Below, piece by piece: positions 1-64,000 of a stretch of DNA of 64,000 bases. Numbering within the stretch: the first letter of the stretch is position 1; the number at the start of each line of letters is the position of its first letter. Made by a program: the position numbers and the translations under genes. This stretch comes from a virus (lineage: Duplodnaviria > Heunggongvirae > Uroviricota > Caudoviricetes). The DNA lies in the IMG/VR virus record IMGVR_UViG_3300031555_005503, positions 41,352 through 105,351 of that record, one strand, 5' to 3'. Under the pieces are notes generated by a model. That model made no database searches. It saw only the letters and a program-made list of their open reading frames with translations, and was not told the origin of the DNA.

Positions 1-999
1 AAATATGTTCAGGAATATGAGTATGGTGAATTAGTTCAACTTGCAGATGATATTTCTGTTCGATTTGTTCCATCTGGTCATATTATTGCTGCTGCTCAAA
101 TAGAGCTTTGGCTTACTGAAGGAAATCAAACAAAGAAGATACTTTATACGGGAGATCTTGGCAATAGTATTCCTAAGTATTATGTTACACCATTTGAGCC
201 AGTACAAAAGGCTAATCTTGCAATATGTGAATCAACTTATTCTGATGCAATTAGGCAAGTTACAAAGAAAGATAGAACTACTGATTTATGGAAGATAAAT
301 ACGGTAGTTAAAGAGGTTTGTCAGGATAAAAATGGCAAAGTACTCTTCCCTACTTTTTCGCTTGATCGAACTCAAAACATGCTCACATTTTTATATGACA
401 TGTTTGGACATGATGAGAATTTCAAAGTGCCAATTTTACTTGATAGCCCATTAGCATCTAAGTTGACTGGAACTTATTTAAAACTACTTAAAGGCGAAGA
501 TCGTAAACGTCTTGAAGATGCGTTGATTTGGAACAATGTAACAATAGTTGATACATATGAGGATAGTCAAAGTTGGCAAAGAATGAAAAAGCCAATGATT
601 ATACTTGCGGCCAGTGGTTTTATGCAGGCTGGTAGAAGTAGATCTTGGGCTAAGACTATATTACCTGATTCAAAATCTCATATTATATTTATTGGATTTG
701 CAACAGATGGAAGTTTATCTGGCAAGTTGCGTCAAGCTAAAACTAAGACTATTACTATTGATGGGAAAGCTTATGCAAATAGGTGTGGCATTACTACCCT
801 ACACTCTTTCTCTTCTCATATTCAACATGATGAGATGTTGAAATATTATAGTGAAATTATTTGCGAAAAAATCTGTCTTGTGCATGGTGAATATAAATCT
901 AAGTGCGCATTTGGCAAGGAGTTACAGGAAGAAATTAATAAAAAAAATAAAACGAATAAAGTGGTGGTGGCAAATAAGTCAACATCGTTATTGATATAG
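1..999 (+). CDS. MBL-fold beta-CASP family metallo-hydrolase/nuclease (5' end outside window)
   Basis: Frame 1 is open from base 1 (KYVQEYEYGE...). It carries an SGH motif, TGDLG, the beta-CASP motif A AICESTYSD and motif C LVHGE. The track ORF 379..999 is only the internal-Met part. Confidence 0.7.
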   Translation, partial: KYVQEYEYGELVQLADDISVRFVPSGHIIAAAQIELWLTEGNQTKKILYTGDLGNSIPKYYVTPFEPVQKANLAICESTYSDAIRQVTKKDRTTDLWKINTVVKEVCQDKNGKVLFPTFSLDRTQNMLTFLYDMFGHDENFKVPILLDSPLASKLTGTYLKLLKGEDRKRLEDALIWNNVTIVDTYEDSQSWQRMKKPMIILAASGFMQAGRSRSWAKTILPDSKSHIIFIGFATDGSLSGKLRQAKTKTITIDGKAYANRCGITTLHSFSSHIQHDEMLKYYSEIICEKICLVHGEYKSKCAFGKELQEEINKKNKTNKVVVANKSTSLLI

Positions 1000-1047
1000 T
1001 GTAGAGCCGGCGAGCTCTATTTTTTATTGTTTGGAAGGATGGTGAGC

Positions 1048-1521
1048 ATGAAAAAGCTTGATAAAAGCTGGAACAGTGCTTTGGATAACGCTCTTGCAAG
1101 TGCGATGAGCGCTGATATTAGTACTTTAACTGCGGAATTAAGAGCCTATCTTTATCAGGAAATACAAGGTGCAGATATGCCTAGTGGTGTAAAGAACGCC
1201 ATACTTAATAATGGGATTGCTGTTGAAATAACAAGCTCTACTACTGCTATTATCTCAGTTATGGTTGAAAAAGTAACAATATATGCGAATGCTTTTCCAA
1301 ATACTGAAAGTGTTAACTTAGCAGCGTTATATAACTATGGTTGGAAAATTGGCAAAGATGCATTTTATTATCCTAATAAAGGAAGTAATGCGCAACCTCA
1401 TTGGGGATTTTATTTAAATAAAGTTCCTGAGTTTGCAAGTCATCCTGCTACAAACTTTGCACAAAAGGCTGCTCAAAAATTGATGGCTAAACATCCTGGA
1501 TGTTCAGTCACTGTTGGATAG
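1048..1521 (+). CDS. hypothetical phage protein
   Basis: ORF 1027..1521. Start refined to ATG 1048 (MKKLDKSW), which follows GGAAGGATGGTGAGC. No recognisable domain. Confidence 0.45.
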   Translation: MKKLDKSWNSALDNALASAMSADISTLTAELRAYLYQEIQGADMPSGVKNAILNNGIAVEITSSTTAIISVMVEKVTIYANAFPNTESVNLAALYNYGWKIGKDAFYYPNKGSNAQPHWGFYLNKVPEFASHPATNFAQKAAQKLMAKHPGCSVTVG

Positions 1522-1532
1522 TGAGGTGAAAT

Positions 1533-3902
1533 ATGGCCCAGGAATTAGATTTAAAAATAAAAATACTTAAAGCTAATGCCGAAGCAGATTTGTCTAAAAT
1601 AATTACAGAGCTTGAAGGTAATCCAGTCAATCTCAAAGTTAAGATTGATGATAAAAATTTAAAGACGCTTGAAACTCAATTAACTAATATTGCAAAGAAG
1701 GCAAAGCAAGCTTCGAATAGCTTAAATAATATATATAAAAAGAGTTCAAAGAGTAAGGCTTTTGCAGATGCTGACGCCATGATTAAAAAGTTAGAAAAGC
1801 AGAAATCTAAGCTTGAAAAACTTAAGATGTCTGATACTATAACGAGTGGTGAAAAAAGTGCTATTACTAAGCAGGTTAATGCTATAGAACAGCAGCTTGG
1901 TAAATTAACTAAGGCTAAAGAAAGATATGTAAAAGATTCTTATAAATTTAGCGAACAAGCGCAAAAGAATCATGCAAAATTATTATCTGCATCTGACGAT
2001 ATATTTAATAAAGCATCACTTGCAGAGTCTAAATATCGAAAAAATGATATACCACGTCAACAAAAACGTATAGAAGAAAAGGCTTTAAAGAAGGCTCAAG
2101 AAGAAGCCGAAGTGTCAGCAAAAAAAGCCCAAGAAGAATTAGATAAAACATATCGACAATTAACCGGAGCAGATGGGGCTCTTACTGCTAAAGATAAAGG
2201 TTTATCGGGAACCTTACATAAACATAGTGATATAGCTTTAAAAGAGTTTGAGCAATTAAGAGATACTGCTAAACAATATCGAGATGAATACACTAAATTA
2301 ACTGCTCAAGCCAATGATTTTCGTAATAAAATGGCCACAGGCCAGCCAGTTAATTTAGACGAGGTTTATAAAACTCAAGAAGCAATGAAAAATCTTACTG
2401 CTAATATGGATAATCTTCAAAAGAAGGCTGAACATTTAGCGGCGCCTACTCGACAGGCAATGAATGATAGTATTGCTTTTGATAAAATCGGTAGTAGATT
2501 AACTGATTATTATGGCAAGTATGAAAATCAAATAAGTAAAAATGTTAAATTGCAAGAACGTTTTCAGACTTTATTAGGTAAAGCTAATCGAGGTGATTTT
2601 GCTTCTATAGCTGAAGCTAATAGAGAATTTGCGGCATTCCGTACTGAAGCTCGTGCAGCCGGTGTTGAGATTGAAACTTTTGGATCAAAAATGAAGAAGA
2701 CATTTGATACCATGGTTAGGTCTAATCTTGCTGGCTATGGTACGTTTGCTGTAGAAATGGCTGTAACAGATATATTACGAAATACAGTAGCTGTTGATAC
2801 AGCCATGACAGAACTTAAGAAAGTAACAAATGAAACTGATGCAGCATATAGTCAGTTTTTAGATAATGCATCTCAAAGAGCTGAAAAGTTGGGTGCAACA
2901 TTGACTGAAGTAGTAAATGCAACAGCGGATTATGCAAGGCTTGGTTATAACATAGATCAGGCTACTACTTTGGCCGATTCAGCTATCATCTATCAAAATG
3001 TAGGAGATGACATTGCGAGTATAGATGATGCAACCGCTTCATTGATATCAACTATGCAAGGTTTTGGTATAGCTTCAGAAGACTCTATGACTATAGTAGA
3101 TAAGTTTAATGAAGTTGCCAATAACTATGCATCTAGTGCCGGTGATATAGGTGAAATGGTAAGACGTTCTGCAGCTTCAATGAGTGCTGCTGGCAACACG
3201 CTCGATCAGACAATAGCTTTGGGCGTAGCAGCTAACGAAGTTCAGCAGGATGCTGATACTGTCGGAACAGCTTTAAAAACAATGTCTATGAGATTGCGTG
3301 GATCAAAGACCGACCTCGAAGCAGCAGGTCTTGATGCTGAAGGTATGGCTTCGTCCACATCTAAACTTAGAAATGAGCTGATGTCACTTGCTGGAGTTGA
3401 TATCATGCTTAACGAAGATACTTTTAAATCCTCATATGATATCCTTATGGGCATCGGTGAGGTATGGGATAGCTTAAGTGATATAAACCAAGCAAATATA
3501 ACCGAGCTTCTATTCGGCAAGAGACAAGCTAATATTGGTTCAGCTATCCTGCAAAATTACGAACGAGCACAAGAGATATATGAAACATCTCTCAACTCTC
3601 AAGGTTCAGCAACTGCTGAAAACGAGAAGTATCTGGCGTCCGTTCAGGGTCATCTCGACCAATTTATGGCTAAGTGGGAATCATTCTCAACATCAATAGC
3701 CAATTCAGAAGGTCTTAAAATCTTCATTGATCTGGGTGGTCAGATAATTACCATTCTTGATCAACTGACAAAATTCTTTGGAAGTGCAACCATGCTAATA
3801 GTGCCTTTTATGGCTGCAATGTCCAAATTTGGTAACGTCGGTAAATTTAAATATGCCCTCTTACAGCAAGGTAATACAAGCTGTAGGATGATGGTGGCCT
3901 AA
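1533..3902 (+). CDS. tail tape measure domain protein (TP901-family TMP core), 789 aa
   Basis: Coiled-coil, Lys-rich N-terminal half. The central region (GNTLDQTIALGVAANEVQQDADTVGTALKTMSMRLRG..., TELLFGKRQANIGSAIL) matches the TP901-type TMP core. RBS GAGGTGAAAT before the ATG. The stop lies inside the intron-like RNA, so the true 3' end is uncertain. Confidence 0.65.
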   Translation: MAQELDLKIKILKANAEADLSKIITELEGNPVNLKVKIDDKNLKTLETQLTNIAKKAKQASNSLNNIYKKSSKSKAFADADAMIKKLEKQKSKLEKLKMSDTITSGEKSAITKQVNAIEQQLGKLTKAKERYVKDSYKFSEQAQKNHAKLLSASDDIFNKASLAESKYRKNDIPRQQKRIEEKALKKAQEEAEVSAKKAQEELDKTYRQLTGADGALTAKDKGLSGTLHKHSDIALKEFEQLRDTAKQYRDEYTKLTAQANDFRNKMATGQPVNLDEVYKTQEAMKNLTANMDNLQKKAEHLAAPTRQAMNDSIAFDKIGSRLTDYYGKYENQISKNVKLQERFQTLLGKANRGDFASIAEANREFAAFRTEARAAGVEIETFGSKMKKTFDTMVRSNLAGYGTFAVEMAVTDILRNTVAVDTAMTELKKVTNETDAAYSQFLDNASQRAEKLGATLTEVVNATADYARLGYNIDQATTLADSAIIYQNVGDDIASIDDATASLISTMQGFGIASEDSMTIVDKFNEVANNYASSAGDIGEMVRRSAASMSAAGNTLDQTIALGVAANEVQQDADTVGTALKTMSMRLRGSKTDLEAAGLDAEGMASSTSKLRNELMSLAGVDIMLNEDTFKSSYDILMGIGEVWDSLSDINQANITELLFGKRQANIGSAILQNYERAQEIYETSLNSQGSATAENEKYLASVQGHLDQFMAKWESFSTSIANSEGLKIFIDLGGQIITILDQLTKFFGSATMLIVPFMAAMSKFGNVGKFKYALLQQGNTSCRMMVA

Positions 3903-3904
3903 TC

Positions 3905-4235
3905 ACCCACTATGATGAACCCTTAAATTGCTGGAAAAGGCTAATGCCTGCAGACCAAAGCGGAGTCAGAAATGACAGACGTAAAGGTGGAGAAATTCGG
4001 AAAAAACATGCAGGATGAGGTATGCTGAGATAAAAGCCATCTATTTAGATGGTGCTAATCCTTGTAACAATGTCTAATCAGCAGCCAATCCCCTACCCCG
4101 CTTTTGCGACAAGGGGCAGGTTCAACGACTTTAAAGGGGTTCCGGTCTTGTCAACCGGTAAGAGAAAGTCTGAGCTACGGCGAAAGTCGTAGAGGAAGGT
4201 TGAAGTGCCTTCCCGCCATAATTTAGTTAAACCCT
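3905..4235 (+). ncRNA. group I intron-like structured RNA (approximate boundaries)
   Basis: 3926 AAATTGCTGGAAAAGG matches the P element AAAUUGCGGGAAAGG. 4110 GGTTCAACGACTTTAAAGG matches the R element GUUCACAGACUAAAUG. 4162 AGAGAAAGTCTGAGC matches the S element AAGAUAUAGUCGGAC. The P7 pairing is CGACT/AGTCG. There is a GNRA-type hairpin CTACGGCGAAAGTCGTAG and other stem-loops. GC content is well above the flanks and no ORF is present. Confidence 0.45.
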
Positions 4236-4259
4236 CTACAAAGAGGTTATCATATTGCT

Positions 4260-4292
4260 CTCCCCTACCCTATTTGGACTGGGGAGTTTTTA
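4260..4292 (+). terminator. intrinsic terminator candidate
   Basis: CTCCCC...GGGGAG stem followed by TTTTT. Confidence 0.4.
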
Positions 4293-4307
4293 TTAGTTAT
4301 AGTTTTG

Positions 4308-4336
4308 CTCCGTATTTTACGGGGCCTTTTTTATTT
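4308..4336 (+). terminator. intrinsic terminator candidate
   Basis: CTCCGTA-TTT-TACGGGG stem followed by CCTTTTTTATTTTTT. Confidence 0.45.
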
Positions 4337-4357
4337 TTTGAAGTTTGGAGGTTAGAG

Positions 4358-4654
4358 ATGAACAATGGAACTTCTAAAGCATTCATTAGACTTGCTGTGA
4401 CTGCAATTCTAATGTTAAATGCATGGCTCACTGCCAAAGGTATGAACCCTATCCCTTTTGATGAAGCAATGGTAACTGAGGTACTGACTTGTATTGCAGC
4501 TGGTTTATCAGGAGTTTGGGTTTGGTGGAAGAACAATAACGTTAGTAAGGAAGCTCAGGCTGCTCAAATGCTTAAGGATGACATGAAAGTTGATGGCATT
4601 CCTGATCTTTATGCGTATGAAACAGTTGAAATTATTGAAGATGATGAAGAATAA
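4358..4654 (+). CDS. holin (class II, two transmembrane segments)
   Basis: Start refined to ATG 4358, preceded by GGAGGTTAGAG. Two hydrophobic helices (AFIRLAVTAILMLNAWL and VLTCIAAGLSGVWVWW) and a charged acidic C-terminus. Sits immediately upstream of the endolysin. Confidence 0.7.
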   Translation: MNNGTSKAFIRLAVTAILMLNAWLTAKGMNPIPFDEAMVTEVLTCIAAGLSGVWVWWKNNNVSKEAQAAQMLKDDMKVDGIPDLYAYETVEIIEDDEE

Positions 4655-4666
4655 GGTGGTGTTTTA

Positions 4667-5578
4667 ATGGCAACTAAAGTAACTGCGGCTCAAGTAGTCG
4701 CTAAGGCGGTTAGTCAAATCGGTGTTAAGGAATCGCCTAAAAATTCAAATAAGGTAAAATATAATGTTGCGTATTATGGTAGTAATACTGCTGCTCCATG
4801 GTGCGCTACTTTTGTATGGTGGGTATTTAAAGAATGCGGAGATACTTCTATTCTGCCGCTAGGCAAAAAGTCTGATTACTGTCCTGATATTGGTGATTAT
4901 ATTATTGCTAGTGGCAGAAAGAAAGCTAAGAATGCTGGTCAGCCAGGGGATATTGTTCTGTTTGATTTTAATGGAAATGGAACTTCTGATCATATTGGTA
5001 TTATCGAAAAGAAGAATTCTGATGGATCCTATTCTTGTATTGAAGGTAATACTTCACTGACAAGCAATTCTAATGGTGGCGAAGTAATGAGAAGAAAGAG
5101 ATATCAGTCTCAAATTAATCATATTTATAGACCACCATATGCAAGCGCAAGTACAAGTAGCACAAGTACAAGTTCAAAATCTTCTAGTAGCTCAAAATCA
5201 TCCAGCTCAAAATCATCCAGCTCCAAACTTACAGTTGATGGCAAATGGGGTAAGAATACAACTAAAAAGAGTCAAAAAGTTTTAGGTACAGTGCAGGATG
5301 GTATCGTTTCTAATCAGTGGAAGTCATGTAAGAAATATCTGCCTAATTGCTTAACTGATAGCTGGAAATTTGGTAGCAGTAATAAGACTGGTTCTACAAT
5401 GGTTAAGGCGCTGCAGAAGCTGGTTGGAGTTTCTAGAGATGGCGTTATGGGTAAAGGCACAGTTAAGGCTCTACAGAAATTCCTGAAGAAAAAAGGATAT
5501 TATAGTGGATCTATTGATGGTATTTGCGGATCAGGTACTGTTAAGGGTTGGCAAAAATATGTTAATAGCAAGCTTTAA
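4667..5578 (+). CDS. endolysin: CHAP peptidase/amidase domain with C-terminal PG_binding-like repeats
   Basis: CHAP Cys motif PWCATFVWW and His motif DHIGII. Ser/Lys low-complexity linker. Two repeats resembling the peptidoglycan-binding domain (KALQKFLKKKGYYSGSIDGICGSGT). Confidence 0.8.
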   Translation: MATKVTAAQVVAKAVSQIGVKESPKNSNKVKYNVAYYGSNTAAPWCATFVWWVFKECGDTSILPLGKKSDYCPDIGDYIIASGRKKAKNAGQPGDIVLFDFNGNGTSDHIGIIEKKNSDGSYSCIEGNTSLTSNSNGGEVMRRKRYQSQINHIYRPPYASASTSSTSTSSKSSSSSKSSSSKSSSSKLTVDGKWGKNTTKKSQKVLGTVQDGIVSNQWKSCKKYLPNCLTDSWKFGSSNKTGSTMVKALQKLVGVSRDGVMGKGTVKALQKFLKKKGYYSGSIDGICGSGTVKGWQKYVNSKL

Positions 5579-5655
5579 TCTTGCCTAATTTTGTCAAATA
5601 TGCTATAATACATAGGCAAAGTAGTATCGGTTCGTGCCGGTGTTTTCAATGTATT

Positions 5656-5688
5656 AACCCGTCTTCTATGACGGGTTGAATTTTTTAT
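5656..5688 (+). terminator. intrinsic terminator after the lysis cassette
   Basis: AACCCGTC/GACGGGTT stem followed by a T6 run. Confidence 0.6.
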
Positions 5689-5698
5689 TATAAAATAT

Positions 5699-5733
5699 AA
5701 AGCCCGCCTTTTATTGAGACGGGCTTTTATTAA
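5699..5733. terminator. bidirectional hairpin terminator
   Basis: AGCCCG...CGGGCT stem with T-rich tracts on both strands. Lies between the + lysis genes and the - gene 5730..5996. Confidence 0.45.
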
Positions 5734-5996
5734 TTATGCAAAGAATTCATATAGATGCAAAATAATGTTGTTGAACTTATGTTGTGTTTCGACACAATCA
5801 TTGCAATATCGTCAACGAGTAGTTTAAATACTTGATCAATAGATATATTGTATTTCTTTAGTAGTATATCTAATTCTTCTATAATCATTTTGATACTTAT
5901 GTCTGAAAGCTCTTTAAACTCTTTATTTATTTGAGTATCACTTGTTTCGGTATTAGTTATTATTCTGGCTAAAATACATTGTATTGAATCAAACAT
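5730..5996 (-). CDS. hypothetical protein (moron-like)
   Basis: 88-aa ORF on the opposite strand to both flanking operons. Confidence 0.35.
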   Translation of the reverse strand: MFDSIQCILARIITNTETSDTQINKEFKELSDISIKMIIEELDILLKKYNISIDQVFKLLVDDIAMIVSKHNISSTTLFCIYMNSLHN

Positions 5997-6050
5997 AGTT
6001 ACACCTTATTTATTTCAATAAGCATCAATATTAAAAATAACACACCTACC

Positions 6051-6530
6051 CTACTTCTTCTCCCTAATGTTCTTGTCGATAGCAGATGCTGCACCGATAA
6101 CAGCGCCAGTTGGACCAGCAATGATACCACCTGCAACTGCACGGCCTACTACGGATGCAGATTTAGGTTTGCTGTCACGGAGATCAAGACCTGGGCCTGT
6201 ATAACCACCTCTTTCAAAAAAATCATGCATCTTTTGTTTATATTTTTCAAATAATTTTTTGTCGAGTTTATCATTTTCTGGGATATCAACATAAGTTTCC
6301 CAAAAGAATTGATATATCGTTGGAGTAAAATCAAATAAAGTAACTGGTTCTCCTTCTTTTTGAGGCCATTCATTTATTTTATGATTTGTATTTATCATTT
6401 GTGCGTTTTTATATTTTTTAGTAAAAGGGATACATTTAGGATCGCACTCGAGACAATGCTTAGTATCTGAAGAATTACTATAATACGTTTTTAAATTTCC
6501 ACATTGTGGACAGTAGCATATTTTATACAT
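6051..6530 (-). CDS. zinc-ribbon protein with C-terminal glycine-zipper membrane segment
   Basis: Start refined to MYKICY, preceded by GGAGGTGATATT. CPQCG..CLEC zinc ribbon. C-terminal VGRAVAGGIIAGPTGAVIGAASAI glycine zipper. Confidence 0.5.
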   Translation of the reverse strand: MYKICYCPQCGNLKTYYSNSSDTKHCLECDPKCIPFTKKYKNAQMINTNHKINEWPQKEGEPVTLFDFTPTIYQFFWETYVDIPENDKLDKKLFEKYKQKMHDFFERGGYTGPGLDLRDSKPKSASVVGRAVAGGIIAGPTGAVIGAASAIDKNIREKK

Positions 6531-6631
6531 AATATCACCTCCATACATCCATATTTTACCAAAATAATGTAAGATTAAATAAAACTACTTAGGGTTTAAA
6601 ATACCCTTAATAGTTACAAAACAACTAAATT

Positions 6632-9600
6632 ATGGTCAGTAATAATTGGCTGATTACCAATTATGAAAGTAACAGAATGATATTTAAATCCATTGAAAGA
6701 ATGGATGCGGATGGTAATATTACTAATGCTGTTTCATGGGGTATTGGTGGATTTGGACAAGCTAAAAAAGACAAACAAGAATTTCAAGATGCGTTAAACG
6801 AACAAGCTCATAAACGAGATAAGCAAGCTATTGCAGACTTTAATCATATGGTTAAAGTGCAAAACAAGAGTGTTAGTGAAGCTATTGCAAATTTAGGTGG
6901 GGCATCTGAAGCTGTAAAGCAATACTGTCAAGATGCTGGTGCAGCAGGTGCTGATGTTGATAAGTTCACTGAAAAACAAAAAGCTCAGCAAGAAGCTCTT
7001 GAAAAATCCAAGAAAGGCTTCAAAGGACTATCTGCTGCAACTAAAGCTATGGGCGCTAATATCCTGCTTGATCTTGGTGTTGCTGCTGCCATTGCTGCTA
7101 TCTCTGCTGGCTGGAACAAACTCAATAACGAATTTAAAATCACACCTGCCAAAAAGATCGAAGCCATGGAAACTACAGTCAACGACTACAATGCTGCCAT
7201 GGAAGAAAGTCAGAACGGCATTAAAACTATTCAGTCTCTTGAATCTGAATTTACTAGACTTTCTCAGGGTGTTGATGATAGCGGTCGTAATATCAGTCTA
7301 AGTGCTGAGGAATATGAACGATATAACGAGATAGTTAAAGAGTTGGTGGGTATAAGTCCTGAGTTAGTTCAGGGTTATACTGCTGAAGGAAATGCGATTG
7401 TAGATCGTAATACTGCTATCAAGGATGGGATTCAAGCTCAGAAGGATTATGCGGATGCGGCTAAAAATGCTTATACTGCTTCTATTAATGATATTGTCAA
7501 AGGTTCTAAAGAAAACATGAAGACTTCCACATCAGAAATGCGTGGTAGTCTTAGCGATTTTAGAGGATTAGATAGTATTACTTCTGATGTTGGATATAGT
7601 TCGAGATTAATAAATAAAGCATTAGGATATCAAGCAGATTTAACGACTGCTTCTGCTGAAACTCTAAATGATATTTATACTCATCGTGCTGAAATTATAA
7701 AATTAGCTAAAGAAGATGGCGTTGAAGAAGATAAAATTGCTGAAATGGAGGCTTATCTTAGTCAAATCGGTTCTGCATATTCTGAATTCGAATCATCTAT
7801 CCAGCCAATTTTAGATGTACTTAATGCATCTATTGCTGAAAATGCAAAAGTTCTTCCTGAATCTATGAGGGATAATTTACAAGCTGGGCTTAAAGAAATT
7901 GCAACTTTAGATATAGATGGCACAGAAATGAAAGCTAAAGCAATTCAACTCGTTGATACATTAGATACAATTTATAAATCTAATGAAGGTGGATATGCTG
8001 ACGCTTTAAAAGAAGCCAAAGAGGCTCAAGAAGACTTTATGGATTCTGATAGGTCTAAAGATGATGTTATTGAATACGATAAAGTTGTTCAGGATCATAT
8101 AGACACCATAACCGACTTAGCTAAAGAATACCAAAAAGCTGGTGACGATATTACCGCTGCGGCATTGTTTGAAGAAGCTTCTAAAATGGCGGACTTTGCA
8201 ACAGAGAATGTTCTTACTCTTGCTGAAGCATTTAATCCTTTAGCATCTGCGATGGAAGAGGCTCAAGGTGCAAAAGAGAAATTTGATAATGCTATGTCAG
8301 CTAATCCTGATTATGATACAGCTATCAATAGTTTTGGCGAAATTTTTGATGAAATTCTAGATGGCGATGATAATAAAGGTAATGGAAGTAAGGCATTTTG
8401 GCAAGGCGCAGAACAAATTCTCGGTTCAAAAACAATTCGTGAACTTGGCGGCGATTTCGATAAGGTTAATGCTCGCTTAAAAGAACTTAAATCTGGTGCA
8501 AAAGATAGTGCTTCTGCAACTGGTAAGTTCTTTAATATGCTTTTAAATAATGCAGATGAAATTGCAGAATTAGATTTAGGTAAAGTTTGGCAAACATCAA
8601 ATGGTGAAATTAAGTTTGATATTGATTCAAGCAATTGGGCTGAAGTTGCTGATATATTAGGCGTATCATATGAGTATTTAATTGCTATGCTTGATATGTC
8701 TAGAAAATGGGCAGAAATTGATTTATCTGATGATAATGCTGTAAAAACAGCCATTAGCGAAATGGAAACAACCCATAAAACTGCTGATGGAGAAATGTAT
8801 CAGCTTTATAGCAATATTCAATCTGAGGCTGTTGCCGCTGGATTAAGTATAGAAGAACTTGATGGGAAAATTAAGGATCTTACTTCAGAAGGTGTCCATG
8901 TAATCGATTTAGAGGTTGATGCTCCTGAAGATATTGCTGGCGCTCTTAGTGGAATGAGCAGTCAGCTCGCAACAGAGAAAGACGGAAAATATAAAATTAA
9001 TATTGAGAAAACCGTTGCTCAGTTGTTGGATATGGGAGCTAGTGAAGCTCAAATTGAAAAAACCATAAGTAAATGGGAAAAAGACGAAGATAAAAAATTT
9101 GAGTTACAAACAAAGAAACCTGATGATACTGAGTGGTCTGAATGGATTGGCAATATTAAAACAGAATGGCAAGCCGGTCTAGAAGATACTGATGATCCTT
9201 TCACAAAACTTTCAGACTCTGCAGATAAATTTGCTTCTTCAATTGAAAGATTAATAGCAGCATTAGGTTTTATGCCTGATATTGATATAGAAAGTAATCT
9301 TGACGATGTAAAAGAAGATATTGAAGATTTTGCTTTTAATTATGGCAATTTATCTGAGCTTGAAAAAGAAAAAGCTGTTGAAGGAATTAGCAATGAAATT
9401 GAAGAAGCCAAAGAACAACTTGATACTCTTAAAGCTTTAAGAGATGATCCTAATAATAAACTTACAAAAGATCAAAAAAATCAACTTGAATTAGATATAA
9501 CTAATGCTGAAAAGAATATTAAATTATATTCAAAGCTATTAGAAGATGTCAAAGACGATGGCGTTATTAATAATAGTATTAATTGCACAGTTAAAGGATA

Positions 9601-12600
9601 TGATGAACTTTTAACTGCGAATGAAGCTATAGAGGAAAATTCCGAAGAACCTGTTGAAAAAACGGTTGAATATACTGCAGTTTTACAAGAAGAATATGAT
9701 AAAATTGAAAACTGGGGATTAAGTGAATATGCTGAAGAAATAAAGAATGGTACTATTCAATCTGTTTTCGGAAATGTTGATATGGATAAGCGACCTATTA
9801 TTGAATGGTCGGATAAATTAAAGAAAACATATCAAGATGAACTTGCAAGTTGGGTTGATAGTGACGGCAATGTATATGATCCTATAGTTGGACAAATTGA
9901 TACTGTTTTGGGCGGTTCAGGTGGATTTAATATAGGTGACGAAGTTGTAGAAATTGCTTACACTCCTATTATGGAGGTTGATGGCGAAGCAAAATATCTT
10001 GGTAAAAATACTTTGGATAATTACATACAAAGTATTATAGATGAGGCTAACAAAGATGGGCAATGGTCACTTGATGAAATTTTAAAACTCGATGCTAAGG
10101 GTTTAAAAGTTGATAAAATTAATAGTGCTGGTGAGGTTGTAGGTAAAGAGTTTGTTAAAGGCGTAATTGCCGCTGTTGGTGATGAAGGCGCAATTTCTGC
10201 ACGAGACGTTGGCGAATTAATGCATTTTGCTGGTGATTATGGTGCTATTGGATTAGCTTCAAATGTTGAAAATCTTTCCAAAGAAATTGAAGTAGTATAT
10301 GATGATTCAAAATCATTAGACGATGTTGTTAATAATATACGTTTAATCGAAAATGAACAAATACAAAAAGAAGTTCTTTTAAAAACTGTAACTGATGGCA
10401 CATATAATGAAATCTTTAAAGGTTTATCTTATAATGATCAGAACATTGTCTTAAATGCAATTGTACAAGGCGATGGCAATTTTAATCAGCTTAGAAGAAT
10501 TATCGAGAGAATCGATAATGAAGATATTAGAGCTCAAATTGTTGCAGAATTAACTAATGCTGGAGCATTTAATGAATTTTTAAATAATATTAATCTTCTT
10601 ACCAATGAAGAGAAAAAAGTTGTAGTTGATGCTCTTGTCAAAGGAAAAGGCGACGCTGAAGAATTAAATGAAATATTATCTAACTTATCAGAAAGAGATA
10701 GAATCAAACTTACTGATTTAATAGAATCTACTGGTATAAAACTTACAGCTGATACTTCAGGTGTTGAAGAAGGCGTAGATATAGTCGAACAAAAAATAGG
10801 TCTTCTCCCTCCTTCTCATAATACTGTATTTGACGCTGATCCTTCTAAGGCATTATTCGCTTCTAATCAAGTTAATTTAGCAATTAATGATATTGACAAA
10901 GATCCATTTATAACTATTGGTGGAGGACTTTCGCCTAATCTTCAAAGTGCGTTAAATCGTATGAAGTCTTTGTTAAGCCAATCGAAAGCTGCTGGTTGGG
11001 TTCCTGCTGCAGAAGGCACATCTAATCGCCGTGTCTACCCTTCTATGGCTAGTGGTGGTAAAGTTGGACCAAATGGAAATGGTGGATTAACTCTTACCGG
11101 CGAATTAGGAACTGAACTTGTATGGCTTCCGGATCAAAATGAATCATTCTTAGTTGGTCAGTTTGGTCCTGAAATGGTTAATCTCCCTGCCAACGCCGTT
11201 GTTTGGCCTGCTGATGAAACTCGTCGTATTATTGGAGATACTATTCCGCATAGTCGCATGAGATTTGGCTCTTCTGCTGAAGGGCATATGACATTCGGTT
11301 CTATGTCTACCGGTGGCTTTAACTCTTCTAGTTACGGTGGATCCAGTTCAAAATCTTCTTCAAAGAGTAAATCTTCCTCTTCTTCTTCCGACTCAGCTTA
11401 TGAGAAAGCTAAAAAAGAGCTGGAACATCAGCTTGAAATGGGCTATATCACAGAAAGTGAATATTATACTAAACTCAAGAAGCTCTATGATAAATATAAG
11501 AAAGATCTTAAGAAGAATGTTGATGATCAGCGTGCAGCTCTTGAAGATTTACGTAGTGCTTGGATTGATGCTTATGAGGCTGCTGTTGATTCTTTAGATC
11601 ATCAGCTTGAAATGGGTAAAATTTCAGAAGCTGACTATCTGAAACAGCTTAAAGCTCTTGGTGATAAATACTTTAAAAATCGTAAAGGTTATGATAAGGA
11701 GTGGAAAGATCACCTCGAAGATCGCAAAGATGCTGCTAATGATGCTTATGATGCTGAAGTTGAAGCGCTCGAAGATTCACTTGATCGTGGTTTAATTAGT
11801 ATCCAGAATTACTATGCTGCCGTTACTAAGTTGCAGAATAAATATCTGACTGGTAAGGAAATGGTCGATGATCTCAAAGATGCCCAAGATGACATGTATG
11901 ATAATCTCATGGATGGTCTTGATAAGATTTGGGAAGATGCTGAACAGCAGATAGAAGATAATGATTTATTTGGCACTTGGGTTGAAGGCGGCCCTACTGC
12001 CATCGAAATCATGGAAGATGCATTTGACGAAATTGAAAAATTAAGTCATGATTATTTTGCAACAGAAACTGAACGTCTTGAATATCTTAAGGATAAAGAG
12101 CGCGAACTTGCAGAGGCTCGTAAGGATTATTATGAGGAGCGACAAGACCAATTAGATACGATTCTTGATTTAATTGAAGATATGCTTCGTCAAGAAGCTG
12201 AAGATTATATCGATTCTTTAGAAAAGCAAAAGGATGCGTATCAGGATATTATAGATGCCAAAAAGAAGTCCTTACAGCTTACTGAACGTGAACTGGATTA
12301 TCAGGATGAAATGAATGATTCTGCGCAAGAAATCAGTAAGCTTCAAGCTCGAATTGCAGTTCTCAGTCGTGATGATAGTAGAGCTGCAGCTGCAGAACGA
12401 GCAGAATTAGAAGCTCAGCTTGCAGAGGCTTTAAAAGATCAGAATCGAGCACAGCGCGACGAAACTTTGAATAGAACTGAAGATAGTCTTGATAAACAAG
12501 CTGAATTATTTACATCACTTATTGATAAGCAGATTGAAGTTGTTCAAAATTGGTTAGATAATAAATCAGCTGTTCTTGAAGTAGTTATGGATACTGTTGA

Positions 12601-13243
12601 ACAACGCGAGACTAACAATCTTCTGAATCGCCTTATTGCTTATAATGGTGAACATGGCGACGCAATGATGTCTACTATTGAAACCGCAATGAAAGATCTT
12701 GATGGTTTAATTGCGGAATATGGTAATGATGTTGAAAGTATCGTTGAGATTCTTCAGAAAGGTATTAATGTTCATGTTACTGGTGGTATTATCGGTGTAG
12801 ATCAAACTGATTATGCTGAAACTCAGACGGAAACTAAAAATAAACCGATAACGCATCATGATGGCCTTGCAACTGGATTTACTGGTAATGGCGCAGATCA
12901 GAAACAGCATGAAGTATATCGTTTACTTACTGATGATGAATTAGTATTTAATCGTGAAGATCAGTTGCGTATTGCAAGCCAGCTTCAGGTTCTTGATACT
13001 GTGAAAAAATCATTTTCTAATTTAGCTAAAGGCACTATTGCGCAGCCGTCGCAAACTAACCAGACTATTGAGTTAGTTATTAATGCCCCTATTACAATCC
13101 AAGGTAATGCAACTACCGATGTGGTAGAAAAGATCGAAAAGGCTATAGATAGCAGCGCAGACAAAGCATTATCTAAACTTAACGAAGCGCTTAGGATTAA
13201 TGGTGTTCATAGTAGAGCATCATCAAATTTACGAAAAAATTAA
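6632..13243 (+). CDS. tail tape measure protein (2203 aa) with C-terminal tandem coiled-coil repeats
   Basis: Very large coiled-coil protein placed directly upstream of Dit and Tal. Hydrophobic segment ILLDLGVAAAIAAISAGW. Ser/Lys linker. Three ~55-aa HQLEMGxISExxY repeats. Confidence 0.6.
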   Translation: MVSNNWLITNYESNRMIFKSIERMDADGNITNAVSWGIGGFGQAKKDKQEFQDALNEQAHKRDKQAIADFNHMVKVQNKSVSEAIANLGGASEAVKQYCQDAGAAGADVDKFTEKQKAQQEALEKSKKGFKGLSAATKAMGANILLDLGVAAAIAAISAGWNKLNNEFKITPAKKIEAMETTVNDYNAAMEESQNGIKTIQSLESEFTRLSQGVDDSGRNISLSAEEYERYNEIVKELVGISPELVQGYTAEGNAIVDRNTAIKDGIQAQKDYADAAKNAYTASINDIVKGSKENMKTSTSEMRGSLSDFRGLDSITSDVGYSSRLINKALGYQADLTTASAETLNDIYTHRAEIIKLAKEDGVEEDKIAEMEAYLSQIGSAYSEFESSIQPILDVLNASIAENAKVLPESMRDNLQAGLKEIATLDIDGTEMKAKAIQLVDTLDTIYKSNEGGYADALKEAKEAQEDFMDSDRSKDDVIEYDKVVQDHIDTITDLAKEYQKAGDDITAAALFEEASKMADFATENVLTLAEAFNPLASAMEEAQGAKEKFDNAMSANPDYDTAINSFGEIFDEILDGDDNKGNGSKAFWQGAEQILGSKTIRELGGDFDKVNARLKELKSGAKDSASATGKFFNMLLNNADEIAELDLGKVWQTSNGEIKFDIDSSNWAEVADILGVSYEYLIAMLDMSRKWAEIDLSDDNAVKTAISEMETTHKTADGEMYQLYSNIQSEAVAAGLSIEELDGKIKDLTSEGVHVIDLEVDAPEDIAGALSGMSSQLATEKDGKYKINIEKTVAQLLDMGASEAQIEKTISKWEKDEDKKFELQTKKPDDTEWSEWIGNIKTEWQAGLEDTDDPFTKLSDSADKFASSIERLIAALGFMPDIDIESNLDDVKEDIEDFAFNYGNLSELEKEKAVEGISNEIEEAKEQLDTLKALRDDPNNKLTKDQKNQLELDITNAEKNIKLYSKLLEDVKDDGVINNSINCTVKGYDELLTANEAIEENSEEPVEKTVEYTAVLQEEYDKIENWGLSEYAEEIKNGTIQSVFGNVDMDKRPIIEWSDKLKKTYQDELASWVDSDGNVYDPIVGQIDTVLGGSGGFNIGDEVVEIAYTPIMEVDGEAKYLGKNTLDNYIQSIIDEANKDGQWSLDEILKLDAKGLKVDKINSAGEVVGKEFVKGVIAAVGDEGAISARDVGELMHFAGDYGAIGLASNVENLSKEIEVVYDDSKSLDDVVNNIRLIENEQIQKEVLLKTVTDGTYNEIFKGLSYNDQNIVLNAIVQGDGNFNQLRRIIERIDNEDIRAQIVAELTNAGAFNEFLNNINLLTNEEKKVVVDALVKGKGDAEELNEILSNLSERDRIKLTDLIESTGIKLTADTSGVEEGVDIVEQKIGLLPPSHNTVFDADPSKALFASNQVNLAINDIDKDPFITIGGGLSPNLQSALNRMKSLLSQSKAAGWVPAAEGTSNRRVYPSMASGGKVGPNGNGGLTLTGELGTELVWLPDQNESFLVGQFGPEMVNLPANAVVWPADETRRIIGDTIPHSRMRFGSSAEGHMTFGSMSTGGFNSSSYGGSSSKSSSKSKSSSSSSDSAYEKAKKELEHQLEMGYITESEYYTKLKKLYDKYKKDLKKNVDDQRAALEDLRSAWIDAYEAAVDSLDHQLEMGKISEADYLKQLKALGDKYFKNRKGYDKEWKDHLEDRKDAANDAYDAEVEALEDSLDRGLISIQNYYAAVTKLQNKYLTGKEMVDDLKDAQDDMYDNLMDGLDKIWEDAEQQIEDNDLFGTWVEGGPTAIEIMEDAFDEIEKLSHDYFATETERLEYLKDKERELAEARKDYYEERQDQLDTILDLIEDMLRQEAEDYIDSLEKQKDAYQDIIDAKKKSLQLTERELDYQDEMNDSAQEISKLQARIAVLSRDDSRAAAAERAELEAQLAEALKDQNRAQRDETLNRTEDSLDKQAELFTSLIDKQIEVVQNWLDNKSAVLEVVMDTVEQRETNNLLNRLIAYNGEHGDAMMSTIETAMKDLDGLIAEYGNDVESIVEILQKGINVHVTGGIIGVDQTDYAETQTETKNKPITHHDGLATGFTGNGADQKQHEVYRLLTDDELVFNREDQLRIASQLQVLDTVKKSFSNLAKGTIAQPSQTNQTIELVINAPITIQGNATTDVVEKIEKAIDSSADKALSKLNEALRINGVHSRASSNLRKN

Positions 13244-13251
13244 TTATTTCT

Positions 13252-13286
13252 TGTGGACGTCTTATATGGGCGTCCACTTTTATTTA
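13252..13286 (+). terminator. intra-operon hairpin (attenuator/terminator) between TMP and Dit
   Basis: GTGGACG...CGTCCAC stem followed by TTTTATTTA. Confidence 0.4.
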
Positions 13287-13312
13287 TATTAAAAGGAGGA
13301 AGCTATTTAGAT

Positions 13313-15457
13313 ATGTATAAATCAACTGGATTTATCTTTGATGGTGTATCGAGTGAAACGTATGGCCTTATGATCTATTTTCTAGATGACCAAACTGAAC
13401 GTGAAATTTCTCTTGGTACAGATGTTGAAGTAATTGAAGATAGGCTGCCGAAGCGAATTAATCCTATTCATTATGGTGTGGATATAAATAAATCAATGAG
13501 CTTCCCTCTCACTTTTGGCAGCACTGAATATTTAGAAGACTATGATGTAGATGCCATACTTTCATGGCTGACCGGACATCAACAATATAAATGGTTAGAA
13601 TTTCTTGATGGTGATCATTATGTTAGATATAAATGTCATTTGAATAATATGACATCTATATACATTAATGGTCTTCCTGTTGCATTCTCATGCGATGTAG
13701 AATGCGATGGACAGTTCGCTTATGAATATCCGCGTGAATACTCGTATGATATTAGTGAAACAGAAACTTATATTGAATTTTTTAATAAAAGTTCATACAA
13801 TGGATATCTTTATCCACAATTAAAGTTAGAGTTTGCAGATGATTGCAGCTCTTTTTCTATTATTAATGAAAGTGATAACAATCGTGAATTTAAAATTGAT
13901 TGTTTTGATAGAGTCGTAACAAATACTTCGGCTAATGAATATAGATATGAAAGTACTATTGCAGAGGAAGCGTTAGATGTGGATGTCAATACTGAATTAA
14001 TTTCATGGCAAGTAAAAGAAATAACAGCTACTGATATTTATTCTGAAATTATTAAAGGTGAAATTGATGAAGTTGAAATTTGGATAGCTTTACCACAAAA
14101 CAGTAACAAAGCTTTATATTCTGAAGATAAAGGTGAATCATGGCATGAAGCCTCCCCTGCCCTACCTCATGTTGGAAATTGGACAGGATGTTTTGGTGAA
14201 AGTGGTTTTGTAGCAATTTGCACTGATAACGATCAGGCTATTGCAACTTATTCCCAAACAGGAAAAGGTTGGACATCTACAATAATTGAACTTCCAATAT
14301 CTCAAAAATGGCAAAAGGTAGTTTTTGTAGAAACTGATGGTTTTATGCAGAATCAATATATTGCTATGGGTGGCTCAGATTCGTCCATTATTGCTACATC
14401 TGCTACGGGTTGGGCTTGGCAAATAATTTCCCTTCCAGTTGCTCAAGAATGGCGATCTGCTGTTGCAGGAAATAATAAAATATTATTAGTTGGTGGCAAC
14501 TCAAATATTGCTGTCATGTCTACCGATTGTATACATTGGGAAGAAATAACTTTGCCTAAAAATGCAGCTTGGAGCGCTGGTGCATATGGCCCAAATGGCT
14601 TTGTAATAGTAGCCGATACTTTATATGGTAGTGGTAGTAAAGAACCGATTGCTCTCAGATCTATTGATGGCTATTTCTGGGATGTTATAGATTTTCCAAT
14701 TGGCAGTTGGTCTGATATGACTTTTGGCAATAGTATGTATATGGCTGTTGGTGAAAGGCAATTTATTTATTCTTTTGATGGGGAAATTTGGACTAGTAAT
14801 ACCCTTCCTGCAAATTCAAATCACATAATTTTTCAAGGCGATTATTTTATATGCCCTATTGCATTAAATAAATATTTAATATCTGATTCTGCAGCGACTA
14901 TAGCTGGAGAATTTGAAATCATAGTGCCAGCTGATTCTGCTTTTACAGTTAGTGATGTATATGTATCCGCTGTTATTGGAAATACCATTTCTGATACATC
15001 TTATATTTCTAATGGCACTAAACTTTTAGCTACAAATACAGATAGTGGTGAAATAACAGGTGGTGAATTTGTAGCGATTACTACAGATTTAAGATATGGG
15101 CAAGATATATCAGGTATTATGATGTCTGCAACTTTTGACAAAGATACTAAAACAGTAACAGTTAAATATACTGCAGATTCAAATCATACTTCCGCTATAA
15201 ATGCCCCATTATCTGTTATTGTTGAATATAAAACTTCTTCAACAACAGATCTTGGATATGATGGCTTAGTAGTTAATTTTGATAATTCAAATCAAATAAT
15301 TACAACAAATAAAGAAACTCTTAATATGTACGAGTACTTTAATAAACGGTTTTTAAGACTTGTTAAAGGTCTTAATAAATTAAAAATTAAAACAGACGGT
15401 GGTAATTGTAAAGCAATTATCATTTGTGAATTTCTAAGAAAGGTTGGTGGACGATAA
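13313..15457 (+). CDS. distal tail protein (Dit family), long form with C-terminal extension
   Basis: Start refined to MYKSTGFIFDGVSSETYGLMIYF, the Dit N-terminal signature, preceded by AAAGGAGGAAGC. Confidence 0.65.
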   Translation: MYKSTGFIFDGVSSETYGLMIYFLDDQTEREISLGTDVEVIEDRLPKRINPIHYGVDINKSMSFPLTFGSTEYLEDYDVDAILSWLTGHQQYKWLEFLDGDHYVRYKCHLNNMTSIYINGLPVAFSCDVECDGQFAYEYPREYSYDISETETYIEFFNKSSYNGYLYPQLKLEFADDCSSFSIINESDNNREFKIDCFDRVVTNTSANEYRYESTIAEEALDVDVNTELISWQVKEITATDIYSEIIKGEIDEVEIWIALPQNSNKALYSEDKGESWHEASPALPHVGNWTGCFGESGFVAICTDNDQAIATYSQTGKGWTSTIIELPISQKWQKVVFVETDGFMQNQYIAMGGSDSSIIATSATGWAWQIISLPVAQEWRSAVAGNNKILLVGGNSNIAVMSTDCIHWEEITLPKNAAWSAGAYGPNGFVIVADTLYGSGSKEPIALRSIDGYFWDVIDFPIGSWSDMTFGNSMYMAVGERQFIYSFDGEIWTSNTLPANSNHIIFQGDYFICPIALNKYLISDSAATIAGEFEIIVPADSAFTVSDVYVSAVIGNTISDTSYISNGTKLLATNTDSGEITGGEFVAITTDLRYGQDISGIMMSATFDKDTKTVTVKYTADSNHTSAINAPLSVIVEYKTSSTTDLGYDGLVVNFDNSNQIITTNKETLNMYEYFNKRFLRLVKGLNKLKIKTDGGNCKAIIICEFLRKVGGR

Positions 15458-15460
15458 TAT

Positions 15461-18400
15461 ATGATTGTGGATTTTAAATCTATTAGTCATGATTTTTATG
15501 GCAAAATTGAACAACCTGTGTTAATGTTGAAAACTCCTGATGGTAGAGCTATAACTACAATTAGTAATTATTATGGATTAGACACCATCTTTCGTTTTAA
15601 TGATGTTTCCGAAGTAACATTTTCGGTTCCTGCGTTTTATGAAGGAATTCCTAATAATGGATATGAGGAAATACATGGATTAAGACTTGTAGAAGTTGAA
15701 CCTTTTGGAGATTTTATTTTAGTTAATCCTGAAATTTCTAATGAAGGTGGTAAAAAAGAGATTAAAGTATGTAAGGCGTATTCTCTTGAGTACGCCTTTA
15801 ATAAAAAGAAAATTGATATTGCAGCCGGAACATATAATTTTTATAATCCAATCGATAATACTGATACTATTATGCAGATAATAGTTGATTTGATGCCTGA
15901 TTGGAGTATTGGGGAAATAGATAGAAAACTTATAGGACGTTGGAGAACTTTCGACAATATAGATGACAATTTATATTCTTTTATGATGAATACTCTTCAA
16001 GAGTCATTTAATTGTTTATTTCTTTTTGATACATTTAATAAAAAAATAAATGTAATGGAAGCAAACAGATCAACTTATAAATTACCAATTTATCTTTCTT
16101 ATAATAATTTAATTAAAAATGTTAAAATTACTGAACTTTCCGATGAAATTGTTACAGCTCTTTCTGGATATGGTTCAGGAGACGATGTTGATATACGTAC
16201 TGTAAATCCTAATGGAACAAATACAATTTATAATTTAGATTATTTTATTTCTAATGGAGATCTTCCAGATGCTTTAGCTGCAAAATGGGTTACATATGAT
16301 GATTCTTTGGAAGTATATCGTCAAATATTTTCTAATTTATCAGTTTTAGAGACTCAGAAAATAAATGAACGCGAATTAGCAAATGCAAAACGTATTGTAC
16401 TTGAAACTGAATATGATAATTTAAATACTACATATCTTACAGCTCAAACAAATAAAGATGTTAATGCGGATTATGATTATGAAATTGCAGTTTTAAGAAG
16501 TTCTCTTTTAGCAAAAGAAGTTGAGCTCAATATCCAAATTAAGCATATCGAAATGCTTGATACTGATATTGCAGAAATTGAAAAGAAGATAACAGAGATT
16601 ACAAATGTTTGTAAAATTGAATCTTATTTTACAAAAGAAGAGATAAAAATTCTTAGCCAATATTTTATACATGATTCTATAGTAGATGATACATTTGTTA
16701 TTCCTGAATATAGTTCTGCTATTTTAGAAAGCACATCGAATGTTATAACAGAAGATAATTTTGGAAGAATTAAAATAGTCGGTGCAGAAACATATGCAAG
16801 TAATATTGCAGAAGTTTTTACAACCGATGAGAACGGAGTTTATCAAGCTTATACTATAGACCCGGAAAATGGCGAATCTATTTATAATACTAATAATGCA
16901 GATCTTTTCCATGAAATTGATTTGAATCCTGAAATTGCACAAACAGTGGCAGATCAGCTCAATGACAATGAAAAACGAAAAATGTATGAATTTAGAGGCG
17001 GTATATTTGATTTTGCATATGTTGTATATGATGAAATTGAGGGGATTAAAACACCTAAAAATGTAAATCTTAAAGGTGATATTGTAAATGTAGATTTTGT
17101 TTATAATATTGATAATATGTTAAATTGGGAGAATGATAGCTCTCCTGATATTACAAAATTAGGACATTATACTCTCTCAGCAACCCTTAGAAATGCCGAA
17201 TATGATGGCGTATCATACCCTAATATGAATTTTTTAATACAAGGTATGATTAGAAATAACATTCCTCAGATAGATGATCATTTTATTAGTTTTGAAATTA
17301 GCAACGCAGTATTTTACATAACCGCTTCAAATACTGTATATCAAAAGCAAACAATTATACAAGAACTTTATGATTATATAAATGATAGTTTAAAAAAGCT
17401 GTCTACTCCATCTTATGAATTCTCGGTTGAATCCGGGAATTTTGTTTTTGCAAAAGAATTTGAACCTTTTAAAAATCAGCTAGAACTTGGTTGTACAATC
17501 AATCTTGCACTTGATGATAATGAAGATAATATAATTCAACCTATTCTTATTGAGATTGGTTTAAATTATGATAATGAATCTAGTTTTACTATTACATTTA
17601 GTAATAAATATCGCTCTTCTGGTAGCGAATTTCAACTCGCCGATATAATTACCAATATGAGCCATAAAACGCAGTCTGTGGCGCGAAATAAAGGTAATTA
17701 TCAAGCATATAAAGATAGCAAGGCTGGAAGTCAAGTATCAAATCTTACAACTTCTGCAATTGACGTAGTTAAAAATAAAGTCATTAATTCTTCTAATCAA
17801 GCTATTGAATGGAATAGCTCTGGTATGTTTTTTAGAAAGAAACTTTCAGATGGTTCTTTTGATGGACGTCAAATTGGGATTATTAATGAAGATATAGCAT
17901 TTACAAAAGATGGTTGGAAAACAGTGGATATTGCTATTGGAGCATATAATGATCCTGATAATGAAATTGAAGGATATGGTATTATCGCGCCTAATATTAT
18001 TGGCACTCTTATCGCCGGTGAAAATCTTATTATTGAAAATGAAAATAAACAATTTAAATTTGATAAAACTGGTGCATGGCTATATAATTCTTCTCTTGCA
18101 TTTGTACAGGATTCTATGCCTGAGAAAAATTATCCAGGCGGAAAGCTTTTAATTGATCCTAATTATGGTATTGCTGCAGGTAATGATAAACTATTTACTT
18201 TAAATGGTACTGAAATAACACCATCATTTTGGGATAAAGAAAATGATGAAATTATTTGGGATGAAAATGAGCTTGTTGAAACTGCCGATGGATCTATGTA
18301 TTATGTACCGCTTAATACTCAGTTTTACTTTGATATACATACTGGCAACGCTTATTTCTCAGGTACTATTAATGGTAAAAATATTATTGCAGAAACCATT

Positions 18401-18964
18401 AATGGCCTTGCAATAATGCCAGGAACTATTAGTGGCGATGCGCTTGTAGATGGTTCAATTGATTTAGGTAAACTTTCAGGCGATACTATTCCTACAAGTT
18501 TTATTAAGGGTCTTACTAATAAAAACTTTAAAGATGGAAAAATTGTTGCCGATGAAATAGATGCAAAAAATATTAAAAATGCATATGAAAGTAACGGCAC
18601 GCTTTGGTCTGGTAAGAGTTTGATGGGTAAAGATGCAAATGGTGATATTCTTGAAATTGATTTTATCAATTCAATTAAAAATCAATTTAGTGGTGCTATA
18701 TTTGCATTTAGCTATGAGTATGGTGAAGATAGCGATTGTTATTGGACATATACTTTTGTTCCTAAATATCATATTTTGCATCATGAGGGAGAAGGTGTTA
18801 GTTTTGAAATGACTACTCCATCAGGTTCAGATGCAGGTCATAAATATTTATATATAAGCAATAATAAAATGATTGGTCATGATAATAATGATGTTATTGT
18901 ACAAGGTGAAAATGAAATTTATAAAAATGACAGATGGTATTTACGTTATGTCATAGGAGTTTAA
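15461..18964 (+). CDS. tail-associated lysin / prophage-tail endopeptidase-like protein (Tal), 1167 aa
   Basis: Position after Dit. N-terminal Tal-like region (LMLKTPDGRAITTISNYYGLDT). Long fibre-like C-terminus. Confidence 0.55.
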   Translation: MIVDFKSISHDFYGKIEQPVLMLKTPDGRAITTISNYYGLDTIFRFNDVSEVTFSVPAFYEGIPNNGYEEIHGLRLVEVEPFGDFILVNPEISNEGGKKEIKVCKAYSLEYAFNKKKIDIAAGTYNFYNPIDNTDTIMQIIVDLMPDWSIGEIDRKLIGRWRTFDNIDDNLYSFMMNTLQESFNCLFLFDTFNKKINVMEANRSTYKLPIYLSYNNLIKNVKITELSDEIVTALSGYGSGDDVDIRTVNPNGTNTIYNLDYFISNGDLPDALAAKWVTYDDSLEVYRQIFSNLSVLETQKINERELANAKRIVLETEYDNLNTTYLTAQTNKDVNADYDYEIAVLRSSLLAKEVELNIQIKHIEMLDTDIAEIEKKITEITNVCKIESYFTKEEIKILSQYFIHDSIVDDTFVIPEYSSAILESTSNVITEDNFGRIKIVGAETYASNIAEVFTTDENGVYQAYTIDPENGESIYNTNNADLFHEIDLNPEIAQTVADQLNDNEKRKMYEFRGGIFDFAYVVYDEIEGIKTPKNVNLKGDIVNVDFVYNIDNMLNWENDSSPDITKLGHYTLSATLRNAEYDGVSYPNMNFLIQGMIRNNIPQIDDHFISFEISNAVFYITASNTVYQKQTIIQELYDYINDSLKKLSTPSYEFSVESGNFVFAKEFEPFKNQLELGCTINLALDDNEDNIIQPILIEIGLNYDNESSFTITFSNKYRSSGSEFQLADIITNMSHKTQSVARNKGNYQAYKDSKAGSQVSNLTTSAIDVVKNKVINSSNQAIEWNSSGMFFRKKLSDGSFDGRQIGIINEDIAFTKDGWKTVDIAIGAYNDPDNEIEGYGIIAPNIIGTLIAGENLIIENENKQFKFDKTGAWLYNSSLAFVQDSMPEKNYPGGKLLIDPNYGIAAGNDKLFTLNGTEITPSFWDKENDEIIWDENELVETADGSMYYVPLNTQFYFDIHTGNAYFSGTINGKNIIAETINGLAIMPGTISGDALVDGSIDLGKLSGDTIPTSFIKGLTNKNFKDGKIVADEIDAKNIKNAYESNGTLWSGKSLMGKDANGDILEIDFINSIKNQFSGAIFAFSYEYGEDSDCYWTYTFVPKYHILHHEGEGVSFEMTTPSGSDAGHKYLYISNNKMIGHDNNDVIVQGENEIYKNDRWYLRYVIGV

Positions 18965-18975
18965 AGGAGAATTAA

Positions 18976-19176
18976 ATGAATACAAAAATTACTAATGAAC
19001 AAATTAAAGAAGCTATTTCTAATGTTGAAATTTATCTCGGTAAAATGTCTGTTTCCGGAGATAATGTATTTGTTTTAGCAGAATGTAGAAGTGCTTTACG
19101 TCAAATTATTACTCTTATTCCTAAAGATTTTGAAGAAGATATTGAAGAAGATGTTTCATCAGAATTAGTTGAATAA
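18976..19176 (+). CDS. hypothetical protein
   Basis: 66-aa ORF, RBS AAAGGAGAA. Confidence 0.35.
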   Translation: MNTKITNEQIKEAISNVEIYLGKMSVSGDNVFVLAECRSALRQIITLIPKDFEEDIEEDVSSELVE

Positions 19177-19196
19177 TATATAGAAAGGAGAAACAT

Positions 19197-19565
19197 ATGT
19201 CTTTATGCAATCCTCCGTTTAAATTATCAGATATTACTTTTATAGGTGGCGATTATCAAGAAATATTATTTCATATTCATGATAATGATAGAGGTGGCCG
19301 TATGGATATAGAAAATCTACAGTTGATTTTCTCTGTTGTTGATTATCAAAATAGATATGGCACACCAATAATTTCAAAGCCATGTGAGATATCTACAAAT
19401 GATCCTACTGCATTTTCGGCTATATTATTGCCAGAAGAAACAAAAGATCTTGCTGATAAATATATTTATCAAATAACAATTAAAGCACCTAATGATAAAC
19501 AAAAAAATTTTCAGGGGGTAATGACTATAGATAAAAATATTAACCCTGATATGATTGTGTATTAA
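19197..19565 (+). CDS. hypothetical tail-module protein
   Basis: 122-aa ORF, RBS GAAAGGAGAAAC. Confidence 0.4.
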   Translation: MSLCNPPFKLSDITFIGGDYQEILFHIHDNDRGGRMDIENLQLIFSVVDYQNRYGTPIISKPCEISTNDPTAFSAILLPEETKDLADKYIYQITIKAPNDKQKNFQGVMTIDKNINPDMIVY

Positions 19566-20029
19566 TGATAGGTGGTGAAAAATTGCTAACTACATATTTT
19601 TTAAATTGTATTGCACAAGAAATTTTTGGTCATCCAGAGACTTCAAAAATTCCATATGATTATTATATTGCGTTATCATCAACTGAGCCAAAGTTAGATG
19701 GTAGTGGCGTTACAGAACCATCTATAGATACAGGATATCAACGTGTTCGTATAGATAATTCACATTTATTTTTTGGTGAAATTAATAATGATAGAGTTTT
19801 AAATCATGATAAAGCTTATTTCCCAGAATCAATTAAGCCTTGGTATGATATTTCTTATTATGCGATTTTTGATATGCCTACCGATGGTAATTTACTTATG
19901 TTTGGTAAATTAGATTCTATAATGAATGTTCCGATAAAAACCATTGTATCTATTCCTATTGAGACTTTAGGGATATCTGTAAATAATAGTGTAGGTGGTG
20001 ATATTAATGAGTATCAATATAAATATTAA
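19565..20029 (+). CDS. hypothetical tail-module protein
   Basis: 154-aa ORF, start overlaps upstream stop. Confidence 0.4.
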   Translation: MIGGEKLLTTYFLNCIAQEIFGHPETSKIPYDYYIALSSTEPKLDGSGVTEPSIDTGYQRVRIDNSHLFFGEINNDRVLNHDKAYFPESIKPWYDISYYAIFDMPTDGNLLMFGKLDSIMNVPIKTIVSIPIETLGISVNNSVGGDINEYQYKY

Positions 20030-20318
20030 TCAATCGCATAATGTTATTACCATTGATGTCCCCTATTCTACTTGTCAAAATATTGATATTGACTATGGAT
20101 CATCTTATAATGATTTAACATTATCGGTATCTGATTTCCCAGTTTTTATTAAAACTCAATTTCTTTTAAATGAAATCTTTGTAAATAATGAAATTTGTTT
20201 TAATATGGTTTCTCAGAGGCTTGTAAAAAATACTGACCCATTTCTAATTAAAGGTATTGATACAATGACTCTTGATAATTTAGATATAGATCAAGATATT
20301 ATATTTTATAGCGTATAG
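20007..20318 (+). CDS. hypothetical protein
   Basis: Start refined to MSINININ, after GTAGGTGGTGATATTA. Confidence 0.35.
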   Translation: MSINININQSHNVITIDVPYSTCQNIDIDYGSSYNDLTLSVSDFPVFIKTQFLLNEIFVNNEICFNMVSQRLVKNTDPFLIKGIDTMTLDNLDIDQDIIFYSV

Positions 20319-20367
20319 TGAGCAATTAATTTTGCTCACTATTTATTTTTTTTTGAAAGGAGTCTAC

Positions 20368-20841
20368 ATGGCAGAAATTAATAAAACTGTTAATTACGGT
20401 TTCAATATATTTGGCGACGATCAGACTTCCCTCACTTTTAAAGAATTTCGTAAATTATTAGCTGGTACGGGTAATACTGAGGCTGAGTTTTCTAATATGC
20501 AAAAGATTGATGCTGTACTAAAACAGTATGCTACTGCTATTAATGATAATTTATTATCCTCTAAAAATTATACGGAAGAACAGATTGCCGCATTTAAGTT
20601 AATTAATGATGAATTAATCAAATCAAATGAAGATGGAAATTTAATTATAGGCGGAGAAAAAGGTAAACCTATTGAATTTAGGGATGGCTCAACAGTTTCA
20701 TATTTAGGTAATGGAGTATTTACCGTTAATGGCGTAGAAGTTGATTATGTAAGAATTGTTGATTATATATTAAAATTTAATCCTACAAATGGACATCTCC
20801 AAATTTCTTATAAACCCAAAAATACTGGAGGTGTTATTTAA
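20368..20841 (+). CDS. hypothetical protein (possible fibre assembly/chaperone)
   Basis: Start refined to MAEINK, after GAAAGGAGTCTAC. Confidence 0.4.
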   Translation: MAEINKTVNYGFNIFGDDQTSLTFKEFRKLLAGTGNTEAEFSNMQKIDAVLKQYATAINDNLLSSKNYTEEQIAAFKLINDELIKSNEDGNLIIGGEKGKPIEFRDGSTVSYLGNGVFTVNGVEVDYVRIVDYILKFNPTNGHLQISYKPKNTGGVI

Positions 20842-22919
20842 TGGCTAGTGGAAGTTTTACTAAACAAGTTGGAAATAGAAAAAATACTGAAAATGAATAT
20901 ATAAAAGTCTGGTGGGAAAGTACGCCGGATGCTGCAAATAATAAATCAAAAGTTCGTGCTTACGCTAAAATGTATCGACCATGGTATATAGCAGTGGATT
21001 ATGACCAAGAAATTCAAATGTGGATCGATGGTACAAAATATACTGCAAGCAGATATGGTTGGCGTGGTTCCGGATGGACTGAAGCATATATAGATAAAAC
21101 TAAAACTGTTACTCATAACAGCGATGGAACGAAAAGTGTTTATATAAGAGTTAAAACCCAGGTAAAAGCTTGGTTACGTGAGTGGGTTGGCTGGGTTGAT
21201 ACTGGAGAGCAACTTTGTAAGTTAGATAATTTAGCACGAAAGTCATCTTTTACTATTAATAAAACTTCCGCCACTATTGGCGATAGTATATCTGTTACAT
21301 TAAACAGGAGTTCCTCTAGTGTTAGACATGCTATTAGCATTAAAGTTGGTAGTATAACAAAAACAATTTTGAGTAAGTCAAGTGATAATGGTAGTACTGG
21401 AACATATTCATATACTTTATCCGCAGCTGATTTATTACCTGCTATGTCTAGCAAATCTGTTACTGCTAAAATAACTGTAACAACATATAATGGTAGCACA
21501 AGTTTAGGTAGTAATGAAAAGACGTTCACATTAAAAATTAGAGATACTGATAAACCAATTATTAATAGCTTTGATATATCTGTAGTTCCTGTTTCGCCAA
21601 ATACAATTAAAGATATTTTTGTTCTTGGCAAATCAAAAGCACAGATAACTATTAATGCTACTCCGACAGATTCTACCGGCGGTAAAATTGTAAGTTATAG
21701 AGTTGCTATCGGAAATGCTAATGGACAATTAGGATCTTTTGCAGCTTATAAAAACAATGTTATTACAACTCCAATTTTTAATGTTGCCGGCCAAGGTAAG
21801 ATAGGAGTATATGCTATTGATGCAAGAGGCTCAGAATCTGCTATCATAGAAAAAGAAATAGAAATATATCCTTATCAAAATCCATCTATTCTTTCATTCG
21901 CTATTGATAGATGTACGGAAGATGGAACCCCAGATAAATCTGGTATGTACATTAATTTTTCTTCTACATATATGTTTTATTCTTGTAATTATAAAAATTC
22001 AGCTGTGGTCACTCTAATGAAAAGGGCTGTAACTGACAGTAATGATTATCAACTTGTAGATAGTTGGCAATTAACTGCAGATAATGCGGTATATAGTAAA
22101 GGATCAATATCAAATATTTATGCTGGATATTCTATTGATAGCTCTTATGATTTTAAATTAATTATTTCAGACTCTTTTGGAATGTTAAGTGAGGCGTTTT
22201 CAGAAATTGGAACTGAAGAAATGTTAGTTGATTTAGCTCCTGATGGAGTTGGTATTGGTAAAATTGTAGAACGTGAAAGAGCATTTGAAGTTGGATGGGA
22301 TTCATATTTAGAAAATGTAATTCTAAATAATGGCGCCGGAATATATGCAACTAAATCTGATAATACTACAGAATGTATTTTAAAATTAGATTCAAATGAT
22401 GATGTGAATATTAATAATATTGGTAAGGATATTAGATTATATACTGGTAGAGAAATAACTAATAGTTCAGGTTATACATATTATGATGGTGGAGCTTTAT
22501 ATATTAATAATGAACCGTTTGCACCGAAACAGTATTTATGGAGTGGAACATGGGAAAAAGGAAGTACTCAGTTTATTCATAACGCAAACAGATATAGAAT
22601 GTTTTTACTTTCAATAGCAGATACTACTGAAAATCATGGAACTATTATTCCTGCTATAAAAAATACTGTTGTAAATAAAGATGGTATTACTGTAACAATG
22701 ATTCGAGGTATAGGTGGATATGTAGCTCATAGCACAAATAGCTCAAGTGATAAAGTTATTACTGATTATACTTATCAATTTAACGCAGAAGTAGTCGCAA
22801 CATCAGATCTTGGTGAAACGTGGAATTTTATTGATTGTACATGGATTTATCATGGAAATGAAATTGGACATGGCGAAAGAAAACATCTTAACATTGTTAA
22901 GGTTGAAGGATTAATATAA
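20841..22919 (+). CDS. putative tail fibre / receptor-binding protein (692 aa)
   Basis: Last large gene of the tail operon. Beta-rich and Ser/Thr-rich. ATGA overlap with the upstream gene. Confidence 0.45.
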   Translation: MASGSFTKQVGNRKNTENEYIKVWWESTPDAANNKSKVRAYAKMYRPWYIAVDYDQEIQMWIDGTKYTASRYGWRGSGWTEAYIDKTKTVTHNSDGTKSVYIRVKTQVKAWLREWVGWVDTGEQLCKLDNLARKSSFTINKTSATIGDSISVTLNRSSSSVRHAISIKVGSITKTILSKSSDNGSTGTYSYTLSAADLLPAMSSKSVTAKITVTTYNGSTSLGSNEKTFTLKIRDTDKPIINSFDISVVPVSPNTIKDIFVLGKSKAQITINATPTDSTGGKIVSYRVAIGNANGQLGSFAAYKNNVITTPIFNVAGQGKIGVYAIDARGSESAIIEKEIEIYPYQNPSILSFAIDRCTEDGTPDKSGMYINFSSTYMFYSCNYKNSAVVTLMKRAVTDSNDYQLVDSWQLTADNAVYSKGSISNIYAGYSIDSSYDFKLIISDSFGMLSEAFSEIGTEEMLVDLAPDGVGIGKIVERERAFEVGWDSYLENVILNNGAGIYATKSDNTTECILKLDSNDDVNINNIGKDIRLYTGREITNSSGYTYYDGGALYINNEPFAPKQYLWSGTWEKGSTQFIHNANRYRMFLLSIADTTENHGTIIPAIKNTVVNKDGITVTMIRGIGGYVAHSTNSSSDKVITDYTYQFNAEVVATSDLGETWNFIDCTWIYHGNEIGHGERKHLNIVKVEGLI

Positions 22920-22920
22920 T

Positions 22921-22965
22921 AAAATAGGGAGTACCAAAACAAATCGGTACTCCCTATTTTTTACG
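22921..22965 (+). terminator. strong intrinsic terminator ending the tail operon
   Basis: 11-bp perfect stem TAGGGAGTACC/GGTACTCCCTA followed by TTTTTT. Confidence 0.8.
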
Positions 22966-22989
22966 TTTTTATTCAGCGTATGGTAACAT

Positions 22990-23265
22990 ATCATTAGCTT
23001 TCTCTACACCATTTACTACGCCAATTTTACGCCAATTTTGTGATAATTTACGATAATTTACATCAAGTTATGATAGTTTGTTAAATATTTACATATGCTG
23101 TAATCGTTTAAATTACAGTGTTTTCAAGGGTTTTAGGATTTAGGAATCTTACCTATGTCCCACTACTATAGCGGGACAGTCGTGTTCTGATTAGTTATTA
23201 AAATCGTTGAAATTTCAATATTTGTGAGAGTATAGGGTTTAGCTTTAAAACGGTTTACGCCAATT
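22990..23265. promoter_or_regulatory. attP-like region with arm-type direct repeats and an inverted repeat
   Basis: Three copies of the TACGCCAATTTTAC core (two tandem copies near 23017-23042, TACGCCAATTTTACGCCAATTTTGTG, and one at ~23258, TACGCCAATTTTACACC). Inverted repeat TGTCCCACTACTATAGCGGGACA at ~23155. Lies adjacent to the integrase 3' end. Confidence 0.4.
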
Positions 23266-24411
23266 TTACACCATATCGATATTCTCTATCAATTTAGCCT
23301 TTTGGCCATCTGTAACATGAGTATATATATCCATAGTAGTCTTTACTGATGAATGTCCCAGTATTTCTTGTGTAACTTTGGCAGATATATCTCTTTCAAA
23401 ACATCTAGTTGCAAAAGAGTGTCTTAGTGAATGTGCAGATATTCTTTTTATTCTTTGATCTTCAAGTTCCATTTTTCTTAGAACAGTTTTTAATGCGGCA
23501 TTATAACAGCTTGTATTTAACCACCTATTTCTATTTGTTGTAAATAGAAAGTCTTTTGCTAAAGTTCCTGGGTATTTTTCATTTAGCATTTTCTTTATTT
23601 CTATTTGTTGTTTTAATGCTTTCATACAACTTGAATTCATAGGAATTATTCTTTTGCTGGAAGGGGTTTTTGTATTTCCAATTAAAAACTTACCCTTGCC
23701 ATCAAAACATTTAAATTGTAGTGTTTTATTGATATTTATAGTCTTCTTATTGAAATCTATATCATCATATGTTAATGCGAATAATTCTCCTGGCCTCATA
23801 CCAGTATTTAATTGAACTAGAAATGCATTATGGTAAAAACTGTTTTTAGATATTTCTATAAAATTAAGTTGTTCTTCTTTTGTAAAAGCTGTTCTTCTTT
23901 CAAAATCTTTTTCATGTTTCATTATTTTCACTCCTCTGGTTGGGTTCGTTTTAGCATAATTATTTGCTATCGCTTTATTGTACATGTCTGATAAAATTCT
24001 TTTTACTTTATCTTGAGTGCTCCAAGCATAATTATTATCAGCTAGTTTATTAATTAGATTACTAACATCTATTTGAGTTAGTGATGTTAATTTTGTCGTC
24101 CCAAAATCAGGCGATATAAATGATTTATAATGATCCGTATATATTGATTTAGTAGTTTCTCTTGTGTCATGTTTCAATATTGTGATCCATATTTCAAACC
24201 ATTTATCTAAACATAAATCAGATTTTATTCCTAAATTTAAAACTTTATCTTCGTATTCAGCTTTTCTTAGCTTATCTTTCAGATTAACCAATTTTTTATC
24301 ATATATTGATTTTCTCTTGCCAAATCTATTAGTGTATCTCGCACAATATACACCGTCTTTTCTTTGTGATATTCCTTGCCCTAACTCCTTTCCTTTTAAA
24401 TCTTTTCCCAT
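23266..24411 (-). CDS. int: tyrosine site-specific integrase
   Basis: C-terminal catalytic box AHSLRHSFATR...LGHSSVKTTMDIYTHV (R, HxxR, Y). Confidence 0.85.
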   Translation of the reverse strand: MGKDLKGKELGQGISQRKDGVYCARYTNRFGKRKSIYDKKLVNLKDKLRKAEYEDKVLNLGIKSDLCLDKWFEIWITILKHDTRETTKSIYTDHYKSFISPDFGTTKLTSLTQIDVSNLINKLADNNYAWSTQDKVKRILSDMYNKAIANNYAKTNPTRGVKIMKHEKDFERRTAFTKEEQLNFIEISKNSFYHNAFLVQLNTGMRPGELFALTYDDIDFNKKTININKTLQFKCFDGKGKFLIGNTKTPSSKRIIPMNSSCMKALKQQIEIKKMLNEKYPGTLAKDFLFTTNRNRWLNTSCYNAALKTVLRKMELEDQRIKRISAHSLRHSFATRCFERDISAKVTQEILGHSSVKTTMDIYTHVTDGQKAKLIENIDMV

Positions 24412-24545
24412 TAATTATGCCTCCTCTTTATTGAAGAGAAAGCTATGATATGTAAATATATTATAACATAACTTCATGTAAATTATCATTCCTTCGTTTT
24501 ATTCAAAAGCCATTTATCTAATTCTTTTTTATGAGCATAGAGTCT

Positions 24546-24596
24546 GTTACCTATTCTTATACAGAATGGGCAAGAAGGCGAGAGTAACAATTCCCT
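24546..24596. terminator. GC-rich nested hairpin (terminator candidate)
   Basis: GGGCAAGAAGGCGAG...CTCGCC...TTGCCC. Confidence 0.3.
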
Positions 24597-24658
24597 CGCC
24601 TTAGTTTGCCCGATTTTCAGATAAGCACAAAACTCTTTTAATGTTAATAATGCGCTAT

Positions 24659-25027
24659 CTATAATTTACTCCTTTTCTCTTTTTTTGAAGATGCAGCTAT
24701 ACTTTCGGGTACTTCTGGCATTGAATATAAAATACGTTCAAGTGTTTCTTTTTTTCCTACTATAGCTGCAATAGCTAATAAATTTTCTTCAAGTTTTTTA
24801 TTTACTTTTTCAATGTGTTTAATATAACCATCAAGAGTTGTACATTTATTAAAACGCTCTTCTCGCTCAGCTAAATTTTTAAATAGTGCAGCTATTGTAG
24901 AATAATATCCTATAGTAAATCCTTCTTCATTATCGGGATCCTCACCATTTTCTTTTAGTTCTACAAGCCTATAACATCTAGCGTCACTCTTAATAGCATA
25001 TTTGTCATCCCATATTTTAATATTCAT
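24659..25027 (-). CDS. hypothetical protein
   Basis: 122-aa ORF. Confidence 0.4.
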   Translation of the reverse strand: MNIKIWDDKYAIKSDARCYRLVELKENGEDPDNEEGFTIGYYSTIAALFKNLAEREERFNKCTTLDGYIKHIEKVNKKLEENLLAIAAIVGKKETLERILYSMPEVPESIAASSKKEKRSKL

Positions 25028-25035
25028 ATATTAAC

Positions 25036-25566
25036 CTACTTACCGCTGGAACCAAGCTTGCCTGCACCACGTACAGAACCAGCCGCTTCTAATTCTTCTT
25101 TTGTAATAGATTCAACTTCAACTTCCGGAACTGGCAGTAAAAGCATTTGACAGATTGCTTTGTTATATGGGTAAATTACATATTCATCATCATCAAAAAA
25201 TAATGATGCCATATATTGTTTGAATTCATCTATATAATCAGTTTTTACTATAGCTATCGGATAATCGTTATGATTAGTAATTGGTACAAGCCATTCTCCG
25301 CGATATCCAGAGTCAATTATACCTGCTCGCTGACCCATTCCCTTAGTTCCAGTAGAGCCACGCTCTTTTAATACAGCTACATATTTCTTATCAAAAACTG
25401 ATGCAATACCTGTTGGGATCATCTCTGTCTTATGAGGTTCGATAATCACCCAATCTTCTGGGAAGCAGGCATATATATCATAGCCTGCATCCTCGTCATT
25501 TTTCTCTGGTAACATCGCATCTGCATTTAATAAACAAATTTGAATATTATTTTTTTCTACTCTCAT
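25036..25566 (-). CDS. dut: dUTP diphosphatase (dUTPase)
   Basis: dUTPase motifs AGYDIY, RSGxxxKG-like GSTGTKG, GIIDSGYRGE. Confidence 0.8.
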   Translation of the reverse strand: MRVEKNNIQICLLNADAMLPEKNDEDAGYDIYACFPEDWVIIEPHKTEMIPTGIASVFDKKYVAVLKERGSTGTKGMGQRAGIIDSGYRGEWLVPITNHNDYPIAIVKTDYIDEFKQYMASLFFDDDEYVIYPYNKAICQMLLLPVPEVEVESITKEELEAAGSVRGAGKLGSSGK

Positions 25567-25580
25567 ATATTAATCCCCCC

Positions 25581-27914
25581 TTAATCACATTTGCTAAATC
25601 CGCAACTTTTACATATATTACAACCGCCTTCAAAGAATAATTCTTCGCCACAATTTGGGCATGCTAAAACACTTCTACCATCTTTAGTTCTTTTTTCAAA
25701 TGGTTCACTACATTCCGGACAGGAGTAATACTGAGCTGTGAAAGCTTGTCCCCCTAATTCAGCTTCATCTTCTATCTCGGTTAATCCTAAGTCTTCTTGC
25801 ATTTCAAGCCACATATCCTTAAGAGCATAACCTACAGCAGTAGGACAACATGAACCCTTGCTTGTATCTTTCTTAGTAGCGGCTCTTACCGCATAGCTTG
25901 GACAAACACCGCATGACTGAAGTTGATCAACAATAGTATCAATATCAACACCAGCTCTAGCGGAAGTTGATATCATACGTGATAATCCAACCATGAAGTT
26001 GTTGCAACCCCCGGTGCTACCCTTACTAAGATATGTTTCAAGTAAGTCTCCAGTAATTGGATCAAAGAAAGCAGTACAGTGTAAACTACCACAACCAGTA
26101 ATAAGTTTACGCTTTTTGCCAATTACATCGTCGTCGGCAAATATAATATCACCACGTTTAAGATTTGCTCCTCTTGAAGAATCTTGTACTGTTTCAGGCT
26201 GTTCGTCGTTTTCAGTTGTATCTGTAGTTAATACACCTGCTCTTCTGCATCCGTCACGATAAATCGTAATCCCTTTTAATCCAGCTTCCCAAGCAGCCAT
26301 ATAAATATCCATTACATCTTCTACAGTTGCACTATTCGGCAGATTTAAAGTTGAGCTTATACTTGCATCAATATATTTCTGCCATACAGACTGCATTTTA
26401 ATTCGATTTATAGGATTTATATCTGCTGAACATACTACAAAGTCTGGAAGATCATCATCAGAATCGATATTTAAGAAATCCATTAATTCATTTATTGTTT
26501 TAGGTCTTTCTATGTAATAAACATCTTTGCCATGTAAAGACTGCGTTTTTCTTTTCCAGCTTTTTGCAAAGTAAGGTTCAATGCCGCCAGAAAGTTGTGC
26601 CATTGTTGAAAGCGTTCCAGTTGGGGCAATTGTAAGTAATTGTGAATTTCTTAAACCATATTTCAATACACGTTCTTTCAATGTATCATCTGTTATTGCT
26701 TTGAAATATTTAGAATTTACAACCTCTTTATTATTACACTTTGGATATGCTCCATATTCTTTTGCCAGATCACAAGATGTTTTTAATGATTGATAACTGA
26801 GCAAATGTGCAATACTATCGCAAAGTTCTAATGATTCTTCACTTCCATATTCAAAACCTAATTTAACAAGCATGTCCGCAATTCCAAGAATTCCAAGACC
26901 AATTTGTCTCCAATCAGATACTGTTTGTCTTTGAATTTCTAATGGATGTAATGGTAATCCTTCATCTAACACTTCATTTAAAGCTTTTACAGCAATTTCT
27001 ACTGTATTGATGAATGTTTCCACATCAAAATAAGCATCTGGTGTATATGGGTGAATTACAAATTCTGATAAGTTGATTGAACCAAGTAAGCAAGACCCGC
27101 CTGCTGGTAATGGCTCTTCTGCGCATGGATTAACACCTGCGTATTCAAATTCATTATTATTACTTAATAAATTCCAATTAGAAATTCTATCCCAGAACAA
27201 CATTCCCGGTTCTGCCATATCCCAGTTCATCTTTGCAAGTTTTTCAAAAATATCACGAGCATTAACAACCTTAGATATAACTTCGCCAGTCTCTTCTCTT
27301 ACATATTGCAGTTCATATTCTGCATTATTTGTAACCGCAGACATAAACTCATCAGTTATTCTAATTGAAATATTCGCTTTAGTAATCTTGTCCAAATCAG
27401 ATTTAACTTCGATAAATTCTTCCAAGTCTGGATGTGAACAATCAATTGATAACATCAAAGCTCCACGCCTTCCATTTTGCCCTATTAAGCCAGTTGTTAA
27501 TGAAAAGAGATCCATAAATGATACTGCGCCACTAGTTTCTTTAGCTGTATTATTTACTCTTGCGCCTCTTGGAGCTAAATTAGAAATATCTATTCCTACT
27601 CCGCCTCCATAACTAAATGTTCGCGCAAGCTTACCTGCTGTATCATAAATAGATTCAATGCTATCTTCGGGAGCAGGGAGAACATAACAATTGCTATATG
27701 TAGTTTTAACACCATATTTGTATAATCCTCTATTTGCTAAAATACGGCCACCCAAGAAGAATCTTTTTCTAAAAATCTCTTCTTTTAAATCTTCATTTCC
27801 TCCACTTATTCGGTTTAACCATTCGCTGAAAGTTTCATTGTTGTACTGATATTTCCCCTGCCATATATCAATACCTAACTGATTATCTGAACCTAACCAA
27901 TCTCTAACGTCCAA
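25581..27914 (-). CDS. ribonucleotide reductase, class II-like (B12-dependent) with C-terminal zinc ribbon
   Basis: Active-site NPCAEEPL...GSCLLGSINL. C-terminal Cys cluster CPNCGEE...CNICKSCG. Confidence 0.7.
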   Translation of the reverse strand: MDVRDWLGSDNQLGIDIWQGKYQYNNETFSEWLNRISGGNEDLKEEIFRKRFFLGGRILANRGLYKYGVKTTYSNCYVLPAPEDSIESIYDTAGKLARTFSYGGGVGIDISNLAPRGARVNNTAKETSGAVSFMDLFSLTTGLIGQNGRRGALMLSIDCSHPDLEEFIEVKSDLDKITKANISIRITDEFMSAVTNNAEYELQYVREETGEVISKVVNARDIFEKLAKMNWDMAEPGMLFWDRISNWNLLSNNNEFEYAGVNPCAEEPLPAGGSCLLGSINLSEFVIHPYTPDAYFDVETFINTVEIAVKALNEVLDEGLPLHPLEIQRQTVSDWRQIGLGILGIADMLVKLGFEYGSEESLELCDSIAHLLSYQSLKTSCDLAKEYGAYPKCNNKEVVNSKYFKAITDDTLKERVLKYGLRNSQLLTIAPTGTLSTMAQLSGGIEPYFAKSWKRKTQSLHGKDVYYIERPKTINELMDFLNIDSDDDLPDFVVCSADINPINRIKMQSVWQKYIDASISSTLNLPNSATVEDVMDIYMAAWEAGLKGITIYRDGCRRAGVLTTDTTENDEQPETVQDSSRGANLKRGDIIFADDDVIGKKRKLITGCGSLHCTAFFDPITGDLLETYLSKGSTGGCNNFMVGLSRMISTSARAGVDIDTIVDQLQSCGVCPSYAVRAATKKDTSKGSCCPTAVGYALKDMWLEMQEDLGLTEIEDEAELGGQAFTAQYYSCPECSEPFEKRTKDGRSVLACPNCGEELFFEGGCNICKSCGFSKCD

Positions 27915-28482
27915 TACTACTCCTTTCTATTGGAAGCTTTTCTTTAATGAAATTATAGATAAATGTCCAATTTGATAATCTGACAGCACTAATTAACTTT
28001 TCGTTAAAAGCTTTATTATGAGGTGCATCAAAGAGTACTTTTATGTAACTCGCATCATAAAAATTAACTGGATTATCATCGACTAACAGATCTACATCCA
28101 CCATCTGCTTCCTTTGTGTTACTATAATTTGTTCTTCTTTTATAAATGGAAATAATTCAAAGAATTGAATTAACTTAGGTTTAAGAGTTTGATATGATGT
28201 GGCGGTAATAATTACTACATCATATCCATCATCAATAAGTTTTTTAAGATAAAACTGACTTCCGGGCTTAGGTTTTAATGTTTCCCAAAAATCATTCTGT
28301 TCGAGAATATAAAAGAGCATTTCTCGTGTACCCTTTTTTATATACTGATCTATTTGCCATGATTTAATATCTTCTGGCGTAACATCATCATCTACGATTT
28401 CATTATATCGTTTCAGCCATGCATCAACTAAAGACCATAAGACATCATCAAGGTCAATACCTATTACTGGTCTATCTCTCAT
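27904..28482 (-). CDS. 5'(3')-deoxyribonucleotidase-like HAD hydrolase
   Basis: N-terminal HAD motif I GIDLDDVLW. Size and pattern fit the NT5C family. Confidence 0.55.
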   Translation of the reverse strand: MRDRPVIGIDLDDVLWSLVDAWLKRYNEIVDDDVTPEDIKSWQIDQYIKKGTREMLFYILEQNDFWETLKPKPGSQFYLKKLIDDGYDVVIITATSYQTLKPKLIQFFELFPFIKEEQIIVTQRKQMVDVDLLVDDNPVNFYDASYIKVLFDAPHNKAFNEKLISAVRLSNWTFIYNFIKEKLPIERSSIGR

Positions 28483-29038
28483 ATGATACCGCCCCTAATT
28501 TTGAAAACACAACAAAGGTAGCTGAATCATAAACTCTTGTCGTAATCAAATCTACATTATTAATATTGGCATTAATAGTTACCATAGCATTAGTATTAGC
28601 AAATACTTTTTTATCATGGTGTAGTCTTCTCAGTGCTGATAAAATAGAGTCGCCACGTTTTCTCATGCGCTTATATCGGACTTTTCTTTGAGCTAAAAGT
28701 TCAATTATAATAATCTTCTTTTTCCCTTTATAGTGCTTTTTAAAATATTCAACACCGGCTGGATCAATTATATATACATCGCATTCATCAACCTGCTTAT
28801 TTGTAGCCCAATATTTATTACCATCAAACTCAGTAAAAGCACACATATCATCTTTCATTTGTTCGTATTCAGCTTCACTAACAAATATATGACTATCTTC
28901 ACCATCATATCTCGGTGCTCTAGTTGAGTAAGAAATTACAGGTTTTAAATCATATTTTTTTAAAAGCGCATTTTGTATGGTTGTTTTACCCGTACCAGAT
29001 TTACCAATGAGTAAAATTATATGATCTTTAATTTTCAA
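28472..29038 (-). CDS. guanylate kinase-like (d)NMP kinase
   Basis: P-loop GKSGTGKTT. The guanylate-kinase signature YSTRAPR..GE..H.FVS. Confidence 0.6.
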   Translation of the reverse strand: MKIKDHIILLIGKSGTGKTTIQNALLKKYDLKPVISYSTRAPRYDGEDSHIFVSEAEYEQMKDDMCAFTEFDGNKYWATNKQVDECDVYIIDPAGVEYFKKHYKGKKKIIIIELLAQRKVRYKRMRKRGDSILSALRRLHHDKKVFANTNAMVTINANINNVDLITTRVYDSATFVVFSKLGAVSYER

Positions 29039-29203
29039 CCTCCTGTATTATGTAACCATTTTCATTCATTATTATTTCAAAGTCTTCCCAAAATTCGTGA
29101 AACCTTTGATCATCTAAACTATCTAAAAGTTCATGAGCAATCAACTCAACTGCAGCTATACCCTTAGGAGTAATCTTAATAATTGTGTTATCATCAAGTT
29201 TCA

Positions 29204-29827
29204 TTACATAACCCCCTTATACTTATAAAACCAGTCATTATAAATATCATATCTTTCTTGGATATTATCTGTCATAAGATAACCGGCATTATTACTATTA
29301 AGAGTTTTAAAGAATTCGCATGGCGCTCCCATTTTTTCAGGACAGCCACATCGATATACACAGTTTGGAACTAATACATCCGCAATTTCTGGTTCAACAT
29401 CATGAATAGTACATTTTAGATCTTCCATATATTCTCTTGTTTCCGGTGATGCTTGATAGCATAATCTTTTTCTTGCCGTATCAATAAGCGCTTGAATATT
29501 TGCATCGCCAGTAAATTTAACGAGAGCACTTTGAGGGAGTTCATCTCTATCAATACCAGTTCTATCTGTTCTTTGTGTAGCTACAAAACATTCCCATTTA
29601 TGACGCACCCAATGTGTTGCTACCCAACTCTTAATACTTGGCCAAATCCACTTAATTGACATCTCTCTAATAGGACTATGTTCAGCAATAAGTATATTCT
29701 TCTTAAATGCTACTGATGGCTCTTTATCAAGAGGTTCCTTGCTCACCGTGCTTCTGCAATCATTTAACACCTCTAACCATTCGCCTTTAACTTTGAGATT
29801 TTCTGTTAACTTTTTTATAAGTATCAC
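29204..29827 (-). CDS. ThyX-like (flavin-dependent thymidylate synthase family) protein, divergent
   Basis: HSPIREMSIKWIW...THWVRHKWECFVATQRTDR parallels HETPFEHIVF...ARQWFRHRIASYNELSGRY of ThyX, but the RHRxxS serine is replaced and SxRY becomes QRTDR. Cys-rich C-terminus. Confidence 0.4.
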   Translation of the reverse strand: MILIKKLTENLKVKGEWLEVLNDCRSTVSKEPLDKEPSVAFKKNILIAEHSPIREMSIKWIWPSIKSWVATHWVRHKWECFVATQRTDRTGIDRDELPQSALVKFTGDANIQALIDTARKRLCYQASPETREYMEDLKCTIHDVEPEIADVLVPNCVYRCGCPEKMGAPCEFFKTLNSNNAGYLMTDNIQERYDIYNDWFYKYKGVM

Positions 29828-30053
29828 TCCTTTCTATATTAAAAAAGACACTTGAATAAACTCCATTTGGATATTCATTTAATAATCTTTGTTTTGCTCG
29901 TTCTTTAGTTTTTGGTCCCCATATTGGGTCTATAGATAAATAAAATAACCACGATTCCTCATCATTAAAATCTTTTCTAGACTTTATATTTTCATTCTTT
30001 ATTTTATATAAAGAATTTTGAATTAAATACAATCCACGTATTTTAGATATCAT
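29787..30053 (-). CDS. hypothetical protein
   Basis: 88-aa ORF overlapping the upstream gene end. Confidence 0.3.
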   Translation of the reverse strand: MISKIRGLYLIQNSLYKIKNENIKSRKDFNDEESWLFYLSIDPIWGPKTKERAKQRLLNEYPNGVYSSVFFNIERSDTYKKVNRKSQS

Positions 30054-30140
30054 ACGTATACTTCAGCTAAACCTGTTATGTAACCAGTAATAAAAGCTGT
30101 TGTAATTGCTACTAAGATAGCAACAATAATGATGGCTCTT

Positions 30141-30533
30141 TTAAGCCTTAGTTTTTCTCTTCTTTTCATCTACCCCTCTTTCTCTTTTAAAAAGCCATAT
30201 GACATGATTTGCCACTCTTATGATAATATTCTTGTCTTCATCTTTTAAACGGTGATATAAATCAAACCCTGTTGTCCCATCAAAATCATGAAAGACGTAT
30301 CCATATTGTGTGGCTGTTTTTATATCTCCTTTATATTCGGATTGTCTTTGTGCTAAGAAGTAGGCTACTTTGTCATATTGATGATCTGTAAAAATCGAAT
30401 CATCGTTTTCGTAATAAATATAACTATTTACAATAATCCATCGTTGTAAGAAGCTAAGATATTCTTCTTCTGACATGTCACTTGGAGGTTTTAATAAATG
30501 TTTAATACTAATCATATTTGACGTTGATTTCAT
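30141..30533 (-). CDS. hypothetical protein with LigA domain-Ia-like (NMN-binding) N-terminal motif
   Basis: YIYYENDDSIFTDHQYD fits the Y(x)3D(x)3I(x)D(x)2YD pattern of YHVMDAPEIPDAEYD in NAD-ligase domain Ia. Confidence 0.3.
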   Translation of the reverse strand: MKSTSNMISIKHLLKPPSDMSEEEYLSFLQRWIIVNSYIYYENDDSIFTDHQYDKVAYFLAQRQSEYKGDIKTATQYGYVFHDFDGTTGFDLYHRLKDEDKNIIIRVANHVIWLFKRERGVDEKKRKTKA

Positions 30534-31455
30534 CTAATACATGTCCCATTCCAAGACCTTCTCTATTAGGCTGCCAAACTCCATTCTCATCATATTCTCC
30601 CCCTTGAATACAATATTTATATAATTTAGGATGAGTTTCTTTAAGACGTTGGAATCTATTTGGCTCCTTTTCAAGATGAGCGCCAAAGCCACAAAATACA
30701 CACCCGGTACGATCACACCCGGTAAGGTAATATCTTCCTTGTTCGTCTTGTTTGATCTCGCCATATACAGATGCATATGGTACATCAAATTCTTTCAAAT
30801 ATTGAAGAATATCTTGTTCAAGCCATATTGATAATGGCTTTGAAGATGGTGTTTTCTCTGTAAATGAATTACAACCATATTTAATATATTGAGATCTTCT
30901 TTGTCTGCTCTCTTCGGCCATTATGCCTATATATGGCTTACGACCTGATTCTTTACCATATTTTTTTATAGGACTTTTCTTCATGTGATAGCAGCATTTA
31001 TCAGATATTTTGAAGTCAGTGTTTAAAAGGAATTTCCATTTCGATTTATCAAACATAGATGTTTTCCCATTCTTTAATTTATCGGCTGTACCCATTAACT
31101 GTTTAAGACGCGAACACTCTTTACCATTTTTTAAAGCCACACGGCCATATTCTATTGCAGAAGCCACATCTTTACTAATAATAGGATATCCATACATAGT
31201 TAATATCTGATCAAATCGTATCTTAGGTCTTACAATTACATCTGCTCTTTCTCTTGCGAAAGCTCTAACTTCAGGATATTCTAATCCCGTATCGGAAAAT
31301 ACGACCGGCACATCTGGATACATTTCTTTAACTAAATGCATTAATACAGTGCTATCTTTTCCGCCACTAAATGATATATAAACTTGTCCATCCCAATACT
31401 CATACCACTCTTTAATTCTTTGTTTTGCTAATGTAATTTTGGCTTCAAGTGGCAA
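30508..31455 (-). CDS. phosphoadenosine-phosphosulfate reductase family (PP-loop) protein
   Basis: PP-loop SFSGGKDS. C-terminal Cys cluster CDRTGCVFCGFG. Confidence 0.65.
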   Translation of the reverse strand: MPLEAKITLAKQRIKEWYEYWDGQVYISFSGGKDSTVLMHLVKEMYPDVPVVFSDTGLEYPEVRAFARERADVIVRPKIRFDQILTMYGYPIISKDVASAIEYGRVALKNGKECSRLKQLMGTADKLKNGKTSMFDKSKWKFLLNTDFKISDKCCYHMKKSPIKKYGKESGRKPYIGIMAEESRQRRSQYIKYGCNSFTEKTPSSKPLSIWLEQDILQYLKEFDVPYASVYGEIKQDEQGRYYLTGCDRTGCVFCGFGAHLEKEPNRFQRLKETHPKLYKYCIQGGEYDENGVWQPNREGLGMGHVLDEINVKYD

Positions 31456-31583
31456 CGATTGTTTTTGCTTTAAATATGATGAACGAAGTTGTTTTTCTTC
31501 TTTCTCTATTTTTTTACCCCTTATTTTTTCAAAAAACCAATGAGGCCGAAGTTTTACTCCAGCCTCAAATGTATTAAACTCGT

Positions 31584-32405
31584 TTATCTATTATCTACTA
31601 TCGTACTCGCACCTTTAATTTCAACCCAACCATGCTTGATTCTGGCTTCCATTTCCATTTTCTTTAAGAGCTCGTCTGTAATAGATTCTGCAATAATTTT
31701 ATTTGCCTTAGCTTCTGCTTCTGCTTTAACTTTTTTAGTTTCAGCTTCAATTTTCTGTTTTTCTAATTCCTGCTTAGCAGCTTCAATTTCCTGTGCTTTT
31801 TTACTTCTTTCATTGATAGCCTGCTTAATTGCCTTTTCCGGTTCAGCTCTTGGCAATGTCGCTGATTCAACAATTACACCATATGGCTTTAACTTTTCTT
31901 GTAAATGTTTTGTTAATTCAGTATTAACCTCGGACTTCTTATCCATATAAGCTTCAAGGACTGTATATTCTGAAGTAACTTCATTTACGTATGTACGAGC
32001 CTTACTCTTGATTCTTGAATTAACAATATCTTCACCAGAAAGACCTCTATACTTAGTTGCGATGGTTGGGATGTCTTCTGCATTGAAATGATATGACATT
32101 TCTAAATCAACATTTAAAACACCATCCTGGCATGTCGCATTAAACGCTTCATTTTCTTCAGAACCATCTCTTTCGTCTTTAGTCATTAATAATTGTTCTG
32201 TAGCTATTGAGTATTTAGTCACCTTTTTATGCGGCGCTATAAAATGCCAACCTTCACTTAATACTTCATCGGAAGTACCACCTCTGATTGAATATACAGA
32301 TCCTACATGTCCTCGTGGAATCTTTTCAATAGATAAAATACCAATAATTAATGCTAATAGTAATAACGGAATAATGATATAAAATGCTTTCCCTTTTTTA
32401 TTCAC
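31584..32405 (-). CDS. SPFH/band-7 (prohibitin/stomatin-like) membrane protein
   Basis: N-terminal TM segment. SPFH-like core. Coiled-coil Ala/Glu/Lys-rich C-terminus. Probable GTG start at 32405. Confidence 0.65.
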   Translation of the reverse strand: MNKKGKAFYIIIPLLLLALIIGILSIEKIPRGHVGSVYSIRGGTSDEVLSEGWHFIAPHKKVTKYSIATEQLLMTKDERDGSEENEAFNATCQDGVLNVDLEMSYHFNAEDIPTIATKYRGLSGEDIVNSRIKSKARTYVNEVTSEYTVLEAYMDKKSEVNTELTKHLQEKLKPYGVIVESATLPRAEPEKAIKQAINERSKKAQEIEAAKQELEKQKIEAETKKVKAEAEAKANKIIAESITDELLKKMEMEARIKHGWVEIKGASTIVDNR

Positions 32406-32557
32406 TATCGTCTTCTACCCTTTCCTCATCTAAATTCTCTATAAATGTGTCAACAAAATCCGTGGCTTTATTATAAATTTTATCGCCGCTAAAATAACAA
32501 ATGCCAGCCGCTATAACAGCTAAAGCTATAATTGTTAATAAACCTAATACAATCATT
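32398..32557 (-). CDS. small membrane protein (52 aa), translationally coupled to the SPFH gene
   Basis: MIVLGLLTIIALAVIAAGICYF... The stop overlaps the SPFH start (GTGAATAA). Too short to appear in the ORF track. Confidence 0.3.
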
Positions 32558-32572
32558 TTTTACATCACTCCT

Positions 32573-33742
32573 TTACAAATCCCAATCTTCATCTCTTACT
32601 GCAAAAGCATCTCCTCTTTGAATAATATCTGGATAATTTTTAAGCGCTATTTGCATAGCATAATTGTCTATTTCATACGCATAGTATTTAATATTAGTGA
32701 ACCCCATCTTATCTAAGCAATATCTTCCGGTTCCAATACCATCGTACATAGATAAAACAATAATCTCTTCATCTCGTGGAATATCTTTTAATACACCATC
32801 TAGAATATGTATAATGACTTCAGCAGTCCAACCATTGCCAAGTCCTTTATATCGCTGTGTATTACTTACTCCTGCAGTATAATTATCCGGCAATGTTTGT
32901 AATCGCTCGCATTCTATTGGTGATAATTTTCTTATGATGTAATAACCATCTTGAAGTTTAATAGGATATTTTTGCTCCTTAATTTCAATAGCTCCATCTT
33001 TTACACAATAAACATTTTCACCACGAATATTAGATACTTTTTCTGCACAAATATTATAAGGAACACCCTTATGTATATTAGCCGTTATACAACAAGCCTT
33101 ATCTTTTTCATCAGGTTTTTGCAAATAAGTCCAACGATCACTATATTTGCCATTAGTTCCACGTACCATATAATCTAATTCTCGTTCGCTTAGATGTTTT
33201 ATCGGAGTGGCATACAATCCTGTTTTGCCACCCTGTCCACCACCACCAGCATTAATTGTGACTGATTTTCCTTCAGGTGAATATATTCGATGGGCTTGAG
33301 CAGTACTGCCAATATCTCCTATACGAATTATCCCACCATCATGATCGGTAGCATTATCTCCAATAGTTTCAATACGATAGCCCTCTTCCATAAAAGGCTC
33401 ATTACTTTCTAAAATATCTTTCAATAAGATGCCTCTATCTTCAGGTTGCTCTACTTCCCAATTAAATACATAAAATCGTTGTCTATTCTGAGCTGAAACT
33501 AATGATGAATTTATATTCATTAAATCAGTTCCAAGCTCAGTGCAAATTTGAGACTTTATAGCCTCTGATGCAGATTTATTATTTTCATATAAGAAATAAT
33601 CTGGTTGAAATTTTTCTTTAGCTATTAAATAATTCTTAAATAACTCCCAACCTTGGCCTGCAGCTTCTATCTCTCGATTCTTTTTTTGAGCGATAGACCA
33701 ATGAGTACAGGGTGATCCCCCTAATAACAGTTTTATTGTCAA
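32573..33742 (-). CDS. DNA (cytosine-5)-methyltransferase, circularly permuted motif order
   Basis: Motif IV GGSPCTHWS sits at the N-terminus. It is followed by VI (FLYENN), VIII (QNRQRF), IX (RKLSPIECERLQTLPDNYT) and X (GLGNGWT). Motif I (MYDGIGTG) and motif II (YEIDNYA) lie at the C-terminus. Confidence 0.7.
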   Translation of the reverse strand: MTIKLLLGGSPCTHWSIAQKKNREIEAAGQGWELFKNYLIAKEKFQPDYFLYENNKSASEAIKSQICTELGTDLMNINSSLVSAQNRQRFYVFNWEVEQPEDRGILLKDILESNEPFMEEGYRIETIGDNATDHDGGIIRIGDIGSTAQAHRIYSPEGKSVTINAGGGGQGGKTGLYATPIKHLSERELDYMVRGTNGKYSDRWTYLQKPDEKDKACCITANIHKGVPYNICAEKVSNIRGENVYCVKDGAIEIKEQKYPIKLQDGYYIIRKLSPIECERLQTLPDNYTAGVSNTQRYKGLGNGWTAEVIIHILDGVLKDIPRDEEIIVLSMYDGIGTGRYCLDKMGFTNIKYYAYEIDNYAMQIALKNYPDIIQRGDAFAVRDEDWDL

Positions 33743-33879
33743 ATAAATTTAAAAGGAAATCCGGATTTATTGTGGCCACAACCTTATCTCCTTTCATTTT
33801 TATTTAAGATTTATATAAAATTTCAGATTGACAGACTATTAACTAAACTTTTTATACTTCTAAGCTTTTAACATTTTAA

Positions 33880-34410
33880 TCATCTCAATCTTTCTCTTAA
33901 CCAATACATAAATGTACTGTAAATCCATAATCCAGATTGATTCTTATCTGGCATAAACATAATTTCCAACTCATATCGATGATTGAAAGTATGTAACGTT
34001 GCTAAATAAGATTTAGCTGCATATTCAGATCTATAATTTCCTTTCACTATATCGTCGTATGTATTTCCTTCAATAAGTAAATATTTTTTCCCAGGAAATG
34101 TAGCCATTTCTTCTTCAAACCTGGTGCGACTCTTAGTGAAATTGCCAGCAAGCTCGTCCACTGAATTTTTTCGCTCAATAATAATTTCACCGTCAAAATA
34201 AAGATCTCGATCAATATTCAAATCTGGATTTTTAGGAATGTAAAAACTATAATCTCCATTGTTTAGCGCTTTGGATTTCCAAGTAATATTTTTTTTATCG
34301 AAGAAATCTGTAATATGATTATTTTTTTGTTCACGCGTATCTACTAAAACACCTATAGATTTCAATAGCACACCTTTTTCTTTGTCCGTATATTTATAAT
34401 ACTGAAGCAA
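33880..34410 (-). CDS. ERCC4-type (XPF/Mus81/Hef-like) nuclease
   Basis: VDTREQ...GDYSF...IIIERKNSVDEL matches the ERCC4 nuclease signature. Confidence 0.5.
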   Translation of the reverse strand: MLQYYKYTDKEKGVLLKSIGVLVDTREQKNNHITDFFDKKNITWKSKALNNGDYSFYIPKNPDLNIDRDLYFDGEIIIERKNSVDELAGNFTKSRTRFEEEMATFPGKKYLLIEGNTYDDIVKGNYRSEYAAKSYLATLHTFNHRYELEIMFMPDKNQSGLWIYSTFMYWLRERLR

Positions 34411-37400
34411 CTATTTCACCTCGCTCCATTGCTTTAATATGGTTTCATATTCATCAATCTGTTCAAATCCACCACCAGCTTTTTTCTTCCATTTCCTTTC
34501 TTTGCTTGCCTCTACTGTTTTAATAACTTGTCCAATTTCTAGCGGATGTCCTTCAAATGTAGCACTCTTAACCTTGACTCTCTCAATTTCACCTGAGTTA
34601 AGTCTGTATAATGTTACTAAGCGATTTCGGAATTTGCTATTCACATCCATAACATAAGCAAAATCAGGAGTAAGTTTAGGAACGGTAATTCCGATATATC
34701 CTAAGTGCTCATTTTCATATTTAATTCTGTCACATATTGAGGTTTTAATATTTTGACTGTTATCAAGCTGCCTAATCATTTCCATTGTATCTTCAATCTT
34801 ATACAACTTCTCAGTTTCTGTATGCTCACACATCATGAGTGCGGCAATTTCTTCAGTTGTTAATTCCTCTTTTTTTAGCTGTTTTCGAGAAGAATACTTA
34901 TTGAAAAGATCAGTTTGATAAAGCAATTGATTTGGATTTCCAAATTCAGAAAAGAAATTTAATTTAATAAGAATTTCAAGTTGTCTAGAATCGACTGATG
35001 TTTCAGTATTAATAACATTAAGCAAATCATAAAAGTCAACAAATTCACGATCTCTTAATTCATATAACTGACGTGATATTTTTTTATTAAGATATTTAAT
35101 AGACTTCATGCCTTTATATACCGATTTGGTTTCTTTACTATAAGCATATTCCGGCAATGAATATCTAAATTTAATTGATTCAATTTTTATCCCTTGTTGC
35201 TTTGCATATTCTGTAATTTTAAGAGTTTTATCTTCTTTATCTTCAAATATGTTAAGCGCAGTAGTGATAAATTCATATGGATAATGATATCTAAGATATC
35301 CACAAATATAACCTATCCAACTATAAGGATCAGAGTGGTTAAGTGAGAAAAGATAATCGCTGGCATCTTCAATAACTTGTAGAAAATCAATAATAATTCG
35401 GTCAGCTTCTTCCTGATCAACACCATATTTATCTTTCATCGTTTTTATGAAGCCGGCTTTAATAAGAGGTATATCCTTTTCAGTTCCAGTCTTCTTAGCA
35501 AAATGACGACGAACAATATCAGCTTGACCCATTGTATAACCACAGAACATATGTAAAAATTGAATGATCTGTTCTTGGAAAACCATAAATCCTAAAGTCG
35601 AAGCCATCATTTCATTTAAAGCTTTATGACCGCAATCATTAAATTCACCTCTAGCCAGTTCTTCTCTATACGATGCTCCCGCCGGTCTAATTGCACCATT
35701 ACCAATTGAAAGAAGATCCATATAAGAAAAGTCGCGATTTTGTGCTCTGATTTTCTTTACGACTTCATCTGATAACAGTTTTTTTAGATATGCTGCAGCA
35801 GATTCTGACTCCCATTGAAAAATACAAGTAGTATTATCACGAATACTTTTAAACACTTCTTCTTCTAATGGTGTGTTATTTGGCGTTAATCGTTCAATGC
35901 CAATCATCTCGCAAGTCTTATTGATAAGACCAATATTATCTAACCCTAAAATATCAAGTTTTACAAAATTTAAAGAATCAATCTCTTTCATATTAAGTTG
36001 TGATATAGGATATTTATTAGTAGATGTTGTAAATGTTCCAAACCAATCTTCAACTGAATATGGTGCTACAACTACGCCTGCCGGATGGTTTCCTACTGAA
36101 ACAATTACATCCTGAACAATATCAACATATTTAAATACTTCAGGATATTCTATTCTTGCTTTATTTTCATCAACCTCAGCAACCCCAATAATCTCCTCGG
36201 CTATATGGATATATTCAGTTGGCTTCTCTTCTTTATACAGACCTCTACATATATCACGTATTGCACCTTTTAATTTAATCGTATTAAACGTGATAATATC
36301 GCAACAATATAACCCTCTTTTCTTATAAAGATAATTCTTAACCACTTCTCTATCTGGTGAATACCAATCGCTATCAACGTCTGCAAGAGAGATTCTTTCT
36401 TGGTTCATAAAACGTTGGAAGTTTAAATTGTGTTTAATACTATCAACTTCTGTTATACCAAACAGATATGCAATAATACTGCCCGAAACAGATCCTCTTG
36501 AATAACCTGGATAAATCCCCTTTTTTCGCATTGCTGCTTTGTAATCTTCCTCAAGAAGCATAAAGTCAATTGCTCCATTATGTTTATAGGTTGCAATTTC
36601 TTCTTTGATACGCTCTAAGTATTCTTGTTTATTTGGAAGTTTATCAATGCCTCGCCATTTAATACCCTCGACTATTTTTTTATGAAAAACTCTTTCAGAG
36701 TCATCATATAGCTTAGGATATTTAGTGCTGGTATCAATTGTGAATTCTTCAACCATTGAAGCCATTACATTAGTATTTTCTATTGCTTGTAAATAAACTT
36801 CAGGCTCAAGAGATTCTTGTTTGCAAAACGCATCAACTAATTCATCATAAGTTTTAAAGGAAAGATCCCATGCATCTTCATTTGCGAAATGAACATTCTT
36901 TCCTCTTTGCAATACTTTTCTAGCTTCTAAATGCTCATCATTGAGTGCATGTGTATCTGTGCCTGCAATTAAAGGGATTTCAAATTGTTTGCTAAGTTCA
37001 TACAATTCTTGATTGTATTTAATTTGTTCAGGCTCCATATGATGTTGAATTTCTAAGAAGCATCTATGTTTATTTTCAATCAGGAATTTAAGAAATTTAT
37101 TTTTAATTCCAGTATGTCCATTATGTAATATTCCGCCCAAACAAGCTGTTGTTATAATAATATTGTCACTTGTATTAACCAGCTCATCTATCGTAATTCT
37201 TGGATTATAATAGAAATGTCCATCTTCTCGATTAAATGATTTACTTGAAAGCATATTAATCTCTTTAAAGCCTTCATAGTTTTTTGCTATTAAAACACAA
37301 TGGTAATTATCTCTAACTTTTTCTGTTATTGAATTAGTAACATAAGCTTCTATTGCATGAATATATTTCATACCAGCCTTTTCAATATCTTGCTTCTTAT

Positions 37401-37560
37401 GCCACCATTCGAATACCGATCCATGTTCACTAAATGCAAGCGCGGTCATACCGCATTCTTTAGCTTTTGCAATATATTGTTTATACTTAGTTACACTATC
37501 AATATTAGTTACGCCAGAAGATAAATCTGAATGAAGATGAAATATTGTATAATTCAACAT
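34411..37560 (-). CDS. dnaE: DNA polymerase III alpha subunit (DnaE-type), PHP domain
   Basis: PHP motif HLHSDLS...AFSEHG. Length 1049 aa. Typical polymerase core. Confidence 0.8.
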   Translation of the reverse strand: MLNYTIFHLHSDLSSGVTNIDSVTKYKQYIAKAKECGMTALAFSEHGSVFEWWHKKQDIEKAGMKYIHAIEAYVTNSITEKVRDNYHCVLIAKNYEGFKEINMLSSKSFNREDGHFYYNPRITIDELVNTSDNIIITTACLGGILHNGHTGIKNKFLKFLIENKHRCFLEIQHHMEPEQIKYNQELYELSKQFEIPLIAGTDTHALNDEHLEARKVLQRGKNVHFANEDAWDLSFKTYDELVDAFCKQESLEPEVYLQAIENTNVMASMVEEFTIDTSTKYPKLYDDSERVFHKKIVEGIKWRGIDKLPNKQEYLERIKEEIATYKHNGAIDFMLLEEDYKAAMRKKGIYPGYSRGSVSGSIIAYLFGITEVDSIKHNLNFQRFMNQERISLADVDSDWYSPDREVVKNYLYKKRGLYCCDIITFNTIKLKGAIRDICRGLYKEEKPTEYIHIAEEIIGVAEVDENKARIEYPEVFKYVDIVQDVIVSVGNHPAGVVVAPYSVEDWFGTFTTSTNKYPISQLNMKEIDSLNFVKLDILGLDNIGLINKTCEMIGIERLTPNNTPLEEEVFKSIRDNTTCIFQWESESAAAYLKKLLSDEVVKKIRAQNRDFSYMDLLSIGNGAIRPAGASYREELARGEFNDCGHKALNEMMASTLGFMVFQEQIIQFLHMFCGYTMGQADIVRRHFAKKTGTEKDIPLIKAGFIKTMKDKYGVDQEEADRIIIDFLQVIEDASDYLFSLNHSDPYSWIGYICGYLRYHYPYEFITTALNIFEDKEDKTLKITEYAKQQGIKIESIKFRYSLPEYAYSKETKSVYKGMKSIKYLNKKISRQLYELRDREFVDFYDLLNVINTETSVDSRQLEILIKLNFFSEFGNPNQLLYQTDLFNKYSSRKQLKKEELTTEEIAALMMCEHTETEKLYKIEDTMEMIRQLDNSQNIKTSICDRIKYENEHLGYIGITVPKLTPDFAYVMDVNSKFRNRLVTLYRLNSGEIERVKVKSATFEGHPLEIGQVIKTVEASKERKWKKKAGGGFEQIDEYETILKQWSEVK

Positions 37561-38636
37561 TACAGAAAATCCTCCAAAGATCTTTGCTCTGCGAGTTTAT
37601 CTTCATTAAATTTCAACAAATGTTTACATGTTTTCCTATGATTGCATAAAAAATTACAGAAGAATGTATCTTCTTTTTTACCAAAACGTGTTTCTTTGTA
37701 AAAGTTTCTTGGTATCCATTTTCTATCCTGATCATCAATACTTTCAAATAATGAAATCATGTCATCGATATATTGCCTACATTCCTCGCGCACTTCATCA
37801 GTTAATTCATATTTTAGAATACAAGGCTTCATTACATAGCCTGACTTAATTTCATCTGGTAAAACATCTAATGAATTTATTTGATGTGCTTGCATCATAT
37901 ACATTTCGATGTCAATTTCATCATAACCTGCATCAATCAAATCATCTCTTATGTATTTTTCTAATTCACTTACAATTTTTCTACGATTAACCGTTTTAGT
38001 AATCTCAGTTTTTTCTTTTGAATTAGATCTTTTTTTACCCATAAAGGTAATATTCACATATTTTAAAAATATCCAAGCTAACTCATTAATCTCTATTCCC
38101 AATTGCTCCTTTGCCAGAGCATAAATTACGAGCTGTCTACCATGATGGATTAAATCTTCACCTGTATACATCGATGATGTTTTCCAGTCTAAAATCGATT
38201 GGACTGTTCCATCTTCACTATCATATCTAACTAAATCCGCATAGCCTTGTATGTAATGATCGTCATCGATTTTATATAATATAAATTCTTCTGTTTTGAA
38301 ATGCCCTTCAGGTTTTTCAAAATGTTCTACGAAGTGTGTCATATCTGCAATCCAATTCTGACGTATACTATCTCCGCCTTTAAAATCTTTAGGAAAATGC
38401 AAATCTAAAAGATCAAGCTGCTCCAAGTCTTTATTTAATGCTCGCTTTAAATCTTCTTTACTAGCCATATCGTTCATAATTTCTTCTAATTTATCATGAA
38501 CACAAGTACCTAAAATTCCATATACACTATCAGCACCTTTTTCTTTTTGTATATATGTCAGATATGCTTCATATGGGCAATTTTCTATCGTTGAAAGTTT
38601 TGAGAATGAATAGACTTTCTTTTTTGCATCATACAA
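37560..38636 (-). CDS. PD-(D/E)XK Cas4/RecB-like exonuclease with C-terminal Cys cluster
   Basis: Nuclease core DLVRYD...LDWKTS. C-terminal CNFLCNHRKTC. First and last ORF bases coincide with the neighbouring genes' stop and start codons (37560, 38636). Confidence 0.5.
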   Translation of the reverse strand: MYDAKKKVYSFSKLSTIENCPYEAYLTYIQKEKGADSVYGILGTCVHDKLEEIMNDMASKEDLKRALNKDLEQLDLLDLHFPKDFKGGDSIRQNWIADMTHFVEHFEKPEGHFKTEEFILYKIDDDHYIQGYADLVRYDSEDGTVQSILDWKTSSMYTGEDLIHHGRQLVIYALAKEQLGIEINELAWIFLKYVNITFMGKKRSNSKEKTEITKTVNRRKIVSELEKYIRDDLIDAGYDEIDIEMYMMQAHQINSLDVLPDEIKSGYVMKPCILKYELTDEVREECRQYIDDMISLFESIDDQDRKWIPRNFYKETRFGKKEDTFFCNFLCNHRKTCKHLLKFNEDKLAEQRSLEDFL

Positions 38637-38685
38637 TGCTTTTAATTCTGATGGTGTCTCTCTCTGTCCTATCTTCTCACCTCCC

Positions 38686-39672
38686 TTAACTCAACCATTT
38701 AACTTTATTTGTCATAAGCTCTCTTAAAGCTTTAACCCCTAAATCTGTAGGAGATGCTTTGCTTCCTTTTGGTAATATTTCATTATTTTCATCATAAATA
38801 TATCCGACTCTATTTTTAAACAAAGGATTATGTATTTTTAATTTCTTTGCTGACTCAATAATCATGTCTTCTTTCAGACCTTCATCAAAGCCTACAATTA
38901 AATTTTCAACCATTAATGCCTTTGCATATCGAGCCTGTGTATCTGAAATAGAATTTTTACATGTAGCAAGACCAAAATTATATCCCATAGAATCCATTTG
39001 CATTACCGATTTTTCAGATTCTAATATTAGACATGTTCGTTTTTGCTGTATAGCTGCATAATTCATATGATAACCATACAGAGTCAAACTTCTTGGGCAA
39101 GGAATTATAGGAAGCCAGCGTAATTCATCTGGGCAATTTCGGCTATTTAATCTTCCCATAATTCCAACAAGCTCGCCATTCATATTCCATTGAGGAATTG
39201 TTATTCGCAAACTTTCTAAGTCATAACCTATTTGAAATTTCTTCTGAGTATTATAGTTGATGCCATCTCTTAAAAACATTAAGTTATACTTGCCACTATA
39301 AGGGTCTAATATTGACTCATCATAAGTTATAATACTTAATTCTGGCTCACTATTTTCTTTTAAAATATCTTTATAATATCCACCAAATGGTAATTTTATG
39401 GAAGTAGTAAATTGAGACTTCTCCAATTTTAAGGCCTGAGCAACCCATGAAAGCGCCTGTGGAAAGCTTAAATTCAACTTTTCCATGATTAAAGAGTAAA
39501 TTGACCCTTTCTGGCCCGTAGAGAAGCAATTATAATACAGTGTATTTGTATCTATTTTAACTGACGATGGATTTCTACCTTCTTCTCTAGCACATCGAAC
39601 TTCATGCCTCATTTTATTGTAAGTAATCTCAGTAAGTTCTAAACTCTCCAATAAGGAGATGATAGCGTCCAC
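38686..39672 (-). CDS. DNA primase (DnaG/TOPRIM-like)
   Basis: Degenerate zinc-binding region at the N-terminus. TOPRIM-like VGFDEGLKED acidic motif. Position between helicase and polymerase. Confidence 0.45.
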   Translation of the reverse strand: MDAIISLLESLELTEITYNKMRHEVRCAREEGRNPSSVKIDTNTLYYNCFSTGQKGSIYSLIMEKLNLSFPQALSWVAQALKLEKSQFTTSIKLPFGGYYKDILKENSEPELSIITYDESILDPYSGKYNLMFLRDGINYNTQKKFQIGYDLESLRITIPQWNMNGELVGIMGRLNSRNCPDELRWLPIIPCPRSLTLYGYHMNYAAIQQKRTCLILESEKSVMQMDSMGYNFGLATCKNSISDTQARYAKALMVENLIVGFDEGLKEDMIIESAKKLKIHNPLFKNRVGYIYDENNEILPKGSKASPTDLGVKALRELMTNKVKWLS

Positions 39673-39728
39673 GTTACCTGCTAAATGTTCATTTAATTTT
39701 ATTACGTTTATCGCTATCCCTCCTTCCC

Positions 39729-41186
39729 TTATCTACCAAAGCCGTCAAAAGTAATTTCTGTAAAACCGATTTCATACATTGTATTAAATGACATATTTCG
39801 TTCATATACAATTTGTGGTCCAATATCTCCAAATCTATTTTTAGGTGTAAATAAAATAATATAATCTTTATCAGGATCTAATTTCTTTTCTACACGTTCG
39901 TTTAAATATTTACCATTTTCATCTTTTTTTCTTTCATATACAAAAAGTTTTCCTTCTTTTTCTTCTCGTGTCATACTTCTGAACATTACTACTTGAGTAG
40001 CTGTTTCAGCAATCGCTCTTGACTTTCCAACACAAGATAAATCAAGAAATCTTCTTGACATTGATTCAGATGATAACTGAGCTGTCGCCACTATAGCGAC
40101 ATCTTCACGCTTAGCAAGCATAAAAAGCTCTTTGGCAACTTCACTGAATTCCGCCCATGCCCTGTCACTTGATTCTACGGCTGGCTTTAAAGTATCAAAT
40201 ATGAATAATCCATAATTTAACTTACTATATTTTTTAACGATTTTTTTAACCGTTCCTATTGAATAATCTGCGGTTTCTATGTAATTAATCTTACCTTTAC
40301 ATTGTTTTAACCACTCTATTCCCTCATACATAGCTTGTCTATCTTCTTCGGTGAAATCACCATTAATAAATTTCTGACGATTCATTTTTCTATATTTAAT
40401 TTTATTAAATACTACTGAAGCCAAAATCATTTGTCTAAATTCAGACGCATCTTGCTCATTTGCAATTATGCAAACATTTTCACCTGATTCAATAGCCGGT
40501 AATATGTAAAATAAAATTGATGAAGTAGTTTTACCATTACCTATATGGGCTAGATGTAATAAAAGATTTTTCTTATGAACTCCGGCTAAACGGTAATTTA
40601 ACATACCATAGCCAATACGAAATCCTTTCATAACACCTTTATCCCATTCGTCAATATAATGATCATAACCTTCTGAAAGGCTTTCAGCTTTTAATTTTTC
40701 TACTTTACCAACACATGTATTGTTCAGCTTGAAATCGTAGTAATTATAAACATCTTCAGATGTCATCTGCTTAAATTTTTCTATATCTTTTAATACACTG
40801 AATCCGTCAAGATGTAGATTTATAAGCATATTGTTCTTGATTAATTCATCATGATAAGACTCAAGATTATCTGGTTTAATCAATGATACAATTTCATTTA
40901 TAGTTGCATGTCCGCCACGTTTTTCATATCCTTTTCTTAATACATCTTTATCTGAAAGGAATGTATGTAATGTAGCATTATCAAAGGTTTCATAGCCTAA
41001 CTTCTTGAGTTGAAGCATAATGCCATAATAAAACATTCCATCTTCAGTTATAATATCTTTACCATTTTCGACATTTTTATATTCTTCTATGGCAGATGGT
41101 TCTTGCCATAAAGAAAAAATATAATTACATTCAAGCTGCTCTCTGTTACCAATTATTTCATGAGGAATACTTTTTAAATCTATCAT
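39729..41186 (-). CDS. dnaB: replicative DNA helicase (DnaB family)
   Basis: RecA-like C-terminal domain with Walker A LAHIGNGKTT and DnaB-like motifs. Confidence 0.75.
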   Translation of the reverse strand: MIDLKSIPHEIIGNREQLECNYIFSLWQEPSAIEEYKNVENGKDIITEDGMFYYGIMLQLKKLGYETFDNATLHTFLSDKDVLRKGYEKRGGHATINEIVSLIKPDNLESYHDELIKNNMLINLHLDGFSVLKDIEKFKQMTSEDVYNYYDFKLNNTCVGKVEKLKAESLSEGYDHYIDEWDKGVMKGFRIGYGMLNYRLAGVHKKNLLLHLAHIGNGKTTSSILFYILPAIESGENVCIIANEQDASEFRQMILASVVFNKIKYRKMNRQKFINGDFTEEDRQAMYEGIEWLKQCKGKINYIETADYSIGTVKKIVKKYSKLNYGLFIFDTLKPAVESSDRAWAEFSEVAKELFMLAKREDVAIVATAQLSSESMSRRFLDLSCVGKSRAIAETATQVVMFRSMTREEKEGKLFVYERKKDENGKYLNERVEKKLDPDKDYIILFTPKNRFGDIGPQIVYERNMSFNTMYEIGFTEITFDGFGR

Positions 41187-41743
41187 AATAATTCTTCCTC
41201 ACTTAAGAATTTTGAAATATCGGTATTCTTTTGATTTTGAGAAATGTTAGTTTCTGAATTTAACGCTTTAACAGTTAATGTTTCTTGCAATGTATCTTTT
41301 GAGATCTTTTCTCTTGTATATTGCTGTATCTTTTTCTTTGCATCAAATTCCTTTTTCACTTCATATGCATGTGATTTTATTATGGCAAAAATATATTTAC
41401 ATTTAGCATTAGAGTCCTTAAATTCTTTATTGCTTATAGCATATATAATATTTTCATAATATCTTTTTACAGTTTCTAAGATCACAGAATATGAATACCC
41501 TTGTAGTTTTTTTAAGTTATATGGCGTAAGTGAGCTATATTCTAAAGAAGGATCATATCCGAGAAAATCTTCATCAATAATTGCTTTAACCTTATTGTAT
41601 GCATCTACCTCGGCCCGATACTCTTTATAAATCTCTTCTGATTTAAAATACCCTTCAGTTTCACTACGGTAAAACTCATCCATATATCCTTGTTCGCCTG
41701 TTGCCTTACATTTTGTTAGCCTATGTGGTATTTTTCTTGCCAT
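41183..41743 (-). CDS. hypothetical protein
   Basis: 186-aa ORF with overlapping stop/start. Confidence 0.4.
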   Translation of the reverse strand: MARKIPHRLTKCKATGEQGYMDEFYRSETEGYFKSEEIYKEYRAEVDAYNKVKAIIDEDFLGYDPSLEYSSLTPYNLKKLQGYSYSVILETVKRYYENIIYAISNKEFKDSNAKCKYIFAIIKSHAYEVKKEFDAKKKIQQYTREKISKDTLQETLTVKALNSETNISQNQKNTDISKFLSEEELL

Positions 41744-41774
41744 ACGCCCCTTTCTATAGAAGGGAGGATTTCTC

Positions 41775-42872
41775 CTACCCTTCTATTAACTTAATAATGT
41801 CAATTAAAACTTCGATTGGCATGTTTTCATCTTTAATATTCTTACATCCGGTTGATAAAACTTTTGCCTTAAAAGCATCTTTTATTTTTTCATCCGCAGT
41901 TAAAAGCTTTGATGTTATTGTTTCTATATAGCTTTCACGTTTTGATTCAAGTTCTTCCATAGCTTTTGCTTCAGCTTCTTTTCTCTTAGCAATTTCTGCT
42001 TTCTTTAATGCAGCTTCAGCTTCACTCTTTTTCATGTCATCAAGAGACTGTCCTGGATTTTTTATTGAAGCCTTAACTGCTGATTCAAAAGCATCCATAA
42101 AAGCTTTTGGTGATAATTCAATCTTTTCTGGTAAACCACCAGTAAATCTACTGCCCGCATCTACTTCAGAAGTACCACGCAGATATACAGATCTTCTTTC
42201 ATCAATTACCTTGCCATTAACGATATCTCTTTCAATAAGACCAACCATTACCATTTGAGCTGCATCTGCAATTTTAGTGTAGATGTTACCCTGTAAATTG
42301 TTAGTAATTTGTTCATATTTTTCACCAGATTTAAGATCGGTTTTTTCCTTATTCTTTACATGGCATAGATAAAATACTGCAAGACCGGCATCTCTTAAGC
42401 GTTCTTCCTGTTCCCTAATAAGTTTAACAAGTCTCTCAACGCCTCTTGTAAATCCTCCAAAAGCATCGTTTAGAGATTTACATATAACACCTTTTTCAAT
42501 ACGATGCTGTCTAAGAACTTCTTCCGTACCTACATCGACCATAGTGTCTAAAGTATCAAAACAGATACCTTTTAAGCCATACTCACTATTATTTTCAATA
42601 ATATCATCTACAATCTGAACAAATCCTCTTAAATCAGTTTCTTCATCATATGGCGCGTTCCATTTTTTAGCAACTTCAACCTGAATACCATCTAAAGAAT
42701 GATACCCTTCTTCATTACCAAACGAAACAAGCAGACCTTTATCATCGCTACCCCATACTTCTCTTACCAGATCGTACCAAAACGTTGTCTTACCAAACTT
42801 TCTTTCTGCAAGGAAAATATACGGCGGATAACTACATAAATCCGCCTTGACCTTATTAATTTTAAATCCCAA
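41775..42872 (-). CDS. RecA-like/AAA ATPase (Sak4-like recombination ATPase candidate)
   Basis: Walker A ERKFGKTTF. Coiled-coil C-terminus. Confidence 0.45.
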   Translation of the reverse strand: MGFKINKVKADLCSYPPYIFLAERKFGKTTFWYDLVREVWGSDDKGLLVSFGNEEGYHSLDGIQVEVAKKWNAPYDEETDLRGFVQIVDDIIENNSEYGLKGICFDTLDTMVDVGTEEVLRQHRIEKGVICKSLNDAFGGFTRGVERLVKLIREQEERLRDAGLAVFYLCHVKNKEKTDLKSGEKYEQITNNLQGNIYTKIADAAQMVMVGLIERDIVNGKVIDERRSVYLRGTSEVDAGSRFTGGLPEKIELSPKAFMDAFESAVKASIKNPGQSLDDMKKSEAEAALKKAEIAKRKEAEAKAMEELESKRESYIETITSKLLTADEKIKDAFKAKVLSTGCKNIKDENMPIEVLIDIIKLIEG

Positions 42873-42896
42873 TTATTATCTAATCCCTTTCTATTA

Positions 42897-43988
42897 TTAA
42901 CCAAGTAAATCTTCTAATGCTGAATCAATATCACTTACTGAAGAACTTTCTACAGCTGCTTCAATATCCTTCATTGTTTCTTTTGCAACCGGCTGACTTG
43001 CTAATTCGTTTTCAACATCGGCTAATGAATAACCAGAATCAATTGGTCCATTTGCAAAATCTCCAAATAACTCATGTCTAATCAGTCTAATTTCATAAAT
43101 ATTTTCGCCAAATGCCTGTCTATTAAAATCATCAATAGTAGCCTGTCCATATGCAATCTGCTCTTTCTGAGCGTCAGTCAGCATACTTTCATCAAATTCT
43201 ACAGTTTCAGCTCCACGAATAATCTTGCATCCCCAAGGAATATGAATCATTTCACTATTTTTTACATTAACCTTAGATGCCATCATTTTCGCAAAGGCAA
43301 TATTCTTTTCTTCGCCAGTTGCAATAGCTTTACTTACATCAAGAACAACTTTCTGAGGAAAGAATTTTTCTCCAAGATCTCTATTGATATACTGCTTCGT
43401 ATATGCATTAAGAATGATTCTATGTGTTTTATCAAAATCTGTTGCATCAACACAATCCTTGTTATAGAAAAGATCCATCTTAACTTCTAATGAATTTTTT
43501 ACAGCAGTGCTTGCTCTTACAGTATCAACTTCATAATGATCATAATATTGTCCCTTATAAGGAGTCTTAGTAAATCTTCCGCTACATTCTACCTTACCTT
43601 CATATTCCGGAAGAACCTTAGCAAGATACTTTACGAAATCATACTGCGCTAAAAATTCTTTTTCTTCACCATCTAAATCAACTATGTACTTTCTGTATCT
43701 TGGCGCTTCTGCAACAACATCTTCATCAAATCTATTAGCCCAAGGAATTTCATCTGAACCAATCTTGATTGTGTCATAAACACTGCCAAAACATTCTACA
43801 AAGCAAGAATTAAACTTACTTTCTTTTACGCCAAAGTTGATACTGGCCATATCAATGTTTTTATTCTTTCCTCCTTTCATTTCCTTAAAAAATCTTTCTG
43901 CATTTTTAGGGATAATTAAATCCCCTGTGAATGTAAATCTACTTGTGTACGCCAATAAATTTCTCCTTTCATAATTAAATTTAAACAA
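42897..43988 (-). CDS. hypothetical protein (possible ssDNA-binding/recombination partner)
   Basis: 363-aa ORF adjacent to the ATPase. No domain recognised. Confidence 0.35.
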   Translation of the reverse strand: MFKFNYERRNLLAYTSRFTFTGDLIIPKNAERFFKEMKGGKNKNIDMASINFGVKESKFNSCFVECFGSVYDTIKIGSDEIPWANRFDEDVVAEAPRYRKYIVDLDGEEKEFLAQYDFVKYLAKVLPEYEGKVECSGRFTKTPYKGQYYDHYEVDTVRASTAVKNSLEVKMDLFYNKDCVDATDFDKTHRIILNAYTKQYINRDLGEKFFPQKVVLDVSKAIATGEEKNIAFAKMMASKVNVKNSEMIHIPWGCKIIRGAETVEFDESMLTDAQKEQIAYGQATIDDFNRQAFGENIYEIRLIRHELFGDFANGPIDSGYSLADVENELASQPVAKETMKDIEAAVESSSVSDIDSALEDLLG

Positions 43989-44210
43989 TAAAATATCTAT
44001 ATGAACACTAAAAATGTGATCACAAAATTATCAACTTTATTAAACTCATTAATATAAAATGAAAATATAACGAAATGTTATTTAGAATTAGCGATTGCCC
44101 ATACAGCACATCGCTCTTTTTTAGACATATACCAAGCACATTCTGAAGTACAGTACTTGTCAAGTATTGGACATAGACGTTTAACGTCATTTATTTGAGG
44201 TTTTACTGCT

Positions 44211-44726
44211 TTATTTTGCACTCTTTCCAACCTCTTTTACTTTTCTTTTTAATTCTTCAAAAGAGATTGGAGTATAATTTGTTCTTTCTACACTTACGCA
44301 GCAACTTCTAATACTTACATCTTTATAAGTTGGATCATTATGAACATGGCCATAAATATTGAAATACGGGCCCATACCAGGCATAAATTTAGGAGCATGA
44401 CTTAAAATATAAAAATCATTCCAAAGAATTGGATATTTAATTATATCTTGAAAACCAGCTTCTAAATAAATTGATTTACTAACCCTATCATGGTTTCCTA
44501 AAATAAGAATCTTGTTACCTTTTAAGGCTCGTCCCCATTTAATAATTTCGTCACGATTTCCTAATGCAAAATCTCCACAAACAAAAACTTTATCATCTTT
44601 ATTCACTACACTATTCCAGTTATCAATTAAAGCTTCATTCATTTCTTTTACATTTACAAAAGGCCGATCACAATATTCAATAATTCGTTCATGACCAAAG
44701 TGCTGATCAGCTGTAAAATAAACCAT
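44211..44726 (-). CDS. metallophosphoesterase (calcineurin-like)
   Basis: DQHFGH, GDFALGNRD and GNHD motifs. Confidence 0.7.
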   Translation of the reverse strand: MVYFTADQHFGHERIIEYCDRPFVNVKEMNEALIDNWNSVVNKDDKVFVCGDFALGNRDEIIKWGRALKGNKILILGNHDRVSKSIYLEAGFQDIIKYPILWNDFYILSHAPKFMPGMGPYFNIYGHVHNDPTYKDVSIRSCCVSVERTNYTPISFEELKRKVKEVGKSAK

Positions 44727-44728
44727 TT

Positions 44729-45082
44729 CTACTCCTTTATATAATCTCTCTGTTTTATTATTTGATATAACTCATCTGTAATAGCTATATCATCTTCGTT
44801 TAATTCCATATCTTTTATGTATTGATCACATGCAGAAAAACAATCATACATGTCACCCACTTTAATGCCACCATATTCGTCTTCAGCGAATAAAATAATA
44901 TGTGACTGGCAAGGTGTTGCTCCAACTTTAAGCATCGATCCTATTGGAAGGGCAGATCTAGGGAACACCCATGAATAAATAGATGGGTGTTCCTTTTTTA
45001 ATTGTTCTGCAATCTTCCCATTAGATAAGTATATAATTATTGGAGCATCTGATTTCATGATATCTCCACTAATTATCTTCAT
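44729..45082 (-). CDS. hypothetical protein
   Basis: 117-aa ORF. Confidence 0.4.
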   Translation of the reverse strand: MKIISGDIMKSDAPIIIYLSNGKIAEQLKKEHPSIYSWVFPRSALPIGSMLKVGATPCQSHIILFAEDEYGGIKVGDMYDCFSACDQYIKDMELNEDDIAITDELYQIIKQRDYIKE

Positions 45083-45468
45083 TAGTCTATTTCTTCTTTG
45101 CTAAATTCTAATATAATTTCTTCATTTGGAAATTCATAAATTTTTTGTAAATTATTAAATCCAAATTCATCATCTTCGTATGGAACCATTATCTCTAAAT
45201 TTTTAGTTTCATCTTGACAATAAATATCTATGTAAGTTATATCTTTACGCTCCATAAGACATTCAAATACTTTAGATTTAAATTTAAAATCCTTATTAAA
45301 TATAACCACTATAGAGTCATAACTTTCCTCAAAATTTGAGGAGTATAAATCTAAATTCTTAATATATTTAGCATCTACATAAAATGTTTCAAAATTTTCA
45401 CATGTAAATTTTATACCTTGAAAATAAGTTTCCGGTATTTTTTCTTGTAACGAAGTATTTAAATTCAT
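45082..45468 (-). CDS. hypothetical protein
   Basis: 128-aa ORF with ATGA overlap. Confidence 0.4.
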   Translation of the reverse strand: MNLNTSLQEKIPETYFQGIKFTCENFETFYVDAKYIKNLDLYSSNFEESYDSIVVIFNKDFKFKSKVFECLMERKDITYIDIYCQDETKNLEIMVPYEDDEFGFNNLQKIYEFPNEEIILEFSKEEID

Positions 45469-45717
45469 TGATCTTCCTATCTATATTCTAAAACAATAAC
45501 CATTGAATTATATATGGATATAACCCTATGCTTCTCCATATAAGATTAAGCTTTTTATATCTAACTAAATAATTAATATCCAGAAAAGTAAATCAATAAC
45601 AATACACATTATCTTACTTGTTTAATAATATATAACATAGTAACTTAATCATTAATAAACAATATCATCTCCTAGCTTATTCTTCATTTTTTTTAGTTGA
45701 TATAGGGATAAGATTAG
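45469..45717 (-). promoter_or_regulatory. AT-rich intergenic region, probable early promoter(s)
   Basis: 249-bp non-coding gap with TATAAT-like elements and an AGGAAG RBS before the downstream gene. Confidence 0.3.
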
Positions 45718-46230
45718 TTAAATATCAATTTCAAACGTCTCGGTCTGATTTACATAATCAATTCCCATCTGAAGTTTGATAATTCTTTGTACAATATCAT
45801 CATAATCACTTTTAGGTAGTGAAACATCATAATTAGCACAAACATATTCTACTAAATTACTTGAATCACCATATCTATTTTGATGTCTTGATTGAGGCAA
45901 TCGTTTTCTCATATTATCAAGGCGGTCTTTCTCCTTATTTAATTGCGCCATTTGTATTAGTGCCATATCTACAGTTATATCTGTATCAGGAAGTTTTGTA
46001 GTGCAATTAAAAAAGTTGATTGCATGTTTGATTTTATAAATTTTTTCATCAATTTCCTGGATCTGTATTCTTGTTTTAACATAGTCATAATCTGGTTTCT
46101 CTTCTACATATCCAGCAACTTTGATATATGTTGATGCTTCATTTTCACATTTTAATATGTAATCTTTATCATCTTGTAATTTACGAACCATCTTATTAGC
46201 TGCTGCGGATGTGACTATTTCTTTTGCCAT
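45718..46230 (-). CDS. hypothetical protein
   Basis: 170-aa ORF. Confidence 0.4.
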   Translation of the reverse strand: MAKEIVTSAAANKMVRKLQDDKDYILKCENEASTYIKVAGYVEEKPDYDYVKTRIQIQEIDEKIYKIKHAINFFNCTTKLPDTDITVDMALIQMAQLNKEKDRLDNMRKRLPQSRHQNRYGDSSNLVEYVCANYDVSLPKSDYDDIVQRIIKLQMGIDYVNQTETFEIDI

Positions 46231-46381
46231 TGTAGTTTCTCCTTCCCATTAATGATCTTACAACTTTCTTTGCGTCTTTATCTCCGCTTGCAGCTTTGGC
46301 CCTCATAATATCACCAATACTAGCTGTGGAAATTTCATACGGTAATTGTGACTTTTTAATCTTTGTTTCTACTACATTCAT
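46196..46381 (-). CDS. hypothetical small protein
   Basis: 61-aa ORF. Confidence 0.3.
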   Translation of the reverse strand: MNVVETKIKKSQLPYEISTASIGDIMRAKAASGDKDAKKVVRSLMGRRNYNGKRNSHIRSS

Positions 46382-46450
46382 TGTTTATATCACCCCTTTT
46401 ATATTAATTTAACTATATTTTTGAAATCAAAAAGCTCCTTAACGGAGCTT

Positions 46451-47383
46451 TTATAACGCTTTATACATTTTACGCAATTTATTTATTCTCATTGGTTCAA
46501 TTATCATACTGTTATAACAATTAAAATACAATTCTTTCCAAGCAGTTGGAGTAAGTTTTTCATATGGGTAATGTAATTTAAAATCATATATTCTACCCAT
46601 AAGATAAACATCATTAGTATTGAAAGCTAATTCTTTTTTCATCTTAGTTGAAATCTTTTTAAGTATTTTAACTTTCATATAATGATCATTATAATCAAAT
46701 CCATCATCTATATATCTATCACTCATTTTATTGCAAATTTGCTGCTTTTTTTTGTTACCTATATACGTTCTTTGAGTATATATTTTTGATAAAAGATCAA
46801 TAAATTCTTTATGAATAGATATAATTTTATCTTCATTCATTATAGCCATATAAGATTTTGTTAATTTTATATTATCTAATTTGATCTGAAAAATCTCTTC
46901 TTGTGAAAAACCTTGAAATAGCAACATTAAGTATGCGGCTGATAATTCGTCAGTTGTAACTCCCATATCATTTTTCTGATTTAAATATTTATCTATCTGC
47001 ATTTTCAAATCAGCAGGAGATGAAAATAAATATGTTTTACTATATCTTTCAAAAGTTTCTGCTATTAATTTTCTATCATTTTCAAAATATCTTACATCTT
47101 CATTGATTAGATTTTCTACCAATGCCCATCTCTTATATGTGTTTACTCTACCCATTTTAGTCTTAAGAGAGTTTATACATGACACTGTAGTATTTTCCAT
47201 TATATATTTAGCAATGATATCTAATGGCAAATTATATATATCCTCATCATGTTCTATTTCTAGGCTTTCCACTTGAGAAAATAGTGTGTGATAATTCTGT
47301 ATTGCTGATTCTGATGATAAATTTTCTATAAATTGCTTTTTTACCACTTCATTATACATGTTTTCACCGCTTTCTTTACACAT
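46451..47383 (-). CDS. hypothetical protein
   Basis: 310-aa ORF immediately downstream of the MazF-like gene. Confidence 0.4.
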   Translation of the reverse strand: MCKESGENMYNEVVKKQFIENLSSESAIQNYHTLFSQVESLEIEHDEDIYNLPLDIIAKYIMENTTVSCINSLKTKMGRVNTYKRWALVENLINEDVRYFENDRKLIAETFERYSKTYLFSSPADLKMQIDKYLNQKNDMGVTTDELSAAYLMLLFQGFSQEEIFQIKLDNIKLTKSYMAIMNEDKIISIHKEFIDLLSKIYTQRTYIGNKKKQQICNKMSDRYIDDGFDYNDHYMKVKILKKISTKMKKELAFNTNDVYLMGRIYDFKLHYPYEKLTPTAWKELYFNCYNSMIIEPMRINKLRKMYKAL

Positions 47384-47432
47384 TACTAATCATATTAAAT
47401 TTTATATGTACAAAAAGCAGTTGTCAAACAAT

Positions 47433-47840
47433 TTATGAAACGGCTATTTTTTCGTGTATATCAGTTAAGCATTCTATACTTATAAACTGAATCATCGGTG
47501 AATTAATTATAGATGCTATTGAAATCTTTTCCATATATGCATGAGGCATAATTCCAATAAATCCTAAAATATCTGATTTAGATACTGGTCTAGCGCCTTC
47601 GCATTGAGCGATACTATCTTTTGATAAACCCGCTACGTTTGCAGGAATTTCTACATGTGTAGGTAATTTAGCCTTTTTCTTTCTACTAGTTAATGGAACC
47701 ACCTGAATTGTAGGGCTAAATCTATTCCCTTTATTATTTTGAATAATAACAGCCGGTCTTACACCATTTTGAATATGATCGCCATCACTGTACAAACGAA
47801 CCCATATTACATCTCCAATCTTCAAATAATCTTTTTTCAT
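47433..47840 (-). CDS. MazF/PemK (EndoA-like) family endoribonuclease toxin
   Basis: [40 protein letters not shown] parallels the B. subtilis EndoA [40 protein letters not shown]. Confidence 0.85.
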   Translation of the reverse strand: [135 protein letters not shown]

Positions 47841-47867
47841 CTTACAATCCCCTTTAATTATTAATTT

Positions 47868-47905
47868 AAAATTGATAATATCTTCCCTTTATTGATACTA
47901 TTATA
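47868..47905 (-). promoter_or_regulatory. sigma-A type promoter with extended -10 (TGTTATAAT) driving the mazF-like gene
   Basis: The minus-strand read is AAGCTTTTGTATGTTATAATAGTATC. It sits ~50 nt upstream of the RBS AAAGGGGATTGTAAG ATG. Confidence 0.45.
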
Positions 47906-47946
47906 ACATACAAAAGCTTAAAAAAAGAGGAAAAGTCTAAATTTTT

Positions 47947-48261
47947 TTATTTTTTTTTACAAACAAATATCTTATTTTTTGTGCCAGTAAACAAAGTTAG
48001 CTTATCTCTAGAATATTTTAATGGAGTTATATTATAATCTAAAGATGGATTTATCATACAAACTGCACTTCCAGGATCATCTTTATTGCTTAATATAATA
48101 AAATTCGTAATTGGATCAATTTCAATCTTATCATAATTATAATTAACAAAAAACAGTAATTCCCCTTTTTCATTACGTTTTTCTTCGCAATATGTTAGCA
48201 TACTATATTTACTCAAATCATTAAGCAATTTACTTTTCATAACATCCTCCAAAGTATGCAT
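47947..48261 (-). CDS. hypothetical protein
   Basis: 104-aa ORF. Confidence 0.35.
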   Translation of the reverse strand: MHTLEDVMKSKLLNDLSKYSMLTYCEEKRNEKGELLFFVNYNYDKIEIDPITNFIILSNKDDPGSAVCMINPSLDYNITPLKYSRDKLTLFTGTKNKIFVCKKK

Positions 48262-48355
48262 TGTTTTAACATATCCTTAATACGCTTGAACATAAGGGGT
48301 CTTGATAAAATTATAGTACGAACATTTGTTCTTGTCAATTGGTAATATATTCCTC

Positions 48356-48682
48356 TTATGATAACGCTTTTGCTATGTACTCTTTTTGCCACATTTCTAA
48401 TTCACTATAAGATTTAAAATCGGGAATAGATGGATTGCTTATTCCAAAATCTTTTAATATTAATAATGCAACTTCTATATCTTCTTCTGTTGGTAAAGAA
48501 GACCTTGTTGCTTCTTTGATAAAGAAGTCTGATTCTTTATCAAACTTATTTAATCTTCTATAAGCTGTATTCTTATTTGCTTTATTTATTTTTTTACAAG
48601 TATCACTACAATAAAACTCATTGCCATATTTTAATATATAGTTTCTACCACATATGGAACATTGTCTTACACACTCCCTCAT
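48356..48682 (-). CDS. zinc-finger protein
   Basis: CSICGRN...YCSDTC. Confidence 0.4.
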   Translation of the reverse strand: MRECVRQCSICGRNYILKYGNEFYCSDTCKKINKANKNTAYRRLNKFDKESDFFIKEATRSSLPTEEDIEVALLILKDFGISNPSIPDFKSYSELEMWQKEYIAKALS

Positions 48683-48685
48683 AAT

Positions 48686-48880
48686 CTAATCCCCCTTATC
48701 ATACTTCTTTAACATTTCATTTGTTAAATTCACATGATGATTTCCATTATTTAAATATGAAAGCTTAATATACTCTGTAGTAATTTCATATATTTGTTTT
48801 TTAGTTAATTCTTCATAATGATTTTTTAAGTAAGGCAGAAGCGACTCCCGCCTTACTTGTTTAGGATCTACTTTGAACAT
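48686..48880 (-). CDS. hypothetical small protein
   Basis: 64-aa ORF. Confidence 0.3.
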   Translation of the reverse strand: MFKVDPKQVRRESLLPYLKNHYEELTKKQIYEITTEYIKLSYLNNGNHHVNLTNEMLKKYDKGD

Positions 48881-48884
48881 TGTA

Positions 48885-49076
48885 CTATTTTAACTTTGCC
48901 GCAGCCTCATAATACTTATCGGCAACTTCTCGTTCTCCTCTCATTGCCCAATATTCTGCATTATCAAGATACTCCTGTTTTTGCCTCTTCTTTTCTGGTA
49001 TTTGTATCACCGCACAATATATTGCTATTCCTATAAGTACTATCCCGGTAATCAAATCTGTCATACTATCCACCAA
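48885..49076 (-). CDS. small membrane protein
   Basis: 63 aa with one TM helix. Confidence 0.3.
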   Translation of the reverse strand: MVDSMTDLITGIVLIGIAIYCAVIQIPEKKRQKQEYLDNAEYWAMRGEREVADKYYEAAAKLK

Positions 49077-49453
49077 TTCCTTTCTGTTGTTTTGTATTCA
49101 TCTTTTATATACTTTCCCAAATCAAAGCCTCTACAATTACTTGGAACCTCATATTTATATTTAGTTTCAGATTCCATTAGATATTTTGCAATAGCGGCTT
49201 CAGCCACTTGTCTAGCACAGAAATCATTCATTTTAGGATAATCAGCTTTTATAGCATCCATTACTAACCTTGGATTATATGCTGCATAAAGTTTTCCTCT
49301 GTTGTAGTCATATCGACTTTGAACCGTATATGAATACCCATTCTCCTGACTCTCTCTCGCCTGCTTATCCCAATCACTTTGCTGCTTGAATGCCATGCCA
49401 GTGCTTGTCCCAATTGCAGCAAGCCCTGTTAAAAATAAGATTGGTGCTAACAA
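49061..49453 (-). CDS. hypothetical secreted/membrane-anchored protein
   Basis: N-terminal signal-like hydrophobic segment. Confidence 0.35.
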   Translation of the reverse strand: MLAPILFLTGLAAIGTSTGMAFKQQSDWDKQARESQENGYSYTVQSRYDYNRGKLYAAYNPRLVMDAIKADYPKMNDFCARQVAEAAIAKYLMESETKYKYEVPSNCRGFDLGKYIKDEYKTTERNWWIV

Positions 49454-49454
49454 A

Positions 49455-49691
49455 TTAATCCTCTCCTTTCGCAGCCTCCAAATAATCTACTGCTTCTTCA
49501 ATTGCCACTTTACTACTTTCCAAATCGTCAATAGCTTCTTCGGCAGCATCATATTTTTCAGAGCTCTGAAGATTTTCTGGCATATTATCCAGATATTCTT
49601 GTTCATCATCTTGAATTGTTCCAATTCGAGATACTAAATCATTTAAAACATTAATAACTTCATGAATCTCTAATCTTCTTTTTTTGTTCAA
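49455..49691 (-). CDS. hypothetical acidic protein
   Basis: 78-aa ORF. Confidence 0.3.
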   Translation of the reverse strand: MNKKRRLEIHEVINVLNDLVSRIGTIQDDEQEYLDNMPENLQSSEKYDAAEEAIDDLESSKVAIEEAVDYLEAAKGED

Positions 49692-49827
49692 TAAACATCA
49701 CGCTCCTTTATTTTATATGTTTACTATAACCTTAAGATAGTAGCACCCAGATACTAATCGAAGGAGGTAATAAAAAATCAGCATCTAAATGCTACTTTCT
49801 TAATCTTACAGTTGTGTATATTTTATT

Positions 49828-50166
49828 TTAACTTTTACTTGGTTCCGGCAATGGTTGCCAAGCAACCACCTTATTTTCTCTAGTGCAATTTCTATCTAAT
49901 GTATTTGTTACAAATCTTCCACCATTACAATCTAACATTGTAGCAAGTACATTTGACATCGGTTTCCCATCTATATACGGTTCCTGCTGACTTACTGGAA
50001 TCCAACCATCAGCATTTTCAAACGCTTCATTCCAACATTTAATACATAAATAATTACATCGATTTTCATTTAACCCTAAATGATGTGGACACATTTTATT
50101 CGCCACTAATGTGGCACTGAGTAAATGCACCATATCTTTTGTGGGAGGATTTAAAACTATTCTCAT
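49828..50166 (-). CDS. hypothetical Cys-rich protein
   Basis: 112-aa ORF. Confidence 0.35.
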   Translation of the reverse strand: MRIVLNPPTKDMVHLLSATLVANKMCPHHLGLNENRCNYLCIKCWNEAFENADGWIPVSQQEPYIDGKPMSNVLATMLDCNGGRFVTNTLDRNCTRENKVVAWQPLPEPSKS

Positions 50167-50307
50167 AATGTATTCCCCTCCTTATATAACTCAGGAAATT
50201 TCGGTATTTCTATCCAAGTTATAACTTCGCCGTCTTCCGTATAAGTTAATATACTTCTAGTATTGTTGGGTAATTCATTGCCACATAATTTCCACTTCGG
50301 TTTCATA

Positions 50308-50577
50308 TTATCTCCAACCTTTCTGTTTCATCTTCTTAATACACAGTTTTGCTTCATATGGTGTTATCCCTACCATGTAGCTAAAACCATCCTTTGTACA
50401 TCCTTGCTGATATGATTGAATAATATGATTTCCATTTGCCTTATGACATAATGAAATTACATGAATATATCCATGTTTATTTATTTCTTTTTCATATTCA
50501 ACTATGTATTTGTTATCTTCGGTTTTTATAAAACCTAAGTCTTTAAATTTTTCATCTATCGTTTTAAACAATTTCAT
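50308..50577 (-). CDS. hypothetical protein
   Basis: Start refined to the internal MKLFKTIDE. Confidence 0.3.
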   Translation of the reverse strand: MKLFKTIDEKFKDLGFIKTEDNKYIVEYEKEINKHGYIHVISLCHKANGNHIIQSYQQGCTKDGFSYMVGITPYEAKLCIKKMKQKGWR

Positions 50578-50579
50578 TG

Positions 50580-50972
50580 TTATGCTCCTTTTAACTCCTC
50601 TAACCTTGCCTCTGCTTCTTCTTTGGTTAGGAACCAAACATAACTACCAAAAGCATGTAAATGTTGTAAAATCCAATCTATAGAAGGTATAGTAAATTCA
50701 AATATTGTTCTTTCGAGATCACATTCATCTTCACAACCACAACAACTGTATGAATCAGGATGATCTTCTCCATTGTGGCATGGTTTATACCACAGTTTAT
50801 ACACCGTATCTCCCACCTTGCACGGCAGTTCTATCAACCTGCCTTGTTCTTCAAGGTCTTCGTAGTGGGCGAGTTTATCAGCAATATTAAACCATAAAGT
50901 ATGTGGATGAAATATATATTCTCCATCAACTACAATATCTCCATTTGACTTTCTTTCTGTTAATCTACTCAT
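50580..50972 (-). CDS. hypothetical Cys-rich protein
   Basis: 130-aa ORF, RBS GAGGTGGCGGAATG. Confidence 0.4.
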   Translation of the reverse strand: MSRLTERKSNGDIVVDGEYIFHPHTLWFNIADKLAHYEDLEEQGRLIELPCKVGDTVYKLWYKPCHNGEDHPDSYSCCGCEDECDLERTIFEFTIPSIDWILQHLHAFGSYVWFLTKEEAEARLEELKGA

Positions 50973-50984
50973 TCCGCCACCTCA

Positions 50985-51161
50985 CTAATACCAGTCATCT
51001 CGACTTATGCTGTTCTGTGAAATCAAAGTTCTTCTGATTGCCTTTTGCTGTTTCTCACTTAATGTTTCAAAGTCAAGGTAAAAATCATCACACCCATTTT
51101 TCGGATGACAACTTTCACAATCCCAACTGTTTCTATATTTGCAATATTTGCATATACTCAT
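50985..51161 (-). CDS. small Cys-rich protein (58 aa)
   Basis: MSICKYCKYRNSWDCESCHP. ATGA-coupled to the upstream gene. Below the track size cut-off. Confidence 0.3.
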   Translation of the reverse strand: MSICKYCKYRNSWDCESCHPKNGCDDFYLDFETLSEKQQKAIRRTLISQNSISRDDWY

Positions 51162-51307
51162 TCCGCACCGCCTTTCAAAGCATCAGCTATCGTAAACAAT
51201 ATGCATTGTTCTTTTTCTCTGTCCCACCATGCACACGAAACGGATTTACATATTGGAATAGGTCGACCATATTGAAAAGGGCAAAGATTAGTTTTATCAA
51301 ATTTCAT
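51158..51307 (-). CDS. small Cys-rich protein (49 aa)
   Basis: MKFDKTNLCPFQYGRPIPICKSVSCAWW...ADALKGGAE. ATGA-coupled at both ends. Confidence 0.3.
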   Translation of the reverse strand: MKFDKTNLCPFQYGRPIPICKSVSCAWWDREKEQCILFTIADALKGGAE

Positions 51308-51624
51308 GCTTCACCGCCTTTCACGATCTCGATAGCATCATTTATCTGAACAAAGCTACTTACTCTTTTTACACCAGAGTTCATCATGACCTCTCCTGAT
51401 TTTGCCGCATCCACCAACCGCTTCTCGATCTCGTTCATCGGCTTTCGTGTGTTCCATGCTTCGATGGCTTTTAATTTTGCATCTTCCATAGTTGCTGAAC
51501 TAAATTCAAGCGTTCTTACACCGCACGTTTTACATCTTACATAGGCTTCGTGTTTAAAGAATGCAATTTTATGTAGTGCCGCTTCCCCACCGCAGAACGG
51601 ACACGGCTTTAACCTATTACTCAT
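51304..51624 (-). CDS. lar: Lar-family restriction alleviation protein
   Basis: KPCPFCGGEA...CKTCG...AIEAWNTR matches the Lar family signature. Confidence 0.65.
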   Translation of the reverse strand: MSNRLKPCPFCGGEAALHKIAFFKHEAYVRCKTCGVRTLEFSSATMEDAKLKAIEAWNTRKPMNEIEKRLVDAAKSGEVMMNSGVKRVSSFVQINDAIEIVKGGEA

Positions 51625-51625
51625 G

Positions 51626-51901
51626 CTACGCGCCTCCTTTTACAATCCTGATGGCATCATACAAAGACAAACTACAGTATGATGAATATTCGCCCTTGTC
51701 CATAGCAAACTGTGTTTCCGTTATACCTAATGTTTTTATTGACTCTTGTGTTAACCGCTCCACAACACCGTCCACATCATAGCTTGTTGGCTCATCTTTT
51801 ATGTTTTGAATAAGCACATCTATAGGTATTACTAAACCCTTTTCTTCTAAGCCATCATATAATGACAACAAAGATTTTCTGCTAATTAAATCGTTATTCA
51901 T
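51626..51901 (-). CDS. hypothetical protein
   Basis: 91-aa ORF. The C-terminal AIRIVKGGA encodes the SD sequence for the lar gene. Confidence 0.4.
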   Translation of the reverse strand: MNNDLISRKSLLSLYDGLEEKGLVIPIDVLIQNIKDEPTSYDVDGVVERLTQESIKTLGITETQFAMDKGEYSSYCSLSLYDAIRIVKGGA

Positions 51902-52437
51902 TTTGTACCTTTTAACCTTTTTAAAACATCATTAAAAATATTAATATAACCCTCAATGCACCCATCTTGATATTCAAATTCAATATCATTTTCCTCAAGC
52001 ATTGATACAATTTGTTCTGTAATTATTGCACTTTCTTCTTCAGTTTGATTACGACCAATTGGGTTATATGGTTTAACACGATTTAAAACATAATTAAAAT
52101 TTTCATATGAATTGAAAACATTTAATATCGTTTGATTAAAAATATCTCCAAGAATTGGACTACTATTATAAATAGAACTTAATAAAAGTGGTGAATCAGT
52201 GATAATTACATCTACTTGATCTGCACAGCGACTCATTTTATAATATTGCTTGCCAAATATATAAGCTTGATTGTTTAAGGCAGTGAAATTAGATTCCCAT
52301 GTTTTATCTTTAGCAAATTCTGTAACAAGCTCAGCATTTATCCCATGCATTTTAAGCATTGAAAATATGTAAGCTGCACCGGTAGATTTGCCAGTTCCTG
52401 GACCACCAAAAAGATTTACTACTATCACTTTGTTCAT
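51898..52437 (-). CDS. P-loop NTPase / nucleoside-nucleotide kinase-like protein
   Basis: Walker A NLFGGPGTGKST. Small kinase-like size. Confidence 0.45.
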   Translation of the reverse strand: MNKVIVVNLFGGPGTGKSTGAAYIFSMLKMHGINAELVTEFAKDKTWESNFTALNNQAYIFGKQYYKMSRCADQVDVIITDSPLLLSSIYNSSPILGDIFNQTILNVFNSYENFNYVLNRVKPYNPIGRNQTEEESAIITEQIVSMLEENDIEFEYQDGCIEGYINIFNDVLKRLKGTK

Positions 52438-52676
52438 TAATAATCACCTCTCACAATATCGATAGCTAGCTTTAATGCATTATTCCATACAACATCTGCA
52501 GGAAGACCATCATTACTTTTGCATTTTTCTAACCGTTCTGTAACTTTGTCTATGTATTCATTTATTTCATCGGCACAAGCATTCCAGCCTTTTGCATATA
52601 ATTCTTTATCAATAGATTGACGACTTTTATATTCGATTTTTTTAATTAATGACATAAATTGCCTCCAATATTTCAT
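52437..52676 (-). CDS. hypothetical protein
   Basis: 79-aa ORF. Confidence 0.3.
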   Translation of the reverse strand: MKYWRQFMSLIKKIEYKSRQSIDKELYAKGWNACADEINEYIDKVTERLEKCKSNDGLPADVVWNNALKLAIDIVRGDY

Positions 52677-52800
52677 ACTTTAAAAGTGCAATTGCCATTG
52701 TTATGATAACATCACACACTTTGTCAATTATTATTGTTATTAACGTCATAAATTTCTCCAATAAAAAAAGCCTATCGGCTCCATCAAAGTATTATTTTAT

Positions 52801-53334
52801 TTAATCCCAAAGGTCAAAAAACCTTTCATTTAACATGACGAATGCCGCATCTTTGGCTTTTTCTTGATATACATTAAACATTTTTGAATGTTCTATATAA
52901 CTATCCCAAGCTGCTACAGTTCTTTCATCGTCTATGCCATATTCTTCTCTTAAATTTATCCAATTCTCACGAAGTTTATCATTTTCTTCATCAGAATCTA
53001 ATGTAATATATCCAAATAATTTAGCTGTACTTTCAAGATAATCATGCCATTCTTTTACTGCAGCTTCTTCATCATCAGGATGTTGTTGTTGAAAATATAT
53101 AGGATAACCTTGACCATTATTTTTTAAGAAAATTAATAAATTAGATATATGTTCAGATAGATAATAATGTAGATTCCATACATCAAGTGGTGTAAAACCA
53201 TATTTGCCACGTCGGTACAAAGCTTTACCCATATGAACAAATCGCTTTATATGACCTGGAATGTTCCACCATTTAACTCGTTTATATCTGCTTAAATCAA
53301 AAACAGAATTATTTAATTTTATATCCTTATACAC
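52801..53334 (-). CDS. hypothetical protein
   Basis: 177-aa ORF. Confidence 0.4.
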   Translation of the reverse strand: MYKDIKLNNSVFDLSRYKRVKWWNIPGHIKRFVHMGKALYRRGKYGFTPLDVWNLHYYLSEHISNLLIFLKNNGQGYPIYFQQQHPDDEEAAVKEWHDYLESTAKLFGYITLDSDEENDKLRENWINLREEYGIDDERTVAAWDSYIEHSKMFNVYQEKAKDAAFVMLNERFFDLWD

Positions 53335-53336
53335 AT

Positions 53337-53579
53337 CTACCCCTCCAAGAAATCTAAAAGAACACTTTCATCAATTTGTACATCGTCAATCAAGGCATAT
53401 GTAATTATTCGATAGCTGTTAGTCGGATGGCTATTTTTAAGGATCACCATCCTTTCTCTTGCCTTGTCAATGCTTTTATAAGCACCATTCTTTGCAGAGA
53501 AAATTATATTTCCAGTATCTTCATTTAATATTGCATATAACTCTTTACAATTATTTATATTTCGCAATACATGTCCCAT
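53337..53579 (-). CDS. hypothetical protein
   Basis: 80-aa ORF. Confidence 0.3.
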   Translation of the reverse strand: MGHVLRNINNCKELYAILNEDTGNIIFSAKNGAYKSIDKARERMVILKNSHPTNSYRIITYALIDDVQIDESVLLDFLEG

Positions 53580-53581
53580 AA

Positions 53582-54067
53582 TTAAACCTCCATTTGCAGA
53601 ATACGTTTAGCGGTTTTAATGTGCTTTTCCTCCAAACCTTTTCTTTCAGATGTTTGAAGTAAATGTGATGAACATGGGCGAATCCATTTTCCATCTATAT
53701 CATCTATAACTACATATCCATCAACTTCCTCATGATCATCAAGATACGCTTTAATTTCATCTCCTCGACGCCTCATAAATCTATCAAATATTGGAGTCTT
53801 TCCATATAACTCAATACCGAATTCTCCTAATTTATTACGAAGCTCAATAAAATCTTTAGCAAATTCAGTTTTCTTCATACCAACATCAAGATGTTTCCAA
53901 CCCATTCGCCAAGTTGAAGAAAGAACCACTTTTGCATCGGTTTGGTCAATAAGTTGTTTGAGAATTTTTATATTTTTTTCTTCAACAAATATTGATCCAG
54001 TAGATGTCAATTCTTTTGTATAATAAGTATTAAGAACGCCATCGATATCAAGAAAAATTATCTTCAT
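53582..54067 (-). CDS. HAD-superfamily phosphatase
   Basis: Motif I FLDIDGVLN. Later VVIDDIDG. Confidence 0.55.
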   Translation of the reverse strand: MKIIFLDIDGVLNTYYTKELTSTGSIFVEEKNIKILKQLIDQTDAKVVLSSTWRMGWKHLDVGMKKTEFAKDFIELRNKLGEFGIELYGKTPIFDRFMRRRGDEIKAYLDDHEEVDGYVVIDDIDGKWIRPCSSHLLQTSERKGLEEKHIKTAKRILQMEV

Positions 54068-54389
54068 AATTTAATCCTTTAATAAACTCTACTAATTTTT
54101 TATCAAAATTATCCTTATCAATAGTTGCAAGATTATCATTGTCAATATCTGATTCAGGTAATCCCCATGCCATGTCTGTAAAAAATATATTCCAATCATC
54201 ACTATTTACAGACGTTAACATATACCATAAATGAACTCCTGGGCGTAACGTATAAGTTTCTGCCGTTTCACTAGGCTTATACATATCATCCATTAAACAA
54301 CGATAAAAAGTTAATTCAAATTCCGAAAGAGTCAAAGCATATCGTTTGTAGTAACCTTTATAATTTTCTTCAACTAATACTGCTTTCAT
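54048..54389 (-). CDS. hypothetical protein
   Basis: 113-aa ORF. Confidence 0.35.
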   Translation of the reverse strand: MKAVLVEENYKGYYKRYALTLSEFELTFYRCLMDDMYKPSETAETYTLRPGVHLWYMLTSVNSDDWNIFFTDMAWGLPESDIDNDNLATIDKDNFDKKLVEFIKGLNYEDNFS

Positions 54390-54577
54390 ATAACCACCTT
54401 TTTACCGCACGAATCTATATCAAACCAACAAGCATCACAATTATAATTACATTCAAAATCAACACATTCATCTTCAATAAATATCATTTCCTGTTCAGCT
54501 CGTTTGCCAAGCCAATTATCCATGGCATCGCCTAACTCATTTGTAATATCAATATAATCAAAATCTATATTATCCAT
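54386..54577 (-). CDS. hypothetical small acidic Cys-containing protein
   Basis: 63-aa ORF. Confidence 0.3.
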   Translation of the reverse strand: MDNIDFDYIDITNELGDAMDNWLGKRAEQEMIFIEDECVDFECNYNCDACWFDIDSCGKKVVI

Positions 54578-54588
54578 ATCACACCTTT

Positions 54589-55089
54589 TTATCTAGGTAT
54601 TGATTCACACACAATAGGTTCACATACCATTGCGCATAATTCACAGGCAGCTTTTACCGCCTCTCTTGCTGATGCTCCCATATGTAATGCTCCACTTGCA
54701 TAATCTTCTCCTGCACCAATTGCATAATAATCTTCAATTGGGAAAACTAACATACCCTCTATTGCAAAAGCTTTACCTTTATATGCGATTATATATGGAT
54801 TCTTAAAACTGTTGTCACCGGTTAAATCATTCTTCCATCTTCTAAATTCAAGAATATAATCTAACACGTTTTTTTCATCCATTTCTTCTATTGTATGTGT
54901 CTTCATATAATGAAAGAGTAAACTACTTTCTTCTGCGACTCCGCAACCTCCGATAATCATATCGTTGTGTTTCATCATTTTAACAACTTTATTTTGTGCG
55001 TTATTAAGTTTAGTCCAACCCTGAACAACAATAGAATCAGAAGCCATTTCAATTGTATTTTTATTTATTTTACAAACTACTACACTCAT
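54589..55089 (-). CDS. HslV/proteasome-beta-like Ntn-hydrolase peptidase
   Basis: YAIGAGEDYASGALHMGAS resembles the HslV AIGSGGNYA..AA motif. Ser follows the Met1, a possible Ser1 nucleophile. Confidence 0.4.
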   Translation of the reverse strand: MSVVVCKINKNTIEMASDSIVVQGWTKLNNAQNKVVKMMKHNDMIIGGCGVAEESSLLFHYMKTHTIEEMDEKNVLDYILEFRRWKNDLTGDNSFKNPYIIAYKGKAFAIEGMLVFPIEDYYAIGAGEDYASGALHMGASAREAVKAACELCAMVCEPIVCESIPR

Positions 55090-55102
55090 ATTTTTACCCC
55101 TT

Positions 55103-55300
55103 TTATTTATTATTTAGATATCCTAATAAATCAGGAAACATATTAGCTAATTCTTCTTTTGTAAATAACTTATCCTTTTCAATTCCATTATAAAGCCACC
55201 AACTAATATCGCTCCAAGCCATTTCACCAAGAGGAACTTTCTTATCTTCTTCCTGCATTCTAGTGAAAAAGTCAATATATTCTTGTCTTTCATCTTTCAT
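55103..55300 (-). CDS. hypothetical protein
   Basis: 65-aa ORF. Confidence 0.3.
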   Translation of the reverse strand: MKDERQEYIDFFTRMQEEDKKVPLGEMAWSDISWWLYNGIEKDKLFTKEELANMFPDLLGYLNNK

Positions 55301-55330
55301 ATAATAGACCTCTATTCTATAAGATTCTTA

Positions 55331-55561
55331 TTAATGCAACTTATATCCATAACTTTCTTCCATTTCTGCTTCTTTGATAGATAACCAATTAGGCTTAAGT
55401 GTCCAAACGATATACTGACTCATTTCCCATATAATATTTAAATTAATACCAAGTATTTCTGACATATACTTATTGTATTCTTGACTTGAAAAATGATCAA
55501 AATCTTTTTCCTCTTCGATATAAATAATGGCATTTTCGATCAAATGTTCTGCATTTGTCAT
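55331..55561 (-). CDS. hypothetical protein
   Basis: 76-aa ORF. Confidence 0.3.
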   Translation of the reverse strand: MTNAEHLIENAIIYIEEEKDFDHFSSQEYNKYMSEILGINLNIIWEMSQYIVWTLKPNWLSIKEAEMEESYGYKLH

Positions 55562-55585
55562 ATTACGCCTCCTATTTCGTATAAT

Positions 55586-56716
55586 TTACTTTCTATACCT
55601 AAATTTTGGCATTGGCAATAATTTAAATAGATTCTTCTTATGTAATTCATCTATTCTTTCTTTTACTTCAGGATCATCACAAATACCTTCCCTAATGTAT
55701 TTATCTAATACTTTATATGTAAAACCTAAATTGTCTTCATCAGTTTTCCCACTAAGACCATCTGCAGGTGTCTTTTCAATAAATTCTTTAGGAAGTCCAA
55801 GAGAATATCCTAATGTCTTAACCTCTTGTACGGTCAAATTTGATAATGGGCTAAAGTCGCCGGCCATATCGCCGTATCTTGTGGAATATCCAACCCAGTC
55901 TTCAGACAGGTTGCATGTATTGGCAACTCTGCCATTCATACTTTGAGAAACTCCATAAAGAACAGCCATCCTAAGTCTTGGCGGCAAATTAATAATCGTT
56001 TGTTCGCTAAGACGATCACAACAATCATCAATTTGAGTAATAGCATTATCAAACATTCGACTAATATCTATCGTACAATAATTAATTCCTAAGTGATTAC
56101 ATAAATTGTAGGAAACATCGATGTCGCTTTGTTTACCGTTAGGCATCAGTACGCCAAAAACTCTTTCCTTGCCAAGAGCTTCAACACAGAGAGCCGCAAC
56201 TACCGAACTGTCTTTGCCTCCAGAAATACCTACTATTGCATTGCATCCTTTACCGTTTTCTTCAAACCAGTCTCTGATCCACTGAACACAATCGTTTTTA
56301 ATTGGTTCAATTTCTTTAATATGTTCTTCGGCTTCAATCTCATCAATTAATTCGCATAGCATATCATATACAAGTGGTAAACCACCTCTATCATCAATAT
56401 AGACATTAGCATAAGTCTTTCTACCTTTAACAGGTACTGAACTATCGCAATTAATTCCTTCATATTTAATGTTATGTTCATTAAGATAAGCCTGAATTTT
56501 AGGATATTCGCTTTCTCCATTACCTGTTAATATAATTACTTCAGATCTACTTTCCCATCTATGAAGAAGTTCAATGATATTATTAAATGTCTTTCCTGTG
56601 CCATGGAAATCATATAACGTATCATCAAAATCCACACAAAATATTAATTTACCATGCTGAAGATATTCATCTTTTAATCTTTTATAGCAATTTTTTACTT
56701 CTAAATACCAATCCAT
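55586..56716 (-). CDS. nadE: NAD+ synthetase (NadE, PP-loop) fused to an N-terminal HAD-like domain
   Basis: C-terminal NAIVGISGGKDSSVVAALCVEALG, the NadE PP-loop. N-terminal ~130 aa carry HAD motif I FCVDFDDTL. Confidence 0.65.
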   Translation of the reverse strand: MDWYLEVKNCYKRLKDEYLQHGKLIFCVDFDDTLYDFHGTGKTFNNIIELLHRWESRSEVIILTGNGESEYPKIQAYLNEHNIKYEGINCDSSVPVKGRKTYANVYIDDRGGLPLVYDMLCELIDEIEAEEHIKEIEPIKNDCVQWIRDWFEENGKGCNAIVGISGGKDSSVVAALCVEALGKERVFGVLMPNGKQSDIDVSYNLCNHLGINYCTIDISRMFDNAITQIDDCCDRLSEQTIINLPPRLRMAVLYGVSQSMNGRVANTCNLSEDWVGYSTRYGDMAGDFSPLSNLTVQEVKTLGYSLGLPKEFIEKTPADGLSGKTDEDNLGFTYKVLDKYIREGICDDPEVKERIDELHKKNLFKLLPMPKFRYRK

Positions 56717-58182
56717 TAGAATTCTCCTCTGTGTAAAATATCTCTAATTTCAGCTAATGTATAATTTTTTAATAATACTCCATCTTTAAATACTGGTTGC
56801 AGTAAATTTCCTTCTGGAATAGTAGAGCTAGTATATTCGTCTTTATACTTTAACCCTCCGCTTTCTTTATACACATAGCATAATCCCTTCTGAGACTTCT
56901 TAAATCCGCCTTCTTTTGGATTTTTGAAAATAGGATATTCTTTACCATCTACTTCTGCATAACATGCTTTAATACAAGAACTAAATGTATCTCTAGTAAA
57001 CGGCTTTAATTCCCCATCTTCTTCAATACAATGCATTGAGAAAGAACCTACTCCAAGTGCCACATTACTTGCAGCAAATCCATTTTGCATCAGAATTTCA
57101 TATATTCGCTCTGCTCTTTGAACTGTAATTGAATCACCGTAAATAGCTTTTACATGTGGATCCAGTACTTTATAGCCTTTGCTATTTAAAGTGCCACCAA
57201 ACTGTTCCCACAGCTTAAATACTGTCTGAGTTACTACTTCTACACAGTCACCAGAATCACCTCTCATAAGCATACATCCATTATGAGCCATGATTTCATC
57301 ATGAATCTTAGGCAAAATATTATCAATTACGTTCCAGTAATCATAGCTATCAAGTACACATGAGAAACTTGTGTTAGGATATAATTCAGTCAATAACTTT
57401 CTCAGGAAAGTTTCTTCATCTCCATCTATTGCATAATTGCTACACATTACAAAATGCTCACTACTTACAGCTCCAAATGCAACCTCTTCTTTTTCACAAT
57501 CACAATTATACATTTTTTCAAGATACGGAATTACTGGCACTGTTGCAGTGTTTACAAATGATAGACACCATCCGGATCCTGCTTTGAGTGCAGCATCAAG
57601 ACCCATATCACCTCTAAAGTCGAAGCTACCCAAAGCTTTTCTTCTTGGAGTATCTTCATCGCACGTCATATCATAATATTTATTTACAACATCACGATAC
57701 GTCTTACCTACTGTTGCAGTGATCATTGGATACCAAAGCTCTGCACTAATTAAAGATTCAAGTGCTTGCGGCAACCAAGCAAAATCATCATGAGTATTTG
57801 TAATACCAAACATAGGTACCTTCATTGGAACCATTGTTCCTTCTGGAAGCGCTGTAATTTCAATTGGCAAATACCCAAGATGATGCAGTTTTATAATTTT
57901 TTCGATATCATATACACCTTCACCAAGCGTATTATCAAGAACTCTTTTATATTCAGCGATTACTTCATCTTCTGGCCTTTCAAAAAAATTATCTCTAAAG
58001 TGATCAATAAGATAAGTTTTGCAAAATGCTTGTAATCCAAACATTACAACTTTATCCCATCTATTCACTCTACTCATTCGCGGCGTAAAGTAGGATACAG
58101 ATTTTGTCATACCCGGATTAAGCATTTCTGCATGAACTGCTTTGTAAAAATCACATAATAATAATGAATTCATTTCGTGCAT
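56716..58182 (-). CDS. nicotinamide phosphoribosyltransferase family (NadV/Nampt-like; candidate Namat of NARP1)
   Basis: N-terminal LLLCDFYKAVH. Length 488 aa. Nampt-like core. Start overlaps the stop of the Prs-like gene. Confidence 0.7.
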   Translation of the reverse strand: MHEMNSLLLCDFYKAVHAEMLNPGMTKSVSYFTPRMSRVNRWDKVVMFGLQAFCKTYLIDHFRDNFFERPEDEVIAEYKRVLDNTLGEGVYDIEKIIKLHHLGYLPIEITALPEGTMVPMKVPMFGITNTHDDFAWLPQALESLISAELWYPMITATVGKTYRDVVNKYYDMTCDEDTPRRKALGSFDFRGDMGLDAALKAGSGWCLSFVNTATVPVIPYLEKMYNCDCEKEEVAFGAVSSEHFVMCSNYAIDGDEETFLRKLLTELYPNTSFSCVLDSYDYWNVIDNILPKIHDEIMAHNGCMLMRGDSGDCVEVVTQTVFKLWEQFGGTLNSKGYKVLDPHVKAIYGDSITVQRAERIYEILMQNGFAASNVALGVGSFSMHCIEEDGELKPFTRDTFSSCIKACYAEVDGKEYPIFKNPKEGGFKKSQKGLCYVYKESGGLKYKDEYTSSTIPEGNLLQPVFKDGVLLKNYTLAEIRDILHRGEF

Positions 58183-58979
58183 TACAATACCTCCTCTATA
58201 CGCATTGTATTAATCTTTTCATGTGATGAATGAAAAAGACTATCTGTGGTCCAAACACTTTTTATAAGATCTCCTTTTAATAGCTCACCTTGATGAATTG
58301 TATCTTCGCAATGAGTTACATATAGATGAACATCTTTTGCCCCAAGCTCTTTAAGCTTTTTTGCTGCAAAATAAAAAGTTCCTCCACGGGAACAAATATC
58401 ATCTATTATAAGAATGTTTTTATTTTTTATTAACTCAGCATCTCCGGCAATATTCAGCCCAAGAATTTTTCCTGTATCCCATTGCCTTTCCTTTACCCCA
58501 AAAGCATATGGTAATTTTGCCATACCACTATAACGTTTCATTGCACCTTCATCTGGAAAAAATAATGAATCTACATAAACTTGATCTAATACTTTGTTTA
58601 TAAATAGCTCTGGAGTTTTCACACATATATTATCAATTAACGCCTCGCTTACAGAAGAATGTGGATCTAATACTGATACATAATCAAAATTGAGGCTATT
58701 AATAATATTTGCAAAAAATTTTAAAGTGAAAACTTCATCATCATGTTTTACTCTATCCATGCGAGCGTTTGGAATGTACGGCATTTTCAATTGGATATTT
58801 GAACAACGAAGTTTATCTAAATGTTTCTTTACGTAGATAAGCGTTATTAATTCTTCTTCACGTTCATATAACCATGTTATAGTAGCATCAGTTCTGAAAA
58901 TCGTTGTTGGCATTTTTATATTTTGTGTACCATCGGGAAAACGATCTACGATTACTTGTGCTCCATCTACTTTTATCAT
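58182..58979 (-). CDS. ribose-phosphate pyrophosphokinase family (Prs-like; candidate ADP-ribose pyrophosphokinase Adps)
   Basis: PRPP-binding motif NILIIDDICSRGGTFYFAAKKL. Confidence 0.65.
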   Translation of the reverse strand: MIKVDGAQVIVDRFPDGTQNIKMPTTIFRTDATITWLYEREEELITLIYVKKHLDKLRCSNIQLKMPYIPNARMDRVKHDDEVFTLKFFANIINSLNFDYVSVLDPHSSVSEALIDNICVKTPELFINKVLDQVYVDSLFFPDEGAMKRYSGMAKLPYAFGVKERQWDTGKILGLNIAGDAELIKNKNILIIDDICSRGGTFYFAAKKLKELGAKDVHLYVTHCEDTIHQGELLKGDLIKSVWTTDSLFHSSHEKINTMRIEEVL

Positions 58980-58983
58980 ATTT

Positions 58984-59589
58984 TTACCTCTTAATTTCTA
59001 TCTGACACATTTCCATAGCCTTAAGTGCATTTTCATGACTATCCGGAGTAACGCCAGCGCAACATGTCGCATCAACGCTAATTTTTGCTTCCGGCATAAA
59101 TGCTTTTAATAACATTGCATTAGATATAACGCAAATATCGGTACAAAGGCCAACAAGTTCAATCTCTACTCCACTACCATCTTTATTATCAATTACTGCC
59201 TGTATCACCTTTGCAAGATCTACTGAGCCAAATGTAGGCTTATTAATTGTATTGTTTTCGCCAATATAAGGTACAATTTCTGGATCAATAATTATAGTTT
59301 TTTTATACATCCAAGTACTTCTAATTGCTTTCTGTATATACCATCCTTCATTTACTTTTCCTGGCTCATAGATACAATGTGGCACCGGAAGATTTTTACC
59401 TTCCTGAATTTCCATATAATTAGGCCCATGTGTATCTTTTGTAAAAAGAATTAATGTTTCTTCGTTTGCTGCTTCAATTTTCTTGATTACATTAGGCACA
59501 ATTGCTTTAGCCTCTTCTGTTCCGAGAGCGCCGTCGATAAAATCATTCTGCATATCTACTACGATTAAAAATTTATTTAAATTATCCAT
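58984..59589 (-). CDS. nicotinamidase/isochorismatase-family hydrolase (PncA-like)
   Basis: LIVVDMQNDFIDGALG, K...TKDTH and the catalytic Cys region LVGLCTDICV. Confidence 0.6.
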   Translation of the reverse strand: MDNLNKFLIVVDMQNDFIDGALGTEEAKAIVPNVIKKIEAANEETLILFTKDTHGPNYMEIQEGKNLPVPHCIYEPGKVNEGWYIQKAIRSTWMYKKTIIIDPEIVPYIGENNTINKPTFGSVDLAKVIQAVIDNKDGSGVEIELVGLCTDICVISNAMLLKAFMPEAKISVDATCCAGVTPDSHENALKAMEMCQIEIKR

Positions 59590-59600
59590 TTTACATTCTC

Positions 59601-60236
59601 CTACAATTCCTTAAATTGTTTTAATAAATCAGCAAGGACAGGATCTTGCTTAGCATACATTTCATATATCTGTTCCTTTTGTAATTTAGCTACGCATTGA
59701 TCCATTTCATCTTGAATCTTTTTTCTTTTTTCAGCTTTATTAATACGCTCATAATACTCAGCTGTATCAATAACACCTTTGAGTTGTTTATGTGGCATAA
59801 TAGTATTGCCGTCGGCATTTTCTATAGATATAATTCTTATAATATTTACAATTTTATTTGAATCAGTAATACCTAATAATCTGTCTTCATCGAATTCACC
59901 ATCCAAATCATCATATAATGCAAAATTATATTCTTTGTCATAGTCTAAATATTTTACTGTTGCAATTTTATATCCAGGCTCTAGCATCATCTCTTCTTCC
60001 TCCTCATCTCTTATAGGTTCTAAATGTTCTTTATTGTAATAAAACCAGCCAAATTGACTGGAGTTATTACGTATTCCATCAACTTCAACTGCCAATCTTT
60101 TATTTCCCATTACCTTTTTAATAACACCTGTTTTGCCCAATGTTTTTAAATATGTATTACTATTAGTATAAGGAATAGATTTTATTCTTACTTTTACATT
60201 CATTTTATTTCTCCTACTTTGTATGCTTTTAATCAC
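59601..60236 (-). CDS. hypothetical protein
   Basis: 211-aa ORF. Confidence 0.4.
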   Translation of the reverse strand: MIKSIQSRRNKMNVKVRIKSIPYTNSNTYLKTLGKTGVIKKVMGNKRLAVEVDGIRNNSSQFGWFYYNKEHLEPIRDEEEEEMMLEPGYKIATVKYLDYDKEYNFALYDDLDGEFDEDRLLGITDSNKIVNIIRIISIENADGNTIMPHKQLKGVIDTAEYYERINKAEKRKKIQDEMDQCVAKLQKEQIYEMYAKQDPVLADLLKQFKEL

Positions 60237-60268
60237 AACCCCGTATTCGAGGCCATAATATTACCTCT

Positions 60269-60475
60269 TTAAAACGCCCTCCAATCTGACGGAGAATGTA
60301 TTTCCCAATCTGCAGGCATTTCACATAAACCACATTCATCATATTTATCTCTTAATGGGCAACTATTACAAGAATCTCTAAAACGATCACAAACATCTTT
60401 TATTACTTTTAATGCTTCAATAATTTCTTCAGTACTTCTAATATTGTTGTTATTTGCTCTCATAATCTTTACCAT
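60269..60475 (-). CDS. hypothetical Cys-rich small protein
   Basis: 68 aa with CDRFRDSCNSCP...CGLC. Confidence 0.35.
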   Translation of the reverse strand: MVKIMRANNNNIRSTEEIIEALKVIKDVCDRFRDSCNSCPLRDKYDECGLCEMPADWEIHSPSDWRAF

Positions 60476-60478
60476 CCT

Positions 60479-60970
60479 TTACAAATGCTCAATCTTTATT
60501 CTTTTTCTAATAAGCTTTTCTTCTTCAATTTCAAGTTGTTCGCGTTTGAATTTTTCAACTTTTTTCCAACGTTCATCTGAAATTTTATCAAGCCCCTGCT
60601 TCATTTCTTTTTCATTTTTAGCTTTAAACTCTTCTATATCCTTTTTAATATCATTAATTACTTCTTGCTGCGCTTTATATGCACGCATTTTTTCTTCACA
60701 TTTATCGAGTTTATATTTCCATATTTTATATTTAAAATAACTAATTAAACCAAAAGAAAAATTTGTTGTTTTATATATTACAATATGATTTCCTAAATAC
60801 CATTTGTCCGGATTTATTTTTCTTAAGTTCAAAAATCTATTAAATGAAATATGATTAGGATAATTATCATATTTTTGAAACCATTCCATAAAATATACAA
60901 AACTAAGAGCGATTATGGCAATAACGGTAACACCAGCTATAACCGATAGCCCAAACATAATGTCTTTCAT
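60479..60970 (-). CDS. membrane protein with coiled-coil C-terminus
   Basis: N-terminal TM helix GLSVIAGVTVIAIIALSFVYF. Confidence 0.4.
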   Translation of the reverse strand: MKDIMFGLSVIAGVTVIAIIALSFVYFMEWFQKYDNYPNHISFNRFLNLRKINPDKWYLGNHIVIYKTTNFSFGLISYFKYKIWKYKLDKCEEKMRAYKAQQEVINDIKKDIEEFKAKNEKEMKQGLDKISDERWKKVEKFKREQLEIEEEKLIRKRIKIEHL

Positions 60971-60984
60971 AACAACCTCCTATA

Positions 60985-61254
60985 TTAAGTAAGAAAATTC
61001 ATTAAATCGTCTTGACTAATTTTAATTTCAAATTCATCAGCCAATCCATCGATCATATGTTCATACCAATGCCAGTCTCTATTATCTTCTTTCATCCTAT
61101 AAACTCCACCATAACAATTATCACTACTAGCATTTATAATAGTCATCACTTGATCGCCATACTTATCCATAAGTCCAGAAGAATTTCTACCAGCTGCATA
61201 TCGCATACGTTCACGAGAAATTATTTTGACACGATCACCTACGTTAAATTTCAT
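60985..61254 (-). CDS. small-protein paralog family member (C-terminal ISQDDLMNFLT)
   Basis: Start refined to MKFNVGDRVKI, after AAAAGGAAAAGGTG. Confidence 0.45.
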   Translation of the reverse strand: MKFNVGDRVKIISRERMRYAAGRNSSGLMDKYGDQVMTIINASSDNCYGGVYRMKEDNRDWHWYEHMIDGLADEFEIKISQDDLMNFLT

Positions 61255-61369
61255 TTTTACACCTTTTCCTTTTATAGCCAAATTAAAAATCTTAATGAAA
61301 TAAATAATGTTAACACAACATATGTTAATAAAAAAAATGGCTAAAACAGTTGAATTAATGTTCGCCATT

Positions 61370-61945
61370 TTACGCCTCTATTAAAGCTAGCAATTCATTA
61401 CCATAATTTGATCGGTATGAGCTAAATAATCTCTCAATTATTTCTCTTTTTACATCTTCTTTTGTTGTACAGCTCATAAATTTCATATCAGCTAAACACT
61501 CTTTTAAGGTTGAATATTTTTCAATAGCTTTAACTTTTCCACTATATTGACCTCTTAAATAATCAAGTGCCTGATCATAATCAGTATCTTTGCTAACAAT
61601 ATAAATAAATTCAGTATTTTTATCAGTTAAAGCCGTTGCTACATCACATATAATTTTAAAATCTGTCGCATTAGATCCTACGTTTGAAACTATTTCACGT
61701 ATAACAGCTTTATTATTCTTTAATTTATTATTCATTTTATTACTATTTAGCATAGTTGCATGAGTAGAATCGGCATAAAAATTCACCTGAGTTGAATTAT
61801 CTAAAATAATCTCATTACCGAGATCATCATAGCTTGTATTATCAAGATCTATAAATATGTATTTAGTTATTGCAGGCAGATCTGCAATAAATTCATCCTT
61901 TTTAATTTTTTCAAATACATTATAAATCTCTTCTCGAACATTCAT
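61370..61945 (-). CDS. hypothetical protein
   Basis: 191-aa ORF. Confidence 0.4.
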   Translation of the reverse strand: MNVREEIYNVFEKIKKDEFIADLPAITKYIFIDLDNTSYDDLGNEIILDNSTQVNFYADSTHATMLNSNKMNNKLKNNKAVIREIVSNVGSNATDFKIICDVATALTDKNTEFIYIVSKDTDYDQALDYLRGQYSGKVKAIEKYSTLKECLADMKFMSCTTKEDVKREIIERLFSSYRSNYGNELLALIEA

Positions 61946-62641
61946 TTATTTTAGCTCCTCTATATTTTTATACATGAATTTAATTTTATCTATATTTTTA
62001 TCCGTATGATAATGTCCACAATACCATTTTTCATAATCCAGCTTTTCTTCCAAAGTTCCAAGCCATTCTTCAGTAGATTTATCTACTTTGGTTTGATCAA
62101 TACCAGGTAAAAATACTTCTACAGGTTCATATTTTAATGGACAGGTATGAGTCAAGATGCCGTCGAATTTCCAATTGGCAAAATTACATGTCTGTTCCAC
62201 ATATGATTTAATTTCATCTGACGGCTGTTCATTATCCCACCAATTACCTCTACCCATTAATCTATATTGTTTATCAACGCTATATGCTCCGCCAATGACA
62301 AGATATGCTTTACCATTTAATTTAAACACTTCTCCATCATCTGCAAAGAGTATATTAGGATAATCTTCTTCATACCATACTATTCCGCCATTAAAAACTT
62401 TTGTCTGATATGATGCAATTTCATAAGGTCTTTGTTCGTGATTTCCATGAATACATAATAATGTAATTGGAATATCATCTTGAATCATACTTTTAATTTG
62501 TTTATCTTTATAATCCATAAAATAATTGATACCTGCATCTCCCAAGATAATCATCACATCATCTTTTGTCGTTCCATTTTCATAACAAAATGTTTCGATC
62601 TCATGAAAATATCCATGCGTATCACCAGTTATATAAACCAT
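61946..62641 (-). CDS. metallophosphoesterase (Ser/Thr phosphatase-like)
   Basis: GDTHG, GDAG..Y and GNHE motifs. Confidence 0.65.
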   Translation of the reverse strand: MVYITGDTHGYFHEIETFCYENGTTKDDVMIILGDAGINYFMDYKDKQIKSMIQDDIPITLLCIHGNHEQRPYEIASYQTKVFNGGIVWYEEDYPNILFADDGEVFKLNGKAYLVIGGAYSVDKQYRLMGRGNWWDNEQPSDEIKSYVEQTCNFANWKFDGILTHTCPLKYEPVEVFLPGIDQTKVDKSTEEWLGTLEEKLDYEKWYCGHYHTDKNIDKIKFMYKNIEELK

Positions 62642-62653
62642 TTTTTTTACTCC

Positions 62654-62947
62654 TTATACATCAAGAAATTCTAATAAATCGTCTTGACTAATATTTACCT
62701 CACCGTCCGTCCAATCAATTGTATCGTAGCCAAATATAAATCCAGGTTCTTTGCCAATATTATCAGCAGGCACTCCTACAAAACCCATACTATTAGGGCC
62801 ACCTATTGCTCTAATATAGACATAAGAACCTCTGAGATTATAACATTTATCATCCACTATGTACGTCGAATACATTTCACCAAGTTGTATGTCATCTCTA
62901 ATACGAATTATATTTCCTTCCTTAAAATCAGGATGTTTAAATTTCAT
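62654..62947 (-). CDS. small-protein paralog family member (C-terminal ISQDDLLEFLDV)
   Basis: Shares N-terminal and C-terminal similarity with the 60985 ORF. Confidence 0.45.
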   Translation of the reverse strand: MKFKHPDFKEGNIIRIRDDIQLGEMYSTYIVDDKCYNLRGSYVYIRAIGGPNSMGFVGVPADNIGKEPGFIFGYDTIDWTDGEVNISQDDLLEFLDV

Positions 62948-62951
62948 ATTA

Positions 62952-63254
62952 TCACACTCCTAAAAAATTGAATAAATCACATATATCTATGGCAAGATCA
63001 GGGCTTAAAATGTTATATTCTGATAAATCAAACATCTCTGTGGTCCAAAACCAACCTCCTGCTTCTTTAACATAAAATTTCCCATTTAGACCTATCGCTG
63101 TTATAGTTACACGTTTTCCAGCAAACTTTACCATTTGAGGAGTCGCAAAATCAGCGGCAGTGTTATAATTTTCATATGTTTTTCCTTGCAAATCTGATCT
63201 TACTAACACTTTATCGCCCACTTCAGGCACAAGTAGACCTTTAATATATTTCAT
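62952..63254 (-). CDS. small-protein paralog family member (C-terminal ICDLFNFLGV)
   Basis: VGDKVLVRSD at the N-terminus and a DLxxFL C-terminus. Confidence 0.4.
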   Translation of the reverse strand: MKYIKGLLVPEVGDKVLVRSDLQGKTYENYNTAADFATPQMVKFAGKRVTITAIGLNGKFYVKEAGGWFWTTEMFDLSEYNILSPDLAIDICDLFNFLGV

Positions 63255-63497
63255 TTTTTAATTACCTCTTTTTTTTATATTCTCTAATCTAAATATTATT
63301 TGGATACCGAGAAGGCTGCTTAACGCGTGACGTCATCCGGAAGATTCCGGTGAGAAAGTTGTGTTATTTCGCATATGCGGATGGGCTCAGTGACCTGGAG
63401 ACCTGCGTGCTCCTTCCTGGTTATTTATGAACAATTCGAAAACTCTGATTACACCAAGAGCTGTTTTTTAAAAAAACAATGCATTAGAAAATATTAA

Positions 63498-63899
63498 TTA
63501 TATATTTAAAAAATTCATTAAACTGTTTTGATATATTACCATTTTAGGCACTTTTTCAAATTCAATATCTGTAAATAGATAGTCTGTAATCTCAGTCCCA
63601 TTGTCTAAACTACTACTTCCATCGCAGTGAATATGCAGTATTCCATCACAATCTTCTGCACAATAAATAGAAACCCACTCATTAAATTCAAACTCAAATA
63701 CTTCTCTTTCTTTAACCCTTTTTAAATCGTCTAAGAGCGTGGAATTTGAATATACTGTTATATCTAAAAAACTTTCTAAATATAACATTGTTTGCAGAAA
63801 CTCTTCTCTTGTCTCACATATTATTCCAATGGCTTCTGGGTTTGTCCAATGTAATAAAAATCTATTAATATCAAATTTAATTTTTTCTCCGACTGCCAT
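63498..63899 (-). CDS. hypothetical protein, distant paralog-family member (C-terminal LMNFLNI)
   Basis: 133-aa ORF. Confidence 0.4.
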   Translation of the reverse strand: MAVGEKIKFDINRFLLHWTNPEAIGIICETREEFLQTMLYLESFLDITVYSNSTLLDDLKRVKEREVFEFEFNEWVSIYCAEDCDGILHIHCDGSSSLDNGTEITDYLFTDIEFEKVPKMVIYQNSLMNFLNI

Positions 63900-63926
63900 A
63901 ACTAAAATCTCCTTATTGTTTAAATT

Positions 63927-64000
63927 TTATTGATCTAAGAAAGAAAATAAATCTTGAGAAGAGATATTTATTTCCATTACAGGTTCTAACATTTGATCAT
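63927..64000 (-). CDS. 3' end of another paralog-family gene (C-terminal ISSQDLFSFLDQ); 5' end outside window
   Basis: The reverse-strand frame ends ...MEINISSQDLFSFLDQ followed by a stop. Confidence 0.35.
   Translation of the reverse strand, partial: DQMLEPVMEINISSQDLFSFLDQ

Follow-up and report, generated by a model that had tools for sequence, protein, structure and literature searches.

A probable group I intron that holds a lysis cassette in its peripheral loop and splits the tape-measure gene of a gut phage

We suggest that positions 3862–6679 (+ strand) of the 64,000-nucleotide stretch of phage DNA analysed here (the window) are probably a single group I intron, 2,818 nt long and made up of a ribozyme, a cargo loop and a 3′ tail, which splits a YomI-like tape-measure protein (TMP) gene. 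With the same confidence, the phage is likely to be a large, temperate one from gut Clostridia, its TMP being related to YomI of SPβ. Phage tape-measure genes with group I introns have been described before; neither the literature searched nor, at blastn sensitivity, the GenBank phages yielded an intron whose peripheral loop houses several genes as a cargo bay. The boundaries were mapped by comparison with 13 related loci.

3862–6679, + strand: the whole predicted group I intron (5′ end placed by P1, 3′ end by an invariant G)
1533–3861, + strand: exon 1, N-terminal part of the TMP, 776 codons and 1 nt (Pfam PF10145, collinearity with homologues)
6680–13243, + strand: exon 2, C-terminal part of the TMP, 2,187 codons (collinearity with homologues)

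Exon 1 encodes a PhageMin_Tail domain (PF10145, residues 448–662, 2.1e-22) and is collinear with residues 732–1077 of the uninterrupted, 2,528-residue TMP of Sundance; the two window ORFs align collinearly with the uninterrupted TMPs of Sundance, L049, L036, L100 and L023 (the last four metagenomic). The TMP is uninterrupted at the intron site in 88 related loci, and 38 loci, including the window, are split at this site with a large + strand ORF downstream. A preliminary description of this DNA had placed the stop of the 789-residue upstream ORF inside the ribozyme, and the stop codon is indeed found at 3900–3902, in the loop of P2 (3898–3906, CCUAAUCAC, containing the UAA). It also took the C-terminus (…LQQGNTSCRMMVA) for intron read-through; the last 13 codons of that ORF probably are such read-through, and the intron-less homologues agree with its suggestion, as none ends at that C-terminus and they continue for 1,200–2,700 residues more. 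The same description expected exon 2 to be very short or the intron degenerate. Our comparison points instead to the 2,203-residue ORF 2.8 kb downstream as exon 2, and the ribozyme is better conserved than its coding flanks, which argues against decay. None of the 88 uninterrupted loci has the flanks joined exactly as an allele lacking the intron would, and an IMG/VR search with the junction 16-mer returned 44 matches, all unrelated to TMP.

The ribozyme occupies the first 352 nt of the intron (3862–4213, P1–P9.1), with the end of the catalytic core placed at 4213. Its elements are as follows.

3859–3867 with 3880–3888, + strand: P1 helix (compensatory changes in 6 of 9 pairs; Rfam placement in L002 and in a restricted scan)
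3891–3913, + strand: P2 hairpin (minimum-free-energy fold; compensatory changes in L002 and L004)
3917–4157, + strand: catalytic core (Rfam alignment, RNAalifold, named-structure test)
3917–3924/4135–4142, + strand: P3
3929–3934/4078–4083, + strand: P4
3939–4074, + strand: P5, extended by a branched P5abc-like part that has an A-rich bulge
4084–4121, + strand: P6/P6a
4127–4130/4167–4170, + strand: P7
4143–4157, + strand: P8
4175–4192, + strand: P9 with a GAAA loop (Rfam alignment, minimum-free-energy fold)
4194–4213, + strand: P9.1 (changes on both sides in 6 of 7 pairs)

The Rfam model Intron_gpI (RF00028) matches 3784–4192 (+) with 52.0 bits (E 2.6e-10), above its gathering score of 50 bits, confirming a ribozyme at the 3′ end of the 789-residue ORF; it is the sole Rfam family to reach its gathering score in the 64-kb window. 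The match is borderline (L002 scores 49.9 bits, and L090, L107 and L064 fall under the cut-off), and the comparative data support the group I assignment. Rfam's own P1 for the window (3788–3808) was rejected as an artefact: it has three mismatches followed by an 89-nt insert, protein homology runs through the stretch, and the comparative P1 lies elsewhere. When the search is restricted to 3846–4240 (47.6 bits), the model adopts the comparison-supported P1, and in L002, too, Rfam puts P1 at that place. The core motifs noticed earlier were found again (AAATTGCTGGAAAAGG at 3925–3940, GGTTCAACGACTTTAAAGG at 4119–4137 and AGAGAAAGTCTGAGC at 4162–4176), as was the high G+C content (45–46% in the 5′ part of the ribozyme versus 35% in the next 2.4 kb). 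P7 had been written as CGACT/AGTCG; the helix is present, but its 3′ strand is AGUC(U) at 4167–4170, and of the P9-like hairpins said to be GNRA-capped, the first P9 hairpin has such a loop (GAAA) and the other does not. P7.1 and P7.2, the subgroup IA hallmark, are absent between P3′ and P8, P3′ (4135–4142) running straight into P8 (4143–4157). Inspection revealed no P10 in which the guide pairs with the first bases of exon 2: the exon-2 starts (AUAUUU..., AUUUUG..., ACAAUC...) are not complementary to the guides (GCUGUA, CGCAUA, GUAUUA...), and the guide segments covary between loci.

Compensatory changes preserve P1, P3, P5, P6a, P8, P9, P9.1 and the long-range helix described below, and P4 and P7 do not vary among the compared sequences, nor does the U·G at the 5′ splice site. 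RNAalifold finds compensatory changes in 30 of its 52 predicted pairs. For the named structure of 54 pairs, 87.3% of cells are paired, versus 75.2% in shuffles and 36–47% when slid, and 28 pairs are changed on both sides; 0 of 500 shuffles reached the observed values. Nucleotide identity is 70–82% in the 5′ part of the ribozyme (52% against L004, whose core has large insertions), 64–73% in exon 1 and 53–56% in exon 2. These data bear on the possibility that the ribozyme is a relic, non-splicing and functionless, and that the TMP is encoded by two independent genes flanking an accessory-gene hot spot. Such a relic would fit the exons being out of frame in three of the five clades, the borderline Rfam score and the failure to find a homing endonuclease; it would also fit L007, in which no ribozyme was detected although it shares the split and the antisense gene, so that a two-piece TMP may be viable without splicing. 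Nevertheless, compensatory changes hold the helices across phages whose TMP N-terminal parts are 43–72% identical in protein, P4, P7 and the U·G pair do not vary, the non-coding RNA is better conserved than its coding flanks, and the C-terminal part has no start signal of its own. We consider a relic improbable.

The intron appears to extend well beyond the element as first delimited (3905–4235), starting at 3862, with P1 and P2 at 3859–3913, and its RNA resumes at 6623–6679.

4215–4228, + strand: 5′ arm of a long-range helix, GCCAUAAUUUAGUU (inverted repeat, covariation)
6623–6636, + strand: 3′ arm of the long-range helix, AACUAAAUUAUGGU (inverted repeat, covariation)
6642–6664, + strand: 3′-terminal hairpin, AUAAUUGG / CCAAUUAU (stem covaries)
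6665–6679, + strand: 3′ tail, GAAAGUAACAGAAUG, ending with the terminal guanosine G6679 (G invariant in 13 loci)

The 5′ arm and 6623–6635 form a perfect inverted repeat of 13 nt, the sole perfect one within 3800–6750; with an outer G·U pair the helix (4215–4228/6623–6636) reaches 14 bp and closes a loop of 2,394 nt (4229–6622). Cognate arms form 10–15 contiguous pairs in 14 of 14 loci, whereas arms of different sequence classes form 0–3. Across five sequence classes, 10 of 12 pairs are changed on both sides, a count that is partly circular because the arms were found by a complementarity search, and 96.8% of cells are paired versus 64.7% in shuffles and 28–49% when slid. Independent support for the helix comes from this non-cognate control and from the constant positions of the arms, directly past P9/P9.1 and directly before exon 2. 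The 3′ arm overlaps ATG 6632, the start that an ORF finder gives to the 2,203-residue ORF. The last 43 nt of the intron (6637–6679) take in a hairpin and a short tail closed by the terminal G. The hairpin stem has counterparts in L002 (AUAAACGA/UCGUUUAU) and L004 (CAAUUGG/CCGAUUG), and its loop, CUGAUUA (6650–6656), is complementary to the P2 loop, where loop complementarity marks UAAUCA (3900–3905) as the candidate kissing sequence. The pairing reads UAAUCA/UGAUUA in the window, L002 and L004 and GUCAAUC/GAUUGAC in L107. We describe a candidate loop–loop contact between P2 and the 3′ hairpin, with L107 as the one locus outside the window's clade that supports it.

Comparison places the 5′ splice site after U3861, between 3861 and 3862, where U3861 pairs with G3886; all 10 of the 10 sequences aligned retain this U·G. 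At the other end, the G directly before the start of exon 2 (A[U/C]N) is invariant in 13 of 13 loci from five clades, while the two bases preceding it vary (AU, UU, GA, CA, CU, AA, CC). The exact 3′ site, like splicing and its efficiency, is a prediction: the terminal guanosine is probably G6679, with G6675 and G4192 as possible alternative 3′ sites, and the predicted spliced junction 3861|6680 reads ...AATATGCCCTCT|ATATTTAAATCC... (in a longer form, GGTAAATTTAAATATGCCCTCT|ATATTTAAATCCATTGAAAG). Three other placements were considered. G6635, in frame and just past ATG 6632, was rejected, as the stretch that follows is conserved structured RNA and in-frame stops come after G6635 in L002 and L009. 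G6675, which would create a UAAUG junction with a stop overlapping a start, is not preferred, as the G that lines up in every clade is 6679. A 5′ site after U3862 would put the window in frame; it was rejected, as the same P1 gives in-frame products at the U·G in L105 and L141.

G4192 deserves separate discussion as a possible proximal 3′ splice site because Rfam ends the intron there, aligning its terminal G to 4192. Were this the 3′ site of a short intron, or used alongside the distal one, the protein would end ...KYAL and the lysis cassette and all that follows would belong to the 3′ exon. Exon 2 would then start with AG..., so that the junction U|AG would be a stop codon; AG follows this G in the window, L002, L004, L090, L009 and L107, and with the phase-1 U gives UAG, but the conserved AG belongs to the base of P9.1 and the six cases are thus not independent. 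Against a short intron, the RNA beyond 4192 is structured and under selection: P9.1 covaries in those 6 of 7 pairs, the 5′ arm and a partner at a distance of 2.4 kb covary, and the 3′ tail is 60–90% identical between loci, compared with the 53–56% of the adjacent exon 2. Moreover, a short intron would leave the 2,203-residue ORF without a ribosome-binding site or usable start. We judge both versions to be very improbable and retain the long intron ending at G6679.

The preliminary description set the intron upstream of the lysis cassette; in the long intron the cassette sits inside, within the loop closed by the covarying helix.

4229–6622, no strand assigned: cargo loop, 2,394 nt (Pfam, terminator and ORF-family evidence)
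4268–4284 and 4307–4325, + strand: terminator-like hairpins
4358–4654, + strand: holin (Pfam Holin_SPP1, 1.8e-14)
4667–5578, + strand: CHAP/PG_binding endolysin (Pfam CHAP, 4.6e-12)
5654–5679, + strand: terminator
5727–5699, − strand: terminator
5730–5996, − strand: antisense ORF
6051–6548, − strand: antisense ORF of a zinc-ribbon/Gly-zipper family (Pfam/PHROGs searches)

The first two hairpins coincide with the terminators previously reported at 4260–4336, and an anti-hemB match at 4259–4334 (23.7 bits against a cut-off of 49.5) was dismissed, being merely these two terminators. The recurrent antisense ORF corresponds to phrog_2546, a zinc-ribbon/Gly-zipper protein without assigned function. 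Sister loci have the same intron with 1.3–5.5 kb of other cargo; the content differs wholly between loci, with nucleotide identity at the background level of 51–58%, and the order N-terminal part, ribozyme, variable genes, C-terminal part recurs in L002, L004, L005/6 and L009. Pfam and PHROGs searches of the cargo ORFs of 10 loci found no homing-endonuclease family (LAGLIDADG, GIY-YIG, HNH, His-Cys box or PD-(D/E)XK). Pattern scans of IMG/VR and JGI metagenomes with the 3′ arm and tail gave chance matches only, and neither megablast nor blastn matched the region in GenBank phages.

The layout of the cargo could also be that of a split intron spliced in trans. Transcript 1 would carry exon 1, the ribozyme and the 5′ arm and end at the terminators, transcript 2 would start upstream of 6623 and carry everything from the 3′ arm and the hairpin to the terminal G and exon 2, and the 14-bp helix and the loop–loop contact would assemble the two RNAs. 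Terminator-like hairpins do lie at most about 90 nt past the 5′ arm in the window, L002, L004 and L009, the cargo does contain converging antisense genes and terminators of its own, and a helix of 10–15 bp at the break point is what bimolecular assembly requires. However, the two halves share a strand, keep their order and lie 1.3–5.5 kb apart in 14 of 14 loci and are dispersed in no locus, L005-type loci have no terminator past the arm, and no convincing + strand promoter was found before 6623 (14 promoter-like matches against 12.6 expected). SPβ-type late transcription, as a single operon read by a highly processive polymerase, also speaks against two transcripts, and we find trans-splicing of separate RNAs quite unlikely.

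Returning to the single cis-spliced intron, exon 2 begins at a codon boundary of its frame in every locus. In the window exon 1 ends in phase 1 and exon 2 is in phase 0, one base out with canonical sites, and L002, L004, L090, L009, L107, L078 and L085 have the identical mismatch, and L026 and L032 show phase 2. L005, L081 and L105 have their exons in frame, as have L141 and L111 by inspection. Exon ligation would restore a single frame in three sister clades and not in the window's own. A conserved codon in exon 1 offers a way to read exon 2 in the window.

3853–3855, + strand: ATG in exon 1, 9 nt ahead of the 5′ splice site (conserved start-type codon)

AUG, GUG or UUG stands at −9 in 13 of 13 loci, in a frame that is open across the junction for more than 500 codons in 12 of the 13 (364 codons in L090). 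ATG 3853 would be in frame with exon 2 once spliced (M-P-S|I-F-K...), making it the candidate start codon of the C-terminal protein. A Shine–Dalgarno sequence is present at the holin, endolysin and TMP-N genes; none precedes ATG 6632 or ATG 6677, and in L002 and L009 the exon-2 frame is closed until a few bases short of the junction. This suggests that the translation of exon 2 depends on splicing.

In the mechanism that we propose, late transcription would proceed from exon 1 across the cargo, and the long-range helix would return the 3′ tail to the core, probably assisted by the contact between the loops of P2 and the 3′ hairpin. Guanosine would attack after U3861 and the exons would be joined at 3861|6680, with the holin and endolysin translatable from the precursor or the excised intron through their own ribosome-binding sites. 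In the three sister clades the joined exons would yield one long protein. In the window, where a shift of one base separates exon 1 from the frame of exon 2, the N-terminal protein would end ...KYAL-Y-I-stop, and a C-terminal protein of 2,190 residues would start at ATG 3853 in exon 1 (MPS|IFKS...), with no complete reading frame before splicing. The three + strand terminator-like hairpins and the two converging antisense genes imply that host polymerase would rarely reach exon 2. In SPβ, the structural and lysis genes form one operon read by a highly processive RNA polymerase of the phage itself, YonO (PMC5467207). Terminator read-through is plausible by this analogy; no YonO-like gene was seen among the 10 window ORFs checked. 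More tentatively, the intron could be a gene-expression device, in which exon 2 is translatable only once the lysis-gene RNA has been fully transcribed and excised, the C-terminal protein having its start codon in exon 1 and its reading frame 2.8 kb away. The balance between tail and lysis proteins, in amount and in timing, would be set by internal termination or by splicing to G4192 (junction UAG) or G6679, and a stronger version would involve natural trans-splicing of a phage group I intron. We think a device of this kind, in either version, rather unlikely.

The tape-measure genes of Bacillus cereus-group prophages contain the group I introns TMP-IVS1, IVS2 and IVS3, which are compact, belong to subgroups IA1/IA2 and carry no cargo beyond a homing-endonuclease ORF or what is left of one (Tourasse and Kolstø 2008, PMC2504315). 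As in the window family, a group I intron resides in the TMP gene of a temperate Firmicutes phage, with several insertion sites per gene. Unlike them, the window intron has no P7.1/P7.2 and does have a P5abc-like extension, and introns of its type carry 1.3–5.5 kb with several unrelated genes on both strands, a lysis cassette among them. In the T4 nrdD (sunY) intron an ORF is reported to lie downstream of the core, with a remote 3′ splice junction; its insert is said to be one sense-strand endonuclease ORF of about 0.8 kb. It shares with the window intron a 5′ core, a long insert in the P9 region and a short 3′-terminal domain that must fold back onto the core before exon ligation, but the window insert measures 2.4 kb (relatives reach 5.5 kb), is closed by a 10–15 bp helix and has terminators, a lysis cassette and antisense genes.

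Some organellar introns house host genes, such as rps3 in a fungal mitochondrial LSU rRNA group I intron and matK in the trnK group II intron. They likewise place a gene needed by the host genome within a self-splicing intron, but, unlike the window intron, they contain single sense-strand ORFs; no counterpart in phages or bacteria was found in the literature searched. The Clostridioides difficile c-di-GMP-II riboswitch with its group I ribozyme is said to unite translation signals by splicing, in a 5′ UTR, under ligand control and with no genes carried. In both systems the downstream ORF is translatable only once spliced (a prediction for the window), but the window's candidate start codon belongs to a coding exon, and the Rfam scan of the window detected no riboswitch. 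The SPβ bnrdE/bnrdF introns reportedly interrupt ribonucleotide reductase genes and are of conventional size; like the window intron, they are of group I and belong to the lineage of SPβ phages, but the gene that hosts them is another one. The Rfam scan gave no intron match in the window's own RNR gene (25581–27914).

The bay in the window holds a whole lysis cassette together with terminators and antisense genes, and such contents are freely exchanged among related phages. If splicing occurs as predicted, annotation pipelines report two ORFs with false ends here (13 read-through and 16 false leading codons), and accessory genes (“morons”) can be lodged within an essential structural gene without impairing it. 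An essential virion protein would then need the removal of lysis-encoding RNA, a built-in and testable link between tail assembly and lysis, and the 10–15 bp closing helix would show that the ribozyme tolerates kilobase inserts, which would be useful for engineered introns with large payloads. The clades with exons out of frame pose the question of whether the tail-length ruler is one chain or two. Other TMP introns also occur in the window's phage family.

Rfam's group I intron model matches the window at 3784-4192 (+), scoring 52.0 bits (cut-off 50, E 2.6e-10), and it is the sole Rfam family to reach its curated score anywhere in the 64 kb. The preliminary description had proposed such a ribozyme, quoting three core motifs, which are found at 3925-3940, 4119-4137 and 4162-4176, and had placed the stop of the 789-aa ORF (3900-3902) inside it; the stop does fall within the Rfam match. 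We conclude that the ribozyme is genuine and that the element is a group I intron carrying cargo genes.

The 789-aa ORF, which has a PhageMin_Tail domain, is followed by holin and endolysin genes. The tape-measure protein (TMP) of Brevibacillus phage Sundance (2,528 aa, uninterrupted, annotated as an SPβ YomI-like lytic transglycosylase) aligns with this ORF over residues 732-1077 and with a distant 2,203-aa ORF (6632-13243) over residues 2053-2206. Four uninterrupted metagenomic TMP homologues are likewise collinear with both ORFs; in L049, positions 1-199 match exon 1 residues 575-773 and positions 286-1111 match exon 2 residues 75-867. Exon 2, which had been expected to be short unless the intron was degenerate, is this distant ORF. 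Among 134 related loci retrieved from viral and genome collections, the TMP gene is uninterrupted at the intron site in 88, and in 37 (38 including the window) it is split at that site and a large + strand ORF follows; the order N-terminal part, group I core, unrelated genes (2-4 kb) and C-terminal part is fixed in L002, L004, L005/6 and L009. Downstream of the N-terminal part, translation with table 11 gives no ORF of at least 300 aa in L124 and a single one, of 300 aa, in L139. In L007 (12016-12888), the two TMP parts are separated at the same site by just ~870 nt holding an antisense zinc-ribbon gene; the group I model gave no match at this site, a focused scan included, and the locus has either an intron of unrecognised type or a tape measure truly encoded by two genes. 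The neighbouring genes are of SPβ type (YonD, YonB, YomW, YomV, YomU, YomN), the window has genes for DNA polymerase III alpha, ribonucleotide reductase, a DnaB-type helicase and an integrase as well, and the data suggest gut Clostridia as hosts. A Beta-CASP and RMMBL ORF (RNase J/CPSF-like metallo-β-lactamase RNase; 379-999, extending beyond the window start) stands among the tail genes just upstream of the TMP gene.

Rfam places P1 of the window at 3788-3808, with three mismatches followed by an 89-nt insert. We dropped this helix because of these defects, because protein homology to relatives runs well beyond it, up to ...GNVGK, and because a better pairing exists, between CUUACAGC (3860-3867) and GCUGUAGG (3880-3887), in which the U·G pair falls at U3861. 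Rfam picks the same P1 in the homologue L002 (49.9 bits), and in the window when restricted to 3846-4240 (47.6 bits). Since the U·G pair lies at U3861 and is kept in 10/10 aligned related elements, and since the intron-side pairs covary (UACAGC/GCUGUA, UAUGCG/CGCAUA, UACGCC/GGCGUA, UAUGCAG/CUGCAUA), we locate the 5' splice site at 3861/3862. The annotated C-terminus is intron read-through, as had been suspected: its last 13 codons (LQQGNTSCRMMVA) translate P1 and P2, and the odd "conserved C-terminus" of distant homologues is translated conserved intron RNA.

A 13-nt stretch (4216-4228) is perfectly complementary to 6623-6635. This is the sole perfect inverted repeat within 3800-6750, the outer pair G4215·U6636 extends the helix to 14 bp, the 5' arm begins two bases past P9.1, and the 3' arm overlaps ATG 6632, the ORF-finder start of the 2,203-aa ORF. 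Equivalent arms, with 10-15 contiguous pairs, are found in 14/14 loci examined and fall into five sequence classes.

Sequence classes of the 5' arm
GCCAUAAUUUAGUU: window, L002, L004, L090
GCCGUAAUUAC: L009, L107
GCCAUAAUCAU: L026, L032
AAGGUUAUAA: L005, L006, L078, L081, L085
GAAUGUUUGUAG: L105

In an alignment of 13 arm pairs both sides change at 10/12 pairs, a count that is partly circular because a complementarity search had found the arms; 96.8% of helix cells are paired, whereas shuffles give 64.7% (0/500 as high as observed) and slid partners 28-49%. Independent of that search are the fixed positions of the arms relative to P9 and exon 2 and the non-cognate control, in which arms of different classes pair at just 0-3 positions. 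AAACCCU (4229-4235), just past the 5' arm, is complementary to AGGGUUU (6591-6597), 26 nt before the 3' arm, in the window and L002 (absent in L004), and may extend the helix; 4231-4248 also has its own local hairpin (CCUCU/AGAGG), similar to the end of exon 1 (CCCUCU).

Beyond the 3' arm lie a hairpin (6642-6664), whose stem covaries (window, AUAAUUGG/CCAAUUAU; L002, AUAAACGA/UCGUUUAU; L004, CAAUUGG/CCGAUUG), and a short tail. In the window, L002 and L004 the hairpin loop (CUGAUUA, 6650-6656) and the P2 loop (UAAUCA, 3900-3905) have complementary sequences. L090 keeps 5/6 of these pairs by inspection (AAUCA/UGAUU); L107 has a different complementary loop pair (GUCAAUC/GAUUGAC). We suggest, with modest confidence, that this contact would dock the 3' end on the core. 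When the cargo is deleted, the minimum-free-energy fold of the RNA includes P1, P2, P8, P9 and P9.1 together with the long helix and the 3' hairpin. The G directly 5' of the conserved exon-2 start is invariant in all clades, with the two preceding bases variable.

Intron/exon 2 junctions
Window: AUG/AUA
L002, L004, L090: UUG/AUA
L105: GAG/AUA
L005: CAG/AUU
L081: CUG/AUU
L078: AAG/AUA
L026: CCG/AUG
L107: UUG/ACA

We therefore assign the terminal guanosine to G6679, with exon 2 from 6680; these boundaries replace the 3905-4235 first proposed and give an intron of 2,818 nt (1,722 to 5,940 nt in relatives). G4192 may act as a proximal 3' site, yielding an alternative product with the junction U/AG.

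The sequence comparison shows the anatomy of the intron and its conservation, and the ribozyme is maintained. RNAalifold finds compensatory changes at 30/52 pairs; in the named structure (P1, P3-P6a, P7, P8, P9, P9.1) both sides change at 28 pairs and 87.3% of cells are paired, against 75.2% when shuffled and 36-47% when slid, with P4 and P7 invariant. In comparisons with four relatives, nucleotide identity reaches 70-82% for the 5' ribozyme part (52% for L004, which has large insertions in its core) and 60-90% for the 3' tail; the figures for exon 1 and exon 2 are 64-73% and 53-56%, and the cargo, with 51-58%, is at background level. The architecture combines P2, P6a, P9 and P9.1 with a branched P5 extension that bears GAAA-capped hairpins and an A-rich bulge; it lacks P7.1/P7.2 and differs from the IA introns usual in phages.

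Cargo loop of the window (4229-6622)
4268-4284 and 4307-4325, +, terminator-like hairpins
4358-4654, SPP1-type holin, good ribosome-binding site
4667-5578, CHAP/PG_binding endolysin, good ribosome-binding site
After the endolysin, + and - strand terminators, back to back
5730-5996 and 6051-6548, -, two antisense ORFs

The first two hairpins correspond to the terminators claimed in the preliminary description, and such hairpins recur directly 3' of the 5' arm in L002, L004 and L009. L005 has in their place a strong σ70-like promoter (13128-13156, 11/12 matches, with TG), at the opening of a cargo (13095-16437) that includes a SocA_Panacea ORF and resembles a set of accessory genes expressed in the prophage state. 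Across the loci other than the window, cargo comprises other lysins, a SocA_Panacea ORF, aspartyl-protease-like ORFs or large DUF7035 proteins; homing endonuclease families were not detected in the cargo. One item recurs, an antisense ORF adjoining the 3' arm (phrog_2546), whose protein carries a zinc ribbon at each end, the C-terminal one interrupted by a glycine zipper, and a Y..P.F motif in the middle (window 6051-6548 (-); L002:16063-16671; L004:6206-6847; L009:14965-15498; L107:12435-13010; L064:11448-11984; and, without a detected ribozyme, L007:12268-12705). A 25-nt, 80% complementary inverted repeat (5574-5598, 6555-6579) flanks the antisense module of both ORFs and terminators, and may mark the two ends of a segment that was inserted or can invert.

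We infer that the window intron is spliced and, from sequence comparison, favour splicing in cis, because the parts are collinear in all 14 loci and because in SPβ the phage RNA polymerase YonO, which pauses little, transcribes a single operon containing both structural and lysis genes (PMC5467207). The terminators past the 5' arm and the antisense genes in the cargo would suit trans-splicing, which we regard as the minority reading, as the same collinearity and single-operon precedent count against it.

Exon 2 starts on a codon boundary in every locus, and the phase of exon 1 varies among clades.

Exon 1 phase
Phase 0, in-frame fusion: L005, L081, L105, L141, L111 (the last two by inspection)
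Phase 1, out of frame: window, L002, L004, L090, L009, L107, L078, L085
Phase 2, out of frame: L026, L032

In the window's clade the splice site lies 10, 13 or 16 nt, always 3n+1, from the conserved GGUAAA (GGUGAA in L107), and the window's N-terminal protein would end ...KYAL-Y-I-stop once the exons were ligated. At 9 nt before the splice site, 13/13 loci have an AUG, GUG or UUG triplet; the frame that it sets stays open into exon 2, and the window junction in that frame, M-P-S/I-F-K-S-I-E-R, matches the in-frame N-M-P-S/I-F of L141. We tentatively suggest, at somewhat under an even chance, that in this clade a 2,190-aa C-terminal protein starts at ATG 3853 through re-initiation by ribosomes finishing the N-terminal part 17 nt downstream. 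No Shine-Dalgarno sequence precedes ATG 3853, 6632 or 6677.

In the literature searched we found no group I intron of a phage or bacterium described with a lysis cassette or multi-gene cargo on both strands, and megablast and blastn gave no GenBank phage with sequence similar to the window's intron region. Mechanistically, the T4 nrdD (sunY) intron, with its ORF and remote 3' junction, comes closest. Group I introns are known in tape-measure genes of B. cereus-group prophages (PMC2504315). Relatives of the window phage have further TMP introns at other sites, and introns occur in several structural genes of its family. Those in the N-terminal TMP part lie at L049:8717-8931 and 9008-9249, L133:10652-11004 and L142:10344-10703 (62.5, 102, 63 and 57.7 bits, respectively), and many database proteins (P0003, P0005, P0007, P0008 and others) end at query residues 655-665, probably at a further TMP intron site. 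L009 carries a second, higher-scoring group I intron in a YonB-like gene (770-1103, Rfam 67.4 bits), and a skipping-rope RNA (RF02924, 66.7 bits, cut-off 36.7) occurs downstream of the split TMP gene at L133:15521-15600.

Follow-up and report, generated by a model that had tools for sequence, protein, structure and literature searches.

Cytosine-5 (C5) DNA methyltransferases share ten conserved motifs, which in the canonical enzymes run from I to X, and an open reading frame on the minus strand of a 64-kb stretch of phage DNA (the window, meaning the whole stretch analysed) seems to begin at motif IV. Does this frame encode a genuine circularly permuted enzyme, or is it a truncated gene with a missed exon? 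The frame (32573..33742) encodes 389 aa from a TTG start for which no obvious Shine-Dalgarno sequence was seen, and the JGI gene call, P0001, is identical to the window protein (100% identity). An earlier sequence-only reading had proposed a circularly permuted C5 DNA methyltransferase, and the evidence from profiles, pairwise alignments, structure and comparison with relatives supports it. We put at about 85% the probability that the protein is a functional AdoMet-dependent permuted C5 methyltransferase with the closure, role and origin proposed below, its activity, target and oligomeric state being predictions.

Motif order and integrity of the reading frame

The features of the gene are as follows.

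32573..33742, minus strand: complete open reading frame, permuted C5 DNA methyltransferase; stop codon at 32573-32575, P0001 identical
33695..33721, minus strand: motif IV GGSPCTHWS, aa 8-16, with the catalytic Cys12; read from the sequence
33578..33595, minus strand: motif VI FLYENN, aa 50-55, Glu53 being the ENV-type glutamate; from homologue alignments
33470..33496, minus strand: motif VIII SAQNRQRFY, aa 83-91, with Arg87 and Arg89, both invariant
33203..33340, minus strand: variable-region module A, aa 135-180, resembling the M.HhaI target recognition domain, TRD (IRIGDIGSTAQAHRIYSPEGKSVTINAGGGGQGGKTGLY); from the HhaI alignment
33014..33202, minus strand: variable-region module B, aa 181-243, LSERELDYMVR...ACCITANIHKGVPYN; second unit, found both with and without module A
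32876..33013, minus strand: family-specific beta-hairpin, aa 244-270, then motif IX RKLSPIECERLQTLPDNYT, aa 271-289 (R271 to T289); from alignments and model
32789..32845, minus strand: motif X plus helix GLGNGWTAEVIIHILDGVL (GLGNGW...), aa 300-318; equivalent to the C-terminal helix of canonical enzymes
32762..32788, minus strand: fusion linker KDIPRDEEI, aa 319-327, 9 residues; compared with the canonical ends ...HILRGLKNK (then stop) and MK(I/V)LSLFDG
32726..32761, minus strand: motif I IVLSMYDGIGTG, aa 328-339, strand beta1 and AdoMet-binding loop; aligns to the DNMT3B N-terminus, and located by tblastn
32666..32686, minus strand: motif II YYAYEID, aa 353-359, with Glu357; from alignments
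32597..32629, minus strand: motif III DIIQRGDAFAV, aa 372-382, with Asp378; colinear with canonical enzymes across the join

The order along the chain is thus IV, VI, VIII, TRD, IX, X, I, II, III, with a variable region at about aa 100-270, and the canonical I-to-X order is absent. This leaves the protein within the C5 superfamily, to which the likewise rearranged DRM and M.BssHII also belong, and the catalytic residues P11-C12 (motif IV), E53 (VI) and R87 and R89 (VIII) are in place. The AdoMet-binding residues D334-G335-I-G337 (motif I), E357 (II) and D378 (III) lie at the C-terminus, where motifs I-III align to the N-terminus of DNMT3B and to residues 3-57 of Roseobacter phage CRP-9 gp12. 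Motif IV has PCT, as opposed to PCQ or PCN, and motif VI has ENN, as opposed to ENV. The protein stops 7 residues past motif III (RDEDWDL), where canonical enzymes continue into strand beta4 and motif IV. The sequence-only reading was right that the frame opens with motif IV and carries motifs I and II at its C-terminus; the breakpoint, which it had placed at II/IV, is corrected to III/IV because motif III (GDAF) is C-terminal too.

Pfam PF00145 matched aa 3-315 to profile positions 62-320 of 324 with 76.2 bits (E 4e-21; the cut-off is 22 bits). As the alignment runs only from profile position 62, it starts at motif IV. Moving the last 65 aa to the front extended the match to positions 3-320 of 324 and raised it to 91.7 bits. 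NCBIfam TIGR00675 gave 71.5 bits, under its cut-off of 100.65, and the Pfam scan found no extra domains in the protein.

A missed upstream exon or N-terminal extension was ruled out by three observations. An in-frame TAA (33749-33751) precedes the TTG by three codons, stops in the frame of the gene occur in the 137-nt spacer that separates it from the ERCC4-nuclease gene upstream, and tblastn of two canonical relatives against the whole 64-kb window placed motifs I-III only at 32758-32594 (E 1e-14 to 1e-16). The IV-X segment of the same relatives matched 33736-32789, upstream of the I-III match, and these searches found no second coding sequence for motifs I-III in the window. The upstream in-frame extension with I-III, which the sequence-only reading had named as a refutation, is therefore absent.

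With its segments restored to the canonical order (de-permuted), the window protein was colinear over its full length with CRP-9 gp12 (35% identity, E 4e-57) and with P0265, a canonical metagenomic protein (39% identity, E 6e-81) whose motif IV, GGSPCTYWSIA, is of the same unusual type as that of the permuted proteins. The canonical relatives end in ...GNGWTV(E/D)VI.HI..G.. and begin with M.(V/I)LSLFDG, and about 9 residues join these two ends in the window protein. Its own termini, ...GDAFAVRDEDWDL before the stop codon and MTIKLLLGGSPC at the start, flank the site of the III-to-IV loop that is continuous in canonical enzymes. The frame is therefore a genuine circularly permuted C5 DNA methyltransferase and not a truncated gene with a missed exon.

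Fold, DNA recognition and reaction

An AlphaFold2 model was built on a 59-sequence alignment (alignment and model numbering are ORF numbering minus 1). The core was modelled with pLDDT of about 75-97 (model residues 1-100 and 270-388) and the pTM was 0.64. Strand beta4 starts at about aa 3, the first strand of the model covering residues 2-8, and the order of secondary structure (b4, aD, b5, aE, b6, b7, IX-X helices, b1, aA, b2, aB, b3) is that of the class I methyltransferase fold started at beta4. The two termini would lie close together in this fold, at the position of the canonical III-to-IV loop.

The best structural matches were plant DRM2 and DNMT3, with DRM, DNMT3 and HhaI in the top ranks of Foldseek. 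The comparison with M.HhaI proposed earlier gave a score of 9.8, close to those of the other canonical C5 structures (M.MpeI 9.8, M.HaeIII 8.9). Beta-class amino-methyltransferases matched about as well: Mbo45V Mod 10.0, TTHA0409 10.0, M.BceJIV 9.6, M.MboIIA 9.4, M.PvuII 9.2, CcrM 8.9 and EcoP15I Mod 8.8. Enzymes of that class have the order IV-VIII, TRD, X, I-III, a motif IV of the form (D/S)PP(Y/F) and exocyclic-amino chemistry. Similar scores are what a sequential aligner is expected to return if the chains share this order, and the order is indeed common to the window enzyme and the beta class (M.PvuII, M.RsrI, M.MboIIA, CcrM, type III Mod). However, identity to these enzymes is 7-14% with no homology beyond the fold, and the window motif IV is GGSPCT with its cysteine; the window protein is not a beta-class member.

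The variable region (aa ~106-270) was modelled with pLDDT below 50, and hence DNA recognition draws no support from the structure model. In sequence alignment, residues 94-178 correspond to M.HhaI 179-266, so that module A falls on the HhaI TRD. Gln149 and Arg152 align with HhaI Gln237 and Arg240, residues that contact duplex DNA, and the glycine-rich loop is also in the alignment. Of 283 relatives, 195 have module A, with as many as 5 copies of ~42 aa in tandem, and 63 have module B; 57 of these 63 have module A as well and 6 lack it, leaving 138 with module A alone. B precedes A in some relatives and follows it in others; the window enzyme has one of each. The variable region is thus a modular array of shuffling TRD-like mini-units, and with its modules A and B the window enzyme may read more than one target sequence. 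The likeness of module A to HhaI suggests a GCGC-like target site. Observed/expected ratios in the window were 0.90 for GCGC (not avoided) and 0.60 for both GGCC and CGCG (avoided); that GCGC is not avoided is weakly suggestive of protection of this site by methylation.

The gene sits in a minus-strand replication module that runs, along the strand, DnaB-like helicase, primase, PD-(D/E)XK exonuclease, Pol III alpha, ERCC4 nuclease, methyltransferase, and continues with a 52-aa membrane peptide, an SPFH protein, a PAPS-reductase-like protein and an Nlig-Ia domain protein. The phage, which is siphovirus-like and large, has a GC content of 32.5%, encodes a tape measure protein of 2203 aa and is represented by a JGI contig of 110 kb. 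The methyltransferase gene has no restriction endonuclease gene beside it and is therefore an orphan rather than half of a restriction-modification pair. A promoter and terminator scan around the gene gave no excess (13 found, 11.5 expected in shuffled sequence). With no restriction gene nearby and its gene in the replication module, the protein is most likely an orphan anti-restriction 5mC methyltransferase that would mark replicating phage DNA against host restriction.

Given this arrangement, we propose that the chain would begin at beta4 and motif IV (Cys12), run through the catalytic half (VI, VIII), the modular DNA-recognition region and motifs IX-X, and then pass by the 9-residue linker to the AdoMet-binding half (I-III), the termini meeting at the canonical III-to-IV loop so that a single chain closes into a class I methyltransferase fold. 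The chemistry would be the usual one, in which the base is flipped out, Cys12 attacks C6, Glu53 provides for protonation and the methyl group passes to C5. Methylation of phage DNA during replication would allow escape from host restriction.

The closure might instead take place between chains, the enzyme being active only as a domain-swapped dimer or oligomer in which I-III of one chain completes IV-X of another. Both termini fall within the Rossmann-like sheet, at a site between beta3 and beta4 where swapping would be geometrically easy, and the nearest structural relatives, DRM2 and DNMT3, function as dimers or tetramers. Fragments of split C5 methyltransferases also complement each other in trans (PMC5944983). 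We consider this arrangement unlikely, and keep to closure within a single chain.

Less probable again, to the point of being hard to credit, is a use of the C5 scaffold for another reaction, either a non-methyl transfer (such as carboxymethyl from Cx-SAM) or action on RNA or single-stranded replication intermediates. The structure 8yf3 scored no better than ordinary C5 methyltransferases, and none of the ten neighbouring genes scanned encodes a Cx-SAM synthase (CmoA-like). Motifs I-III are typical of AdoMet binding and close to those of DNMT3, and module A keeps the counterparts of the duplex-contacting HhaI residues. The suggestion made from the sequence that this could be a base-modifying enzyme of altered specificity likewise found no support, since the ordinary C5 catalytic and AdoMet residues are kept and part of the variable region is HhaI-like.

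Family, conservation and origin of the permutation

In a collection of 5.8 billion proteins, motif IV lay within the first 22 residues in the best 120 homologues, one N-terminally truncated sequence excepted, and nearly all of these begin M(I/V)K(L/I)L(I/L)GGSPCT.WS. Motif I lies ~57 aa from the C-terminus (..GDAFDLRHPDWTIGY, then stop) in all of the best 120, which are 346 to 571 aa long. A search of 1.84 billion 50%-identity representatives with a 122-aa query that covers IX-X-I-III gave 137 matches at E <= 1e-30. The best 150 clusters comprise 57 complete permuted proteins and 62 fragments with the same junction (~119 permuted), ~20 canonical proteins and a few tandem or partial-tandem forms (P0181, P0211, P0207, P0214). 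The permuted arrangement thus defines a large conserved family.

Pattern scans found at least 182 stretches encoding the permuted form in species-representative genomes and at least 183 IMG/VR viral contigs with it. The carrier species are almost all gut Clostridia (Oscillospiraceae, Ruminococcus, Acutalibacteraceae, Christensenellaceae, Lachnospiraceae), and isolates with the gene include Butyricicoccus pullicaecorum DSM 23266, Flavonifractor sp. An82, Acutalibacter intestini and Criibacterium bergeronii. One copy from a metagenome-assembled genome lies inside a temperate phage region with integrase, repressor and holin.

Among 50,697 deposited phage records the permuted order was confirmed in two: phage nd4, where it is a 558-aa "hypothetical protein", and MT836645, an unannotated human-faecal scaffold that matches in a single colinear piece. 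A third copy, in a second faecal scaffold (MT835543), has a frameshift before motif IX. The earlier remark that the permutation is uncommon in phage methyltransferases therefore holds for deposited records but not for metagenomic phages and prophages of gut Clostridia, where the permuted form is common. A megablast search of deposited phages with the 12 kb that surround the gene gave only a 113-nt Pol III alpha match in Bacillus phages, and so there is no close cultured relative.

A wide occurrence in cultured phages was suggested by tblastn, in which matches covered 93-99% of the query in phages of Roseobacter, Vibrio, Croceibacter and Pelagibacter, and was rejected as misleading. Once translated, both CRP-9 gp12 and the gene of Vibrio 1.133.O proved to be canonical, running I-X; such genes looked full-length in the tblastn table because alignment pieces were joined irrespective of order. 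Order-blind joining of this kind hides permutation. Separately, we observed that permuted genes are annotated merely as generic methylases or hypothetical proteins.

The lineage with motif IV of the PCT.WSIA type holds three forms: the stand-alone canonical P0265, the tandem P0211 and the permuted family. P0211, of 962 aa, joins two full copies in frame, (I-X)(I-X), and GGSPCTYWSIAQ is present in both. A related PCQ lineage holds the tandem fusion P0181 and the partial tandems P0207 and P0214, (IX-X)(I-X), which open with IX-X yet hold a complete second copy. Canonical, tandem and permuted forms together make up the series predicted by a model of duplication, fusion and truncation. In the laboratory, tandem dimers and II/III or III/IV permutants of M.HaeIII, M.MpeI and M.SssI were active (PMC5944983). 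Most likely, two tandem copies of a canonical ancestor became fused in frame, after which the first copy lost I-III and the second lost IV-X to give the family, a direction that we infer from the forms now present; the tandem forms could instead be secondary fusions and not ancestors.

In the alignment of 59 homologues the G, G, S, P, C (the catalytic cysteine) and T of motif IV were invariant, as were the two arginines of motif VIII, the D-G of motif I, the glutamate of motif II and the aspartate of motif III; the glutamate of motif VI was nearly so. Nei-Gojobori dN/dS was calculated on 124 intact genes from 160 fetched loci (80 from species genomes, 80 from IMG/VR) and was 0.048 for the IV-VIII core, 0.099 for IX-X and 0.052 for the linker plus I-III. 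All measured segments are under strong purifying selection (dN/dS ~0.05-0.10), and since the C-terminal I-III segment is as constrained as the catalytic core, a decaying remnant is excluded. That the frame is an inactive, still translated remnant, left when deletions struck two methyltransferase genes that were adjacent or fused, is a notion encouraged by the related tandem and partial-tandem forms and by the frameshift in MT835543. It is barely tenable when ~119 of the best 150 50%-identity clusters, and 124 intact genes from 160 loci, share these boundaries, the catalytic and cofactor-binding residues are all invariant or nearly so, and dN/dS is ~0.05 in the N-terminal core and C-terminal I-III alike.

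Comparison with known enzymes and meaning

With the canonical phage and bacterial C5 enzymes (PF00145; CRP-9 gp12, P0265, M.HhaI) the window enzyme shares the ten motifs and catalytic residues, 35-39% full-length identity after de-permutation, an HhaI-like TRD segment and an orphan phage context. Canonical enzymes run I-X, whereas the window enzyme runs IV-X then I-III through a ~9-residue linker, with its termini in the III/IV loop. The multispecific C5 methyltransferases of Bacillus phages (SPR, phi3T, rho11s and H2, from the Trautner laboratory) are orphans with tandem TRDs of ~40-50 aa. They have the canonical I-X order; the window family shares their orphan status and its tandem ~42-aa modules resemble theirs, an architecture from which we infer that its members may be multispecific.

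To our knowledge, two kinds of natural permuted C5 methyltransferase have been recognised until now, the M.BssHII group and plant DRM, and the window enzyme fits neither. Plant DRM has the order VI-X then I-V and is eukaryotic, with UBA domains and guidance by RNA-directed DNA methylation. In DRM1/DRM2 (PDB 4onj, 4onq, 7l4c, 7l4f) motif IV is near the C-terminus, and ntDRM residues 309-342 align to motif IV of the window enzyme, where it is N-terminal; the window protein also lacks extra domains, and the hosts are bacterial. Common descent with the DRM permutation is unsupported, the breakpoints being different. The DRM-like look of the junction comes from fused DNMT3-like ends (..LK[DE].. and ..VLSLFDG), which are found in canonical relatives and hence give no proof of shared ancestry.

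The M.BssHII group (Type H, with M.Alw26I, M2.Eco31I, M.Esp3I and M2.BsaI) is likewise a circularly permuted C5 methyltransferase fold with motif X joined to I. Type H enzymes have their N-terminus in the variable region, the order (TRD)-IX-X-I-VIII and both domains intact, whereas the window enzyme is cut inside the catalytic domain at III/IV: motif IV occupies aa 8-16 of its chain, with VI and VIII ahead of IX-X. A 2018 REBASE survey found 27 natural permuted C5 methyltransferases of Type H and only variable-region breakpoints, and its authors suggested that nature favours pathways keeping both domains intact (PMC5944983).

The III/IV breakpoint of the window enzyme corresponds to Type C as described in PMC5944983 and to one class of evolved cpM.HaeIII (Peisajovich, Rockah and Tawfik 2006, cited there). 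Among cpM.HaeIII and the Type B/C permutants cpM.MpeI and cpM.SssI, breakpoints at II/III, within III or at III/IV yield active enzymes, and intermediates with a tandem duplication are active too (PMC5944983). Those laboratory permutants were engineered or selected in vitro, whereas the window family is natural, diversified and abundant. A literature search, REBASE itself lying outside its scope, turned up no earlier description of a natural III/IV-permuted C5 methyltransferase.

Among examples of how protein topology evolves, the circular permutation seen in DNA methyltransferases is a textbook one. A natural family cut at III/IV and held under purifying selection contradicts the generalisation that domains stay intact (PMC5944983). 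It also means that C5 enzymes reached the beta-class order independently, and the co-existing canonical and tandem-fused relatives are a natural test set for the duplication-truncation model.

The chemistry and biological role of the permuted enzyme are expected to be ordinary. More speculatively, the DNMT3/DRM-like phage clade may be the prokaryotic source of the catalytic domain of eukaryotic DNMT3 and DRM. Arrays of mini-TRDs on a compact core could aid the prediction and engineering of methylation specificity and the reading of gut phage-host methylomes. The series from canonical through tandem fusion to permuted enzyme has, as far as we know, been shown only by directed evolution. On balance we lean towards regarding the family as the first recognised natural C5 lineage cut inside the catalytic domain (III/IV, Type C), one that abounds among the phages and prophages of gut Clostridia, would preserve that series in living sequences and may use shuffling mini-TRD arrays for multispecific anti-restriction methylation.

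Variation within the permuted family

Among relatives of the window's permuted C5 DNA methyltransferase (C5-MTase), search coverage alone cannot establish motif order. The tblastn output joins alignment pieces whatever their order, so that canonical genes seem to cover the permuted query in full, and the reverse is also possible. In nature some related C5-MTases occur as two copies fused in frame and in tandem, (I-X)(I-X), and others as a partial tandem, (IX-X)(I-X); the proteins of these two kinds are P0211 (962 aa), P0181 (618 aa), P0207 (556 aa) and P0214 (459 aa). Either kind may represent an intermediate in the evolution of the permuted form. The family member in MT835543, a human-faecal phage scaffold (locus L004, 1501-3128), has its frame broken just before motif IX; the gene was either mis-sequenced or is a pseudogene.

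Some complete members of the permuted family almost lack the variable region with its TRD-like modules. In P0143 (aa 1-250), P0144 (245 aa), P0149 and P0277, motif VIII leads directly into a conserved hairpin (PVYEV.DGEIEIKGKKFPIKLPDG.YIIRKLTP) and then into motif IX. Such TRD-less proteins might have relaxed specificity or none. In one permuted sub-family the chain continues past motif III with a low-complexity acidic linker and ends in a conserved tail of ~40 aa (..ALEYAIG.LRR / ..EYAVSILEAMAI). In place of this tail P0267 has a distinct C-terminal domain of ~150 aa (..REANAYVEQHHRHHGP..).

Members of the sub-family with the acidic linker
Phage nd4, locus L003, 5998-7674
Butyricicoccus pullicaecorum, locus L013, 2998-4398
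Related proteins P0100, P0141 and P0143

Gene neighbourhoods

The following minus-strand genes of the replication module lie downstream of the window methyltransferase, the first two of them directly so.

Genes beside the methyltransferase
32398-32556, minus strand, 52-aa membrane peptide
31584-32405, minus strand, SPFH/Band 7 protein (phrog_200, 'lipoprotein')
within 30141-31455, minus strand, PAPS-reductase-like protein of 315 aa (phrog_424)
within 30141-31455, minus strand, 130-aa protein having only an NAD-dependent ligase Ia domain (PF22745)

The last two overlap and may form a pair that serves DNA modification or nucleotide metabolism. A member of the methyltransferase family from a temperate phage (P0061; locus L005, 4483-7948) sits between two NUMOD4/HNH_3 homing-endonuclease-like genes, and ERCC4, PD-(D/E)XK, AAA_24 and DUF669 genes lie ahead of it. 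The ERCC4-nuclease neighbourhood is common to this locus and the window.

Virion type and palindrome usage

A megablast search of the 12 kb around the methyltransferase against deposited phages gave no close cultured phage relative. The tail genes suggest a long-tailed siphovirus whose genome measures 110 kb or more, the siphovirus reading being based on a very long tape measure protein and the large tail proteins that come after it.

Tail genes
6632-13243, plus strand, tape measure protein of 2203 aa
after the tape measure protein, large tail proteins of 734 and 1167 aa

Over the whole window several tetranucleotide palindromes were rarer than expected (observed/expected: CTAG, 0.47; GGCC, 0.60; CGCG, 0.60; CATG, 0.70; GTAC, 0.73; GATC, 0.74), with GCGC (0.90) and CCGG (1.39) not under-represented. 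This bias may reflect which host restriction sites the phage handles by avoidance and which by methylation.

Follow-up and report, generated by a model that had tools for sequence, protein, structure and literature searches.

The window, a 64-kb stretch of phage DNA analysed here as a whole, contains a mazF gene which lies between a small upstream gene (here called 'up') and a downstream gene for a repressor of the SroF/MrpR type, all three in the same orientation (Table 1). The cassette starts with a promoter containing a LexA box (P_up) followed by 'up', continues with an extended −10 promoter (P_mazF) and mazF, and ends with a third promoter (P_sroF) and the repressor gene, with the three genes and their spacers together covering about 1.9 kb. 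This placement of mazF between 'up' and an SroF-like repressor gene was found in 13 divergent phage lineages, with MazF identities of 34–73% and repressor identities of 20–36%. An earlier sequence-only reading had described mazF as an orphan toxin gene, which does not hold in the sense of an isolated gene, as mazF is the middle gene of this conserved cassette. Among the loci examined, linkage to an SroF-like gene was confined to the clade of ~135-aa MazF proteins and the distant L096. The phage is temperate, since the window encodes a bona fide integrase and a prophage remnant was found integrated next to host genes. This remnant has kept the LexA box, 'up' and mazF at 100% identity, while the repressor gene and 20+ kb are deleted. 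The window also contains counter-defence-type genes, namely a NAD salvage cluster and Lar.

Table 1. Features of the mazF cassette and the integrase gene in the 64-kb window
Feature	Position	Strand	Details
Tn916-type tyrosine integrase	23266-24411	minus	PF00589 (1.4e-30), with PF14659 and PF02920
sroF/mrpR-like gene, 302 aa	46451-47359	minus	start is M9 of a 310-aa ORF, placed by homology and ribosome-binding site
Predicted fold-back hairpin of read-through transcripts	47360-47430	minus	UACAUA between the arms
P_sroF (TTGACA, 17 nt, TAAAAT)	47399-47427	minus	11/12 consensus match
TACATA (UACAUA)	47405-47410	minus	sole copy in the mazF-repressor unit; 5' of the predicted P_sroF transcription start
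mazF	47433-47840	minus	135-aa ORF
Gap before mazF	47841-47946		106 bp; carries extended −10 and ribosome-binding site
P_mazF extended −10, TGTTATAAT	47900-47908	minus	read from sequence
'up', 97-aa protein	47947-48240	minus	start is M8 of a 104-aa ORF, after a GGAGGA ribosome-binding site
P_up (TTGACA, 17 nt, TATAAT)	48310-48338	minus	perfect sigma-A consensus, 12/12 match
Firmicute LexA (SOS/Cheo) box, GAACAAATGTTC	48320-48331	minus	within the P_up spacer, between −35 and −10

Megablast and tblastn with the repressor, the latter at the protein level, gave no match in phage records, word-indexed homologue searches with 'up' and the repressor returned only the queries themselves, representative genomes contained no member of the 135-aa MazF clade, and a scan of IMG/VR for the promoter pattern recovered a single contig, which was already known.

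The mazF product is a genuine member of the MazF/PemK endoribonuclease family and looks catalytically competent. Over residues 9–107 it matched the Pfam family PemK_toxin (PF02452) with E 4.7e-23 and 81.9 bits, above the curated cut-off of 23.1, and it also matched PHROG 1936 ('MazF-like growth inhibitor', E 1e-26), and aligned over its full length with the solved B. subtilis EndoA structures 4MDX and 1NE8 (E 5e-18), in agreement with its earlier assignment to the MazF/EndoA family. The near-identity of its core to EndoA noted at the time applies to the quoted core strings (GVRP and 20 further letters), which are identical, whereas overall identity to EndoA-type proteins is 41–43%. The activity of MazF depends on an Arg and a Thr as the two essential catalytic residues (PMC4041440); these correspond to R28 and T51 of the phage protein (R25 and T48 in EndoA), which did not vary across 53 sequences, and the mutated active site that would mark a pseudo-toxin was therefore not seen. 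Much of the RNA-groove sequence is also shared with EndoA. The AlphaFold2 (AF2) model (pLDDT 91.9) has the order of strands and helices expected for a MazF/CcdB-type fold, to which we assign the protein from both alignment and model, and an additional C-terminal helix (residues 122–134), made up of the ~16–20 residues by which the protein exceeds B. subtilis EndoA. The 135-aa protein represents a distinct ~135-aa phage subfamily of MazF/PemK endoribonucleases. The PHROG 1936 genes of cultured phages belong to the same Pfam and PHROG families and are likewise mostly annotated without an antitoxin, but they are <43% identical to the phage MazF and none falls within the ~135-aa clade; a functional study of these genes was not found in the literature.

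The 106-bp gap upstream of mazF contains no ORF, and carries the extended −10 promoter and the ribosome-binding site (GGGGA, 8 nt upstream of the ATG) that had been reported earlier. The promoter motif TGNTATAAT occurs 7 times in the window compared to 9.6 expected at 32.5% G+C, and its presence alone is thus not above chance, but P_mazF is credible because TGnTATAAT has kept its position in relatives though the flanking spacer has diverged. The motif is positionally invariant in the window, L007, L012 and L015, is also present at P_mazF in L097, L101, L119 and L120, and is represented by TGTATAAT, lacking the n, in L099 and L121. The gap contained no tandem repeat (only a T-run) and gave no Rfam match, and its predicted RNA folding was not significant (z +0.49), which gives no support to a type III (ToxIN-like) or other RNA antitoxin in this gap, as might be expected from the earlier suggestion that the antitoxin could be RNA-based.

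Neither the scanned ORFs of the window nor its six reading frames yielded a MazE-type antitoxin. The Pfam scans covered most of the called ORFs, with every ORF <690 aa included and the four largest structural ORFs outside the set, and phmmer searches of the six frames with MazE queries gave a best E of 3.2. The proposed absence of an upstream antitoxin hence stands for MazE-type proteins, and no conventional antitoxin emerged upstream on re-examination, but the conserved 97-aa gene 'up' lies directly upstream of mazF. A type II mazEF operon, with an adjacent and co-transcribed AbrB- or RHH-type MazE, was not detected; the upstream gene differs in fold and is separated from mazF by the promoter-bearing gap of 106 nt. 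This differs from B. subtilis EndoA, which is paired with MazE (EndoAI) in a type II system, whereas the phage mazF has no such partner or operon structure and is encoded within a phage regulatory region. Overall, the identification of a MazF protein lacking a MazE was confirmed, and its interpretation as an orphan toxin was only partly right.

The promoter of 'up' is present at the same position in relatives. Its LexA box is one of only two GAACN4GTTC sites in the 64 kb (0.29 expected), and a LexA box was detected in the equivalent promoter in 12/13 lineages, where it is usually the sole box of the 7–16-kb locus. The predicted model of the 'up' protein is all-beta and PH-like, consisting of eight strands and one short helix, and its pI is 8.4 in this phage and ranges from 4.5 to 9.2 across the family. 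Comparison with the PDB by sequence and fold gave no hit, in a search which perhaps did not cover the Sar chain of 9RGL, and 'up' did not resemble AbrB or RHH antitoxins by either sequence or fold. In SPbeta-family phages, Sar is a LexA-controlled antirepressor of ~100 aa, encoded one ORF away from sroF (bioRxiv 10.1101/2025.11.27.690993). The 'up' protein is similarly small, its gene is preceded by a LexA-box promoter and it is encoded one gene (mazF) away from the repressor; however, it is all-beta and, in this phage, non-acidic, whereas Sar forms an intertwined three-helix alpha/beta dimer that acts as an acidic DNA mimic, and the two proteins are not homologous. We consider 'up' a candidate SOS-controlled antirepressor and/or neutraliser of MazF.

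The latter activity would also be expected if 'up' and mazF formed an SOS-controlled toxin-antitoxin pair, with 'up' as a non-MazE antitoxin binding MazF in an addiction or abortive-infection module, and the adjacent repressor gene being incidental. In line with this, 'up' is located directly 5' of mazF in the same orientation with no intervening terminator, its family is tiny and limited to this cassette context, and the remnant has retained exactly the LexA box, 'up' and mazF after loss of the repressor, as is typical of addictive modules. A gap of ~70–120 nt with a separate, conserved toxin promoter is atypical of type II systems, however, and 'up' would be LexA-repressed while the toxin has its own promoter. 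The 'up' protein also evolves as fast as the repressor (mean identity 29% and 27%, respectively, versus 58% for MazF), which together with its variable pI and its lack of resemblance to AbrB and RHH antitoxins does not fit a toxin-binding partner well, and L083 and L084 keep mazF linked to the repressor gene although the protein encoded 5' of mazF shows no detectable relation to 'up'. We regard such a pair as rather unlikely.

The product of the downstream gene matched PF22822, the N-terminal core-binding domain of MrpR (E 7.5e-10), and within its family this domain was found in 6/6 members tested, and PF00589 in 0/6. The family profile matched YopR (8BJ6, 5e-11), MrpR (8A0A, 6e-10) and SroF (9RD5, 2e-8) over their full length as well as 8BJV, with matches spanning positions 1–284, and did not match true recombinases, while the family alignment contains no invariant Arg or His. 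By these profile matches, the protein is classified as a catalytically degenerate homologue, with the tyrosine-recombinase fold, of the SPbeta/phi3T master repressor YopR/MrpR/SroF. A master repressor of this family is expected to have several long operator boxes scattered across the phage genome. A crude search of the intergenic regions of this AT-rich genome gave no convincing 16-mer repeat that could represent a repeated operator, and the conserved P_sroF promoter block did not recur elsewhere in the window. The 310-aa ORF in which this gene starts had been put forward as a possible non-canonical antitoxin, which would make mazF the first gene of a reversed, toxin-first pair. Strict linkage in 13 lineages is compatible with such an arrangement, as is the spacing of only 6 nt between mazF and the repressor gene in L084, which resembles translational coupling. 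Nevertheless, the family is one of DNA-binding repressors, the two genes have separate promoters, the hairpin described below would uncouple repressor translation from mazF transcripts, and the remnant retains an intact and identical mazF in the absence of the SroF-like gene, so that the repressor is not needed to tolerate MazF. An antitoxin role of the SroF-like protein is therefore highly improbable.

In the spacer between mazF and the repressor gene, the P_sroF block is invariant in the alignment, its TTGACN-N11-TACATA-TAAAAT architecture was found in 11/13 lineages, and the spacer contained exactly one UACAUA in 12/13 lineages, with 0.68 expected in total. As there is no terminator, we infer that transcripts from the upstream promoters read through into the repressor gene. 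On such transcripts the spacer is predicted to fold back into a hairpin (MFE −20.1 kcal/mol, z −4.36, with 0/200 shuffles as stable), with its 5' arm formed by the P_sroF spacer and its 3' arm by the ribosome-binding region of the repressor gene, whereas the repressor leader beginning 3' of the −10 element is unstructured. MAFFT with RNAalifold detected no structure in the aligned spacers, where loop lengths vary, and because of this variation we used folding per lineage and an alignment-free duplex test of the arms. The relatives showed the same fold with different arm sequences, and cognate arms paired more strongly than non-cognate arms (−10.5 versus −5.1 kcal/mol, 0/20,000 permutations as good). 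This pattern is that of a covarying hairpin, which is predicted to mask the repressor ribosome-binding site on read-through transcripts.

The hexamer UACAUA is the recognition sequence common to the MazF proteins of B. subtilis, Listeria and S. aureus (bioRxiv 10.64898/2026.08.06.743204), and we assumed it to be the cleavage motif of the 42%-identical phage protein as well, an assumption backed by the depletion pattern. The coding sequences of the 13 repressor genes contained no UACAUA in 12,117 nt, compared to 9.6 expected (P 7e-5, codon-shuffle P 0.0003), while 10 copies were present on the antisense strand. UACAUA ranked first of 1303 hexamers for depletion in the repressor genes, and the depletion was replicated in four held-out lineages; it is significant only across lineages and not for the window locus alone. 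Avoidance of the motif in these genes suggests that the phage MazF has an EndoA-like specificity and gives indirect support to the predicted sequence-specific, ribosome-independent RNA cleavage, although MazF of the host could also be the selective agent. An apparent enrichment of UACAUA in 'up' (9 versus 1.25–3.2 expected in the first nine lineages) was rejected as a general feature, with 0 copies in the four held-out lineages. Phage replication and early genes were not depleted of UACAUA (18 versus 6.7 and 12 versus 6.0 expected by codon shuffling), and the excess in these lytic genes is probably compositional, given similar antisense counts.

The lack of UACAUA depletion in lytic genes bears on the role in lytic host shut-off or counter-defence proposed in the sequence-only reading. 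In such a role, SOS induction would lead to read-through from P_up into mazF and to degradation of host or defence mRNAs. This read-through is conceivable, as no terminator separates 'up' from mazF. Large phages that infect Lactobacillus, Psychrobacillus and other hosts often carry MazF-like genes, and the presence of the NAD salvage cluster and Lar in the window would be in keeping with it. An active MazF would, however, harm the phage's own lytic transcripts, and the linkage to the repressor gene, strict in this MazF clade alone, also argues against host shut-off, which is quite improbable. Superinfection exclusion by the prophage is somewhat better accommodated: MazF made in the lysogen would degrade transcripts of incoming phages, while the phage's own repressor message, from which UACAUA is missing, would be immune and lysogeny be maintained. 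Host MazEF restricts the antitoxin-less phages SPbeta and phi3T without cell killing (bioRxiv 10.1101/2023.04.27.537455), and expression in lysogens is expected from the separate mazF promoter and from the predicted co-transcription with the repressor gene in L084. Against this, PADLOC gave no hit, and both the conserved site in the hairpin opposing the ribosome-binding site and the fixed position of mazF between the SOS gene and the repressor gene are left unexplained. We consider defence unlikely as the primary function, although it is compatible with a lysogeny circuit rather than exclusive of it. The context argues more strongly for lysogeny control than for host shut-off or counter-defence.

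A close parallel to the cassette is found in SPbeta and phi3T. Work on these phages has shown that host MazF favours lysogeny, through what was termed 'an uncharacterized mechanism' (PMC10769878). The repressor-operon product SroA/phi3T_93 frees MazF while AimX and YosL inhibit it (PMC10769878; bioRxiv 10.1101/2023.04.27.537455), and the mRNA of the sro operon, including the repressor message, is spared by MazF (bioRxiv 10.1101/2025.11.27.690993), to which the UACAUA-free repressor message of the cassette is a counterpart. Both systems have a homologous YopR/MrpR/SroF master repressor, a LexA-box gene for a protein of ~100 aa one ORF from the repressor, and a MazF genetically tied to the repressor unit, and both are carried by large temperate phages that encode a DnaE-type polymerase. 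An SPbeta YorH domain is present in a relative. One difference is that the cassette phage encodes MazF itself, whereas SPbeta and phi3T instead encode MazE-binding activators (SroA and SroB) of the host MazF. In addition, the six-gene sroA-F (yopMNOPQR) operon is absent from the cassette, and AimR, AimP and AimX were not found in Pfam scans of the 64-kb window, with ~46 kb of the parent contig located beyond it. The gene order and promoters of the cassette are read from the sequence. We estimate a probability of about 0.5 for the reading that mazF, with its fixed place between the other two genes, serves there in lysis-lysogeny control in a family of large SPbeta-related temperate Bacillota phages, which would represent a variant of the MazF-dependent lysogeny circuit.

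For this lysogeny circuit we infer the following mechanism, in which the phage would push towards lysogeny with a MazF of its own, whereas SPbeta and phi3T rely on that of the host. MazF would cut UACAUA-containing RNAs, and the repressor message from P_sroF, lacking the motif, would be immune. Transcripts reading through from P_up or P_mazF would have the repressor ribosome-binding site locked in the fold-back hairpin, and cleavage by MazF at the single UACAUA between the arms would detach the mazF cistron, making the system self-limiting, and at the same time free the repressor ribosome-binding site. This wiring could hold MazF in check, with possible additional restraint by SOS-induced 'up', the position of which copies that of Sar in phi3T. 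We offer this full scheme only tentatively, with MazF as the antitoxin-free, self-limiting RNase arm of an SroF-type switch which may degrade UACAUA-containing messages of phage and host and spare and activate the repressor, and 'up', as a new kind of antirepressor and/or MazF inhibitor, reversing this upon DNA damage. The cassette would then be an independent evolutionary solution, with a phage-carried MazF placed beside an SPbeta/phi3T-type repressor, and would provide a concrete mechanism for the promotion of lysogeny by MazF, resting on two specific features, a motif-free repressor message and one conserved motif in a hairpin masking the ribosome-binding site. If true, MazF-type RNases would be regulatory parts of phage switches, beyond their roles as toxins or in defence, the persistence of a toxin gene without an antitoxin would be explained, and a new family of small SOS-controlled proteins would join the repertoire of antirepressors and antitoxins.

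A fold-back hairpin with an embedded UACAUA is not mentioned in the SPbeta/phi3T literature examined. The transposase genes of IS10 and IS50 have their promoter inside a hairpin, so that in transcripts from outside the upstream arm sequesters the ribosome-binding site, whereas transcripts from their own promoter lack this arm. In the phage hairpin, by contrast, the protected gene is that of a repressor, and the arms enclose a conserved nuclease recognition motif, which points to regulated release more than to insulation alone. In the predicted fold of the window's own hairpin, UACAUA forms part of a weak, base-paired inner stem, which speaks against release by cleavage as MazF needs single-stranded RNA, and the TACATA of the spacer could instead be a promoter or operator element at the DNA level. 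Two lineages depart from the common spacer arrangement, as L084 has neither the hairpin nor the UACAUA site, and L083 has its own terminator-like hairpin.

The mazF product (135 aa) matched Pfam PemK_toxin (E 4.7e-23, 81.9 bits, cut-off 23.1) and PHROG 1936 'MazF-like growth inhibitor', and aligned end to end with the solved B. subtilis EndoA structures 4MDX and 1NE8 (E 5e-18). A sequence-only reading of this DNA had described a near-identical core to EndoA, and the motifs it quoted are indeed identical, but identity to EndoA-type MazF over the whole protein is just 41–43%. Residues R28 and T51 align with R25 and T48, the two essential catalytic residues of EndoA (PMC4041440), and are invariant across 53 aligned sequences, which argues against a pseudo-toxin with mutated catalytic residues. 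An AlphaFold model (pLDDT 91.9) displayed the usual fold with an extra C-terminal helix (residues 122–134), a modelled feature that marks a subfamily of ~135-aa MazF proteins; protein searches recovered this subfamily as a tight clade (49–100% identity) apart from the canonical 116-aa MazF, with no member in representative bacterial genomes.

When the ORFs called in the 64-kb window were scanned with Pfam, the four largest structural ones aside, antitoxin families (MazE/AbrB, RHH or others) were not detected, and phmmer searches of all six frames with MazE from B. subtilis, E. coli and S. aureus gave a best E-value of 3.2, in line with the sequence-only reading, which saw no MazE-like small ORF upstream. 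Neither an ORF nor a repeat occurs in the 106-bp gap upstream of mazF, and the gap gave no Rfam match and no significant RNA fold, which leaves an RNA-based antitoxin in this gap unsupported. It does contain the good ribosome-binding site and extended −10 promoter previously proposed; the latter is supported by positional conservation and not by frequency, since nonamers like TGTTATAAT are by themselves not above chance in the AT-rich window (7 found, 9.6 expected), while the element keeps its position in relatives despite the diverged surrounding spacer. These searches showed a MazF gene that is predicted to be intact and has no accompanying MazE.

Loci with members of the ~135-aa clade were compared for 13 lineages, on phage-like contigs of 90–270 kb, with between-lineage MazF identities of 34–73% in the first nine. 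A small ORF (91–154 aa) precedes mazF in all 13 lineages, and a ~300-aa gene lies within 6–100 nt of its 3′ end (6 nt in locus L084). The cassette of three genes and three predicted promoters is conserved. The term 'orphan' thus holds for the absence of a MazE-type partner, but not for a gene that is part of a cassette kept in 13 lineages. The phage is temperate, given that the window encodes a true Tn916-type integrase and a related remnant (L011) is integrated next to host genes.

Cassette features and other genes of the window
Feature	Position	Strand	Remarks
Beta-CASP/RMMBL (RNase J-like) protein	379–999
Tn916-type integrase	23266–24411
DnaE-type polymerase	34411–37560
Metallophosphoesterase	44211–44726
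170-aa ORF	45718–46230	minus	weak DUF6847/DIP1984 match
61-aa ORF	46196–46381	minus	overlaps 170-aa ORF
SroF/MrpR-like repressor gene	46451–47359	minus
P_sroF	47427–47399	minus	TTGACA-17-TAAAAT; repressor gene's own promoter
mazF	47433–47840	minus	PemK_toxin, PHROG 1936
P_mazF	47900–47908	minus	extended −10, TGTTATAAT
up	47947–48240	minus	directly upstream of mazF
P_up	48338–48310	minus	perfect TTGACA-17-TATAAT; precedes up
Lar restriction-alleviation protein	51304–51624
HAD_SAK_2 domain protein	53582–54067
NAD-salvage/NAD-synthesis cluster	55586–59589	minus
Small paralogous proteins	60985–61368, 62654–62947, 62952–63254, 63498–63899	minus
PIN7/NYN-domain putative RNase	61370–61945

Homology and a ribosome-binding site place the start of the downstream gene at M9 of its ORF, and therefore define its listed extent. 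Its product contains the MrpR N-terminal core-binding domain PF22822 (E 7.5e-10), which is present in all six of the family members profiled, with the integrase catalytic domain in none of them and no invariant Arg or His in the family alignment. The six-member profile matched only SPbeta YopR (8BJ6/8BJV, 5e-11), MrpR (8A0A, 6e-10) and phi3T SroF (9RD5, 2e-8), each over the full length. On these grounds the gene encodes an SPbeta-family master repressor homologue; repressors of this kind keep the recombinase fold but not its catalytic activity (PMC10516654; bioRxiv 10.1101/2025.11.27.690993). A crude search of the AT-rich window found no operator for it. The 61-aa and 170-aa ORFs lie directly 3′ of the repressor gene, and a similar pair (47–79 aa and 165–170 aa) is kept there in most lineages checked, so the pair may belong to the same regulatory unit.

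A Firmicute LexA box, GAACAAATGTTC, is located in the spacer of P_up, with 2 such sites in the 64-kb window against 0.29 expected, and the promoter-plus-box arrangement recurs in 12 of the 13 lineages, generally as the sole box of the locus; this showed a putative LexA box in P_up. The 'up' protein had no match in Pfam, PHROGs, PADLOC, NCBIfam or PDB, its family comprises ~15 clusters among 1.84 billion representative proteins, and its model (pLDDT 93.8) has eight strands and one short helix. Three lineages carry a second sequence type with remote homology (hhalign 91.7%), and the proteins in this slot of loci L083 and L084 have no detectable relationship to 'up'. The phi3T antirepressor Sar is ~100 aa, LexA-controlled and encoded one ORF from sroF (bioRxiv 10.1101/2025.11.27.690993); 'up' matches Sar in logic and position, but differs in fold.

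Lysogeny of phi3T and SPbeta is promoted by host MazF activity, with the repressor-operon proteins phi3T_93/SroA and SroB releasing MazF from MazE, and AimX and YosL inhibiting MazF and so permitting lysis (PMC10769878; bioRxiv 10.1101/2023.04.27.537455; 10.64898/2026.08.06.743204). The repressor operon mRNA is reportedly spared by MazF (10.1101/2025.11.27.690993), and the U^ACAUA cleavage motif is common to MazF of B. subtilis, Listeria and S. aureus (10.64898/2026.08.06.743204). Avoidance of TACATA was tested on the first nine lineages, whose repressor genes contained none (6.6 expected from flanking DNA), and then on four held-out lineages fetched afterwards, again with none (3.0 expected). 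Combined, the 12,117 nt of repressor genes from 13 lineages had no TACATA against 9.6 expected (P 7e-5; codon-shuffle P 0.0003), with 10 copies on the antisense strand, and in an unbiased scan TACATA was the most depleted of 1303 hexamers. The mazF genes had one copy (4.3 expected, not significant), and the lytic genes of the window displayed no depletion. The selective agent behind this avoidance could also be host MazF.

In the mazF–repressor spacer, exactly one TACATA is present in 12 of the 13 lineages, with 0.68 expected in total. In 11 lineages it lies in a fixed frame, TTGACN-N11 (or N9)-TACATA-(−10 element), so that transcription from the repressor's own promoter is predicted to start downstream of it; the motif might instead function at the DNA level and not as an RNA site. 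Folding of the spacer RNA gave a long fold-back hairpin in nearly every lineage, with the promoter spacer as 5′ arm, the ribosome-binding region of the repressor gene as 3′ arm, and UACAUA between the arms; the prediction for the window's own hairpin has the motif base-paired within a weak inner stem. Hairpin z-scores were −1.0 to −5.6 in 10 of the 11 lineages with the frame (≤ −2.6 in six); the window hairpin has an MFE of −20.1 kcal/mol (z −4.36, 0/200 shuffles folding as well), and the leader that transcription from P_sroF would produce, beginning after its −10 element, is predicted to be unstructured. Arm sequences vary by lineage with complementarity kept: mean pairing was −10.5 kcal/mol for cognate and −5.1 for non-cognate arms (0/20,000 permutations as extreme), and the cognate partner ranked first of 11 in seven lineages. 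The hairpin is thus a predicted covarying structure, and should silence repressor translation on transcripts that start at P_up or P_mazF and read through; a search for terminators between the cassette genes was negative. L084 has neither hairpin nor UACAUA site. In L083 (8135–8230), a strong GC-rich hairpin, GAGGGGTATAATATTATACCCCTC, follows mazF, and the lone UACAUA lies immediately beside the ribosome-binding site of the repressor gene, CTACATAGGAGG, within a small anti-RBS hairpin, a divergent layout which may serve the same logic.

The cryptic prophage remnant L011 (ERZ27232968 k141_301356, positions 5537–7130) is 99.8–100% identical to full phages as far as 8 nt beyond the mazF stop codon, with LexA box, up and mazF 100% identical to those of intact phages; it is joined there to the C-terminal half of an integrase, followed by host genes (GH3, GGDEF-HD, Mur ligase), whose proteins were found on >100 contigs. 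Given this junction, mazF persists intact without the repressor gene, which is therefore not required as the antitoxin that the sequence-only reading had suggested for the downstream 310-aa ORF. The 'up' protein is another candidate antitoxin, as it always adjoins mazF and is retained in L011, but it is LexA-repressed, a gap with a promoter lies between it and mazF, its rate of evolution matches that of the repressor (mean identity 29% for 'up', 27% for the repressor, 58% for MazF) and its fold is not antitoxin-like. An antirepressor role for 'up' is rated more likely, and both could apply.

We classed the cassette as a variant of the SPbeta-type MazF-dependent lysogeny circuit. The phage MazF would cut UACAUA, and the repressor message from its own promoter would be immune. 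On read-through transcripts the repressor would be translationally silent until a cut between the hairpin arms, which would also separate the mazF cistron from its 3′ part and so be self-limiting. MazF would therefore tip the decision towards lysogeny and help to maintain it, the role that host MazF has in phi3T, with the SOS-induced 'up' protein countering the repressor, MazF or both. Phage MazF-like genes are already catalogued (PHROG 1936); our literature search found no functional study of them, and no description of a MazF clade strictly tied to an SroF-type repressor and a LexA-controlled gene, of a motif-free repressor gene beside mazF, or of an anti-RBS hairpin with an embedded MazF motif.

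A different, 118-aa MazF-like gene was seen in IMG/VR contigs L090–L094 (~6774–8680), with an integrase-like gene just upstream and a TTGACA-N-GAACN4GTTC (LexA-box) promoter ~370 nt downstream, and in locus L088 a 356-aa recombinase-like gene is followed by one for a 208-aa MazF whose C-terminus is greatly extended; the association of MazF with neighbouring recombinase-fold genes may be more widespread. The cassette has genes of RNA-repair type around it, namely the HAD_SAK_2 domain protein and metallophosphoesterase of the window and, in relatives (L007, L013, L015, L097, L101, L121), an RNA ligase (PF09414) a few genes 3′ of the repressor, seemingly absent from the equivalent place in the window (a 249-bp gap, 45469–45717). 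Since MazF cleavage leaves 5′-OH ends (PMC6562991), a link of the cassette to RNA repair is conceivable. The Lar, PIN7/NYN and Beta-CASP/RMMBL genes add RNA-metabolism and anti-restriction functions. The NAD cluster (NAD synthase, NAMPT/NAPRTase, PRPP-synthetase-like phosphoribosyltransferase, isochorismatase/nicotinamidase) resembles phage NAD-reconstitution pathways countering NAD-depleting defences, and relatives carry the same gene set near the cassette. The small paralogous proteins share the C-terminal motif ISQDDL[ML][NE]FL, or ...LMNFLNI, which in the DNA appears as a family of 40-nt direct repeats (60991, 62663 and 63507). For the DnaE-type polymerase, identity is 52% to the enzyme of Clostridioides phage pCD1602_4 (132 kb; CP069348.1) and ~46% to the enzymes of large Bacillus phages, and one relative has a Phage_SPbeta_YorH domain. 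The group appears to be a distant, uncultured offshoot of the large temperate SPbeta-like phages.
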